NCBI RefSeq assembly: GCF_004010195.1
Contig: NC_057755.1
Span: 2,121,803-2,185,802, forward strand
Direction of reading: 5' to 3'
DNA: 64,000 nucleotides
Origin: Chiloscyllium plagiosum
Lineage: Eukaryota
Below are positions 1 to 64,000 of this stretch, piece by piece. Position 1 is the stretch's first letter; the number at the start of each line of letters is the position of its first letter. Below the pieces are notes generated by a model that was given only the letters and a program-made list of their open reading frames with translations, was not told the origin of the DNA and searched no databases. A program made the translations under genes and the position numbers.

Positions 1-372
1 AAGGGAGAGAGGAGGAGAGCTGGGATTGTTACCGATCTGAATCGGGCAGTGAATACCTGCTAATTAAAACTATTCGTGGCTAAACAATGGTAGTGTGTAA
101 AAACAGATTATGTGACAACAAGGCCTGGTGTGTGGGCTTGGGGACTTGGACATGGAGGAGTTCAGGCCCCAAAATTATTGAACTCGATATTGAGTCCAGG
201 GGCCTGCAGAGTTCCCAAGCAGAAAAGTGGGAGTTTGTTCTTCCAACTTGTGCTGATCTTCACTAGAACACTGCTGCCAGCCTGAGCCAGAGATGTTGGC
301 CAGGGAACAGTGTCGCGTGATAAAATGGAAGGAAACTGGAAGCTCAGCGTCTTTTTGGGGGATATAACGGAG
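1..372 (-). mobile_element. Penelope-like element fragment (C-terminus of GIY-YIG endonuclease ORF plus 3' flank)
   Basis: Overlapping minus frames give ELPVSFHF..CS.ANIS...QCSSEDQHKLEEQ and LFCLGTLQAPGLNIEFNNF, matching the PVAxHFN...RKLEEQxLIFxLGTLxPxGLN tail of vertebrate Penelope-like ORFs. Confidence 0.6.
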
Positions 373-375
373 ATG

Positions 376-3300
376 TCCATAAGACCATAAGACATGGGAG
401 AACAAGGCCATTCGGCCCATCGGATCCACTTTGCGATTTAATCTTGGCTGATGCGCGTTTCAATTCCACTTACCTGCACTCTCCGTAGCCGTTAATTATT
501 TGCGAGACCAAGAATATATCAATCTCTGCCTTGAAGACACCCAATGTCCTGGCCTCCACTGTGCTGTTTGGCAATGAACTCCATACGTTCACCACTCTTT
601 GACTGGAGAAATGTCTCCTCATTTCCGTTCTAAATTGACCCCCTCTAATATTAAGGCTATGCCCACAGGTCCTGGTCTCTGCACCAAACAGAAACAACTT
701 CCCAGCATCCACCCTTTCGAAGCAATGTATTATGCTGTACGTTTCTACTAGATCTTCCATCAAGCTTCTAAACTCTAATGAATACAATCACAGTATCCTC
801 AGCAAATCTTCATATGTTCGGCCTGCCATTCCAGGGATCATTTATGTGAATCTCCAAAAGACACGCTCCAGTGCCAGTATATCCTTCCTGGGGGGTGAGG
901 CCCAGAATTGTACACAGTATTCTAATTGGGGCTTAACCAGAGCTTTATAAAGTCTCAGAAGCACATCGCTGTTCCTATATTCCAACCCTCTTGAGATAAA
1001 TGATAACATTACATTTGCTTTCTTAATCACAGACCCAACCTGCAAGTTAACCTTTAGAGAATCGTGGACTAGCACTCACAGACCCCTTTGTACTTTGGCT
1101 TCATGACTCTTTGCACGATTTTAAAAATAGTTCATGCGAGTATTCTTCTTTTTCCGAAAGTGCAATACAGTGCACTTGTTCACGTTGAATTTCATCAGCC
1201 ATTTTCCTAAACTGTCTAAAACTGTCTGCAGCCTCCCCACTTCCTCAGTACGACCTGCCTGTCCACTTAACTTTGTATCATCGACGAACTTTGCCAGAAT
1301 GTCCCCAGACCCTTCATCCCGATCAATTATATATAAAGTGAATAGCTGCAGCCCCAACACTAAACCCTGCCGCACACCACATTTCACCAGCTGCCATTTC
1401 GAAAAAGAACCGTTTATCCAAACTCTCTGCCTTCTGTCAGACAGCCAATACCCAATACAAGCCAATAGTTCACCTTGAACACCTTGGGCCCTCACCTTAC
1501 TCAGCTGCCTCCTGTGAAGCACTTAATCAAAGGCCTTTTGAAAGTCTAGATATATAATATCCACTGGGTTTCCCTTTTCTAACCTACTTGTTACGTCTTC
1601 AAATAATTCCAACAGGGTTGTCAGGCATGGCCTCCCCTTACTAAATCCATGCTGACTTGTTTTAATCTGGCACTGCACTTCCAAGAATTTAGAAATCTCA
1701 TCTTTAACGATGGGTTCTAGAATTTTACCAACAACCAACGTTAGGCTAATTAGCCTATAATTTTCCATCCTTTGCCTTGATCCTTTCTTGAACAAGGGGG
1801 TAACAACGGTTATTTTCAAATCGTCTGGTACTTTCCCTGACTCCAGTGATTTTTCAAAGATCTCAGTGAACACCTCTTCTATTTCCTTAGCCATCCTTCT
1901 CAGAATTCTAGAATGTAGCCCATTGGGGCCAGGAGATAACGATTTTTAGACCTTTTAGCTTTTCTGGCACTTCCTCTTTTGTCATGGCTGACATACCCAA
2001 ATCTGTCCCCTGACTCGTGTAATTGTTGGAATATTACTCATGTCTTCCACTGTGAAGACTGACACATAGTATTTATTAAGCACTTCAGCTATTTCCTTAT
2101 CTCCCATCACTAGCCTCCCTGCATCAATTTGGAGTGGACTAATTTCTACTTTTGCCTCTTGTTTATTTCTTATGTATTGCAAAACATTTACTATCATTTC
2201 TAATATTATTGGCTAGTTTACCTTCATATTTGATCATCTCCTTCCTTATTTCTCTCTTTGTTATCCTCTGTTTGTTTTTGTAGACTTCCCAGTCTTCTGA
2301 TTTCAAAGTGATAATGGCCACTTTATAGGTTCTCTCTTTTCTTTGATACATTTCCTGACTTCCTTTGTCAACCATGGTTGTCTAATTCCCCCTCCTCCAC
2401 CCCCGGGTATTCTTTCTTTTCTTTGAGATAAATCTCTGCACTGTGTCCTCAATTACACCCATCAACTCATGGCATTGTTCTAAAGTCTTCCCCACTAGGC
2501 TCTTCCAGTCAAATTTAATCAGTTCCTCTCTCATACCCCTGTGATTATCTTTATTTAACTGTAACGCCATTAAATCCGATTTTACCTTCGCTCTTTCAAG
2601 CTCTCTTTCTCCCATATTATGATCACTGCCTCCTAAGTGTTCCCTTACATTAGGATATTTCATAAAGTCTGGCTCATTACATAAGCGCTAGCCTGCTCCC
2701 TTGTGGGCTACATCAAAAGCTGTTCCAAAAAGCTATCTTGTAAGCATTCCATGAATTATTTTTCTTGGGACCCACTAGCATCATTATTCATCCAGTCCAT
2801 TTGCATGTTGAAGTCCCCAATGATAACCATGACCTTGCCTTTCTGACATGCCCTATCTATTTCCAAGTACATCTTGCGCTGCTGGTCCTGACCACTTCTG
2901 GGAGGTGTATGCATAACTCCCATTTTGGTTTTCTTGCCTTTATGGTTCCCCAACTCCACCCACACAGGCTCCACAGTATCTGACACTATGTCATTCAGTA
3001 ACATTGATTTAATTTCATTCGTGGTTAGAGTGGTGCTGGAAAAGCACAGCAGTTCAGGCAGCATCCGAGGAGCAGTAACATCGACGTTTCGGGCGAAAGC
3101 CCTGCATCAGAAATACGGCTCCTCGGATGCTGCCTAAACTGCTGTACTTTTCCAGCACTACTCAAATCCAGAATCTGGTTTCCAGCATCTGCAGTCATTG
3201 TTTTTACCTATTTAGTTTAATTCTTCAGTAGAAAGGCAACCCCACCCCCTCTGCCCGCCTCCCTGTCTTTTCAATAAGTTGTAAATCCTTGGATGCTTAA

Positions 3301-3385
3301 CTGCCAGTCCTGAACCCCATGTGACCACATATCTGTGACGCCTACGACATCATAGCCATTCACGATTATTTGTGCTGTTAATTCA
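376..3385 (-). mobile_element. CR1-clade LINE, decayed ORF2 (APE endonuclease and RT) with 3' tail
   Basis: Minus frames show GDFNM, SDHN, PLFKKG..ENYR.ISLT, YLDFQKAFD, GVRQGLVLG, KFVDDTKL and LEYCVQFWAS. Tail repeat (CATAAGAC)n at about 378-395. Many stops and frameshifts. Confidence 0.92.
3021..3209. mobile_element. Penelope-derived short element with inverted arms and degenerate hammerhead core, inserted in CR1
   Basis: Arm GTGCTGGAAAAGCACAGCAGTTCAGGCAGCATCCGAGGAGC and its reverse complement. Ends in CAGTCATTGTTTTTACCT. Imperfect TSD ATTTAATTTCATTC (3007-3020) / ATTTAGTTTAATTC (3210-3223). Confidence 0.75.
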
Positions 3386-3419
3386 TCTATTTTGTTTTAA
3401 ATAGTGGGAGCAATTGGGT

Positions 3420-3720
3420 AAATAGAGTAGAAAGGGAAAAGAAACAGAAAGAAACAAATTGAGAGGAAAAGATGAAAGAAAGCAAGAGAGTTGGAAAGAA
3501 CACAGACAAAGGGAGGAAGAATAGATAAGAGTAAAAGACAAAAGGGGAGGCTGTCAGTAAGAGAGAGAATAGAGAGCTGGAGAGGGGGAGGGAGGAGAGA
3601 GAGAGGTAGAAATTAAGAGAGACAGAGTCAGAGTTAGAGAGAGTGAGTGAGAGAGAAGAGGAAATATCATACAAAGTACAAAGATGAGTTAAGGAAAGAC
3701 ATGGTGAAAGTAAAGGCGTG
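3420..3720. repeat. GA-rich low-complexity tract
   Basis: Almost purely purine, degenerate (GA)n. Confidence 0.75.
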
Positions 3721-4286
3721 CTACTCCCTATTCCGGTGAGTCCAAGCACTCTCGATGGTCTCTCACATTCCTTCCCTCCCATTCGAGCCAGACCATACTC
3801 CAGGAGTTTGCTTTAGGAGGGGCTGGTTCAGTGAGGGGGTTGAGGTTAAAGAAACAAAACTGGGATTGAGATTCAAACGCTCCCCCACTCTCACACACAG
3901 AGAGACAGAACCACACAGATAGTCACTCCCAGCTCAGTGCACATGGTGAAAGGGACAGTGGCTGCCAGAAGCTGTTAGAAATACCCCCAAGTCTGTCACT
4001 CAAAGATGTCCTCTCCACGCAAGTCCCAATTCACTCAGTCAGCTCCCAGCTTCTCCACCGGAGGGACAACCCAGCGATGAAGCACGGCCAGAGTAATCAC
4101 CATGAGATTAGAAAGGCAGGAAGGGAGGGAGGAAGCGTGAGAGAAACAGCAGGTGAATAAATTCATTCAGACTTCCTCTGTCTCCTTCTAGCTTACAGTT
4201 TATTGTCTCGTAATGAAAGCCGTACATGTTCTCAAACAGATCAAATTCCTTTATCTTCCCTATCGATCAATGTAAAAATCATAACT

Positions 4287-4360
4287 TGCCATTGCCGGGA
4301 ATCAAAGCCAGGTCACCTGATTGGAAGACAGCTGTACTCACCACGTTAGTACCATCACTG
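4287..4360 (-). pseudogene. tRNA-Gly(TCC) pseudogene
   Basis: Minus strand GTGATGGTACTAACGTGGTGAGTACAGCTGTCTTCCAATCAGGTGACCTGGCTTTGATTCCCGGCAATGGCA aligns with vertebrate tRNA-Gly-TCC. The B box is mutated and stems are broken. A T5 run follows on the minus strand (4274-4278), and there is no CCA. Confidence 0.7.
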
Positions 4361-5166
4361 TCCGCTTTAAGTCAACATAATCCCCAAACACATTTAAAAA
4401 CGACCTTTATCATGACAAATCAAATGGAGCTGATGTTGACCCAGCAAAGGTGATGTTAGGTCAGTTGACAGTAACTTACATAAAGAGACAGATTTGAAGG
4501 AGCATCTTAAATCGGAGGGGGATCTGGGTCATCAGAAGGTGCAGACAGTGTGTCCAGGAATCCCTCTGGTTGGGCTTGAATTCCCCTCCAACCCATCGGC
4601 TGGTTCATCAGCTGGAAGGGATAAAGAAATGGATTCATACCAGCAAAATGGACGAAAAAATATTATTGCTCAAAATAAATTTTTAAGCAGAAGACAGAAT
4701 ATTGACAGGATATTATTTATAGAATAAATATTATCCTGTAAATAAAACTTTACCAAGATGTGGAGACCTAAGAATTCAGTGATGAAAAGCGGACAGGATC
4801 CAGTCACTGCATTTCCCACTCTGGCCTGCAGTGAACAATGATCCTTTCCCCCAGGTCATTTATGTTTGTATCTTGTTCACTCACTGAGAAGTGATTGTTT
4901 GGCATGATTGTATCTTTTGTGCATATCCAATTCCTCATTCGGTTTTGCTTTTGTTATTCAGCCTTGTCATCACTGTTGCTTCTTGCTAACAACACTTTAC
5001 ACTGGCTTTGTTCGTGCAGTCTCTTTCACACTGTTCCTCATATGGAGTCATTCCTTGCCCATTTGAAAATCTGTGTTGTCATGTTGGTATTCCTCATTCT
5101 CCTTCCGACCAAGCCTCTCCTGGACTCTTCATTCCATTATTTGCTGCAGCTAGTGTTGGCTCTCAG

Positions 5167-8147
5167 TTACTTGGATTCATTCACCAATTGAGCTATTTTT
5201 ATAACTGGATACTTCACTGCATACTTTAACTGGTTTCTGAATTTTTTTCTGTGTCACCACAAAAANNNNNNNNNNNNNNNNNNNNNNNNNNNNNNNNNNN
5301 NNNNNNNNNNNNNNNNNNNNNNNNNNNNNNNNNNNNNNNNNNNNNNNNNNNNNNNNNNNNNNNNNNNNNNNNNNNNNNNNNNNNNNNNNNNNNNNNNNNN
5401 NNNNNNNNNNNNNNNNNNNNNNNNNNNNNNNNNNNNNNNNNNNNNNNNNNNNNNNNNNNNNNNNNNNNNNNNNNNNNNNNNNNNNNNNNNNNNNNNNNNN
5501 NNNNNNNNNNNNNNNNNNNNNNNNNNNNNNNNNNNNNNNNNNNNNNNNNNNNNNNNNNNNNNNNNNNNNNNNNNNNNNNNNNNNNNNNNNNNNNNNNNNN
5601 NNNNNNNNNNNNNNNNNNNNNNNNNNNNNNNNNNNNNNNNNNNNNAGAAATATAAAATATACATCAATCAGAGAAGTATGAAGCTGGCAGATATGGCAAA
5701 GAGTAAAATCACACATTTCTTTCTGCACTCTATTTCTGGGTCATCCTCTACTTTTCCCTGAGCCCTGAGTCCCTGACGCACCTTATTGGCCTCAAAGACG
5801 TGTCTGACAGTCAGAACGTTGATAAAAAGTATAAAAATGAATGGGAAAAGTGGTGTTAAAAATTGCTCAAAATATTTAAAATTTGCCCACCGGCGGTCAG
5901 AATAGTAACTTCTGCTGGTATAACTGTACCCTGAAATAGTATTGCTGATCTTTCCAGGTTTAAACAGAACGTAGTTGGGAATGTTCTTTAAAGAAAAGAA
6001 AAGAAAATGCAGATTGTTGCGAGAACCCTCATTGCAGTTTCGCTGTACAGTACTGAGATTTCATCTGATGAAAACAAATGGCAACAAATCGATCAAAAGT
6101 TAAAACAGCAGTGAAGCATACAGAACAATCAATGGTCACGCGAACCATGAAAAAGATAACACGACAAACAGGAGTGATGTCCAGGCAATACCGTGGATAA
6201 TAATAGCTCGGAAATCGACGAAGTAGGACGTAAAAAGACAATGAACAGTAGATCAGATACTGCCATGACCACCAGATAGCAGGTGCCGCATGTCGAAAGA
6301 CCACATTTGCCCCGAGCTAGGTTTGTAATCACCACAAGATCAACTGTTTGCGAGAAAAGGGAAAAGAAAAGAGAATTGAAGTCATTAATCAAACATTTTC
6401 CTGAGCTGCGGTTGTATGTAATGGCACAAAGATAATTGTTGTTTCATGTCATATGAGGTTTAACAAATCTGAACCACAGCAATAAATTCTATAAATGAAT
6501 CATTTTCACTTATAAAAGACAGCGGGATTATCATGTGCAAGGAGTTCTCACAGAAACATATTCATTAACTCAATTGTTTTGGTGGGAATCGGCAGAGGTT
6601 GATTTTACCTGTTTTATAGGTCACTCAGACTTCCCAAAAGACCACTGCATCCACAGAAAGATACTTGAGATGAATAAAACCAAGAACGGGAGAAACTTAA
6701 CACGGACATTGTTTGCAATATTTCTGTATTAGATTTTGGAGCCTCCACAACTCAGATTGATTCAATCATTGAAAATCCACACCTTATAAAAGACACATTG
6801 AGTCACTCCACAACGTACAGGAATGGAGGAACAAATAATCGCGAAAGTCCCTCTCTCGTGTGCAGCATTTGACATCCTGACATTCTGAACTATGAAGGTT
6901 TTCAGCAGTGAATCCAATCACTGGTTACAGAGAATCCAGTGAATCCAATCACCATGTCCATGGTTGGATTCCTACCGCAATCACATGTACTTCAACATTT
7001 GTCACAGACTCTCCCACCTGTCCAAGACTGTACACCACAGCTCACACCGAAATAAAAGCTAAATCCATGCAACATTGAATCCCCATACTTTACCCAGTAA
7101 CTCTCCATGGAGATCCCAGGAATTGTGCCACAGTTTGACATCAGAGGGTAATAAATACAAATCTAAATTGATAGCCAAATTCAAAATATCAATCCCAAAC
7201 AAAGGCACTTAGGAACACCTTCACATGAATCATTATCGTTCAGGGAACATCAAATGATAACAGCAACAAAGGGCAAGGTGGGAAACACCCTGTTGGACAA
7301 AGTCGTTTGATCCTCTGTGTGAGAGCTGCTGCCACAACATTCTAGATCTGAGTGTTTGTCCAATTTGTCTCTGCACCATTGTAGTGTGCATCATTTTACA
7401 AATGGCACAGCACATAATGTCTTTTTGACAATCAAATAATTCAACAAGATGTATCATAATTGGAGCCCTGTGCTCAACACCCCTCCCAATTATCTGTCCT
7501 TAAAATTATCATGTGCTCACACATCCACTTAATCACAAAACACACAAAATCGTTGATATCATTCAGCTGACCATCACTTATCACCTCATAACAACCTGCC
7601 AGCCCACTCATTGCCCATCTGATGTATATGGGCTCCCATTTGGAGCGAGCTGTCTGATCAAGACCCGCCAACACAATCCCTTCACATCAAGGAATGGGAA
7701 ACACCAGGTATCACTAAGAGGGAAGTTGTTACAAACCCATCTGACCAATAGCAGGCTTTAAACTCCCACAGAGAGAGAGAGAGTAGTTGTGTTGAACACA
7801 TTCTACACCAGCCAGGGTCGGTGGCCAGCCAAACCCCATCAGTGGGGCCTCAGGACAAACCCATCCTGTATACAGTGTTGAGAAACAGACAATGCTGCAC
7901 ACTGCTGAGGAGTCTCCTCACTGACAAACTGTTCATTTTGAACTCAGTAAGTGTGGACACGATCATATGCAAGTCGGTATTTGTCTTGCTGAATGGAAAA
8001 AAAAAATCATCTGTCATACGTTGGAGATAGTTATGATTCAATGCAGAGCTTTATCCAAGTTGAGCTGTTCCAGGACTTACCAGGAATACCAACAATGGTG
8101 AGGATGGTGTCGTACACTTTTGAGACCCTTTCCCTGAGAAGATGCAT
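5167..8147 (-). pseudogene. Two-exon GPR139/GPR142-like class A GPCR pseudogene, copy 1 (exon 1 8147-8081, exon 2 6343-5167)
   Basis: Exon 1 (67 nt) encodes MHLLRERVSKVYDTILTIVGIP followed by a GTAAGT donor. CAG acceptor at 6346-6344. Exon 2 gives VDLVVITNLARGKCGLS..YLVVMAVSDLL, TFDRFVAIC, LTPLFPF, and VVTQKK..AVKYPV..ESK*. Frameshifts near 6235 and 6040 and a premature TGA at 5670-5668. Part of it falls in an N gap. Confidence 0.88.
5266..5645. other. Assembly gap (N run)
   Basis: Run of N. Confidence 1.
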
Positions 8148-8238
8148 TTTGTCAAATAACCTATCCCTTCCCGCTGCTGGAAGTCTGTCGGAATTGGGGA
8201 ATTATCTCAGAGTTGGATATGAGACGGTTTGTGAGACA

Positions 8239-8245
8239 TTATATA
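8239..8245 (-). promoter_or_regulatory. Candidate TATA box of GPCR copy 1
   Basis: TATATAA about 95 nt upstream of the ATG, at the same position as TATAAAA in copy 2. Confidence 0.45.
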
Positions 8246-8769
8246 TATTGTCTGCTGAAATCTCTACTAGGAAACTGTAACTACCCCCTCAATTCTTTTT
8301 CATCATTTTGAACGAACAAGTTACGCCAAAGGATTTATTTTAATGATTGAGGTACAAGACCATGCTTGAATACCCCAAAGACCAAATTAGTCTCATCTTA
8401 TTAAGTTTCGAATGTAGATTGCCACTTTGCTTCAAACAACAATATTTCCATTATTTCACATCAATATCGAACTATATTTTGATATTCTTTGCAGTGATGA
8501 CCTTCATTTTGCTGAATTTGTTCAGCCATTCAATACATCATGTTGTACAGCGCTTTGAGAGCTGTTGGACTTCACACTGTTATAGCGCTGTTTTTCTTGT
8601 TAATTTAGTTTTACAAGTCATTTGGAAATCTTATCTGTGAGTGAACACTCTGGTACAGAGCCTGGAGCTGATATTGACCAGAACAACAGCTGGAATTTAT
8701 GCTCAGTATTATTTTGCTCAAAGCAAATACAAAAAAAAGAAACTCATTCAGAACCTTAACTTCAGAATT

Positions 8770-10090
8770 GTAGAACAACAGGATCACACAGAATGGAAGA
8801 ACCCCTTTGGCCCATCATGCCAAAACTACAATAAATCAACGTCAGTCCCACTTTCCAGCACGTGGCCCATATTATTGAATGTTATACCATTTCAAAAGTG
8901 CATCAAAGTTATTTTTACATGTTGTGAGTTTTCCCATCACAACTCACCTCCCCTCCATGGCCGGACCCTAACATCCTCTCCGGGAGAAGAATTTTCCTTA
9001 TGTCCCCTTGAAACCTCCTGCCTTTCATTTGAAAATGAAACCACATTGTTATTGACCCTTCGACTGAGGGGAAACAGCAGCACTGTTTGAGCTTCCTCGT
9101 GTCCTGCCATTCACGGAGTACTGTCTTGTCTTGTTTACTCTGGCAAAGTGCATCACCTCACATTTATCAGGATTGTATTTCACCTGCCGCTGATCTGACC
9201 CATCTGTCAACTTCTATCTGTAACCAAGGACCATTTTCCTCACATCCTACCACATGGACAATATTTGTGACATCCATAAATGTACGTACCACCCCCCAAT
9301 CAGCCTCCCTGTTCACCCATGCATGCACACACACACTCATCGATATAATTTATGAAAATAATAAAAAAAAAGCCCAGCACTGATCCCTGTGACATCCCAC
9401 TGGACACCAGTCTCCAATTACACAAACAGTCGCCAATTACATAAACAGCCTCCAATTACACAAACAACCACCAATTACACAACAGCCCCCAATTACACAA
9501 ACAGCCTCCAACTATACAAACAGCCCCAAATTACAAAAACAGCCTATCACCAAGCCCCATGCCGCTCCTAACTGAGCCAATTTGCCAAATTACTCTGGAT
9601 GTCATGTGCTTTTACTTTTTGTTTTCAATCTCGCATGTGGGGCTTGTCAAAGGCTTTGCTGGAATCCATATAAAAATCAATTACCCTACCCTCATCTACA
9701 GACTTGGTCATCTCCTCGTAAGTCTAATAAATCTGTGCTGACTGTACATGATCATGCTTTGCCTCTCTAAATGGAGATTAATTCTGTTCTTCGGAATTGT
9801 CTCCAATATTTTCCTTAAGACTGGTGTGAGACTCACTTGTCTGGTATTCGTCGTCTATCTCTACCATCCTTCATGACAAATGGAAAGACATCAGCTGCCG
9901 TCCAGTCCTCAGGTATCTCCCCTGTGGCCCGAGACGAATTAAAGGTTTGGGTAAGATTCCCTGCACCTTCTTCCCTCGTCTCCTTGGTTGCAACTCCTCC
10001 GGACCTCAGCATTTGACCACTTTTCAGCTCCCTAAACCTAGAATTGCTGCTCACATCGCACATGAATCGGCTGAAGACAGACTGTGATTG
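8770..10090 (-). mobile_element. Old CR1 LINE fragment shared with the paralogous arm
   Basis: ATGEIPEDW..ADVFP motif and a CR1 3' end at about 8770. Same junction and same internal (CA)n as the CR1 at 54945-56450. Confidence 0.75.
9411..9543. repeat. 19-bp minisatellite (CCTCCAATTACACAAACAG), about 7 copies
   Basis: Direct tandem copies inside the CR1 fragment. Confidence 0.9.
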
Positions 10091-10827
10091 AGGCTTTTGA
10101 CATTTTTCCTTCTCAATGCTGTTCCTATCTGTAGGAGACAATGTCTTTCCGGAACCTTTGTTTTCGAATTCAAATTTTTCACACAAATACATTCCAAAGT
10201 CCTTCCAGACCATTTTATGCAGACAGAGTGTTTTATTGCGTGGAGCTGCAGAGAGTGGGAGAGGTACTAAATGAGTATTTTGCATCAGTATTTACTGTGA
10301 AAAAGGATGTGGAAGATACAGACTGTAGGGAAATAGATGGTGATATCTTGTAAAATGTCCAGATTACTGAGAAGGAAGTGCTGGACGTCTTGAAATGGGT
10401 AAAAGTGGATACATCCCCAGGACCTGATCAGGTGTGCACGATAACTCTGTGGGAAGCTATAGAAGTGATTGCTGGGCCTCTTGCTGAAATATTTGGATCT
10501 TCAATAGTCACAGGTGAGGTGCCAGAAGACTGGAGGTTTGCAAACGTGGTGCCACTGTTTAAGAAGTGTGGTTAGGACAAGTCAGGGATCTATAAACCAG
10601 TGAGCCTGACCTCAGTGGTGGACAAGTTGTTGGAGGCAATCCTGAGGAACAGGATTTACATGTATTTGAAAAGGAAAGGGATGATTAGGGATAATAAACT
10701 TGGCTTTGTGCGTAGGAAATCATTTATCTCAAACTTGATTGAGTTTATTGAAGAAGTAACAATGAGGATTGATGAGTGCAGATCAGTAGGTGTGATCTAT
10801 ATGGACTTCAGTAAGACGTTCGACAAG

Positions 10828-10984
10828 TTTCTACATTAGAGTAGTGCTGCAAAAGCACAGCAGTTCAGGCAGCATCCGAGGAACAGTACAACCGACGTTT
10901 CGGGCAAAAGCCCTTCATCAGGAATACAGCTCCACTCTAATCTAGACTCTAGTTTCCAGCATCTGCAGTCATTGTTTTTACCTA
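10828..10984. mobile_element. Penelope-derived short element inserted in CR1
   Basis: Flanked by TSD GTTCGACAAG (10818-10827 and 10985-10994). Same arm and 3' end (CAGTCATTGTTTTTACCT) as the 3021 and 26434 copies. Confidence 0.8.
10894..10921 (-). ncRNA. Minimal hammerhead ribozyme core
   Basis: Minus strand CUGAUGA-A-GGGC-UUUU-GCCC-GAAAC-GUC contains the conserved core boxes, a 4-bp stem II and a GUC cleavage triplet. Confidence 0.65.
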
Positions 10985-12599
10985 GTTCGACAAGGTTCCC
11001 CATGGGAGACTGATTATCAATGTTAGATCTCATGGAATACAGGGAGAACTAGCCATTTTGATATGGAACTGGCTCAAAGGTAGAAACCAGAGGGTGATGG
11101 TGGAGGGTTGTTTTTCAGACTGGAGGCCTGTGACCAGTGGAGTGCCACAGGGAACGGTGCAGGGTCTCTACGTTTTGTCATTTACATAAATGATTTGGAT
11201 GCGAGTATAAGAGGTACAGTTAGTAAGTTTGCAGGTTACACCAAAATTGGAAGTTTAGTGGACAGCGAAGGGGGTTACCTCAGATTACAACAGGATCTGG
11301 ATCAGATGGGTCAATGGGCTGAAAAGTGGCAGTTGGAGCTTAATTCAGATAAATGCAAGTGCTGCATTTTTGGAAAGCAAATCTTAGCAGGACATATACA
11401 CTTAATGGTAAGGTCCTAGGGAGTGTTGCTGAACAAAGAGACCTTGGAGTGCAGGGTTCATTGTTCCTTGAATGTGGAGTCACAGGTAGACAGGATAGTG
11501 AAGAATGCGTTCGGTATGCTTTCTTTGATTAGTCACAGTATTGAGTACAGGAGTTGGGAGATCATGTCGCGGCTGTACAGGACATTGGTTAGGCCATTGT
11601 TGGAATAATGCGTGCAATTCTGGTCTTCTCCCCATCCAAAAGATGTTGTGAAACTCGAAAGGGTTCAGAAAAGATGTACAAGGATGTTGCCAGGCTTGGA
11701 GGATTTGAGCTATAGGGAGAGGCTGAACAGGTGGGGCTGTTTTCCTTGGAGCGTTGGAAGATGAGGGGTGACCTTATAGAGGTTTACAAAATTATAAGGG
11801 GCATGGATAGGGTAAAAAAAAACAAAGTCTTTTCCCAGAGGTCGGGGAGTCCAGAACTAGAGAGCATTGGTTTATGGTGAGGGGGAAAGATCTCAAAGAG
11901 ACTTAGGGAGCAAGTGTTTCACATAAAGGATGGGATGGGTATGGAATAATCTGCCAGAAGAAGTGGTGGAGGCTGGTACAATTGCAACAATTAAGAGGCA
12001 TTTGGATGGGTATATTAATAGGAAGGATTTGGAGGGATATGGGCCAGGTGCTGGAAGGTGGGATGGATTGGATTGGGATACTGGTCGGCATTGACGGATT
12101 GGACTGAAGGGCCTTTTTTCATGCTATCCATCTCTGATTCTATGACTCGAAAAAAAAAACATTATGCAAAAAACGATCTTAGGTATTTTATACAGGCACA
12201 TGTACAGATGTGTGCTCACCCACACAAACACACACACACACCTTTTCCAGTTATTACCTATATTTGCATGGGAAAACAATTACCTTGGCTCATCCATAGT
12301 TCCTTCAACCTTGCCACTGACCAAATACACGAACCCATCTCGATCAGAAGCAACCTGATGGCGTCATCATTGTTCACAATGAATTCAAGTTAATGTAGTT
12401 GACAGGCCTAAGTGTCTGCATTCCTCTTATCGAAAGGCCAAATCGAGAAAAAATAATATTACACTCGATGATAAATTACAACATTTAAACCTGTGCTTTG
12501 TATTTGGAAAAGGTGTATCAAATTGGCTGCTAAATCAGCCAGGAATCCAGCCTGTCGAATTGGCTCATATTCAGATACTTCCAAAGTATTATGTGTCAT

Positions 12600-12880
12600 T
12601 TCTCACTCTGTCTGTCTCTATTTCTCTCTCACTCCCTATTGTTCTTCCCCCTCACTGCAGCCTCTCCGTTTGTCTCTCTCCTCCTCTGTGGTAGTGCCTA
12701 TATTCCTTTCTGCTATTCTCTCTTCTTCTCTCTCACTCTCTTTTGCTCTCTCTCTTAGTGGAAGCCTCTCAATTTTCCTCTCCCTCTTTCCATTTCTCAT
12801 TTTCTTCTCTCTCTCTCTTTGCTCTCCCTCTCTGTATCTCTCTATGCGCTTGTTCTCCCTCAACGCGCCCTCTTCACCTC
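12600..12880. repeat. CT-rich low-complexity tract
   Basis: Degenerate (CT)n. Confidence 0.7.
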
Positions 12881-13069
12881 CCCACGCGCTTGCCAGTTCA
12901 GCCTGGAAACGTCCTGGATCCCCCCATTTAAACATAAACCACCCCTCAATTTTATTGCCCACAAAAATTTGTACGTTAAACTCTCCCAAATCCAATTTGA
13001 GTCCCTCATGTATTGCTCTACCAGATCTGCGATCCATATGATTTATGACCCTCAGGTGTACGAAAATAG

Positions 13070-15667
13070 ACCATAGAACACGTCAGCACAATACAGACCA
13101 TTCGGCCCTCAGTGTTGTACTGTCCTGTGGAATCAATATGAAGCCTATCTAATCTACACTATTCTATTTTCATTCTCATATGTATCCAATGACAATTTAA
13201 ATGCCCTTAAAGTTGGCGAGTTGACTACTGTTGCAGGCAGGGCATTCCACACCCTTACTACTGAGTAAAGAAACTACCTCTGAACTTTGTACTATACCTA
13301 TCACCCCTCAATTTAAAGCTATGTCCCCTTATGCAAGCCATCACCATCTGAGGAAAAAGGCTTTCACTGTTCACCCTATCTAACGCTCTGATCATCCTAT
13401 TTGTCTCTATTAAGTCACCTTTCAACCTTCTTCTCTCTAATGAAAACGACCTCAAGTCCCTCAGCCTTTCCTCATAAGACCTTCCCTCCACACCAGGTAA
13501 CATCCTAGTAAATCTCCTCTGTGTACTTTCCAAGGCTTCTACGTCCTTCCTATAATAGTGACCAGAACTGAATGCAGTACTCCAAGTGCGGCTGCACCAG
13601 AGTTTTGTACAGCTGCAACATGACCTCATGGCTCAGAAACTCGATCCCTCTATCAATAAAAGCTAATACACCATATGCCTTCTTCACAACCCTATCAACA
13701 TGGGTGGCAGATTTCAGGGATCTATGTCTATGAATACTGAAATCTCTGTGTATCCAAACTACCAAGAATCTTACCATTAACCCAATACTCTGCATTCGTG
13801 TTGCTTCTTGCAAAGTGAATCACCTAACACTTTTTCCTCATTAAACTCTATTTGCCACCTCAGCCCAACTCTGCAGGTTATCTTTGTCTCTCTGTAATTA
13901 CAACATCTTTCAGCATTATCCACATCTCCAGAGATTTTAGTGTCATCCGCAAATTCACTAGCCCATCCATCTACGCCCTCATTCAGGTCATTTACAAAAA
14001 AGACAAACAACCGAGGCCCCAAAATGGATCCTTGCCGTACCCAATTAGTAACGGAACTCCAAGATGAACATTGCCCATCAACCACCACGCTCTGTCTTCT
14101 TTCAGCTGGCCAATTTCTGATCTAAACCGATAAATCAACCGAAATCCCATGCCTCCATATTTTCTGCAATAGCCTCCCATGGGGAAACTTATCAAATGTT
14201 TTACTGAAATCCATATACACCACATCAACCACTTTCTGCTCATTGACCTGTTTGGCCACCTCCTCAAAGAATTTAATAAGGTTTGTGAGGCACAACCTAC
14301 CTTTCACAAAACTGTTTTAGTTATCCCTAATCAAATTATTCCTGTCTAGATGATTATACATCCGAACTCTACAATCTCTTCCCACAAGCAAAGTAAGGCT
14401 CACTGGTCTATAATTACCAGGAGTGTGTCCACTTCCCTTTTTGACCAAGGGGACAACATTTGCTATCCTCCAGTCTTCTGGAAAAAATCCTGTCAACAAT
14501 AATCACATAAAGATCAAAGCCAAAGGCTCTGCAATCTCCTACCTGGCTTCCCAGAGAACCCTCGGATGAATCCCACCCGGACCAGGGATGGGATCTATTT
14601 TCATACTTTCTAAAATTGCTAACACCTCATCCTTGTCAACCTCCATCCTGTCTAGTCTAGTAGCCTGCATTCCCCTCGACAACATTGTGTTTTTCCAGGG
14701 TGAATACTGATGAAAAAATATTCATTTTGCGCCTCAACTAATTTTTCAGATCCACATACAACTTCCCACTATTGTCCTTGATTGGCCCTAAACTTACTCT
14801 AGTCATTCTTTTATTCCTGATAGACCAATAAAAAAGCTTTAGAGTTTTCTTTGATCCTAGCTGCTAATGACTTCTCACGTCCCCTCCTGGTTCTTCTTAA
14901 CACTTTCTTTCAGTCTTTCCTGGCGAACTCCTAACTCTCAAGCGGCCTAACTGAGCCTTCATGTCTCATCCTTAAATACGCCTCCTTCTTCCTGTTGACA
15001 AGAGATTCAACTTCTTTAGCAAACCACGGCTCCTTCGCTCTACTACTTCCTCCCTGCCTGACAGGTACATACTTATCAAGGCAATGCAGTAAATGTTCCT
15101 TGAATAAGCTCCACTTTTTCGTTGTGCCCATCCCCTGCAGCGTACCTTCCCTATTCTATGCATCCTACATCTTGCCTAATCGCATCATAATTGCCTTTCC
15201 CCCATTTATAACTCTTGCCCTGCGGTATATAATTATCCCCTTTCATCGCTAAAGTAAACATAACTGAATTGTCGTCACTATCACCAAAGTGCTCACCTAC
15301 CTCCAAACATAACACCAAGACGGGTTCATTAACCAGTACCAAACCCAATGTGACCTTGCCCCTTGTTGGCCCGTCCGCATTCTGTGTCAGGAATCCTCCT
15401 GCACATATTGGACAAAAACTAACTCATCTGAAGTACTCGAATGATAGCATTTCCAGTCAATATTTGGAAAGTTAATGACACCATAACAATCACCATGTTG
15501 CTCTCACTCCTATCCAGAATCATCTTTGCTATTCTTTGCTCTACATCTCTGGAACTAATCAGAGGCTTATAGAAAACTCCCAACAGAGCGACCTTTCTTT
15601 TCCTGTTTCTAATCTCAGGCCATACTACCACAGTAATCCAGTCCACATCAAACGTTCCTTCTGCCAC
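13070..15667 (-). mobile_element. CR1 LINE, decayed ORF2 (APE to RT) with 3' tail
   Basis: LGVFYKP, EHFGDSDDN, PEDWRIANVVPL.KKG..GNYRPVSLT, YMDFSKTFDK, QGSILGP, FADDTKI, LEYCIQFWS. Tail CATAGAAC at about 13072. Confidence 0.92.
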
Positions 15668-18629
15668 TCCGGTCTTTCCTATGGTTAGTATCGTACTGCA
15701 GGAGCTACATTGATGGGTTCACTACGAGAGCAGCCCCACTGTCAGAGTTACTGAAAAGATCCCGCCGGGAATTGGACATCCCAACGTACAAAGTTAAGTA
15801 CTAATTTAACACACGTCCTCGCAACAGCACCTGCCTTACTAGTACCAGTATCCGCCTTAACATACGCCCTAGAAGTTGCAGCCATAGTTCAGAAAACAGT
15901 TGCCATTCTACAACAGAAGCTGCACGGTAGGCAATGCCCAGTGGCTTACACCTCCAGGTTCCTACAGCCTATGGAACAAGGGTTCTCCATGTGTGAACAA
16001 CACCTGATCACAGTCTTTGGGCGTACTATACAGACTGAGCACAGCCCAATCCAGCTCCACCAGGACGATCCAATCAAAGACAGCTCGGTGAGCTGGATTC
16101 GAGCCGCACGATGGATTCCACTGCTTCATGGTCAGGACATCACAGACAGATGTACTAAGGTGACCACGTTCCTCACTGATAATCTTAATGATGGAGGAGA
16201 CCCACATGACTGCCAAATCATAGCCAGTAAACACCCCTTCTGCTCTTTTATTCATAAGGACCGGGAGAAACAAGTGGGGATATGACAGAAGGATGACCAG
16301 ACAGATACAGCCACTAGAATTTATGTCGATGGATCCTCCACTGTAGAGAATGGCAGTCAGATCACCGGCTGTGAATATACAGAACTGACACACAAGGACA
16401 GCCCCTATTCAAACTAGCATTGGAATTTCACATCCATCTGACTGTCCGAGTGGCAGACTGGCAGCTGTGCCCTGGACCCACAGATATATATTCGACACCA
16501 TCTATGTGTGTAACAGCCTCACTGAATTCCGCCCACTCTGGGACGCTCGAGGGAAACCACTCCCATCAACACCCTTATTGAAATATCTGCTGCCGGCCAA
16601 GCTGGAAGGAAATCCGGCACAATTAAGGCTAGAAGGCAACATGCAACGTCCCCAGAAGGCAACTGCAGAGCTGGTGAGTTGAGCAAAACAGTTGCTCGTG
16701 TCGGGGAATTCCGGGAGCTTGTTTTCAGCGAACAGACCAATGCAATCATTATCAGTCACACAAACACAGAGGACCTTAGGCAGACACAAAACCGTGATGC
16801 TTCGTTAAAGCAGATTGTGGCAGAGATTTATCCAGATTCCAACTCTCGCTGGAAAGTTTCCCTACAAATACTAAAAGCACGAATTTATATAGTCCTGGCT
16901 CAGGATAGGGACCGGATTATGTATCAATTTCATGATGGGCATAGGCACCAGGGAATAAAGGCCATTACCGAACGCTCGAAAGGACAGTGTTGGTGTCCGG
17001 AACTACACAAAGATATAGTGCACCACATAGAGAACTGTCTGATGTGGGCCCGGAACAATCCAGATGGTGCTGCAGAATAATAAAGCCCAGTATACAGTAC
17101 TGCTGTTTGTATTCATAATGGTACACAATACCATCTCCCGATCTACAGGGTATATCCCCCTCACTCTCTGACAGGCCGACCCAGGAGAGGAGTTGTCCAC
17201 CTGTTCAGCTTCGCCCTCAGGGTACCTGCACTCGCTGAGGGTGAAGTGGTGCAACCGCTCCCTGGGAATATCACAGCCACTCAGTAAGCGGAAGCTTCAG
17301 GCTCGGGACGAGAAAGAAAGGAATTAAGGTTTACATCAATAACACAGTTAACCATGTCGAATAACACATAGGATAACAAGCATTGCTACCCATCTATAAC
17401 TCCAGCTCTTGTCTTTCCCCTCAATATTCGGGTCCACACTCCTTGTGGGATAAGGTGAGACTGTCGGTCTACAAGGTTCTACTGGCCCTGGGAGAAAAAG
17501 GCTGGTAACAGCTAATCTACACACCACAGCCACTATCACCACCATATGTATGGTGGATGATACTGTTAGAGAACAAGTTCCAGGACCAAGGACACTCCAT
17601 GATGCCTCATCAGACCCCACCCCTGACGAATATGATACACTTTCATCACTGTCACTATTAGAGTCTTCCCCGACCACTTTAAGCGACCCAACAGGAGACT
17701 ACCTGACAGACTGAGCTCACTCACTACTCACTGACCACATGGACCTGACACATATCCCCGAGAACCCACTGACAGATAGGCAAAGCAATATGTAACACAA
17801 CAAGATTTATGAACTAATCAAACGAGCTCAGTCTACCAGACAGTCATTCTGGATTGAATGACCAGACACAAATATGGGAACCTGGAGGATTCAACATTGA
17901 CACGCCCCTGAATTCTGAACACACGGACTCTGTTGGCTGCCTACTTAACATTCAGTCACTAATCCAGGAGATGTAACGGATCCTGGCAGCCACCAAAGAG
18001 AGAGTCCTACTGTATCTGATCGTCCAAGCTCACACGTACCTCACCTGTCTCCCAACTCGGCTTCCTGTGGACACTGACGGCATTAACCAGGTTTCTGTTC
18101 TTTGGTGTCCCTCATTTCTTTCATTTATATGTAAATCACTGGTCTATTAACACCGTTCACACCGTGAATTAACGTTAACTTGTTGATCGTACTTGTCTTC
18201 ATGCCCTCAGAAGGCCGTCCTCATCGTCACTTGTCTTTGAAAGCAATGGTCCTCAAGACCATCTCGTTTCAGTCATCCCGAACCACATCATGGTTGGGTC
18301 ATTGAAACAGTCCTTAACCGGACCACTGGAAACCAGAGTTAGAGCTGACCTGGCCCTGAAAACCCAGCTGAACATTCCACCTGGGGTTCACATTATAAGT
18401 TTTCGGGTTGTTTTTGTTCTGTAAAAACAAAATCGGGGGAGAGGGTTGTCTGCATACGATAGAATACTGTGTCAAAACTATTCAGCTACTAAACAAGATT
18501 AATACAGAATCAACCTTAATCTCTCCCTGGGAAAGCCATAACTGCACGAAACACAATCATGATATACCTCATTGGGATCATTATCATTTTTGGGAACCAG
18601 GCGCAGGAGACATCACACAAACCTGGGAA

Positions 18630-18872
18630 CATGTCCCCAGGATATTTATGTTTTTTTCCACTGGATGTCCCCAAGTTATTTATGGTTTGGTTCACTGGAT
18701 GTCCCCAGGTTATTTATGGTTTAGCTCACTGTATGTCCTCAGGATATTTATGGTTTGGCTCACTGGATGTCCCCAGGTTATGTATGGTTTGGCTTACTCG
18801 ATGTCCCCAGGTTATTTATGGTTTAGTTCACTGTCTGTCCTCAGGATATTTATGGTTTGGCCCACTGGATAC
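18630..18872. repeat. 34-bp minisatellite (CACTGGATGTCCCCAGGTTATTTATGGTTTGGTT), about 7 copies
   Basis: Direct tandem copies with a 3-unit higher-order pattern. Confidence 0.92.
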
Positions 18873-20407
18873 CAGCGAATGTGATTATCGTGCATCATGG
18901 GTACACTCCAATAGGAGTATAATGTTTGGAACCACCAATCAGCGGGTAGCATATAAAAACACAAATGGAAACTCGGATTATTGTTACCGTAGCGTAGAAA
19001 TAATGGGTGATTGATGGGGATTGTTGTAATTGTGGGTATGTTCCCCGAGCTGGGAAGTTGGTTTGCAGAAGTTTTGTCCCCTGTCTCGGTAACATCTTCA
19101 GTGTTTTGGAGCCGACTGTGAAGCGCTGATGTACTACAACAAACTACTAGAGCGGGTAACTGAACTCAGCAGGAATGGTACCCAATAAATTCCAGAAGAC
19201 ACATTACAGCAACGCTTCACATAACCCTGAGGATGTCATCGGAATATGGGACAAGACGTCTGCAAACCAACCTCCCAGCTCGGCCACCAGACCCAGAACC
19301 ACAATAACCAGCACCCGAGCTACAAACCTTCATGCAAACCTTGAATTGATGGGGATTGTCAAACCTGGGTGCCCTGAGATAGTATGCTGAGAAAACGGCT
19401 CAGAAAAGGGATTGGAGCTCGGGCAGAAATGCCCCAGGTATCTCATCGAAGGACGGTTTGTTCTGTACAAAATTCGAACCAGCCTGAAACCAGCTACAGA
19501 GATGCCCCAACTGGTGCACCCTGCAGCTGCCCTGGTCCTAGTTTTACAAACAAGTGGATAAGACTTACATGGTACCAAAACATCCACCTGTAGTGGGAAA
19601 CACAGAAGGAACACAACTGCTCCCCCCAACTCAGAGTCGACACCTCCACTTGACCCGTCGGTTATTGGGACAAGAGATAGGGACAGAGAATAAGCAACAA
19701 CCAGACAGAAAAAAAACGGTATCAAAGTCTTGGGGTGGGCTGGGGGCGCGGTCAGGCGAATCAACAATTAATGCCCTTGATTTGGCCGAACAAGAAAATA
19801 AACTCCGAACCCTGGCCCGACAAGTAAAACAGACTTTTGATACAATTCATGAGAATAGTTGGTAGGATAGTCTTGGGGTGGGCTGGGGGCGCGGTCAGGC
19901 GAATCAACAATTAATGCCCTTGATTTGGCCGAACAAGAAAATAACCTCCGAACCCTGGCCCATCAAGTAAAACAGACTTTTGATACAATTCATGAGAATA
20001 GTTGGTAGGATGCTGAGGGGCTGCCAGTGGGAAATAAAGCTGGTAGCCTTAGGACAGCTGTGAGAGAAGGACATGCCACAACAATCAACCAAGTAATAAA
20101 AGGGAAATGATAAGATACCACCAGACCACAAAACCGTACCCTGTGCAGTTGAGGGAAAATCTTGATCAGCTTAGACAGGTGCAGATTCCCTCCAGGATCA
20201 ACCACGAACAAAGGCATTATTCACGAGGACCTATGGGAACGACATGACGATACCCTACCGTTCGTAGTAGAGAGGGATTGGAGGCTCAACGGCTCCACTT
20301 AGGATGTAAGTCACCAAACCAACACTGTGGTAACATGCCCGTTGGCATGGCTTCTAGGCACCAATTTGCAGCATTTAAAGAAACAACCCAAATGACCAGA
20401 CTGCCAA

Positions 20408-20541
20408 TATTCCTGATGAAGGGATTGTGCCGAAAATGTCCACTTGCGTGCTCCTCAGATGCCGCCTTACCTGCTATGTTTTTCCCGCACCACACTTCTT
20501 GACTCTGCCTCTCCAACGTCTGCAGTCCTCATTTTCTCCCC
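20408..20541 (+). mobile_element. Penelope-derived short element beginning at a degenerate hammerhead core
   Basis: CTGATGAAGGGATTGTGCCGAAAATGTC at 20413. Ends CTGCAGTCCTCATTTTCTCC. TSD GACTGCCAA at 20399-20407 and 20542-20550. Confidence 0.75.
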
Positions 20542-21560
20542 GACTGCCAACTGTGACGACTGATCAAGGATTGGTTCAATGATGACTGGAAAGGGACTCC
20601 TGGGAAAAATTAAGGTTGGCATTAGGACTCCAAATAATCACGCACGACAGAATTGGATGAAGGATGTTCGAAGTCGAGATTTTAGGCACTATTCACGAGG
20701 ACCTAGGGATAGGATATGACAACACCCTACCGTGCACAGTAGAGAAGGATGGGAAGCTCACAGGCACCTCTTTGGATGCAAATCACCAACCCAACACTGT
20801 GGAAATAGGCGCATAACCAATTTACTGAAATGAATGTGCATCGTGTGGCTTCAGGACAAATACCAACCTGAATTGCACCGGAGAAGCTTGTAATCTGGAC
20901 ACCGATATAACCCGGATAGCCTACAGGGGAAAGGCAGTATGGCCTCACAACCTCACTTGGCCCTTACCAGTATGGGACAGCCCAAACTAATGTCACCAGC
21001 TTCATCTTCAGCATTGGGTCCTACATGCCTGCCAGCACGGGCCGAGTCCAGCTCACGAGTAGACATCAAAGGGAGAGGGGGCTATTCAATGTGCGTGAGG
21101 AACTCTGGCAGACTCTGGGTGAATATCTGGAGAAGTACGATACCATCCCCAGCCCCTGCTAGAGGAGTTACACCAACATCGAGTTGGGTTGGAAAAGCCC
21201 GTATAACCTTCCCCAAGGGGGTCAGCAGGTCCACAGAGCCAAACAGTGAATAACGGAGATTAAAGTAACGGCTTGGTGGGAAGCTTTCTAGCACTGGGGC
21301 TCAAATACATCCCTGGTCCGCCTTGTGCCGCACCTATCTGCCTAGTTAATTCTGGTTACCCTGGTATACCACATCATTAAATTTACCTGGTGGGAACAAA
21401 CTGTCAAATAAACTGAATGTGCATACCCCAATCCACGTATGGTCTCCCTGAGCTTATTAAAACATTGTGCATATTTGATAATGGCTATTTAATCTGAGTT
21501 GCCATCGTGTGTGAGAAATGTTGGTTCAATGTGCTTTATTATTTTTAATGACTTTTTATT

Positions 21561-24500
21561 AGTCATAGAGTCATAGAGATGTACAGCACGAAAACAGACC
21601 CTTAGGTTCAACTCGTCCATGCCGACCAAATATCCCAACCAAACTTAGTCCCACCTGCCTTCACCCGGACCATATCCCTCTAAACCCTTCCTATTCATAT
21701 ACCCATCCAGATGCCTTTTAAATGTTGCAATTGTACCAGCCTCCACCAACCCCTCTTACATATCATTCCAAAGACGCACCACCCTCTGAGTGAAAAAGTT
21801 GCCCCTTAGATCTCTTTTATAACATTCCCCCCTCACACTAAACCTATACCCTCTAGTTTTCGACTCCCCCACCACAGGGAAAATACTTTGTCTATTTACC
21901 CTATCCATGTCCTTTTTTAACATCCACAAGGCAACCCCTCAACCTCCATGCTCCAGGGAAAACAGTCATAACCTGTTCAGCCTTTCCCTATAGCTCAAAT
22001 CCTCCAATCCTGGCAACATTCTTGTAAATCTTCTCTGAACCCTTTCGAGTTCCACAACATCTTTCCGGTAGGAAGGAGACCAGAATTGCACGCAATATTC
22101 CAACAATGGCCTAACCAATTTCCTGCCCAGCTACAACATGACCTCCCAAGTCCTGTTCTCAATACTCTGACCAATAAAGGAAAATATACCAAACGTCTTC
22201 TTCATTATCTCATCTACCTAAGACTCCACTTTCACGGAGCTATGAACGTGCACTGCAAGTTCTCTTTGTTCAGCAACACTACCTAGGACCTTACCATTAA
22301 GTGCATAAGTCCTGCTAAGATGTGCTTTCCCAAAACACAGCACCTTCACATTTATCTAAGTTAAACTCCATCTGCCACTCCTCAGCCCATTTTCCCATTT
22401 GTTAAAGGTCCTGTTGTATTCTGAGTTAACCTTCTTTGCTGTCCACTACATCTCCCATTTTGCTGTCAGCAGTGAACGTACTAACTATACCTCTTATACT
22501 CACATCAAATCATTTATATAAACGACGATAAGTGGACCAAGCACCGACCCTTGTGGCACTCCGGTTGTCACAGGCCTCCAGTCTGAAAGACAACCTTCCA
22601 CCACCACTCTCTGTCTTATATCTTTGAGCCAGTCCTGTATCCAAATGGCGAGTTCTCTCTGTATTCCATGAGATCTAACCTTGCTCACCATTCTCCCAAG
22701 GGGAACCTTGTCAAATGTCTTACTGAAATCCATATAGATCACATCTACCGCTCTGCCCTCATCAATCCTCTGTGTTTCTTCTTCAAAAAACCCAATCAAG
22801 TTTGTGAGACATGGTTTCCCACGCATAAAGCCACGTTGCCTATGCTTAATCAATCCTTGCCTTTCCAAATACATGTACATCCTCTCCCTCACGTTTCCCT
22901 CCAGCAAACTGAAACCACTGACGTCAGGCTCACTGGTTTATAACTCCTTGGCTTGTCCTTACCACCTTGCTTAAACAGTGGCACCACATTAGCCAACCTC
23001 CAGTCTTCCGGCACCTCACCTGTGACTATTGATGATACAAGTATCTCAGCAAGAGACCCAGCAATCATTTGTTTAGCTTCCCACGGAGTTATTGGGAACA
23101 CCTGATCAGGTCCTGGATATTTATCCACTTGTATGTATTCCAAGATATCCAGAAATTCCTCCTCTGCAATATGGACATTTTTCAAGATCTCACTATCTAT
23201 TTCCCTACATTGTATATCTTCCATGTCTTTCTCCACAGTAAACACTGATGCAAAATACTCTTTTACTATCTCCCCATCTCCTGCGGCTCCACATAAAGGC
23301 TGCCTTGCTGATATTTGAGGGGCCCTATTTTCTCCCTAGTTAACCTTTTGTCCTTAATGTATTTGTAAAAACCATTTGGATTTTCCTTAATTCTATTAGC
23401 CAAAAATATCTCATGTCCACTTTTAGCCCTCCTGATTTCATCTTAAGTATACTCCTTCTACCTTTATACTCTTCTAAGGATTCAAACGATGCATCCTGTC
23501 TAAACCTGACAAATGCTTCCTTCGTTTTCTTAGCTAAACCTTCAATTTGTTTAGTCATCCAGCATTCCCTATACCTTCAAGCATTCCTTTCACCTTAACA
23601 GGAATATATTTCTCTGGACTCTCGTTGTCTCATTTCTGAAGGCTTCCCATTTTTCCAGCCGTCCCTTTATCTGTGAACATTTGCGTCCACTGTTAGAAAG
23701 TTCTTGTCTGATAGCGTCGAAATTGGCCTTCCTCCAATTTAGAACTTCAACTTTTAGTTCTGGTCTATCCTTTCCCATCAATATTTTTAAACTAATAGAA
23801 TTATGGTCGCTGGCCACACAGTGCTCCCACATTGACACGTCAGTCACCTGCCCTGACCTAGTTCCCAAGAGTAGGTCAAGTTTTGCAACTACTCTAGTTG
23901 GTACACCCAAATACTGAACAAGAAAATTGTCTTGTACACGCTTATTTAAATTCCTCTCGATCGAAACCCAGAACACTATGGCAGTCCCAGTCAATGTTTA
24001 GAAAGTTAAAATCCCCTAACATAACCACACCATTATTCTTACAGATAACTGAGATCTCCTTACAAATTTGTCTCTCATTTTCCCTCTGACTATTATGGGG
24101 TGTATAATGCAATCAAAATTAGGTGATCACCCCTTTCTCATTTCTAAGTTACACCCAAATAACTTCTCTGGATGTATTTCCGGGAATATCCTCCTAAGTA
24201 CAGCTGCAGCGCTATCCCTGATCAAAAACACCACCACCCCGTCCCCTACGCCCCCCACGCCACCCCCGTCCACTCCGGCTTCCCTTTCTTTCTTTCCTGT
24301 AGCATTTGTATACTGGAACATTAAGCTGCCAGCCCTGTTCATCCTTGAGCCATTTCTGTACTTGCTATGATATTCCAGTCCCATGTTCCTAACAACGCCC
24401 TGAGTTTATCTGCCTCCCCTGTTTCGCCTCTTGCATTGAAACAAATGCAGTTTCATTTATCAGGACTACCTTGGTCTTTGCTTCGTCCCTGCTTACCCTG

Positions 24501-25005
24501 TGTGTTTGACTCGCCTTTGTTCTCAACTGTACCAGTCTCAGATCAATATCTTTCTTCACTATCTCCCTGGGTCCCACATCCCCCACCTTACCAGTTTAAA
24601 CACTCCCAAGAATTCTAACAAATCTCCCTGCCAGTATATTAGTCCCCTTCCAATTTAGGTGCAATCCGTCCTTCTTGTACAGGTCACTTCTACCCCAAAA
24701 CAGCTTCCAATGATCCAAAAATGTGTATTGTTCTCCCGTACACCAACTCCTCAGCCATGGATTAATCGCTATCCTCATATTCCTGCCCTCACTAACTTTT
24801 AGCCCCTGGAGTAATCCTGAAGTTACAACTTTTGAACACCTGTTTTTTTAAATTCCTGCCTAAATCTCTGCAATCACACTTCAGAATCTCAACCTTTTCC
24901 CTTTCAATGTCATTGATCCCAATATATGCAATCACATCCGGCTTGTCCGTCTCCCCCTTGAGAACATTCTGCACCCTCTCTGAGACATCCTTGATCATGG
25001 CACGA
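21561..25005 (-). mobile_element. Long CR1 LINE: ORF1 SGNH-esterase remnant, ORF2 (APE-RT) and 3' tail
   Basis: ORF1 IKDVSERVQNVLKGE..PDVIAYIG.NDI and FLDHW.LFWGRSDLYKKDGLHLN. ORF2 LDLLLG, SDHNSI, VPEDWRLANVVPLFK, YMDFSKTFDKVP, GVPQGSVLGP. Tail (AGTCATAG)n at 21561. Confidence 0.93.
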
Positions 25006-25217
25006 GATGTTCCCTCATTAGGAAGCATTTCTACACACAAAGAGTGGTTGATGTTTGGAAATCATTTCCACAATGGCGGTGGATGCTGAGTCAGTTGTTA
25101 ATGTTAAATTTGAGGAAGATTTTTTTTGTTCAGACAGGGTATTAAAGGGAAGTGGGTCAAACGCCACAGATCAGCCATGATTGATGGAACAGGCTCGAGG
25201 TGATGAATGATCGACGC

Positions 25218-25510
25218 CTTTTTTTCATTCATCAACGGGATATGGGTGACACTGGCTTTTATGATTATTTATTGCCCGTCCCTAAATGCCCAAAGGCAGT
25301 TAAGAGTCAACCACAATGCTGTGCATTTGAAGTCACACGCCCGGGCCGATTAGGATTCAGCTTCCATTAATCAATAAAAATGACTCTTAATTCCAGAGTT
25401 TTTGTTAAGTTAAGTTTGAATTGCAATTGGTGAGGTTCATACTCAGGTCCCAGAAAATGGTTTCGGTTTAGAGATTACTAGCCTCGTGATGACACCATCA
25501 CACCCCACCA
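25218..25510 (-). mobile_element. Decayed shark SINE (possibly Deu-domain/SacSINE1-like)
   Basis: Shares TTAAGAGTCAACCACA.TGCTGTG..TGGAGTCACA and GACTCTTAATTCCAGA segments with 59590-59860. Family name is from recall only. Confidence 0.45.
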
Positions 25511-25526
25511 ACTCCCCGCCCCCGTA

Positions 25527-25823
25527 TTGATTTGATTAGATTAAATTACATACAACGTGGAAACAGGCCCTTCAGCCTAACAAGTACACACCAACCCTCC
25601 GAAGAGCAACCCACACCACTTGTATTTACCCTTGACTAATCCACCAAACACCACGGGCAATTCAGCATGGACAATTCACCTAACCGGAGCACCCGGAGGA
25701 AACCCACGCAGACACGGAGAGAATGTGCAAATTCCACACAGACAGTCGCCCGAGGCGGGAATTGAACGCAGGTCACTGGCGCTGTTAGGCATCAGGGCTA
25801 ACCAGTGAGCAACCGTGCTCCCC
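25527..25823 (-). mobile_element. HE1-like tRNA-derived SINE
   Basis: Minus strand starts GGGGAGCACGGTTGCTCACTGGTTAGC (A box), has GTTCAATTCC (B box), core TGTGTGGAATTTGCACATTCTC and a CR1-derived tail (AATCT)n. Confidence 0.85.
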
Positions 25824-26055
25824 CATGTTGCGAAGACTCTATTTTGGTTGCATGGTTATTTGGTTTATGCTTTACTGATACTAACTAATTAACTTTACAA
25901 TTGGTACATTGTCAACTTTGAATTGAACGACTGTCCTTCTAAAAATGAATGAGGAATTATATATTCTTACAGCATTTAGTGCGTGCATCAGTCAGTAAGT
26001 CATCCTGTTTTCTGAGCCTTTTTACTTGTAGGTATTTAATTCTGATTTATACAGC

Positions 26056-26395
26056 CATAGAGTTATACAGACTGGAAACAGACCGTTCCGTCCAATTTGC
26101 AGGCACCAATGAGGTATCCTAAACTGATACAGTCCCAGATACAGCATTTGGTCAATATCCCTCCAAACTCTTCGTATTCATTTACCCAACCAGATCACCA
26201 CTTCCTCTGGCACCTCATTCCATACATGTACCAACCACTGAGCGAAAACGTTGCCTTTTAAGTTCCTTTTAAATCTTTCCCCTCTCATCCTAAACCTATG
26301 CCCTCTAGTTCTGGACTTCCACACCCCAAGGTAAAGACCTTGGCTATTCACCCTCTCGAGGCCCCTCATGAGTTTATAAATCTCGATAAGGATAC
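26056..26395 (-). mobile_element. CR1 3' fragment
   Basis: MRGLERVNS..SRTRGHRF.MRG.RFK..F.Q..V.VWN, with a CATAGAG tail. Confidence 0.8.
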
Positions 26396-26433
26396 CTGCA
26401 AAGATAATTGCAGGGGTAGATCATTGCTGTAAA

Positions 26434-26713
26434 TTCTGGATTAGTGGTGCTGGAAGAGCACAGCAGTTCAGCCAGCATCCGAGGAGCAATAAAATCGTCG
26501 TTTCGAGCAAAAGTCCTTCATCAGGAAAAAGGCAGAGAGCCTGAAGGGCGGAGAGCCTCTCCATCCTTCAGGTTCTCTGCCTGTATTCCTGATGAAGGGC
26601 TTTTGCCCGAAACGTCGATTTTACTGCTCCTCAGATGCTGCCTGAACCTTAGTGCTCTTCCAGCACCACTAATCCAGAATCTAGTTTCCAACATCTGCAG
26701 TCATTGTTTTTAC
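26434..26713. mobile_element. Penelope-derived short element with two inverted hammerhead-bearing arms
   Basis: Perfect 12-bp TSD CATTGCTGTAAA (26422-26433 and 26714-26725). Inverted arms, 3' end CAGTCATTGTTTTTAC. Confidence 0.85.
26589..26616 (+). ncRNA. Minimal hammerhead ribozyme core
   Basis: CUGAUGA-A-GGGC-UUUU-GCCC-GAAAC-GUC, identical to the minus-strand core at 10894-10921. Confidence 0.65.
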
Positions 26714-27499
26714 CATTGCTGTAAAATGTTGCTGAAGGAATGTGTAACTTGGAGAAGAATCATAGCTGTCTTAGCTTTGAAACAATTGTCTCCCCTCGTC
26801 CACACCTTCAACCCGCACCTCCATCTCCACGCCCTGCCCATCCCCACCTCCTGCCCCCATCCCGTTGAGGAAGTTGAAAACTGCAAATTGAAGATCCAGT
26901 GGCAGAAGTCCTGTTTGAGGATTCGTCAGATCGGTGCTTCCTCCAGAGGGATCACATTGAGGCATTTACCACAGGATCTACTCAGTGGGCCCATCTGATA
27001 AATTCACTCTAAGTTTGGATTTACTCTCTGCAATCCTGTTTTTAATTAATATATCGTGTTCCAGATTAACTGTTCCTGTTTGGAATGCAACCCGGTGATT
27101 TTAACCTGAAATAACACCCGGGTGAGAGCAGGTTGTCGTTATTTGACACCGTTATATATCACTGGCTCATTGCCTGATAAGCAACAACATCAGAGATGAA
27201 ATGATAAATTCCAATTGTGTAAAGACCTGAATTTATTATTTTGATAATGCCAGTGGTTCAGGGAACGTGATAAATTTAACTGTAAAATGAAATGGCCTGA
27301 GACAAGCATTTTATTTCATTGCATTAAGGATCAGATGGCGCATGTTCCCCATCACTCTCTGACTCTTCATCTTTGACACTGAATGACGGAAGCGTAGAGA
27401 GAGAGAGAGACAGGGAGAGGGAGAGAGAGAGAGAAAAAAAGTGAAAAACAGAGGGAGAGAGAAGCAAGTGAGGGATGAAAGAGAGACGGTGATGGGGAG

Positions 27500-27900
27500 A
27501 GACACATGATCTACAGATGCTGCATAGTCAATATTGGAATTCTCAATGAATGGAAGGATACGAGGATGCTTCAAGGAACAGAGGGATCTCAGGGAGGTTG
27601 TCCGAAGTTCCCTGAAAGCAGCAGGCAGGGCAGATCAATAGGATAGCTAAGGGATCAGTGCTGGGACCACATTAGTTTACAACATACATCAATGGCTTGG
27701 ATTCGAGAAGCGAAAGAACTCCAGACAAGTTTGTAGGTGGTGCGAAACTACGTTGATAGGCAACTGCTGGGGGTGACACAAAGAGTGTGTGAGGGATATA
27801 AACAGGTTACGTGAGTGGATAAGCACTTGTCAATAGAATATTACGTGGGAAAGTATAAGGTTATACACTTTCGCAGGAAGGACAACGGAGCAGAATAGAA
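27500..27900 (+). mobile_element. Old CR1 fragments
   Basis: GGATCAGTGCTGGGACCA..TTTACAA.ATACATCAAT (GSVLGP.FT.YIN) and GAACAGAGGGATCT segments. Confidence 0.6.
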
Positions 27901-28189
27901 TGTCTTGAAGGGACATGCTGATGAAATCATCCAATTATCCTCGACTTGGGCCTGAGGATACAGAGGTCTCATGTTCTGTCTTGCAAGACGTTCTGGTGTA
28001 CGGTAATGAAACATCTGGAAATGAACCTTTCAAATCAGCGACATGAAAAACAAAGGGTGAGTTTCAAGTTTTCTCAGCTATTTCTCAAATTCATATTGCT
28101 GTTGAAAGAATGTGTCTGATACCTCATTTATCTGACTCAGCTTCATCTTCTGAAATAGTTCCTATTGGCCAGTTGTCCATGTGTATTGC

Positions 28190-29030
28190 ATCCTGCAGAT
28201 TGAACTGCAGTGAAATGAGAATCTGTTCGAATAAAGTCCGCCTGACCAGGCAGCATCTGTGTCGAGAGGAACAGAGTTAGTGCTTGGAGACTGTAAGCTT
28301 TTATTAGAACAAGGAACAGTTGGACATGTAACAGGATTGACGAAGGGCTGGATGTGAAAATGTCAAAAGGAAGGTATGTGATCGGGGTGGAGACGGGGGG
28401 ATTGACTGACAGAAGAGTGAGGAGAAAGTGAGGTCTGCAGATGCTGGAGATCAGAGCTGGAAATGTGTTGCTGGAAAAGCGCAGCAGGTCAGGCAGCATC
28501 CAGGGAACAGGAGAATCGACGATTCGGGCATAAGCCCTTCTTCAGACTTATGCCCGAAATGTCGATTCTCCTGTTCCCTGGATGCTGCCTGACCTGCTGC
28601 GCTTTTCCAGCAACACATTTTCAGCTCTGTTCTCCAGCATCTGCAGACCTCACTTTCTCCTCCATCACTAACAGGTGGGTTGTTACAAAGGCTCAGACAG
28701 AAGAGTGAGCCTTCCTGGGTCAAAGGGAATGGTGATGGGGCAAGAAAAGGTACATAGAAACTGAGGATGTTCCTAGAGGAGATGGGCTGCTGACTGAAGG
28801 GAACCAAACAAAAACAATTGGAGACAAGACGTTGCTGTCAGAGTTGTTGAACCCAGTTTTGATCAAGAAGTTATAAAATTGCAAGGTGAGGGACTTTTTC
28901 TGAAATTTACTTTGAGCAACACTAGAACGGTGCAGTATATCAAGATCGGAAATTTCAGCATGAGAGCAAGGTGGAGAATTAAAATGACAGGCGATTTTCA
29001 AAGCGTCTCTTCCCACTGGTGAAGAGCTAA
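28190..29030 (-). mobile_element. Decayed Penelope-like fragment hosting the palindromic insert
   Basis: Minus frame LKIACHFNSPPCSHAEISDLDILH.SS.AQ, homologous to the GIY-YIG tail at 1-372. Confidence 0.5.
28420..28661. repeat. Near-perfect 242-bp palindrome made of two inverted Penelope-derived arms
   Basis: AGGAGAAAGTGAGGTCTGCAGATGCTGGAG ... CTCCAGCATCTGCAGACCTCACTTTCTCCT. The centre lies within the hammerhead-like segment. Confidence 0.9.
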
Positions 29031-29055
29031 TATTGTCCAGATATAACAGCAATTC

Positions 29056-29325
29056 GGGGTGGTACTGTGACTCAGTGGTTCGCATTGCTGCCTCACGGTT
29101 CAAAGGTCCTGAATTCAATTCCAATGATGAGATACTGTCTATGTGGAGTTTGCACAGTCTCCCAGTGTCTGCGTAGGTTTCCTCTGTGTGCTCCGGTTTC
29201 CTCTCATTGTCTAAAGATATGCAGGTTAGGTGAATTAGCCACAGTTGAATGTTCAAGAATGTGCAGGTGAAGGTCTGTGAGGACTCGATGGACCTCTTTC
29301 TTCACTGCAGGGACTCTATGATTAC
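29056..29325 (+). mobile_element. HE1-like SINE, diverged
   Basis: GGGGTGGTACTGTGACTCAGTGGTT.GCATTGCTGCCTCAC, GTGGAGTTTGCACA.TCTCCC, tail CTCTATGATT. Confidence 0.8.
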
Positions 29326-29339
29326 ATGCGTAATGGAAG

Positions 29340-29970
29340 AAGTAGTAGGCCAAGAAGTTAGTGCCTAATCAGGGTAACCACTGTGATGGGGAAGTTATCA
29401 GAAATAATATGCATCAAATCGCACGTTAAGCAATGATAGCAGCAACAAAATATGAAGGGAAGGTTGTGTTTGACAAACGTGAGGAGGAAACCAAAATTGT
29501 TGATGCATTTGATTTAACCTACATGGGTTTTATCAAACTTCTGATAAATTCCTTCATTGAAAAAACACCCAAGATATGCAAGGCAAAATTACAAAATAGG
29601 TTATGAGGCAGGAAACAGAGGAAGATGGTCGAAAGATATTTTTTATGACATGAAGTCTGCTTTCAGTGGGATTGTACAGAGCGTGATTCAAAGGCCCTTG
29701 CTATTTATGGTAGATTTTCAGGATTTGGAAATAAGTCAGCTGATATGATCAAGACGTTTGTATATGAGATAAAAATTGGTCGGACGATCATGAGTGAGAG
29801 GGAGGATGTAAACTGGAAGAGACGATGGACAGGTAGGTCAGCTCTGCAGTGCAATGGTAAATGGAATTCAACTTGGTAAATAGTGTGAGGGTATATACTT
29901 GGGGACGGCTAACAAGGATGACATTATGGACAATATGATGATAGAAAGTAGTGAAGGTCAGTTGGTATTG
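29340..29970 (+). mobile_element. Highly decayed CR1 RT fragment
   Basis: Remnants of GGAAGGTTGTGTTTGACAAAC, GGAAACAGAGG..ATGGT and GG.AAATGGAATTCAA. Confidence 0.55.
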
Positions 29971-31186
29971 TAAGAAACAAACTCAATAAAATTTTAGACG
30001 AAACCAACAAATCTGGAAACAAGACAATTTATTACGAACTTGCAAGTACGGGCTGCAACTGCACAAAGCAATTGAGTGAATTAGGCTTGGGTTAGTTACC
30101 TTTGAGCTGAGTGAGGTCACTTCTCCAGATTCCTAATTACCCAATCTCTCTTACTAGGCTATACAACTGCCCATCTTCTCTCCACCCTTGTTACTTCCCC
30201 TTCCCCATGTTGGCAACCTTCATCCCTGTTAGTGCTGACATTTTCATTATTTTGTCGTTAGTACATCAAGGTATAATTTAACATGTTGTATCAATACTGC
30301 TGGGACATTCTATTCCCCGTACAACTCATCAATTTTTTATCATTTTTGTACAGCTCAGGCATTTTAGTTATCTCAGTTTTTTTTTGCTGAAAATTTATTT
30401 TAAACAATTTAACTTGACTCCAGAATTAGTATTTAATTAACCATAATCAAAAGATACTCTGCACTAAGTACCTGCAGAGTTAATAGTTTTTCTGCTGGAC
30501 CCCTTTTCTTTATGTTTTTATATATCTGCAAAAACAACGCTTCCAGTATTTGGTATATAAGTCCATAGATCCCTGTAGGGAGAGGGCAGGTATACCCCTC
30601 CATATCACTGTTTTCGTTTCCAATCCCAAAACCTTTCCTATCTCTGTATCCACTACATACCTCCCTCCCTATTCCTTACAGCAATTTCCTCCCTTCCTAT
30701 CTCCTTCTCCAGCAACGTCGGGGTTAGTGAGGTGAGGACGTGAAGTTTCAGACTCAGTTCTAAGTTGCAAAGTTCAAAAAATTCTAAACGCCCACAGAAT
30801 AAGTCCCTGAACATTAATTTTCCAGATAGTGCAAGAGGAAGAATTTTAGATTAACATTTCAAACCTCACTATCTTCTTCCTGATTACCTCCCTGGTGGTC
30901 TTTTCACAGCGTTGTGTTGTGTAAAATGAAGCAGTTTTCATCCTCTCTCTAATCACTCTCACTCCCAGACTGATCAGCCTGAGACACAATCAGTGCAGTG
31001 ACCTTGCCATCCCTGGGTTTCCTCGTGCAGCCTCATGCCTCACACAAAGCCAGGTTGCAAACCGATTGTGATGTCAGGTCTTTCCCTGTGTTGTACACGG
31101 TGAGGTCACACTTTGACCTGTCCAGTACAAGGGGCCTGACTGCGATCAAACAGGGAGTCACTGAAATCCTCACTGTCATTTTCCAG

Positions 31187-31275
31187 AATGCACAAAGCTC
31201 TTCCAGACATTGACAGTAGAGTGTACCCGTGCTGGGCAGTGATGGGATTGCAAGGATTATTTGCACTTTCTCTTG
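31187..31275 (+). other. Orphan exon-like segment resembling GPCR exon 1
   Basis: TTTTCCAG acceptor, ATG at 31188, GTAAGT donor at 31276 (phase 1). Peptide MHKALPDIDSRVYPCWAVMGLQG aligns without gaps to exon 1 of both GPCR copies at M1, H2, V18 or equivalent, G20 and the 23rd codon's G. Confidence 0.35.
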
Positions 31276-31350
31276 GTAAGTCTTTTTTTCTGTGGGTTAC
31301 TCAGTGGCATCAGCATGGCAATGAGGGATGTGGGGAATGGCTGCAGATTC

Positions 31351-31850
31351 NNNNNNNNNNNNNNNNNNNNNNNNNNNNNNNNNNNNNNNNNNNNNNNNNN
31401 NNNNNNNNNNNNNNNNNNNNNNNNNNNNNNNNNNNNNNNNNNNNNNNNNNNNNNNNNNNNNNNNNNNNNNNNNNNNNNNNNNNNNNNNNNNNNNNNNNNN
31501 NNNNNNNNNNNNNNNNNNNNNNNNNNNNNNNNNNNNNNNNNNNNNNNNNNNNNNNNNNNNNNNNNNNNNNNNNNNNNNNNNNNNNNNNNNNNNNNNNNNN
31601 NNNNNNNNNNNNNNNNNNNNNNNNNNNNNNNNNNNNNNNNNNNNNNNNNNNNNNNNNNNNNNNNNNNNNNNNNNNNNNNNNNNNNNNNNNNNNNNNNNNN
31701 NNNNNNNNNNNNNNNNNNNNNNNNNNNNNNNNNNNNNNNNNNNNNNNNNNNNNNNNNNNNNNNNNNNNNNNNNNNNNNNNNNNNNNNNNNNNNNNNNNNN
31801 NNNNNNNNNNNNNNNNNNNNNNNNNNNNNNNNNNNNNNNNNNNNNNNNNN
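31351..31850. other. Assembly gap (N run)
   Basis: Run of N. Confidence 1.
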
Positions 31851-33959
31851 CCAGAAGACATCGGATGTTGTCTGAATTCTGCTGCACTGCTGTGCATGAT
31901 GGAGACATGTAACCCTTGACTTATTGAGTACTGGACTGTGATAGGACGAGTTCCCAACATGTGATATCAATGTATGCAGTTCACTTTGCCAAACGAACGC
32001 TGTGGTGTGATTCGTCAACTGACAAAAGGAAGAAACTTGTCTGTAGCTCACAGGCTCCCTGAATTTTCCAGTGATTGACTGTAATGCTGTGTACTATTGA
32101 TCCAGATCTCCAGGAATCACTGAGTGTCGGTATCACTGATCGTAGGATTGTACTGAATGGGGATCACAAACCTCAGGCTGGACCCTCTGATCGCTGTCGT
32201 CTCATGTTACTGGGAGAATGTGTCACTGTAGAATTGTACAGAGCGTAGGTAACTGCTCACATAGGAACTTCTGACCCAGTATTCTTGTTTTGCTGGGTTT
32301 CTGTAAATGCAACATTGTAAGTATGGAGCACTAACAGGTGACTCCAATCTCAAGTATTACTGAGGATGTCGAACTGGAGAACTGCAATGCACCAGGGCGA
32401 ACAACCTGAAAGGAACACTCGATTCCAGTGGCAAAGTGATTCAGTGATCATCTTTCAATTAGAATTTTACTGAGAGTGAGCTCCGAACCAAAGGGGAACA
32501 ACTAACCCCAGTGTCTACATGTTACTGGAAACATCTCTCAAAATGAAATTACACTGAGTGTGGATTTACTAACTGGAGGGGGACAAATTACCCCAGTGGT
32601 CTTGCATAAGAAGACATATCTCTGACTGTAGAATTTAATAGATTGTGCGGAATAGAATGAAATGGAATATCTGACTGCAGTGGTAACTAGGACCATAACG
32701 ATATGAAGCATGTGATTCTTCATTTATATTACTTTCCTTATTTTTCTTTGCCCACTGATGGAGCTGTCAATGTAGTTAGTTAGTCTACATTGGATTGCAA
32801 GTGGGACCTTCTTTCCAACTGGTTGCATATTTTTGATGCTAAGCTTACAAAGTGAAATGCCCAGTGAGATTTAACAGATCTGATATTTTTCGGGGTGAGA
32901 AAATGGCAGAGCAACAATGTTAAACAAAATACCCATCGACATATTACGTTGACCCGAATAATCATTTTGCTACTGATTACTCTTCCAACAAGGTTAGAAC
33001 AAGTTGTGGAACGTGGCCAGTCTAATTTATCATCTATACATTAATGAGGATGGATACGGAGCTGGAAATATTGCCACAGTTTCACATCTACTTCTGATTA
33101 GATTTCGATTAACAATTTTTGAATCTGTAATTTACGACCTACCCACAGCTTTCCAGTGATCCCTGCCTTTCACTTTGTCATGTGTGCCCTCCTTGGGAGG
33201 AAGAAGTTTTGATGAGGGCCATACATCAATCAATTTTCAGTAACATATAAAAATTAAGAAATGTTAATAGTAGTCTGGATAAAGATGTCTTTTCTAAAAA
33301 AAAATTAACTTCAGTGCCTTGCAATACTATGAGTAAGGTTAATACTTAGGTTAGTCATCATGGCATAAAATTAACAGGACAGAATACAGAACATTCAACA
33401 TGGCGCTTTGATATACCAGACAAGCCTCTCCCGTTACCAAGGGTTCGAACCCTGAATTAATATTCCACACTAATTAACTCCAGTTGTCGTCTGTACCAGT
33501 AATGGAAATACCATTTACATATTTGTACCACAAAGTCCTTTATACTCTCCATGCATCAACATACTCTATGAAATTTATACAGCTCACAAATCCAATTTCC
33601 AGAGCTGTGAGCATTTTTCTTCTTTTCGTGTCATAATGGCAAACAGTTTGACTTTACCAGGAGCCTAACCCTGTCTCTCCATGGTTGTTTTTTGTATCAT
33701 TGCCTCTGACCTTCCAACACAAACACTTGTTAACTCTGTAGTGCGCCAAGCTCAAAATAATTTCACTTGCATTTACAGAAGCACTGACTTGTGTTCTTGT
33801 ATCAGTTGTGCCTGCTTTTACAGTTAAAGTTTAGTTCCGAAAAGAAATGTTCAGCTCTTAAACATATAAATTATGAACTCATATTCACAATAAAGAGCAT
33901 ATGAAAAACTGGGGTCAATGAGATTACAGCTCTGTTTTGTTTCATCTTGAATACAAGTA

Positions 33960-36350
33960 AAGATGGTTATGGCTATTGGAGGTCAATCATCTCAGCCATC
34001 GGACATCTTTGCAGCAGTTCGTCAGATTCATAACCGAGGATTTAAAATCTGAATATTCATTAACAACGCTCAAATTGGAGATGCTTTTTTTGTAAATGCA
34101 CAATATTCAGCACCATTTACAATTCCTTAGATAAAGAAGAGATCTGTGAGATAGCATCTAGCTTGGGTCACAATTGACAAGTAACGTTCACATCCTACAA
34201 GCACCAGGGAAAGACCATCTCAAAATGAGAGAATTTACTATTCTCTCATTGGCTGACTATGACATCACCATCACTAAATACATGGCTCTCAACGATATGG
34301 GCAAACCATTGACTAGAAAATGTCCTGATCCAGCCTTGCAATTGCTGTGGCCACAGGAGTATGTCAGACACTCTGATTACTGTGGCAATCAGCTCCCCGC
34401 CTGCCTCTCCAGTCCATGTCCACCATACAGGAAGTACAGCTCAGGGCTGGGATGGAATGCTATCCATGTATCTGTCTGAGAGCAGCTCAAATACAACACT
34501 GAGGGTAACACTCACAAAGCTCCACATCGTCAGGATAATCAGCTGATTGATTAGCATGCCAAACACAACTCGGCACTCACTTCCATCACTAATGATGCGT
34601 ACGACTAGAATTGAATATAGTGTGGTATGTAAGTCACTACAAGTTCATTTTAATTTAGCAACATATTCAGAAATCTCACAGGGAATCAAATTTGTAGTGG
34701 GGTGTAGATCCTTGAAGTAGGTGGCCAAATGTCTAGCAGATAGAGTACAATGCTGATAAATGTGAAGTCATCCATCTAGGTAGGAATAATGTTAAATAGG
34801 ACTATTATTTGAACGGCAAAACATTGCAGCGTGGTGCTGTGCAGAGGGACTTGGGTGTCCTTTTGCATGAATCGCAGGAAGTTGGTGTGCAGGTGAAACT
34901 GATAATTAAGAAGGCAAATCCAATTTTATGCTTCATTGCTACAGAGATTGAGTTAAAAACAGGGAGCTTATGTTGTAGCTGTAGAGGGTACTGCGTGCAG
35001 TTTTGGTCTCCTTACATGAGCAAAGATGCACTGGCGAGGGTGCAGAGGAGGTTCACTGGACTGTTTCCAAAGTTGATGGGGTTGGCTTATGAAGGAAAGT
35101 CTGAGAAAACTGGGATTATTATCATTGGAAAATAGAAGAATGGGAGGGATCTTATAGAAACATATATATTTATAGATAAGATCGAAGCAGGGAGGAAGTT
35201 TCCACTGGTGGGTGAAACTGGGATAAGAAGGCATAGCCTCAAAATTAGTGGGAGCTGATTTAGGACTAAAATCAGGTGGACATTTTTCACCAAACCCATT
35301 GTGAATCTGTGGAATTCCTAGCCCGGTGAAGTCATTGAGACGACCTCATTGAATATGTTTAACGCGAGGAAAGAGAATATTTGAACAGAAAAGGAACTGG
35401 GATTATGGTTAAAGGTATGGTAAGGGGAGCTGAGGCCATGAAAAGATCAGCCATGATCTTATTGACCTTCCCTCAATCATAATGTCATAAATCAGAATAA
35501 TAACTGTTCACTGATAAACACACAATGTTCAGCCGCATTCATACCTCCCCAGATACTCCATGTCGCAATGCAGCATGATCCTGGCAACTTCCAGCTCTGG
35601 GCTGACAAGTGGCAATTAATGTTTGTGCCCCAGACATGCCAAAAAATTCCCACCTCCAATAAGAGATCACCTAAATAATGCCTCTTTACATTCAGTGGCT
35701 TTGCTGATACTGAATCCCCTGCGATTAACAACCTGGGAGTTACTATTGCGCTGAAAATGATCTGGACTCACAATATATATATATATTGTGACTACACGCG
35801 CAGGTCATAAGGCAAGAACACTGCAGCAACTAATGCATCGCATGACGCTCAAAGTCTCTTCACCATCTACATGGCACTCATCAGGAAAGTGATAGCTGAT
35901 TCCTCAATTACCACCCCCTTGAGATTACCATTGACCGTAAACTAAACTGGACCATCCATGTAAATGCAGTGGTGACAAGGCAGGGCAGAAGCTAGGAATA
36001 CTGCAGGGAATAACTCATTCCTGAGTTCCATCTTTCCACCGTCTGCAAGGTCCAAGTCAGGACTGTGGTGGATCACAAGAAACTTCACCCTCTCCGGGAT
36101 AAAGCAGTTCACTTGACGGTCTCCACAACTATCTTATTTCCACCACTGACTCTCAGTAGCAGCAATATGTACCAACTACTAGATGCATTGCAGAAATTCA
36201 CCAAAGTTCCTCAAACAAAACCTTCCAAACCCACAATGATCTGGAAGGACACAAACAGCAGATACATGGGATCACCATGCACGACAAATTTTCTTCCAAG
36301 TCAATCATCATTTTTGTTTGGAAATATATCATCATTCTGTAAGTATCTCG
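33960..36350 (+). mobile_element. Cluster of decayed LINE fragments: a second CR1-group family, repeated, plus a CR1 3' piece at about 34700-35465
   Basis: Recurrent GACAAGTGGCAA.TAA..TT.G.GCC, ACCATTGACC..AAACT.AACTGGAC and TTCACCATCTACA segments. The CR1 piece gives QRDLGVLLHESQ and YCVQFWSPY, with tail CAGCCATGATCT. Confidence 0.6.
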
Positions 36351-37049
36351 ACTTCACAGCTCTTCATTCGAGATAAAAAAAAAGTCAACATCTCCACCTC
36401 CTGTTAGCCCAGTCCTGAAGAATGTCTACACCCAAAACATCGACTTCTCCACCTCCTGCTGCTACCTGGCTTGCTGTGTTCTTCCAGTCTCCTGCGTGTC
36501 TCTTTGACAGCCCCTCGTAACATGATTGTAAGTCTATCTATACAGCGCATAGACAACAACAGTTCAGGAAAGCAGCCCATCAACACATTCCCAACAGCCA
36601 CTAGAGAAGAGCAATAAATGCTGGCCCACTCAACGATGCCCCTGAATGGATTAGAATTCATTAAAAATGTTGCCCAATCATGACTCATGGTGGACACTGG
36701 GTTTGAGGTTTTGTGAGTGTAAGCTGGGTGGGCGCAGGTAGTCCCTTGTTGTGAAGAGCTGAAGAGATATGCTGTTTTGAATAATCTGTCAGTCTTTCAG
36801 AGGCACGGCCTACGTGCATACCATCACACAGAAACTGAGATTCATATCCCAGATCACTCACATGTGAGATAGATAGAACCAATTTAATATGTCCTCGTAT
36901 CTGTAATATTTGGAACAAAATTAAATTATTGTCATGAAAACAATTCGGTGTGAAATATTCTCATTCAAGGGAAAAATAATCGGATCGTTTCGAAGTGCTT
37001 GGGTTAAATAATAAATTCATCCTGGAAACGATAACCAGACTCATCATTT

Positions 37050-37600
37050 GTGCGCTATGTTTTCATTAGTTATGAGTCTGAAAATTGAACTAAACAAATG
37101 GATAGATTTGTTTATTGGACAATCAAGTGGCTATGATCAAACGATTTATGATCCTTAATAATGCCATTTTGCTGTGAATGATCAATACGGTATTGAAAAC
37201 ATCTTCATAAAATTTCAAGTTTGAGTCACACACTCAAGTTTGAGTTAGTTGGGATCATGCTGACCGTCAATGTGATACACAATTCTGTTTGGTCACTGGG
37301 ATTGTGGAGCTGACATGCACTGGATATTGCTGATGAGGGATTCAATGCAAGATGCCACATAATCCATCACTTTTCTAATACCTTCAAGACGGATCTGCTT
37401 CAAAGAGGAGGATTATGAAGCTTACGTGCCACACTCGATGTCATCAACATGGACGAAATAACAAGACATGGTCATTGGCAGCTCATTTGTATAAATGGTG
37501 AAAATTGCAATGAACATTGTGCTAGTCCATTGGCCGATCTGCTCCATGCACAGCCCCCTTGTTCAAGGACGAGTCTAAATTTTCTGTTGTAAGGAAACGT
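37050..37600 (-). mobile_element. Ancient Ingi/Vingi-like LINE RT fragment
   Basis: Minus strand F.IYTNELPMTMSCYFVHVDDIECGT followed by QLHNPSDQTELCIT and QHDPN, resembling Vingi LFNLYTNDLP.T.SR.F.YADDIC..Q ... LHN..A..EL. Confidence 0.4.
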
Positions 37601-38649
37601 TTCAAGAACTGTCCAGATCCCGTTTGGGAGTTGATGGAGATATTTAGGAGTTAATCACTCTTTAGTGGAGGTGTCAGAGTGGTCCAGCAAGACTATATGT
37701 CCATTTCGATCATATTTTTGATGTATACGGCAGTGCAAAGATCATGCGTTTACTCATCAGAACATGAATTTGCTGTTTACTGTGGTTATTTAACAGAGCA
37801 ATAATCAGCTGGTTACTACAGTTACTAAATTTAGCAATAATTAGGTGTGCATTCCGATTATTGAAGTGAATAATCTACAACTGAAAAAACGTTTAGTTTG
37901 GCTTGATTTTAAGATTCAAAGAAATTAAGAGAGGTTAACTCTTTATTGTATAAATTTTAAAACTGACCTGCAGTATATTTCTCACAGACTAATCCAGCAA
38001 CAATTGAACATAGTCACGCTCACTGAATCCCACTTTCCAGACAATGTCTCAGATAACGCTCTGATCATCTCAGGGCAGGCCCTGCCCAACTAGCAGGACA
38101 GAGCCAGCAGAGGGAGCAGACACGTGGGATACACTCAATGGGGGTGGGAGTGGGGTGGGAGTGGGGTGGGGGTGGGGGTACCCAGGACGTGCTCAGCATT
38201 GATGCATGTTCCCATGAAGCCTCATCGCATCAGGTTCAACACAGACACAGCAACATTCCACTGATTATCAATTACACATGCCTTGAATTTCCCGATTTGA
38301 ACACAACATTTAAGGTGGAAAGGACAGAGAATGGACTCTGTGTGGGTGGCTTCAGTGTCCATCACCAAGACAGGCTCAGCAGCACCACTTGCTGACTGAG
38401 CTGGAACAGTGTAAACGGCATTGTCACCAATATGCCTGCCACACATTTTATAGACACTGTATCGTGAGGTCTGGTACTGTCTCTGTGTGAAATGGAGGAG
38501 ACTTCAAACATATCGACCAATTTATAACGAGGTGTCCATGAAGTTCAGTAAACCATCAGCATCAGGATTAGACCTTGTACAGGCAATCATAGACTTATCT
38601 ACCCGACATATCTGACTGGACTGTTTGAGTTAAAGGGAGAGATCGGACT

Positions 38650-39060
38650 CTGGAGTGTCAGAGGCTGAGGGAAAAATTTATAGAGGTTCATGAAATCATG
38701 AGGGGCATGGATAGAGTGAACAACCAAGGTTTCCACAGGATTACAGAGTCGAAAGCTAAAGGGCATGGATTTATACTGAGAGAGGAAAGATTTCAAAGCG
38801 ACCTGAGGGGCAATTCCTTCATGCAGAGGGTGATGTATGTGTGGAACAAAGTCATTTGGGTGAATACATAAATAGAAAGGGTTTGGAGCGATATCGGTCA
38901 GGAGCAAGCGGGTGGGACCAGTTTACTTTGGGAGTATGTTCAGCTTGGACTGTTTGGACTGTTTCCGTGCTGTATGACCCTATGGCTCTATGGTGGAAGC
39001 TGGTACAATTACAACATTGAAAAGGCATCTGGGTGAGTATATGAATAGGAAGTTTTCAGA
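38650..39060 (+). mobile_element. CR1 3' fragment
   Basis: AGAGGCTGAGGG..ATAGAGGTT.ATGAAATCATGAGGGGCATGGATAG, with tail CTATGGCTCTATG. Confidence 0.75.
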
Positions 39061-39669
39061 CTGGTTCAATGATAGGTACAACAGGACATACAAACAGCAG
39101 CACTGAAAACCAATATAGAAGGTTCTGACCTAGTGAAGATGGAAACAAGATGACTTTTGTATGGAACAAGTTATAGACAAAGCTAAGTGATCACATAACC
39201 AATGACACTCTGCTTTCTCCCCATTGTTGCTGCCAGACCTGCTATGTTCTACCTGTAATTTTTGTTTTTCCATCATATCTAAATCCTGCACGTTTACTCA
39301 TAAAAGATGGTGGACAATTAAACCACTGGGGAAGAAGACTGCTCTCCAACAACTAAGCCCTCAGTTATGGGGCAGTCCAGGACATCAGTGCAAAAGATAA
39401 AGCTGAAACATTTTCAACAATCCTCAACCAAAAATACCAAGCAGTTGATCCATTTCAGCCTGCTCGTGAGGTCCCCATGTTCACAGATCCCAGTGTCCAG
39501 CCAATTCAACTCACTCTCCCTGGTGTTATGGAATTACAGGAGGCACTGGATACTGAAAAGGTTGTGGGTTCTGACAATTTAAATATCGAAAAATTGTCAC
39601 CTGCCGAGCCAAACTGCTTTGATGCAGCAACAACACTGGCATGGACCGAGAATGAAAAATTACCCAGGC

Positions 39670-39988
39670 TTAGATTAGATTACTTACAGTGTGGAAACAG
39701 GCCCTTCGGCCCAACAAGTCCACACCGACCCGGCGAAGCGTAACCCACCCAGACCCATTCCCCTACATTTTCCCCTTCACCTAACACTACGGGCAATTTA
39801 TCATGGCCAATTCGCTTAATTTGCACATTTTTGGATTGTGGGAGGAAACCGGAGCACCTGGACGAAACCCACGCAGACACGGGGAGAATGTGCAAACTCG
39901 ACACAGTCAGTCGCCTCGGGCGGGAATTGAACCCGGGTCTCTGGCGCTGTGAGGCAACAGTGCTAACCACTGTGCCACCGTGCCACCC
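39670..39988 (-). mobile_element. HE1-like SINE, young and full-length, inserted in a LINE fragment (about 39310-40040)
   Basis: Minus strand GGGTGGCACGGTGGCACAGTGGTTAGCACTG (A box), CCGGGTTCAATTCCC (B box), core TTTGCACATTCTCCCCGTGTCTGCGTGGGTTTC, tail (AATCT)n. Confidence 0.92.
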
Positions 39989-40041
39989 ATGGTGCTTGTT
40001 TTACACGGAAAAAAAGGGCAAATCTGATGATGTCAATTAAC

Positions 40042-42149
40042 GGTTAGAGTGCCCTGTAGTAATTGGGTTTCGAGGTCCCTGTGCTTTGTGGGGTTAGAAG
40101 CCCCTTTGGTAATTGGGGTTAAAGCCCCGTCGTAATTGGGGTTAGAGAAATCTGCGTTTTGTGGTGTTAAAGGCCACTGTGTTTAGTGAGGTTAGATTGC
40201 CCTGTAGTAATTGGGGTTAGGTTTCCCTGTAGTTATTGGGATTAGAGTCCCCTGAGCGTTGTTGCACTAGGGGCCACTGGAATAATTGGTGTTAGCGTGC
40301 CCTGTATTAATTGGGGTTGGCGGCCACTTTTTGAGGGGGATAGAGGTCACTGTGCTTTGTGGGGTTCGAGGCCCCTGCAGTAATTCGGTTTAGAGCCTCT
40401 TATAGTACTTGAGGTTGTATACCCCTGTAGTAATCGTGGCTAGACGCCCCTTTGTTTTGTGGGGTTAGAACCCCCTGTATTAATTAAGGTTCGAGCCCGC
40501 TGTGTTTGTGGGGTTAGAGTGCCCTGCAGTTATTGAGGTTAGAGGCCCCTCTAGTAATTGGGGTTAGAGTGTTCTGTAGTAATTTGGGTTAGAGTGCCCT
40601 GTAGTAATTGGGGTTAGAGGCCCCTGTATTTTGTGGGGTTAGAGCCCCCTGTGTTTTTTGTGGCAAGAATGCCCTGTAGTAATTGAGGTTAGAGGCCCTG
40701 TAGTAATTGAGGTTATAGGCCACTGTAGTAATTGGGGTTAGAGGCCCCTGTAGTAATTGAGGTTAGAGGCCCCTGCGGTAATTGAGGTTAGAGGCCCCTG
40801 TGGTAATTGGGGCTAGAGTGCCCTGTATTAATTTGAGTTAGAGTGCCCTGTAGTAATTTGAGTTAGAAGCCCCCGTGTTTTTTGGGGTTAAAGGCCCCTG
40901 TAGTAATTGAGGTTAGAGGCCCCTGTAGTAATTGAGGTTAGAGGCCCCTGTGGTAATTGGGGCTAGAGTGCCCTGTAGTAATTGGGGTTAGAGTGCCCTG
41001 CAATTATTTGGGTAACAGGCCGCCGTGTGTTTTTGGGTTAAAGGCCCCTGTGTTGTCTGGGGTTAGAGGCCCCTGTAGTAATTGTGTTTAGAATCCCCTG
41101 GGTTTCGTGGGGTTAGATCCCCTGTAGTAACTGGGATTAGAGGCCCCTGTAGTAATTGGGGTTTGAGGCCCCTGTATTTTGTGGGGTTGGAGGCCCCTGT
41201 GTTTTGTGCGTTTAGAGACCCCTGTGTTTTGTGGAGCTCGATGCCCCTGTGTTTTTGGGGTTAGAGTGCCCTGGAGTAATTGGGCTTAGCGCCTCATGTC
41301 GCACTTGAGATTGTAGACCCCTGTAGTAGTTGTGGTTAGATACCCCCATGTTTTGTGGGCTGAGAGCCCCCTGTAGTAATTGGGGTTAGAGTACCCTATA
41401 GTAATTGGGGTTCGAGTGCGCTGTGGTAAGAGGGGTTAAAGGCCACGGTGTTTTGTGGAGTTTGAAGCTTCTGTGTTTTATGAGTTTAACTGCCCCAGTA
41501 GTAATTGGGGTTAGAGTCCACTGTGGTAATTAGGGTAAGAGTGCCCTGTATTAATTGGCGTTAGAGCGCCCTGTAGTAATTGTGGTTACATGCCCCTGTG
41601 GTAATTGTGGTCACAGTGCCCTGTAGTTATTAGAGTTAGAGTGCCCTGTAGTAATTGGGGTTAGAGGCCCTGTGGTAATTGGGGTTAGAGTGCCCTGTAT
41701 TAATTGGGGTTAGAGCACTCTGTAGTAATTGCAGTTACAGGCCCCTGTGGTAATTGTGGGTACAATGCTCTGTAGTTATTGGAGATAGAGTGCCCTGTCA
41801 TAATTAGTGTCAGAGGCCGCTGTAGTAATTGGGGTTAGAAGTGCTGTGTTTTGTGGGGTTAGAGGCCCCGTAGTAATTTGGGTTAGAGGCCCCTGTACTA
41901 ATTGGGGTTTGAGGCTCCTGTGTTTAGTGGTGTTAAATTGCCCCGTAGTTACTAGGGTTACAGTCCCCTGAGCGTTGTGGGGCGACGGGGCCCCGTAATA
42001 ATTGGCGTTAGAGTACCTTGTATTAATTGGGGTTAGAGTGCCCTGTAGTTATTGGGTTTAGACGCCCCTGTAGTAATTGGAGTTAGAAGCCCCTGTGCTT
42101 TGTGGAGTTAGAGGCCCCTGTAGTAATTGGGTTTAGAAGCCCCTGTAGA
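40042..42149. repeat. 2.1-kb minisatellite, 25-bp unit TAGTAATTGGGGTTAGAGGCCCCTG interspersed with variant TGTTTTGTGGGGTTAGAGGCCCCTG
   Basis: About 80 tandem copies of two alternating unit types. Confidence 0.95.
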
Positions 42150-43415
42150 CCATTAGTTTTGTGAAGATTTAAAGTAGGTAGGATAAATATGGGTGCGACC
42201 ATAGATAAGATGGAAGACAAATGTCCCCTAACAGAAATAGTAAGTCAGTATCCGAATTATGAAAATCTATTGAGGAGAATATCAGCTGCAGCTCGTCAAC
42301 AGAGGCCGCTTCCTTAACTCATCAGGAACCCTTATCCTCAATGCTGCCTGTGTTGCTAATCTCCTCAGTACTATACAACGTCCCTCTCAATTGATAATTA
42401 TTAAATGTTGTGCTCACTCCTCTGATGCTTCCGTTGTCACTAAAGGCAACAATGCTGCAGATACAGCTGCTAAGAAAGCAGCTTTTGAGCAAAAAGACAT
42501 GGTTACTCAAATGACCAACAGGAAACTAAACAGAGAATCTCCTATTTCCTCTTCTGACAACGCCACCATGCCTGACCTAGAACAAATATGGACCCATCAT
42601 GGGGACATGTCTGATGAGGAAAGGCAAAGATGGATGCACGATGGCTGTTATGTAAATAGTTACAATAAGCTTTGGTTTCACCAGTAGGACAGACGAGTCT
42701 GTTTGACTCACTTCTGCCTATTCTAGTTGATTACGTTCATCCACAAACGCATATAGGTAAGGAGGGAATGGAGGACAGACTTCTCCACACTTGGTGGAAT
42801 CCCCACCTGCAAGAAAAAGCAAAACACGCAGCTGGAAATACTCTCATTTGTCAAAAGCATAATCCCGGGAAAGGAGTAAACTATCCACCAGGTCAAACTC
42901 ACTTCCCAAGTGCACCTTTTATAACTATCCATTTCTATTTTATAAAGTTACCTCGATGCCATTGTTATAAGTATTGCTTAGTGATAATCGATGTATTTAG
43001 TAAATGGATTGAAGGATTGAAGCTTATCCCTGTACTGACAGCATAGCAACAACTACTTGTAAAATTCTGTTAAGGGAATCATACCTAGATTTGGAACACC
43101 AGTCACGGTCTCTTGTGATAACGGACCTCACTTCTGTGCCGAGTTAAGCAAGGAATTATGTAATATTTTGAATTTGTATCAAAACTTCTGTTGTAAGCTA
43201 ACCAAAGCATTGCAGTCTGATCATCAACAGGTCAAAGACGCCAATCTAGTACCAGGGAAGGAATAATGAAGAGCTCCAGTGTTTAAAGACATTAACCCTG
43301 GTGACTAAGTACTATTGAAAGAATTTAATCACGAAACATTGGGCTCCCACTGGAAAGGTCGTTGTCAAGTTCTTTTGAGAACTGAAACTGCAGTAAAGGT
43401 GCAAGGACGTTCAAC

Positions 43416-43703
43416 ATGGGCCTACAAAGGACATTGCAAGCTTGTGTCCCCCTCACAGTCTTCGTGTTAGTACTGATACAGGCATCCAATGAAAACCCAA
43501 CACAAGTACATGCGCCCAAATGTAACCAACCCATCAATGATATCTCTGACCGGCTACAACCCCAATGTGACTGTATAAATGAAACTTGTACTAATACCAT
43601 TGGAAGTCATGAATGCAGCTGCCCAGCTGAAACTCATTTACGCTATTCACATGAGACTTACCACCTGTACCTCATCGATGGAATCCTCTCCTATCTGACC
43701 TGA
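43416..43703 (+). CDS. 95-aa ORF at the pol/env boundary: signal-like peptide plus EGF-like domain (decayed)
   Basis: ATG in a strong Kozak context overlapping the end of pol. Hydrophobic VPLTVFVLVLIQA, then CDCINETCTNTIGSHECSCPAETHLRYSHETY. Confidence 0.5.
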   Translation: MGLQRTLQACVPLTVFVLVLIQASNENPTQVHAPKCNQPINDISDRLQPQCDCINETCTNTIGSHECSCPAETHLRYSHETYHLYLIDGILSYLT

Positions 43704-43745
43704 TAGAAATACTTCACATGTTTCCTGTATTCAGTAGTTACTGTA

Positions 43746-45057
43746 ATGAACAAGACAAGCTGGAAAGATGAAGAAACACCAAAAAAAAACTCTGCCTTGC
43801 CAATTCTCCTTCTGTTACTAATCGTTTCTTTATTCAAACTAAACCCCATTATCCATGTGTTATCTGCTCACTCTTCCATTATTCTGACGTACAGTGTATA
43901 AATAGGACTCACCACTTATGCAACCTCTCATTTGAGATGGAAAAAAACATTCAGTAGAAATAGCCCGTCACTATGTGAAGTGCACTAACAAACCTCAAGG
44001 ATTCGACGTTAACATTGTTCCACTGTTAGGATAATGCGTTGAAACAATTTCCAGTACCCACGACATGGGCAAGTGAAATAAAAACTATGCAAAAATATTA
44101 TCAAAGACATTGGTCTTTCTCCTGCTCTCAATCCGTTAACACACTTGGACAATCGGATGTTTGATAGCACCCACTGTTTACAAGATTCAGCTCTCGCTCT
44201 GAGTGGACTCGCCATTCACTCACAGAAGTGCACCTTTGGAACTCCGTTTAGTTTTGATTGGCGATGTGAAAACAAAGCCTACCCATCTTTACCCAGTAAC
44301 TGGTACGGACATTGCGCCCTAGCACACACCGTACCACTTTTCAACATCCACCATGAGGTACCTGAAGGAGATGATGAATGGAACACCCACCAACATGTGA
44401 ATCAGCACGGAACAAAAAATAGAGGAAAAACAATTCAGGACTTTCACAACTTCTTCCATCAACAAACCTGGTAGTCCAATTGCTGGGAGGTCTTATTCCT
44501 GGCTTGTGTGCTGAGATGGCCCAAGATCAGATAAGTGACCTTGTGTATGGCATCGAAAGATTTGCCAACTCAACTGCCCACTCTCTGAAGCTGGCGAACA
44601 AAGAGTGCGAGAATTCCTCCTTGCTAAAGAAGAATGTGCAAATTCATTCATTGGCCCGCAGTGTTGTGCCTACATCGATGATTTCTCAAAAGATATTTTG
44701 GACCACACAGATGGTATCAACAAAAGGGGTCAAGATGCAGGGAAGATACCTGACACACGATCCATGTGGATGGAGTGTTACCTGCTGGCTATAGTGGCTG
44801 TGCGGATGGATAGTGTGGGATGTACAGTACTTGATCTCATCCTAGGAATATACGTTTTCATCTGTTTATGCATGAAATGGACCATACCTTGCTTTTCGCC
44901 GAAGCCAAAGAGGAATCTGGTTAATTGACCCTTGTCGACCCATGTACCTCCATGCCCGAACGCCCATGCTGAAATCCAGTATCTTTCAGACTCTGCTCCT
45001 ACGGATGATGACTCGCCAGAGGAGGCACTTGACTTATTTAGAATGCAAACCAACTAA
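43746..45057 (+). pseudogene. env pseudogene of ERV B (SU/TM)
   Basis: MNKTSW..LPILLLLLIVSLF hydrophobic leader, SU motif DWRCENKAYPSLPSNWYGHCALAH, fusion peptide LGGLIPGL, heptad, FLLAKE..IGPQCCAYI and a TM segment. Stops and deletions, including most of the immunosuppressive domain. Confidence 0.8.
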
Positions 45058-45116
45058 ATGGACTAATTACAATTGTATAAGCGATGTAGTTGTCAAGAAA
45101 TGACAAAAGGAGGGAA

Positions 45117-45421
45117 TGCGAAAGTGCGTAGCCTTAAAACATGTCCTTAAACATTTAGACTAAAATGTAATGTTGATTTATAGAACACATTTGCTGCACT
45201 CTGGAAAATAGACATGCAGGGAGGGTAAGGCAATTAAGAACATTTGCCTTAACCCAGCTAGTTTAGCTTATAGCTCTCAGTGCTATTTTGTAACAGTGAT
45301 GGTATTAGTAAATAAAGCGGATGACTAAAATTAAACTAAATTGTCTGTAAGAAGATTTTTTTTTTCATTCAAGACCACCAAAGAGCGCGAACTCTGGGAC
45401 GAACCAAGAGAGAGTCTTACA
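45117..45421 (+). repeat. 3' LTR of ERV B
   Basis: Follows the polypurine tract AAAAGGAGGGAA (45105-45116). TG...CA ends, AATAAA at 45311-45316. No matching 5' LTR in the window, so the right end is inferred. Confidence 0.7.
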
Positions 45422-45469
45422 GGTTGAGTCCACAAGGGATTTCCTGGGCCGTCTCTAATCTGTACTTTA

Positions 45470-46005
45470 ACAGCTGCACCTGGAGTATTCTGTGCAGTTC
45501 TGGTCACCGCATTTTCGGAGGGATGTGCAAGCTTTAGAAAGTGTTCAGAGGAGATTTACTTGGATGTTGCCTGGTATGGAGGGAAGGTTTTATGTGGACA
45601 GACTAGGGGACTTGAAGCTGTTTTCGTTGGAGAAAAGGTTGAGAGGTGACTTAATTGAGACAGAAAGATAATCAGGGGATCAGATAGGCTCTCACTGTCC
45701 ACCCTTTTTCCTCAGATGGTAATGGCTAGAATGAATAGCATAACTGCAAATTGAGGGGTGATAGATAGCGGACAGATGTCAGTAGTAGTTTCTTTACTCA
45801 GAGAGTAGTAAGGGCGTGAAACACACTGCCTGCAAATGTAGTAGATGCACGACCTTTAAGGGCATTTAAATGATCATTGGATAAACATATGGATGAAAAT
45901 GATATACTGTAGGTTAGATGGGCTTCAGATTGGTTTCACAGGTCAGCGCAACATCAAGGGCCAAAGGCCTGTACTGCGCTGTAATGCTCTATGTCCTATG
46001 TTCCA
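45470..46005 (+). mobile_element. CR1 3' fragment
   Basis: CACCTGGAGTATT..GTGCAGTTCTGGTC, with tail CTCTATGTCCTATGTTCCATG. Confidence 0.85.
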
Positions 46006-46144
46006 TGAAAATGTCATCAGTATATTCTTAATTTCAAGCATATATTCAGGACAGATTCCGCAGTCTGCTGTGGCAGGAACAGAATCTGAGCTTTTGGATT
46101 AATCTCGAATTTCCTCCCGACCCCAGAACCCTATCCTCCAAGCT

Positions 46145-47069
46145 CCATGACCTCTGAGCCCAGCTACACCCTACCCTATCTCTGTAACCTCCTCCAGCCC
46201 CAACATCTCTCCCCTCCTACCTCCATGACCACTGACCCCTGCTACACCCCTCCCTATCTCTGTAAACTCCTCCAGCCAAAACACCTCTCCCCCACTTCCA
46301 TGACCATTGACCCCAGTTACNNNNNGCTACACCCTTCATATCTCTGTAACCCCTTTTAGCCCCTACATCTCTCCCCTCCCATCTCCATGACCTCTGACCT
46401 GAGCTACACCTCTCCCTACCTCTGTAACCTTCTCCAGCCCCTACACCTCCTCACAGTCGCTGCAACGTTCTATCTCTGTATAATCTGTATCCAGAAATTT
46501 GTCACAACCTCCAGCCCAACATGCATCCTTATCTCTGCCACCTCTTTCACGAAATTCAAATCGAGCTGACCTTGTTAATATTGATTTTGCTTCATGCATC
46601 TCTTGTGCAATGAAAACTTTGTGCTTCACTTTATCAAAGCATCCTGTGATCTGTATGCCCTTGCTTATTACGATCTACTTCTACTGCTCACAAACAAAGC
46701 TTTTCACTGTCCTCAGGTACACCTGACCACATCAAATCAATTCAAATAATCCAGCCACAATGCAGAACGCTATCTCTGTACCCCCTGTGAGAACAGAAAC
46801 TCACCCTATCTCTGTCACCTCCTCCAGTACCTCCATCCTTCCCTAATTGCATAGCTTCTTCCAGTATTTACAGTATTCTATCTCTGGAAACTCCATCTTT
46901 CCCCATCTCTGTAATATTCTCCAGCAACTACATCCCTCCTTATATATTTAACCATCTCCACCATCTACATCATTCTCTGTCCCTGTGGTATACTCCATCC
47001 CCCACACCACTTCCTATCTTCATCACCTCCTCCAGTCCATTCACACCTTCCCGTCTCTGTAATCTCCTC
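46145..47069. repeat. Degenerate C/T-rich minisatellite (CCCTATCTCTGTAACCTCCTCCAGCC core)
   Basis: Recurrent TCTCTGTAACCTCCTCCAG motif. Confidence 0.8.
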
Positions 47070-47694
47070 TGTGAGAAATAAAACTCACAGTATAATAAAT
47101 TTCAGTCCGAGTCAGAATCTGAAACAGCGAATTTTATTGAAATCTTCTTGCAAGAAGGGGTGACCAGTAGACACTCACATTCAGGGATTGCTTTACAATT
47201 TTGTACAGTTTTAATTTTTGATCTTCATACCTATCAACCTCCCTTATTGTGTCTGCCACTACCCAGCCGCGCTCCACCCTTATTATGTCCCCCCTTCTCC
47301 AAGTTGGCGACCCTCCCCTTTGTAAGTGCTGACACAAGGGAGATTTTGCTAAACTTGAATCTTGATGTTATTTTCACTTTATCTGTTTGCTTGTAACATC
47401 TTCAATTGTTCATAGGTACATTCCATTCCTGAATATACATTTTAACAATGTGTCTTTTCTTGCCTAGTTTATGTGTATCAGCTATCTCAACTATTTTTCT
47501 GAGACTGTAAATAATTTAAACTATCATGATGAAAGAAATTATTTGCTAGAATAATTATGCACTAAAGTTAATACCCAATTATCCACAATTATACACTAAA
47601 GTTAGTAATTATTTACCTATATCCCACAATTATACACTAAAGTTAGTACGCAATTATACTTGCGGAAGTAACCCTGTGTTACTTATATCCCATA
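47070..47694 (-). repeat. 3' LTR of ERV C
   Basis: Homologous to 54301-54944. Adjacent minus-strand PPT AAAAGAAAAGAG (about 47701-47712). Minus-strand AATAAA near 47133-47138. U3 tandem repeats of AATTAT.CACTAAAGTTA. Confidence 0.9.
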
Positions 47695-47739
47695 ATTGCA
47701 CTCTTTTCTTTTTATTATCTTTTGTTATCATCTGCATCA

Positions 47740-49712
47740 TTTTTTCATATGTTGCTTCCAAACTGATCAACATTTTTCCCGAAATTTCATCTATTCTGGA
47801 TTTCTTTCTGGGGTCACTTATTCCTCTTGTTCAACAAGTAGAGCCCTGCCCCACTATTGTTCTTTAAAGGCATTCGTGTGCTAATGTTGTTTAAATCAAC
47901 CTTAGAATTAACCCCTGTGCGCAGAGTACGATACAGCATCCCAGTGCGATTATTACTCCCACCACGACGATCAAAGAGGTAAGGACTGAAACCACCACAC
48001 CCTTCTATTTTCCAAACCACGATTCTAGCCACCCCAGTGAATCATGTGCTGACTCCTGAATTTTCAGCTAGTTCTTCGGCGAGTGTTGTTAGACCTTGCA
48101 AGGCTCGAGTAATAGGCTCATCTGGGGCTGTGTTATTTGGAATATAAGTACAACAGCTCCCTCCTAACATTAGACACACTCCCTTTTTTTTTCTGCTGGG
48201 ATCATATCAAGGGCCATTCTATTCTCCTATGCCATTTGGCTGGTTGCATCAAGTTTTTCAGCTGTACCTTTAATTGTGTCTCTAGTGTGATTGATAAAAC
48301 TTTGCTGATTTTAGAAAATATAACTTACCCAATCCACATATTTGTTAACTGTTACCCACCAGAAGAGGGTCGATTCAAAGCCTTCCGTGATCTGGTTACA
48401 AGTTCTGAACTCATCGGGTACCCCTCTTGGGACTCCTATAGAGTCTAGATATACGGGATCATCAAACGATAGTGATTTGTTACTTCGGCCCGCTTCCTTT
48501 ACTATCTCTTTGTTTTCAAATGCTAGGGTGAATGGAATTGCCAATTGTACAATCACACACATGCCCCTCCAATCTGGAGGTAGGATGGGACTCAATATTT
48601 TCCCTCCACAGTACCACCACAGATCCGCTCGGGGAAGCCTTAATGCTGAGTAGTTCCCTCCCTTTTCCGTCACGTACTCGATTTCGTACATGCTTTCAGC
48701 TCCCCCAAATATCTGGACCGATCTGTTCCTCGCCTGTTTACTCACGATGTGTGATTTCCGAAAACGGCAGAAAACTTGGGGGACGTCTTTATGCCTTCCT
48801 TCTTTAAAGGAGGGAACTTTAATAGAAGGGGCATACAATCTTTATTACTCCATGTAGTAATCCTGATAAGTGCTATCATGCATGTCATGCCCCTCCTGTT
48901 TCGCTTCCACCTGAGCGGAAAGGGAATTACTTGGGCCATTGGTCTCCCAGAGGCACATGCATAACAATTGCTTGTATTCAAACTTTTCACAGTGTACTTT
49001 ATCCATTCAACCCAGGCATTTTTCTCCCCATATCCTGTTTCTACGTCAATGGTCTGTTTTATGTCCTTTACCTCTACAATTTTTATCACCTTAGGGTCAG
49101 AGTAAGGGACTTTACTATTCCTTTCTCCGATTCGGGTTCTGTCTTTCACCTGTATTTTAAAATAACATCCCCAGAAATTCTTTCGTCTGCTTTCATCTCT
49201 ATCCCAAGTATTTGGTCTAATTAGAAATGATAGGTTTCTCCCCTAAAACTGCTTCATACCATGGGGTTTTCTTTATTGTTAAATATATTGGGTTAAACCT
49301 ATTATCGAGACAGTCAAGAGCTGACCAGAAGGGGCCTCAGTATACTGTAACGAGTGGGTAATCAAGAGATCACTTCTGAGGCCTTCCTGCCTCAGCCAAT
49401 CTTTACATTCTTTATTCCAATGATATCTCTTACACTTTTTTCTCTGGGATATTTTCTTCCCGCTAGTCTTACCACATGCTGCACCCACACTTCTGGAATT
49501 CTTTCATAAAATCTAAGATGCATCTCTGTGTTACTGTACTGCCTTTGATTTATTACATCTCCATAATCCACCAGGCTGCAGGCATCTCTTTCTATGACTT
49601 GTGGATTTGTACTTTCAGGAACCGTTATCACTGATAAAGACGACATCACCATAATCTGACAGAGTCCTAAGACTAGAAAAGCTAATATAATGTACCTAAA
49701 CATTTTTCCCAT
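47740..49712 (-). pseudogene. env pseudogene of ERV C
   Basis: Signal MGKMFRYIILAFLVLGLC, NAWVEWIKYT..NCYACASGRP, PRADLWWYCGG..LPPDW.G.C..VQLAIPF, VYLDSIGVPRGVPDEF..NQI..GFES.LFWWVTVNK.VDW, and GVC.MLGGSCCTYIPNNT. Confidence 0.9.
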
Positions 49713-49879
49713 TCTATAGTGGTATGGAAGTACCGAGAGACTTAACATACAGTACTGCAGAAACTACCCCGCGCTCCGCTGCTACCATATAACAGGAGAG
49801 ACTTCACATACAGTATTGCAGAAACTATCCCACACTCACGCCGCTACCATATAATCAGATATATAAAGTCTTTTCAACT

Positions 49880-51712
49880 TAAGTTTAAGTGGTTCTTTTG
49901 TTAATTCAGCTGTTCAGACTTCTGCCTCACCTGGAGATTCCACTGACCCTTTGATCCGAGTGTAGTGAGTCCAGCCTTTCTCTACCGTTCTTATTGCTGT
50001 TTCAGTGGTTAGTAGTGCTTGGTACAGCCACTCCCAGTCTGCTTGCAATTTGGTCTCAGTCCATGTTTTGACTAGAACTCAATCCCCCGGTTGGATCGGA
50101 TTGACGGTGAATTCTGTGGGTGGAGTCTGTGCCAGCAAACTCTGTTTTCTGAGGAATGACAAAGAGGAGGACAAGCCCAGTACATACTTATTTAAAAACA
50201 GATCTTTAGTCTCCAGGGTCGGTAGTTCTCCTTTTGTTCCCAGATAGTGCAGACCAAACAATATCTCATAAGGGTACAGCCCCATATCTTTCCTTGGGGC
50301 TGTTCGCATTGGCAAAAGGGCTATAGGTAAACACTAAGTCCAAGGGAGTCTGGTTTCTACTATTAATTTGTATAACTGCTTCTTGAGCGTCTGGTTCATT
50401 CTGTCAACCATTCCTGATAAAGTGCCAAGGAGTGTGGAACTCCCAGGAGATTCCTAATCCCTCCATTACCCCCTGTTGTACCCTGGAGGTCATATTAGTT
50501 CCCTAATCTGAATCTATGCATTCCACTATACCGTATCTAGCGATTCATTGTTCAAGTATTATCTTGGACACCCCATTTGCGGTGGCCGTGGCTAAAGTGT
50601 ATGCTTCCACCCATCCAGATCGGTGATCAACCATTACCAGCATATATCTCAGTCTTCCCACTCGGGGTAATTAGGTATAATCTAATCGAATGCTCTGAAA
50701 TGGTCTTAGCCCAGGTTCTCTCCCTCCTGGGACTTGTTTCCTTAACACCTCCTTGTTTTTTGTTTACATGTTATACATCCCTCTCATATCTGTTTGGCTA
50801 TCGTATATATCCCTTTGCATCCATATTTTCTTAAGACTAAATCACACATTGCTTGCACTCCCTAGTGACTCCCCTGATGTAGGACAGCCATAATTTCTCG
50901 CATCATCATTTTATTCAACATTTCCCTCCCATCGGGTAACATCCAGTGCTCATCCGCTGTCTTTGCAGCTCCTAAATCTTTTAGTTCCTTTTCCTCCTTT
51001 GCAGTAAACAACAGGGCACCCTGAAGATCTGGAATTGCAGCTATTATGAAGGATATCACTGCTTCCTGTCGATTCAGGGTTACTGCTTTAGCTACCTCAC
51101 CGGCCAGTTTATTTCCCCTTACTTCCGGGTCATTCCCCTTCTGATGTCTGTTTATATGAACTATCGATATTTCTCTCGAAAGTAACAGAGATTCTAGCAC
51201 TTGTTTTATCAATTCCTCATTGCTAGTTCAATTTCTCTGCTATTTATCAGTCCTCTCTCTTGCCAAATTTTTCCAAAGCTATGTACCACTCCAAACGTAT
51301 AATTGGAGTCTGTATATACCGTTCCTTCTTTGTCTTCTAGGTTTCTGAGAGCTCTCTCTCGGGCATAGAGTTCACACGTTTGGGCTGACCAGCGGTTAGG
51401 CAGTCTTTCAGCCTCAATAACGCTTCCCTCTATCCCATCTACTACAGAATATCCATTGTGCCTTTTACCCCGGCACAGAAATGCAACTGGATTCAAGCAA
51501 CTGTCTGTGTCTAAAACAAGGTCATCCTGTTCTATTAAGACTGTCTCATATTTCAAGATCCGAGAGTCTGTGAGCCTTCGTCCTGCTTTCTAATTTAATA
51601 CAGTTCGTACCTGATGTGGGATGCTGACTATTAAGGCACCCCAAAAGTAAGTTTCCGACTCTCCTCTACCGATAAGCCTGTTGCTGCCACTGCCTGCACG
51701 CACTGTGGCCAG
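49880..51712 (-). pseudogene. 3' pol remnant of ERV C (connection, RNase H, integrase). RT is absent.
   Basis: WPQCVQAVAAT..VEESRKLTF, KYETVLIEQDDL, SAQTCELYA, VYTDSNY.FGVVH.FGKIW.ERG, HQGSH, RTAPRKD.GL.PYEILFG, IQPGD. Confidence 0.9.
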
Positions 51713-53681
51713 TAATGTAGCTTTCGGTTCTTTAATTTAAAATGAATTAATGCAGTAATGTTTTAAATTAACCATAAATCAATATGACAGGTCACTGAGA
51801 ATGTGTGAAGGATTCCTGCCAATTGATATTGATTCAGGCTAACACAATTGATTTATCATAAATATTAATTATTAATTATGTACATTATATAATTTAGGGT
51901 GAAAACGCAACAAGTGACGGAACCATTTTAAAAGCTGTAATTGCGCAGTTCTGTTTGTTTACCAGTCACATGTGACTTCTCATTCTGTTTCTGTAATTGC
52001 TTTGCTCGAGCAATTTCATTTTTAAGAACCTCAATAGATTTCATGGCACCATTTGCAGTTAATTCAATCCCCAATTTAGTGGCAGTATCTTATCATGAGC
52101 GCAACACTAATTCTTTGTGTCCCTCATCACAAAACTGTTGCCATAATCCAATTAATCCTTTTATTCCCGCTCCCTTCGGCTTAAAATTTAAGGATGACCT
52201 GGTTGCCCCCCGTATCGACTAGGAAAACTACGTCCTCTTTGTAAGGGCCCGCCTTTAAATTTATCAAGGGTTCAGGTGGGTCCCCGGGGGCAGGAACCAC
52301 TGACACCCCTATTCTTCGTCAAGGTTCATAAATGGTAGTGCCTTTGCTTCCTTTTTCAGATCTGGACACACTCTCTTAAAGTGACCTGCCTTTCCACAGA
52401 AATAACGTCCCACCTGTGGGGATTTCCACTTTGATACTTGTTCCTGTCTACCAGACCCCTTAACATCTCCTCCCCGAATCTCTTCCCCTCCCTTTATTTT
52501 CAACATGCTGCCCACCACCATTCTGGTTTCCTTCTCCTTTTAGGTTTGTCCTTTTCTTTATTACCTCATCAACTGTGGCTATCATTATTTTTGCCTTTCG
52601 TTTATGCTATTCAGGTTACGTTCCCAGATCAATTGCTGAGCCGATTTAACAAATTGAACAGCTTTAGGGCCACCTAATGGCCATTCCTCATAACCCAATG
52701 TTTTGTTTAGATCTTGATTTTTTTTTTCAAAGAAATATTGCGAAATTTCTTGCTCCCTATAACCTCAAATACCAGGAGCCTCTTTCTCCTTGTAATCCCA
52801 AATACAATTTATCAATTTATGCTTGTCTAACTTTAAAGCCTGTTCCTAACTATACATTTTGGAATTTTACTTGTAAAAATATATTTATATATTATAAATT
52901 CATTTATTGTGTTTAATATTTAAAATGTAAAATGCATGCAGTTCCCAACTTTGAAATCCGCTATAATTACCCGGTCTTACTCCTTTGATTTAAATCCAAA
53001 ATTAGTTTTCTTAAGTCGTCCTGTCCAGTCATTGCTCGAAAACGATGCTATTGGTCGTGAAATAATCGGAGCTGCCTTTAAAAGGATTTGTCTATTCAAG
53101 TTAAAAAAAGGACTTCTAATGCATGAATAATGGCCGAATCCAAGGTCACCGATATTAACCTTAGGAATTTTTTAAAAAAAAAATTACAATCCAATGTTGA
53201 ACTGAGAATTCAACTGTCCTCCATAAATCGCTTTTATGTAAGGATAAAAGTGATTAGTTAGAAACTGATAGTAAGGCAGTCACGACGTGTAAAAAGAACA
53301 GGAGTTAACATTTTATTTCATAATCTGTAAAATCCTTAACCTGAAAAGAAATCATGTTTAAATTTCCACAATAGAAATCAGATTCAAAACAGTCCCAGAT
53401 CTCAAGCTCCAGGGAACAAAGCACAAACATTCAATCACCAACAAACAAATGTGCAATTAAACCGAATCACAACGGGTTAAACATTTTATTAGCTGTACAG
53501 CTCTTTTCTCTCTCAGACACACACACACACACACGCACAGACACCGTATCTCACAGACACTTTGAGTTTCCCGCAACGACTCCTCGAGCTTTTGATTTTT
53601 TATTTTTCTGGATGTCTGGCCATGATTTAGTTACGAAGTGTACCCTCAATAACCCTTCAGCTACTAGCCCTTCTGACACGA

Positions 53682-53996
53682 AGATATTTTTCTTTTCCTC
53701 CTGACTCTAAAGCTGTTTTCCATTGACATATAATTTCAAATATTTACAAACCCAGTCTTCGCCCTACCCGTACTTTGGCAAGAAGACGCAGGACGAAGAG
53801 TGGATTCCTCAGTGCATACAAAGCAGCAATATTTAATCATCTTTTTCCTATCATTTTCCTTTGTACAAGTATTATTTTTCCAATTCCACAACATCCTGCC
53901 CAACGGATGTTTGAGAAATGTTGCCAGGAACCCCGCCTCCATTTCCATTTTCTTTTTCCCGGAGGCTGTTTTTTCTTTACCCGAGGCACAGCCCAT
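53682..53996 (-). pseudogene. gag 5' (matrix) remnant of ERV C
   Basis: MGCASGK (myristoylation-type start), PLGRMLWNW..KKMIKYCCFV, PKYG..EDWVC. Confidence 0.8.
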
Positions 53997-54278
53997 ACTG
54001 AGTTCCTTCATTAGTCCCTTGTTAACTACTGGAACTCAATCCCGGCCACCAAGGCAGTACTTAAAAATTAATTTTCTTATCTTGCTCCATGCACAGTGTT
54101 GCCTGGCTCCCTGTGCCTACTTACAACCTTTCGCCTGGTGCAGATAGACTCTCATCGGATCTCGATCAGTCAACCAGAAGGGGAAACCCACCACCGAGGA
54201 ACACGGGATCGTTCTAAACGGAACGGGACACATCTGCCCAGCCATCGATGGTGCTTTACCCTGCCGGTGATGAAGGGC

Positions 54279-54297
54279 ATCCCGGACGAAGCACCCA
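54279..54297 (-). promoter_or_regulatory. Primer-binding site, tRNA-Pro
   Basis: Minus strand TGGGTGCTTCGTCCGGGAT versus canonical TGGGGGCTCGTCCGGGAT, 3 nt from the LTR end. Confidence 0.85.
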
Positions 54298-54300
54298 AAT

Positions 54301-54944
54301 TGTGAGAAATAAAAGTCACAGTATAATAAATTTCAATCCGAGTCAAAATCTGAAGTAACGAATTTTGTTGAAACCTTCTTGAAAGAAGGGGTGACCAGTG
54401 GGCACACACATTCAGGGATTGCTTTACTATTTTACAGTTTTAAGTTTTAGTACTCCACGTTTACCTCATAGGTCTTCACACCTATCAATCTCCCTTATTG
54501 TGTTCTGCCACTACTCAGCTGCGCTCCGCCCTTATTACTCCCCCCTTCTCCAAGTTGGCGACCCTCCGCTTTGTAAGTGGTGACATAAGGGAAATTTTTG
54601 CTAAACTTGGATCTTGATGTTCGTTTCATTTTAGCTGTTTGCTTGTAATATCTTCTATTGTTCATAGGTACATTCCATTCCTGAATATACATTTTAACAA
54701 TGTTTCTTTTCTTGCCTAGTTTATGCGTTTCAGCTATCTCAGCTATTTAGCTAAGACTGTAAATATTTAAGCTTTCATGATGAAAGAAATTATTTGCTCG
54801 AATAATTATGCACTAAAGTTAGTACCCAATTATCCACAATTATGCACTAAAGTTAGTAATTATTTACCTATATCCCACAATTACACACTAAAGTTAGTAC
54901 TCAATTATACTTGCAGAAGTAACACTATTTTACTATATCCCACA
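54301..54944 (-). repeat. 5' LTR of ERV C
   Basis: TG...CA termini, adjacent to the PBS, homologous to 47070-47694. Confidence 0.9.
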
Positions 54945-55468
54945 CTCTCCAGCCACAGAAGAGGTACCAGAGGACTGGAGGAGAGCTGAGGTGTTTCCAA
55001 TTTTCAAGAGGGTAGATCAGATACACCAGGAGTAATAGAGCAGTGAGTGCCTCATCGGTGTTAGAGAATGTATTGGAGAAAACTCTGAAGGAGATAATTA
55101 ATGTCCACTTGGGAAAGCATAGGTCAACTAGGGCTAGTCAATATGGCCTGCTCAGAGGAAAGTAATGCCTAACAAATCTGCTGGTATTTTTCATGGAGAT
55201 TACCAGGTCTCGAGATAAGGGTAGGTAAATTGATATCGTTTATGTGGAGTTCAATGAAGCCTTTGACAATTCCCCACATTGGAGATTGATAATTAATGTA
55301 AAAACACATGGCATCCAGGTTAAATTGGTAAGTTGGCTCCAATATTGGCCCATTAGAGGAGATAGGAGATTTTGGCAGAAGGCTAGTTGTGCAGTTGATG
55401 CCCAGTGGAGTACCACAGGGATCAGTGCCAGATGCCTTCTTGATTGTGATATTCATAAATGATATTGT

Positions 55469-55512
<44 letters not shown>

Positions 55513-56450
55513 TGGGTGTGTGAGAGAGAGAGTGGGCAAGTGTGCGTGTGTGTGTGTATGTGTGCGTGTGACTCAGGAGGCTTGAGAATGTTAAGTAAGT
55601 TTGCAGAAGACGGAAGTATTGGCACAATGGACAATGAGGAAAAACCTCTCTCATAACAGATGGATATAGACAGATTGATCAGATGGGCAGATCAGCGGTG
55701 GATGAAATTTACCACGATGGGTGTAAGATGATGAACTTTGGCAGAAGTCACAAGACAACGGAGCATTCAATGAATGGGAGGATAATAGGAAGCTCAGTGG
55801 AACAAAAAGATATTGAGGATTCGTTAACAGATCCGTGAAGGTGAGAGGATGGATGAATAGGGTAGATAAAAGGATTACCTTTATTAGTTGTGGTATAGAT
55901 TCTAAGAGCAGGGAGGTCATGTTGGAGCAGTACAGGACTTTGGTTGAGCCACAGTTGGAGTAATGTGTGTAGTTCCAGTCACTGCACCATGGAGAGGATG
56001 TGATGATACTGGATGGAGTTTAAAGGAGATTCAGCAGTATGATGCTGGGGCTGCAGCAATTTAGTAGTGAAGAGAGAGACTGGATAAGCTCAAGTTGATT
56101 TCTTTAGAGTAGAGATCGGATTATGTGAGACTCTGAGGGGCGCGGAAAGGAGGAATAGAAAGTCATTGTTTCCCTCAGTCGAAGAGCCAAAACAAGGTGG
56201 TATATTTTGAAGCTGAAAAGGTTCAGATGGGACATGAGGAGAGATCTTCTCACCTCAAGGATCGCAGAGACCTACAACTGAGATGGGAAACCCCAGAGAA
56301 GGAGTTGGTTGAGCACTTGAAATCTCATAACATTGAAAGTTATGGGACAACTGCTGGGGAGTGGGACTGAGGTAGATTTAGTGTCATTTTGGCTGGAAAA
56401 ACATAATGGGCCGAAGGGCCTCTTGTGTTCTATATGATTCTGTCATTCTA
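54945..56450 (+). mobile_element. Old CR1 LINE (counterpart of 8770-10090) containing a (TG)n(AG)n microsatellite at about 55466-55570
   Basis: GCCACAG..GAGGTACCAGAGGACTGGAG, AAGTTTGCAGA.GAC, and a 3' tail at about 56430-56450. Confidence 0.8.
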
Positions 56451-56975
56451 GAATTCTGAAGTTAAGGTTCTGAATTACTTTGTGTTTTGTCTTTGTTTTG
56501 AGAAAGTATTAACTAGTGTAAATTCCAACTGTTGTCGTGTCCAGTGACAGATTCAAGTTCTGTATGACAGTTCTCATTTATAGAAAGAATTTCCCAAAGA
56601 CCGAGTCAACAAGAAAAGCAGTGGTATAATAGTGTGCAATAGAACAGCTCTCAAGATCTCTACAACATGAGGTATTGAATAAGCGAATAGCCTCAGCAAA
56701 ATGAAGTTCATTCAATGAAAAGAATATCAAAAGATATTAGGTATTAATGGGATGGATAATGCGTGAATTAATGCAAGTTTGAAGATAAATTGCAATTAAC
56801 ATTTGAGACCTAATATGATCAGATGAATACAGTCTCTGAGTTATTCAGTTACAGATTTATATCTCAATGATATCATACCATTCAAATAAATCTGTTGACA
56901 TAATCTGTTTGTTGAAAATGATAGAAAAAAAAACAGAAGATGTAATCATAGGTTCCTAGTGGAGATATCACACAA

Positions 56976-56982
56976 TATAAAA
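56976..56982 (+). promoter_or_regulatory. Candidate TATA box of GPCR copy 2
   Basis: TATAAAA about 100 nt upstream of the ATG at 57084, positionally conserved with copy 1. Confidence 0.45.
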
Positions 56983-58874
56983 CATGGCGTCTGGAACTTT
57001 TAAAGTTTCAACTCTGAGATAATTCTCCAATTCCGACAGACTGCCAGCAGCAAGAATGGAGCAGTTGTTTTACAAGCAACAAAATGCATCTTCCAAGGCA
57101 CATGGTCGCTAAGGTATGTTACAACATCCTTACTGTAGTTGGTGTGCCTGGTAAGTCTCATAAGAAATCAAAGTGTACAGATTTCTGCACTGATTCATAC
57201 CTATTTCCCCTCGACGACTGAAATGTATTTTATTTCCTTTTAGCAAGAGAAGTCCTGATGCCAGGAGACAATGCCCTCACTTACTGAGTTTAAAGTGAAT
57301 AGTTTGTCAATTAGAAGGCTCCTCAATAGTGTGCAGCATTGTCTGTTTCTCTATACTGTGCAGAAGGAGTTTATACTGAGGCCACACCGATGGGGTTTGG
57401 CTGAGCGCCGGCCCTGGCTGGTCTAGAATGTGTTTCATAAGACCACTCTCTCTCTGTGGGAGCTCAAAGCCTGCTATTGGTCAAATGGGTTTTGAAAGAA
57501 CCCACCTCTGAGTGATAATTAGTGTTTTCCCATTCCTCGATGTGAAGGGATTGTGTTGGTGTGTCTTGCTCAGGCAGCTCGCTCCAAATAGGAGCCCAGA
57601 TACAGCAATTGGGCAATAGGTGGGTTAAGCAGATAAAATGGAGTGATATGTGAGGGTCAGCACGAATGGTTTTAACTACCCTGTGTGTTTTCGTCAGTCA
57701 GTGAATGCATGGGAGCACGGTATTTGTGCAGACAGATGAAAGGGAGGGGTGTGAGCACAAGGTTCCAGCTATTATGTTTATTGTTCAATTATTGTTGATT
57801 GTCAAAAAGACACGAGTTGTGCCATTTGTAAAAACATGTACACTGCTGTGGTGTGGAGTTTGTTTAGGACAAACGCTGAGATCTGGAATGTTGTGGCAGA
57901 GCTCTCCCACAGAGGATCAAGCAACTTTGTCCAACAGGATGTTTCCCACGTTTCCCTTAGTTGCTGTTGTACATCCTTTTGATATACCTTAAAGGTCCGA
58001 TGTGAAGGTGCTACCATGTGCACGAATTTGGGAGTGTCGTTCAATCTTTGGCTATCAATTAGTTTCAGCATTTATCATTATTTTGATTATTATTTTGCTG
58101 GTAGACATTTCGGAGATGAATCCACTAACATATTTTTAGACCGATTCGCTGTGATGTCATGGTGCTATACTATGGAGTGCAGTATTCTGTCAGCTTTGTG
58201 AACTGTCTGTTATTGTACCTGATCTAGACGGCTCAGACCAGACTGTGTAACAACAGACTATTTGCCGATGAAAGACAAGATGGTTTGTGGTGACTGATTT
58301 GTAATTTAGGATATTTGATATTGATATGCTGATCCAGTTAGGATCAAGAACATTCGGCCAAATGCAGTTACGGTCTGCCCTGCTGCTGTGCACACCATTT
58401 GACATGATAAGCAGCAATGAGCGGCTCAGTGAGTTGGATAAGATTTCAGGGTCACGAATTGAGTCATTGTCCATTCGCAGTTCACTGCTACAAGAATATG
58501 AATCATCTGTCGACCCTGTTTTACATGATATTCTTTGTCTCATGGTGTGGGACATCATTGCACCAACTATAATGTGACTTGCTGCATTTGCAGCGACGAT
58601 GTTCAAGATCTCGCTGTTCAATCTTAACCTAGATCTGCCCCTTAGAAATGTTGCCACATCTTCCTTGCAGACTGTAACGCAAACCAATGATCTCCAGAAG
58701 CTGGAAGAACAAGCGCAGCAGATGCACAGAAACACCATCACATGCAAGTTCCCTTTCATGGCAGATTTCATTCTGACTTGGTAATCTCTCGTCATTCCAC
58801 TACTGTTGCTGGGTAAACATTCTGAAACTCTTGCCCCCAAAACACTCTCGGTTTTCGTCAACACCAGTCAATGA

Positions 58875-59368
58875 GGATGTTCAAAAAGGCAGGTCTCCGA
58901 CACAATCCCAAAGGTAGGTCTCTGACCCCATCCCAAACGCAGGTCTCTGACCCCATCCCAAAGGCAGGTCTGACACCATCACAAAGGCAAGTCTCTGACA
59001 ACATCCCAAAGGCAGGTCTCTGATACCATCCCAAAGGCAGGTCCCCAACAACATCACAAAGGCAGGTCTCAGACACCATCACAAAGGCAGATCTCCGACA
59101 CCATCCCAAAGGCAGGTCTCAGACACCATCACAAAGGCAGGTCTCAGACACCATCACAAAGGCAGATCTCCGACACCATCCCAAAGGCAGGTCTGAGACA
59201 CCATCACAAAGGCAGATCTCCGACATCATCACAAAGGCAGGTCTCCGACACCATGACAAAGGCAGGTCTCCGACCCCATCACAAAGGCAGGTCTCTGACC
59301 CCATCACAAAGGCAGGTCTCCGACACCATCACAAAGACCAGTCTCCCACACCATCACAAAGGCAGGTC
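58875..59368. repeat. 25-bp minisatellite (AGGCAGGTCTCCGACACCATCACAA), about 19 copies, intronic
   Basis: Direct tandem copies. Confidence 0.93.
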
Positions 59369-59589
59369 AAATGAATTTCCGAACTCCTGCTGGTCTGAAC
59401 GCCAGAAGACAGATGTTTTGACCTCAAATGTCAGTGCTGGGTATCGGCCCATGTGTGTCCTATTCCAGGAAATGACACCGAATCTTACCAATTCAGGAAG
59501 CCTTTTGTTTATAATAATGGACTCAGTGTGGGGATAACCAATCCAAGGGAATGGCCTAAAAAAGGGTGTAGCCATCTGTATCTCGGAGC

Positions 59590-59860
59590 AGGCTGTTAAT
59601 CATCAAGCAGCTTGCTGTGGATCTGGAGTCACATGTAAGCCAGACCAGGTAAAGATGATCTTTCCAAAAGGATATTAATGAATGAGATTGTTTTTTTTCC
59701 CAATAATTGACAAACATTGCATTATTATCATGAGACTCTTAAATCCAGATTATAATTGAATTGTATTTCAGGGCAGACGTTGAACCAGCTCCCAGGATGT
59801 TACCTGGATATCTGAATTACTTGCCTTGAGATTGGACCATGAAACCGTTGTCTCCCCTCA
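59590..59860 (-). mobile_element. Decayed shark SINE, same family as 25218-25510
   Basis: TTGCTGTGGATCTGGAGTCACATGTAAGCCAGACCAGGTAA and GACTCTTAAATCCAGA. Confidence 0.45.
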
Positions 59861-60036
59861 ACTTTAGCATTGCTTCTGTGGATTCAGGCCAGTGTCAGAT
59901 CCAAAGTAATGGTACCATGTTTGGTCTCCTAAAACAAGCTGTAGGAATAAAAGAATGACTAGGGTAGGAATAGGTCCAGTCAAGGATAGTAGTGGGAAGT
60001 TGCGTGTGGAGGCGGAAGAGATTGGGGAGACACTGA

Positions 60037-61031
60037 ATGAATACTTTTCTTCAGTATTTACTCATTGTCGTCGATGTGAATACTGAGTCACAAATAAGTA
60101 GAATGGATGGCTTTGAGGTATGTAGAGAAGAGGTGTTGGAAATCCTGGAAAAGGTGAAAATAGATAAGTCCCCTGGGCCTGATGGCATTTATCCTAGGAT
60201 TCTCTGGGAAGCAAGGGAGGAGATTGCAGAGCCATTGGCCTTGATTTTTATGTCCTCTTTGTCTACAGGAGTAGTCCCAGAAGACTGGAGGATAGCAAAT
60301 GTGGTTCCCTTGTTCAAAAAGGGGAGTAGGGATAACCCTAGTAACTATAGGCCGGTGAGTCTCACTTCTGTTGTGGGCAAAGTCTTAGAGAGAATTGTAA
60401 GGGATAGGATTTATGCACATCTGGATAGGAATAATGTGATCAAGAATAGTCAGCATGGTTTTGTGAAGGGAAGGTCGTGCCTCACAAACCTTATTGAATT
60501 CTTTGAAAAGGTGACAAAGGAGGTTGATGAGGGGAAAGCGGTAGATGTGGGATATATGGATTTTAGTAAGGCGTTTGATAAGCTTCCCCATGGTAGGCTA
60601 CTGCAGAAAATACGGAGATATGGCATCGAGGGTGAGTTGGAGGTTTGGATTAGGAATTGGCTGGATGGAAGAAGACAGAGGGTAGTAGTTGATGGCAAAG
60701 TTTCTTCATGGAGTGCCGTCACTAGCGGTGTTCCGCAAGGATCTGTTTTGGGACCATTGCTGTTTGTCATTTTTATAAATGACCTGGAAGAGGGGTTAGA
60801 AGGTTGGGTGAGCAAGTTTGCGGATGACACAAAAGTCGGAGGAGTTGTTGACAGTGAGGAAGCATGTGGCAGGTTACAGCAGGATATAGAGAAGCTGCAG
60901 AGCTGGGCAGAAAGGTGGCAAATGGAATACAATGTAGCTAAGTGTGAGGTGACTCACTTTGGGAAGAATAACAAAAAGATGGGGTACGGGGCTAATGGAC
61001 GGATACTTGGTAGAGTGGATGAGCAGAGGGA
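60037..61031 (+). CDS. CR1 reverse transcriptase domain, uninterrupted up to the N gap (partial)
   Basis: KSPGPDGI, NYRPVSLTS, QHGF, YMDFSKAFD, GVPQGSVLGP and FADDTK in one frame. Confidence 0.85.
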
Positions 61032-61247
61032 NNNNNNNNNNNNNNNNNNNNNNNNNNNNNNNNNNNNNNNNNNNNNNNNNNNNNNNNNNNNNNNNNNNNN
61101 NNNNNNNNNNNNNNNNNNNNNNNNNNNNNNNNNNNNNNNNNNNNNNNNNNNNNNNNNNNNNNNNNNNNNNNNNNNNNNNNNNNNNNNNNNNNNNNNNNNN
61201 NNNNNNNNNNNNNNNNNNNNNNNNNNNNNNNNNNNNNNNNNNNNNNN
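61032..61247. other. Assembly gap (N run)
   Basis: Run of N. Confidence 1.
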
Positions 61248-64000
61248 CGTATGGAGTCAGCTATTACGAGGGGGCATAGCTTTAAATTAAGGGGGTGTAG
61301 ATATAGGACTGAAGTTAGGGGTAGGTTCTTCACTCAGCGAGTCGTAAGTTCATGGAATGCCCTGCCAGTAGCAGTGGTGGACTCTCCCTCTTTATGGGCA
61401 TTTAAGCGGGCATTGGATAGGTATATGGAGGATAGTGGGTTAGTATAGGTTAGGTGGGCTTGGATCGGCGCAACATCGAGGGCCAAAGGGCCTGTTCTGC
61501 ACTGTATTCTTCTATGTTCTATGTTCTATGTTCTAATTCTGGTGACCTCCATGGAGAGTGCTGATGGAACAATGGGATTTCCTAACCCCAGTATGTGCTC
61601 CGAATCTGGGAGGGGGAATCTCCATTCAGAAGGAGAGGACCTAGAAGATGAGATTCGGAGTGTGAACCTGGATATCAAACAGGAAGTTTTGTTTCATCCG
61701 AGTTAAAGAGTCTGATTTCAAAACCAGGAATTTGCAATGAACAATGCTGCATGGACACATATTTTATTTGGGTGGGGGCTATTGTGTACAGTGTTGGACA
61801 GATACCGAGAGTCAGTGCAAATATTGAAGTTCTTCTGATTGTGGTGGATCAAACCTGGGACATGGTGAATGGATTCACAACTGAATACTGACATGGTTCA
61901 AATTGTCAGGACGTTCAGAGATAGAGACTCACGTTCTGACCATTTGTTCATCCCTATTATAGATGCCATGAATTCCTGGACACTGTGGAGTAATTGAATG
62001 CCAATATACTGCAGTTCATATAATGTAATGTACACTTCTGGGGGCAGTCTCTACTATCGAGGTTCCAAAACCAAATGCAGAAATTGTGCAATCAAAGTCT
62101 CGCATTCTTTGTTTTGCTGATTTCTGGTTTCTTTGTGTGGATGTTATTGTCTTATGGGAAAACTCCATCCAGTCTGAGTAACCCAAAAGCAAATGAAATC
62201 AACCACCGCTGAGCCTAGAAATACATTGAGCACACGACAATACTTCTGAGAGTAATCTGTTTTTCCCTATGTCTTTTTAAAGTGCAAATGAGTGAGTTTG
62301 CTGCTCAGGTTCAGACTCTTCAAACTTCATATCACATGGAACAGCAATTATCTTTGTTTGAAAATCCACCATTTTTAGTCTGGGCTCAGACACAGAGAAT
62401 GTTTAATCAGTGACTTCATGTCTCTTTTTGTCCCCTTTCTCTCTCTTCCAATTAGTCTCGTGGTTCTTGTCCTCCTGGCTTAGGGCAATTGTGGTCTTTC
62501 TACATGCACTACTCGTTACTTGATGGCCATGGCAACATCTGATCTACTGTTCAATGTCTTTGATGTCATACTTGATCGGTTTAGTTTCTATTATTATCCA
62601 CAGTGTTTCCTGGACATCACTCCCATTTGCAATGATATTTATGCTCTGAACCGTGTGACCATTAACTGTTCTGTCTGGTTCACTGCTACTTTTAATTTTG
62701 ATCGATTTGTCGCCATTTCTTTTCATCAAATGCAATCTCAGTATTGTATAGAGAAAACTGCAATCTAGTTTCTAGCAACAATCTGTATTTTCTTTGCTTT
62801 AAAGAACATTCCTTCCTACTTTCAATTTAAACCTGGAAAGATCAGGAACAATATTCCATGGAAGTGTTATACCAAGTCCAGTTAATTTAAAGATCGTCGA
62901 TGGGATAGTTTTAAATATTTTGCACAATATTTAACACCAGTTCTCCCATTCATTTTTTATTCTCTTTCTCAATATTCTGACTGTCAGACACATCTTCGAG
63001 ACTGTGAAGATGCATAAGGGACTGAGGGGTCAGGGAAAAATAGAGAATGATCCAGAGATAGAAGGCAGAAAGAACTCTGTGATTTTACTGTTTGCCATAT
63101 CCTCCAGCTTCATGCTTCTATGGTTGGTGTATATTTTATACATCTTTGAAACTGCTCATGATCTCTTTATGCAGGTTGGATATATGCTGCGGAACCTAAG
63201 TTGCTGCACCAATGCAGTGATTTATGTGGTGACACAGAAGAAATTCAGAGACCAGTTAAAGTATGTAGTGAAATATCCAGTTATAAACATAATTCAATTG
63301 GTGAATAAAACCAATTAACTAAGAGCCAATATGAGCTGCAGCAGATAATGGAACGAGGAGTCCACGTGGGGAATGGACTGAAAAGAGAAGGAGGAGCAGC
63401 AACATGATAACACTCTTTTTTTCATGGTCAAGGATTGACTCCATCTGAGGAACAAAATGAAAGAGACTGGAGAGGAAACACCAGTGTAAAGTGTTGTTCG
63501 CAAGCAGCAATAGTTGGTAGAAAGCTGAACAACAAAAACATTATCAAAGACCTGGAGGAAAATATCATCGTTCACTGCAAACCAGAGTGGGAACAGCAAC
63601 GTCAGGCTCCAGTCCGCTCTTCCTCACGGATTCTCTGATCCACGTGTCTGGACAAAAGTTTCAAAAACAATTATGCTATAAAGAGTAAATATTATCCTCT
63701 AAATATTGTGTCTTCTGATTGCAAGTATATTTTCAGTCATACGGTTTGTGTTGCCTTTCAGTTCCCCTAGCCTCATGCTGATATCACTCCCTTTGTTTAT
63801 TCGTTTCTTTCTACCAATCAGCTGTTGTGTTGAGGGGGGAATCCAAGGCCCAGTCAAAGGGCTCAGAGAAGCTTGGATCTGAAGCTCGAGAATGGGGTCG
63901 GATGTGGGAGATGAGCAAACATCCTCAGTGTTTCCATGAGGAGGTTTTGTTGCGCTCAATGACTGCACCAAGCTCACTGGGAACTGACTCTGGATGAAGA

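Follow-up and report, generated by a model that had tools for sequence, protein, structure and literature searches.

An old endogenous retrovirus family of Chiloscyllium plagiosum with EGF-type domains and a putative attachment arm at the N-terminus of its Env protein

An EGF-like motif at the pol-env border of an endogenous retrovirus (ERV) in Chiloscyllium plagiosum is the front of the Env protein; it does not represent a gene of its own located between the two. The initial annotation of the region caught only a remnant of this structure, and the fuller form found in other copies of the family has a stalk and two EGF domains. Judged by its sequence, the family is an old, now defective class I ERV, and its Env is a real, unusual variant of the gamma type. 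We propose that the stalk and the EGF domains acted as an accessory attachment arm at the N-terminus of Env rather than as the fusion trigger, and that this arm likely came from a host surface protein, a reading to which we would assign a probability of roughly 55%.

The window, that is, the whole stretch of 64,000 nucleotides that was analysed, corresponds to positions 2,121,803-2,185,802 of the forward strand of NC_057755.1 in a host assembly of 3.56 Gb, and the features of the provirus it contains are listed in Table 1.

Table 1. Features of the provirus in the window (positions are those of the window)
Feature	Position	Strand	Evidence or remark
Remnant of the 5' gag region	42157..42293	+	blastn against long copy L068
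pol remnant (RNase H, integrase zinc finger, core, C-terminal domain)	42297..43470	+	Pfam RNase_H, Integrase_H2C2, rve, weak matches
Start of env (ATG and signal peptide), overlapping the 3' end of pol	43416..43487	+	ATG in 40/48 covering copies; hydrophobic core at residues 9-21
N-terminal Cys-rich module, first part	43488..43577	+	aligns with long copies up to L061 6514
In-frame junction common to the whole short subfamily	43578..43580	+	~181 codons of the long form missing
EGF2 (calcium-type), second half	43581..43652	+	Pfam EGF_CA E 3e-5; host-EGF HMM; between-clade dN/dS 0.13
Breakpoint of the frame-shifting ~218-nt deletion private to the window copy	43643..43652	+	comparison with other short copies
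Off-frame tail and TGA-TAG (43701-43706), outside the family protein	43653..43706	+	
SU core	43746..43900	+	CXXC (C-V-I-C) at 43856-43867 in the env frame
Remaining SU, interrupted by stops and frameshifts, to basic cleavage-site region (44421-44438)	43901..44438	+	
Gamma-type TM remnant (fusion peptide region, HR1/ISD, CX6CC region, membrane anchor, tail), broken	44439..45057	+	
Polypurine tract (45105) and 3' LTR	45105..45472	+	

The env segment of the window belongs to a decayed provirus, in which it is placed at the end of pol, with remnants of RNase H and integrase on its 5' side and the CXXC motif, TM (the CC of its CX6CC region is found at 44662-44667), a polypurine tract and a 3' LTR on its 3' side. 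Most of gag, pro and RT is missing, the pol remnant contains stops as well as an internal deletion at 43194-43204, and a search with the 3' LTR against window positions 30000-43000 did not reveal a 5' LTR. The expected site of the 5' LTR is occupied by a 25-bp tandem array (40043-42150), which adjoins the gag remnant, and a further 25-bp tandem array is located at 58894-59443. The window also contains other elements. A second ERV with an LTR pair that is 88% identical over 647 nt is present on the minus strand at 47070-54942, and its env-like open stretches (48314-49242) had no Pfam match. A third LTR element (15755-17077) retains RNase H-like and integrase zinc-finger remnants, both above the Pfam cut-off. 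A long inverted duplication with 67-81% identity is formed by 4669-9934 and 54946-63736 and includes a 7-TM-like stretch on the minus strand (5671-6060), for which no Pfam match was obtained at E 0.01. Finally, a short interspersed repeat is present as palindromic copies, arranged head to head and 74-93% self-complementary, at 3017-3174, 26430-26683 and 28419-28662.

The initial annotation described an open reading frame of 95 codons with a signal-like stretch and an EGF motif. The start codon ATG 43416, which overlaps the end of pol and has an A at -3 and a G at +4, and the 95 codons up to the TGA-TAG double stop at 43701-43706 are found where they had been placed, and the hydrophobic residues 9-21 of the signal-like stretch have a mean Kyte-Doolittle value of 2.9. 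The EGF motif is likewise above chance, but only as a partial domain: the 95-amino acid sequence matches positions 10-32 of the 43 positions of the Pfam EGF_CA model with 24.6 bits, below the curated cut-off of 27 bits, and scores 14.2 bits against an HMM built from 31 host EGF units, a value reached by 0/300 shuffled sequences. As an independent unit, the reading frame does not hold up against other copies that are open through this region. The deletion of ~218 nt, which is private to the window copy, takes out the sixth Cys residue and most of the following 4-Cys domain; the resulting frameshift falls immediately ahead of this Cys, so that the residues after position ~79 and the two stops are an off-frame tail. 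At the same breakpoint, 12 of the 28 measurable short copies contain 218 nt of extra DNA, and in 27 of the 28 the length is 200-229 nt. The sixth Cys had been expected at the Tyr codon of an E-T-Y motif; it is instead found at the codon of the window's breakpoint, which encodes Cys in 47/55 covering copies (33/39 short and 14/16 long). Similarly, a Gly residue predicted at a P-A-E position is absent from all rows of alignment A1 covering this position (0/12). The TGA of the double stop is present in 35/42 copies, but the frame there differs from that of env.

When the window is taken alone, it reads as if a small secreted EGF protein were encoded between pol and env, with env starting from ATG 43746, which was thought to open a second hydrophobic leader. 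We regard such a separate protein as highly improbable. While ATG 43746 is in the same frame in the window, it is an ATG in only 4/52 covering copies, and the hydrophobicity of the supposed leader comes from a +1 reading of the SU core, which is closed by a stop in 42/43 copies. The two stops are made by the private deletion, and five natural copies (L014, L023, L061, L065 and L063) are open through the region, contradicting an accessory secreted protein. A pyrimidine tract and CAG at 43441-43458, noted earlier as a potential splice acceptor, is present as described, but falls 3' of the ATG, among the codons of the signal peptide; the CAG at 43458 is kept in 35/49 copies, which is explained by the double coding of this stretch for pol and env.

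The genome was searched with DNA and protein queries. The DNA search gave at least 40 loci (40 of 130 candidates were scored and 40/40 matched) and the protein search at least 150 matches from 147 of 323 candidates, which is a lower bound. Sixty non-overlapping loci were analysed, 44 of a short form, including the window copy, and 16 of a long form; this sample is biased toward the queries used and includes a few near-duplicates, for example L056/L058 and L016/L059. The fuller env copies were found via matches split by ~540 nt, and with the first EGF domain (EGF1) as query, 23 loci were obtained at E <= 3.4e-6 together with one partial locus. Within the env frame, stops occupy 43/6718 codons in the short and 34/4872 codons in the long form, corresponding to 0.6-0.7%, as compared with 6.4-7.9% in the other two frames. 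There is no intact env among the family copies examined, but overlapping natural open reading frames, taken as they are and without joining, together span the entire domain order of the long form: L061 is open for 357 aa from the signal to the region after the EGF domains, L065 for 368 aa from the Cys module to beyond CXXC, L063 for 340 aa from EGF1 to late SU, and L028, L023 and L009 for 202, 211 and 220 aa, respectively, from late SU to TM. In the short form, L014 (259 aa, up to CXXC) and L023 (232 aa) are open from the signal through the EGF into the SU core. The suggestion that the EGF module is an N-terminal addition to Env is thus supported by the copies open from signal to SU, by the low density of in-frame stops and by purifying selection (see below). 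The window form turned out to be a remnant of the fuller form with two EGF domains. Contigs of organisms B and C cover both the long and the short form, including the short junction, and the family therefore predates the split of these organisms or infected them too. In two single-cell poly(A) runs from one sample, of which 2% and 6% were sampled, no reads over the EGF region were found, which is no test of expression or of splicing at 43458; the same runs contained a few reads, 82-95% alike, over late env and the LTR of the family.

The env of the 16 long loci encodes, in this order, a signal peptide, a Cys-rich module, a Thr-rich stalk, EGF1, EGF2 and a 4-Cys domain, which are followed by the CXXC-containing SU core, a putative basic cleavage region and a gamma-type TM. 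The N-terminal module contains eight Cys residues and is rich in N-glycosylation sequons. In stretches of 303-368 aa, 8-11 such sequons are found, and the stalk is 67-69 aa long with 23-25 Thr residues, approximately one third of the total. EGF1 has six Cys residues in EGF spacing and reaches 35 bits for Pfam EGF_3, above the cut-off of 28.5; this model is matched by 7/11 members of alignment A2. EGF2 of long copies has an acidic start (D-x-D/N-E-C) and a C-x-N-x-x-G-S-Y motif and scores 15-28 bits on the host-EGF HMM, while its Pfam EGF_CA match stays below the curated cut-off (best E 1e-4). The Cys residues of EGF1 are kept in 10-13 of 14-16 long copies per position, and most long copies retain all 6+6 Cys residues of the two domains, each position being occupied in 10-15 of 14-16 copies. 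For most EGF domains of long copies, only 0-1 of 300 shuffled sequences scored as high on the host-EGF HMM. The same test was applied to 12 of 13 short copies, leaving out L023, and for 3/12 short hybrids, 17-27 of 300 shuffles scored as high; one EGF2 row (L062:5895) is a pattern mis-match. The N-terminal Cys module was also considered as a third EGF domain on the basis of weak EGF_STAB1-2 matches (E 0.07), but this was not supported, because in 5/5 copies the score was reached by 14-84 of 300 shuffles. The best PDB match for the EGF pair was EGF1-2 of uromodulin (E 2e-5), and a search of the Atlas pointed to SUSD1 with a feature score of 0.81, which is a lead only. The part comprising the post-EGF region and SU gave a single Atlas match (0.75) that was no lead, and for the post-EGF domain, where a uromodulin-like capture would have ZP-N, Pfam, the PDB and the Atlas returned no match. 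AlphaFold models of L061 (11 rows) and L014 (21 rows) had pLDDT values of 31.5 and 31.3, respectively, and these low-confidence models, which lend no support to the EGF arm, show beta strands only in the post-EGF domain.

One might argue that the likeness to EGF domains reflects convergent Cys spacing in a viral glycoprotein instead of capture, as no donor and no close protein homologue were found and EGF_CA always remains below its curated cut-off. This seems very unlikely to us, since an EGF followed by an EGF_CA domain, the linker between them, and the G-Y-x-G-N-G and N-x-x-G-S-Y motifs are all features of uromodulin-type proteins, and both the EGF_3 score and the shuffle controls of the long copies speak against it.

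In the short form, the stalk and EGF1 are absent from 44/44 loci, and 43/44 resume at L061 7056-7058 (within 3 nt). The loss of ~181 codons is in frame and comprises the rest of the Cys module, the Thr-rich stalk, EGF1 and the first half of EGF2. The junction falls between two runs of Cys-x-Asn codons that resemble each other and fuses the C-x-C motif of the Cys module to the third Cys of EGF2, so that the "EGF" of the window reads as a hybrid, with a first half from the Cys module and a second half from EGF2. The N-terminal half of EGF2, with the acidic residues of the calcium site and the first two Cys residues, has been deleted in the short clade, and the window copy in addition lacks the sixth Cys. 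As the junction bisects EGF2, a recognisable domain, whose acidic residues at the calcium site are thereby lost, a deletion in the long form is simpler to assume than an insertion. This favours the derivation of the short from the long form, a direction that we infer from the junction, since the tree has no outgroup.

A tree of late SU and TM was calculated for 40 of the 60 copies, the others covering < 70% of the region. The long and short copies form the two sides of one branch with 100/100 support, and each clade is star-like with end branches of ~0.08; as the tree is midpoint-rooted, it does not give the direction of change. Selection was assessed from pairwise Nei-Gojobori distances, taken as between-clade minus within-clade values with bootstrap intervals; of the stalk and the EGF domains, the test covered the second half of EGF2. 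The dN/dS check proposed by the initial annotation gave 0.13 (0.01-0.66; 26 codons) for the EGF2 half, equal to the value of TM (0.13, 0.07-0.21), and 0.28 (0.13-0.65) for the post-EGF 4-Cys domain. Values of 0.38 and 0.31 were obtained for the signal/N-terminus and SU-a, respectively, with intervals that include 1. Shifted-frame controls were 0.5-1.7 (TM 1.2-1.4), except for one of the controls for the EGF2 half (0.26, 0.05-1.21) and for the combined hybrid (0.35), and within-clade values of 0.4-0.8 are as expected for mostly neutral decay with the Nei-Gojobori approach. Read from these substitutions, the analysis shows that the EGF belonged to a working Env on the branch between the clades, although the signal comes from this one branch and may predate the deletion. 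LTR pairs, several of them partial, were found for 8 of 36 elements and are 77-92% identical, and the bursts of the long and the short form are both old. The two clades differ in their LTR U3 sequences, the short clade having its own LTR type. Many short copies lack pro/RT: 5/20 share one breakpoint, and 2/20 clearly keep RT. In each clade, there is a sub-lineage with a shared pro/RT deletion (L088, L092, L095, L097 and L098; L064, L068 and L076), and defective elements were therefore copied in trans.

The RT and integrase of the family are, by similarity, closest to those of gamma/epsilon retroviruses, and the assignment stops at this level. The RT piece matched p80 RT/RNase H chains, which we take to be those of MLV/XMRV, with E 5e-21, followed by the next group at E 2e-9, and in copy L002 both Pfam MLVIN_C and rve are above the cut-off. 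The hallmarks of a gamma-type Env are widespread in both forms: CXXC is found in SU of 27/34 short and 10/16 long copies, CX6CC in TM of 23/29 short and 6/10 long copies, and an ISD-like pattern in 17/25 short and 6/7 long copies. The SU/TM cleavage site could be parsed in 27 of 60 copies; it is K/R-x-K/R-R in seven, K/R-x-K/R followed by Q, W or a stop in 13, and different in the other seven. Pfam TLV_coat and Ebola-like_HR1-HR2 were matched by copies L009 and L023, both below cut-off, and in the PDB, TM (L009:3-662) was by far most similar to GP2 chains of filoviruses and reptarenaviruses (E 2e-14), followed by syncytin (E 2e-5) and MLV p15E (E 5e-3). Sequence searches gave no match to an MLV-like receptor-binding domain in the N-terminal half of SU.

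What might the arm have done? In mucin-EGF surface proteins, tandem EGF domains serve as stiff spacers and Thr-rich stalks as O-glycosylated extensions, while binding is done by a domain at the tip. By analogy, the EGF pair of the long form might be a stiff spacer and the stalk a glycosylated extension, which would keep the N-terminal Cys module at a distance from the virion. Such an arm would aid attachment, with shielding as a side effect, and the fusion trigger would reside in the SU core, which is retained by both clades. The short lineage would then have lost most of the arm via a template-switch deletion between the similar Cys-x-Asn motifs, and the window copy would have decayed further thereafter. 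As the short lineage lost most of the arm and yet left at least 44 loci, the arm was presumably dispensable; however, since many short copies lack pro/RT, it is possible that this lineage was spread in trans and did not rely on an Env of its own, and the argument that the arm was dispensable for entry is weaker for it. We also consider it possible, rather than probable, that a host mucin-EGF piece was built into Env as a cell-binding module and was afterwards recombined in register into a functional hybrid EGF; the family would then be a natural example of receptor use acquired through the capture of a host domain within Env.

Alternatively, the EGF-bearing head could have been the primary receptor-binding domain, in which case the short lineage would have changed or lost its receptor use and spread by complementation. 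According to the available text of PMC9967133 (section 3.2), the receptor-binding domains of gamma-type Envs are located in the N-terminal half of SU; moreover, the deletion preserves the frame and an even number of Cys residues (eight), the remaining half-EGF is conserved, and complementation is permitted by the many pro/RT-defective short copies. We nevertheless judge this explanation unlikely, since the 4-Cys domain (~85 aa) and the SU core (~250 aa) remain in both forms and could be the receptor-binding domain, and since the short clade has its own LTR type and some RT-bearing members, which suggests that it replicated independently. It is also rather improbable, in our view, that the stalk and the EGF domains were only a glycan shield or a tolerated host-derived passenger without a ligand. 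The density of sequons, the Thr content of the stalk and the loss of the arm in the larger of the sampled clades would fit such a role, and large insertions that preserve the frame are tolerated in the proline-rich region of SU in gamma-type Envs (PMC9967133, section 3.3). Against this, the EGF2 half was under purifying selection as strong as that on TM, and most long copies retain the 6+6 Cys residues. Our preferred reading, an accessory attachment arm, concerns a family that is extinct in this genome, and the role of the arm is deduced from its sequence features.

The arm was likely captured from a host surface protein, which agrees with the earlier suggestion of a captured host EGF module as far as the host origin is concerned, but the donor gene was not found. 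In the genome, the best non-family match was E 0.3 for EGF1 (38/38 candidates scored) and E 0.01 for the EGF pair, and there was no identifiable non-family match for the Cys module. A host EGF-array gene at G000:C9:28.62 Mb was considered as a close donor and dismissed, as it shows only 41-45% identity at E >= 0.01. This gene (28.62-28.64 Mb; L071:7746-9899, L072:4026-6722, L073:8208-8849) is of note in itself, as it contains two giant intron-free stretches of tandem calcium-type EGF domains, one of at least 718 aa and the other of at least 899 aa, with NIDO and AMOP domains behind them, in a mucin-4/fibrillin-like layout. No protein homologues were obtained at E <= 0.001 for the L014 and L061 open reading frames or for TM alignment A4, which is weak evidence as only longer proteins were covered; a search of representative proteins with L014 gave two generic EGF-array proteins, and a scan of IMG/VR found no relative. 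As the arm is intron-less and contains a uromodulin/SUSD1-type pair, its likely origin is a piece of host mRNA that would have been captured during reverse transcription.

Judged by titles and the beginnings of abstracts, outside subscription journals, no natural EGF-bearing Env was found in the literature. The word "EGF" occurs 0 times in the main text, as available, of PMC4977317, PMC9967133, bioRxiv 10.1101/2021.11.23.469661, PMC4299795, PMC8672886 and PMC10536682, the word "mucin" occurs 0 times in that of bioRxiv 10.1101/2021.11.23.469661 and PMC9967133, and the available part of PMC3652111 describes engineered EGF display only. The anamniote Env survey of fish genomes may list the family in its supplements. 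If the arm bound cells, the capture of host domains would be a natural route by which a retroviral Env gains modules for attachment, and TM-centred surveys would understate how modular the surface subunits of fish ERVs are. Furthermore, the pair of long and short forms is a natural deletion experiment on the parts of SU that are needed.

Based on the available text of bioRxiv 10.1101/2021.11.23.469661 and PMC9967133, the family resembles the gamma-type Envs of fish and amphibian class I ERVs in its short signal, SU CXXC, putative basic cleavage region, HR1/ISD, CX6CC and anchor, and differs from them in the N-terminus of SU, which consists of the Cys module, the Thr-rich stalk and two EGF-type domains. 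The capture of host genes by ERVs has precedents, at least in the accessible parts of the respective papers: CrocERV29 carries KIT-ligand between pol and env and CrocERV31 has nectin3 in place of env (PMC4299795), an amphibian ERV has captured OGFr (bioRxiv 10.1101/2021.11.23.469661), and fish ERVs contain CNPase and macro-domain open reading frames (PMC4977317). With these elements, the family shares an intron-less, host-type extracellular sequence near the pol-env border that has been under purifying selection. Whereas the captures described there are separate open reading frames or replace env and have identified donors, the EGF domains and the mucin-like stalk form part of the reading frame of a complete Env, where selection maintained them during replication, and their donor was not found. 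Like the N-terminal pair of uromodulin and SUSD1, the arm begins with C-x-x-C-H-x-x-A-x-C and has an EGF followed by an EGF_CA domain; unlike these proteins, it has no match to a third EGF, a sushi or a ZP domain, the similarity is too low to name the donor, and the acidic residues of the calcium site are missing from the short form. Filovirus GP carries a mucin-like domain and is not known to contain EGF domains. Its similarity to the family, a retrovirus with an MLV-like RT, is confined to TM, but both appear to combine a gamma-type fusion subunit with a Ser/Thr-rich region of the surface subunit that is dispensable for fusion.
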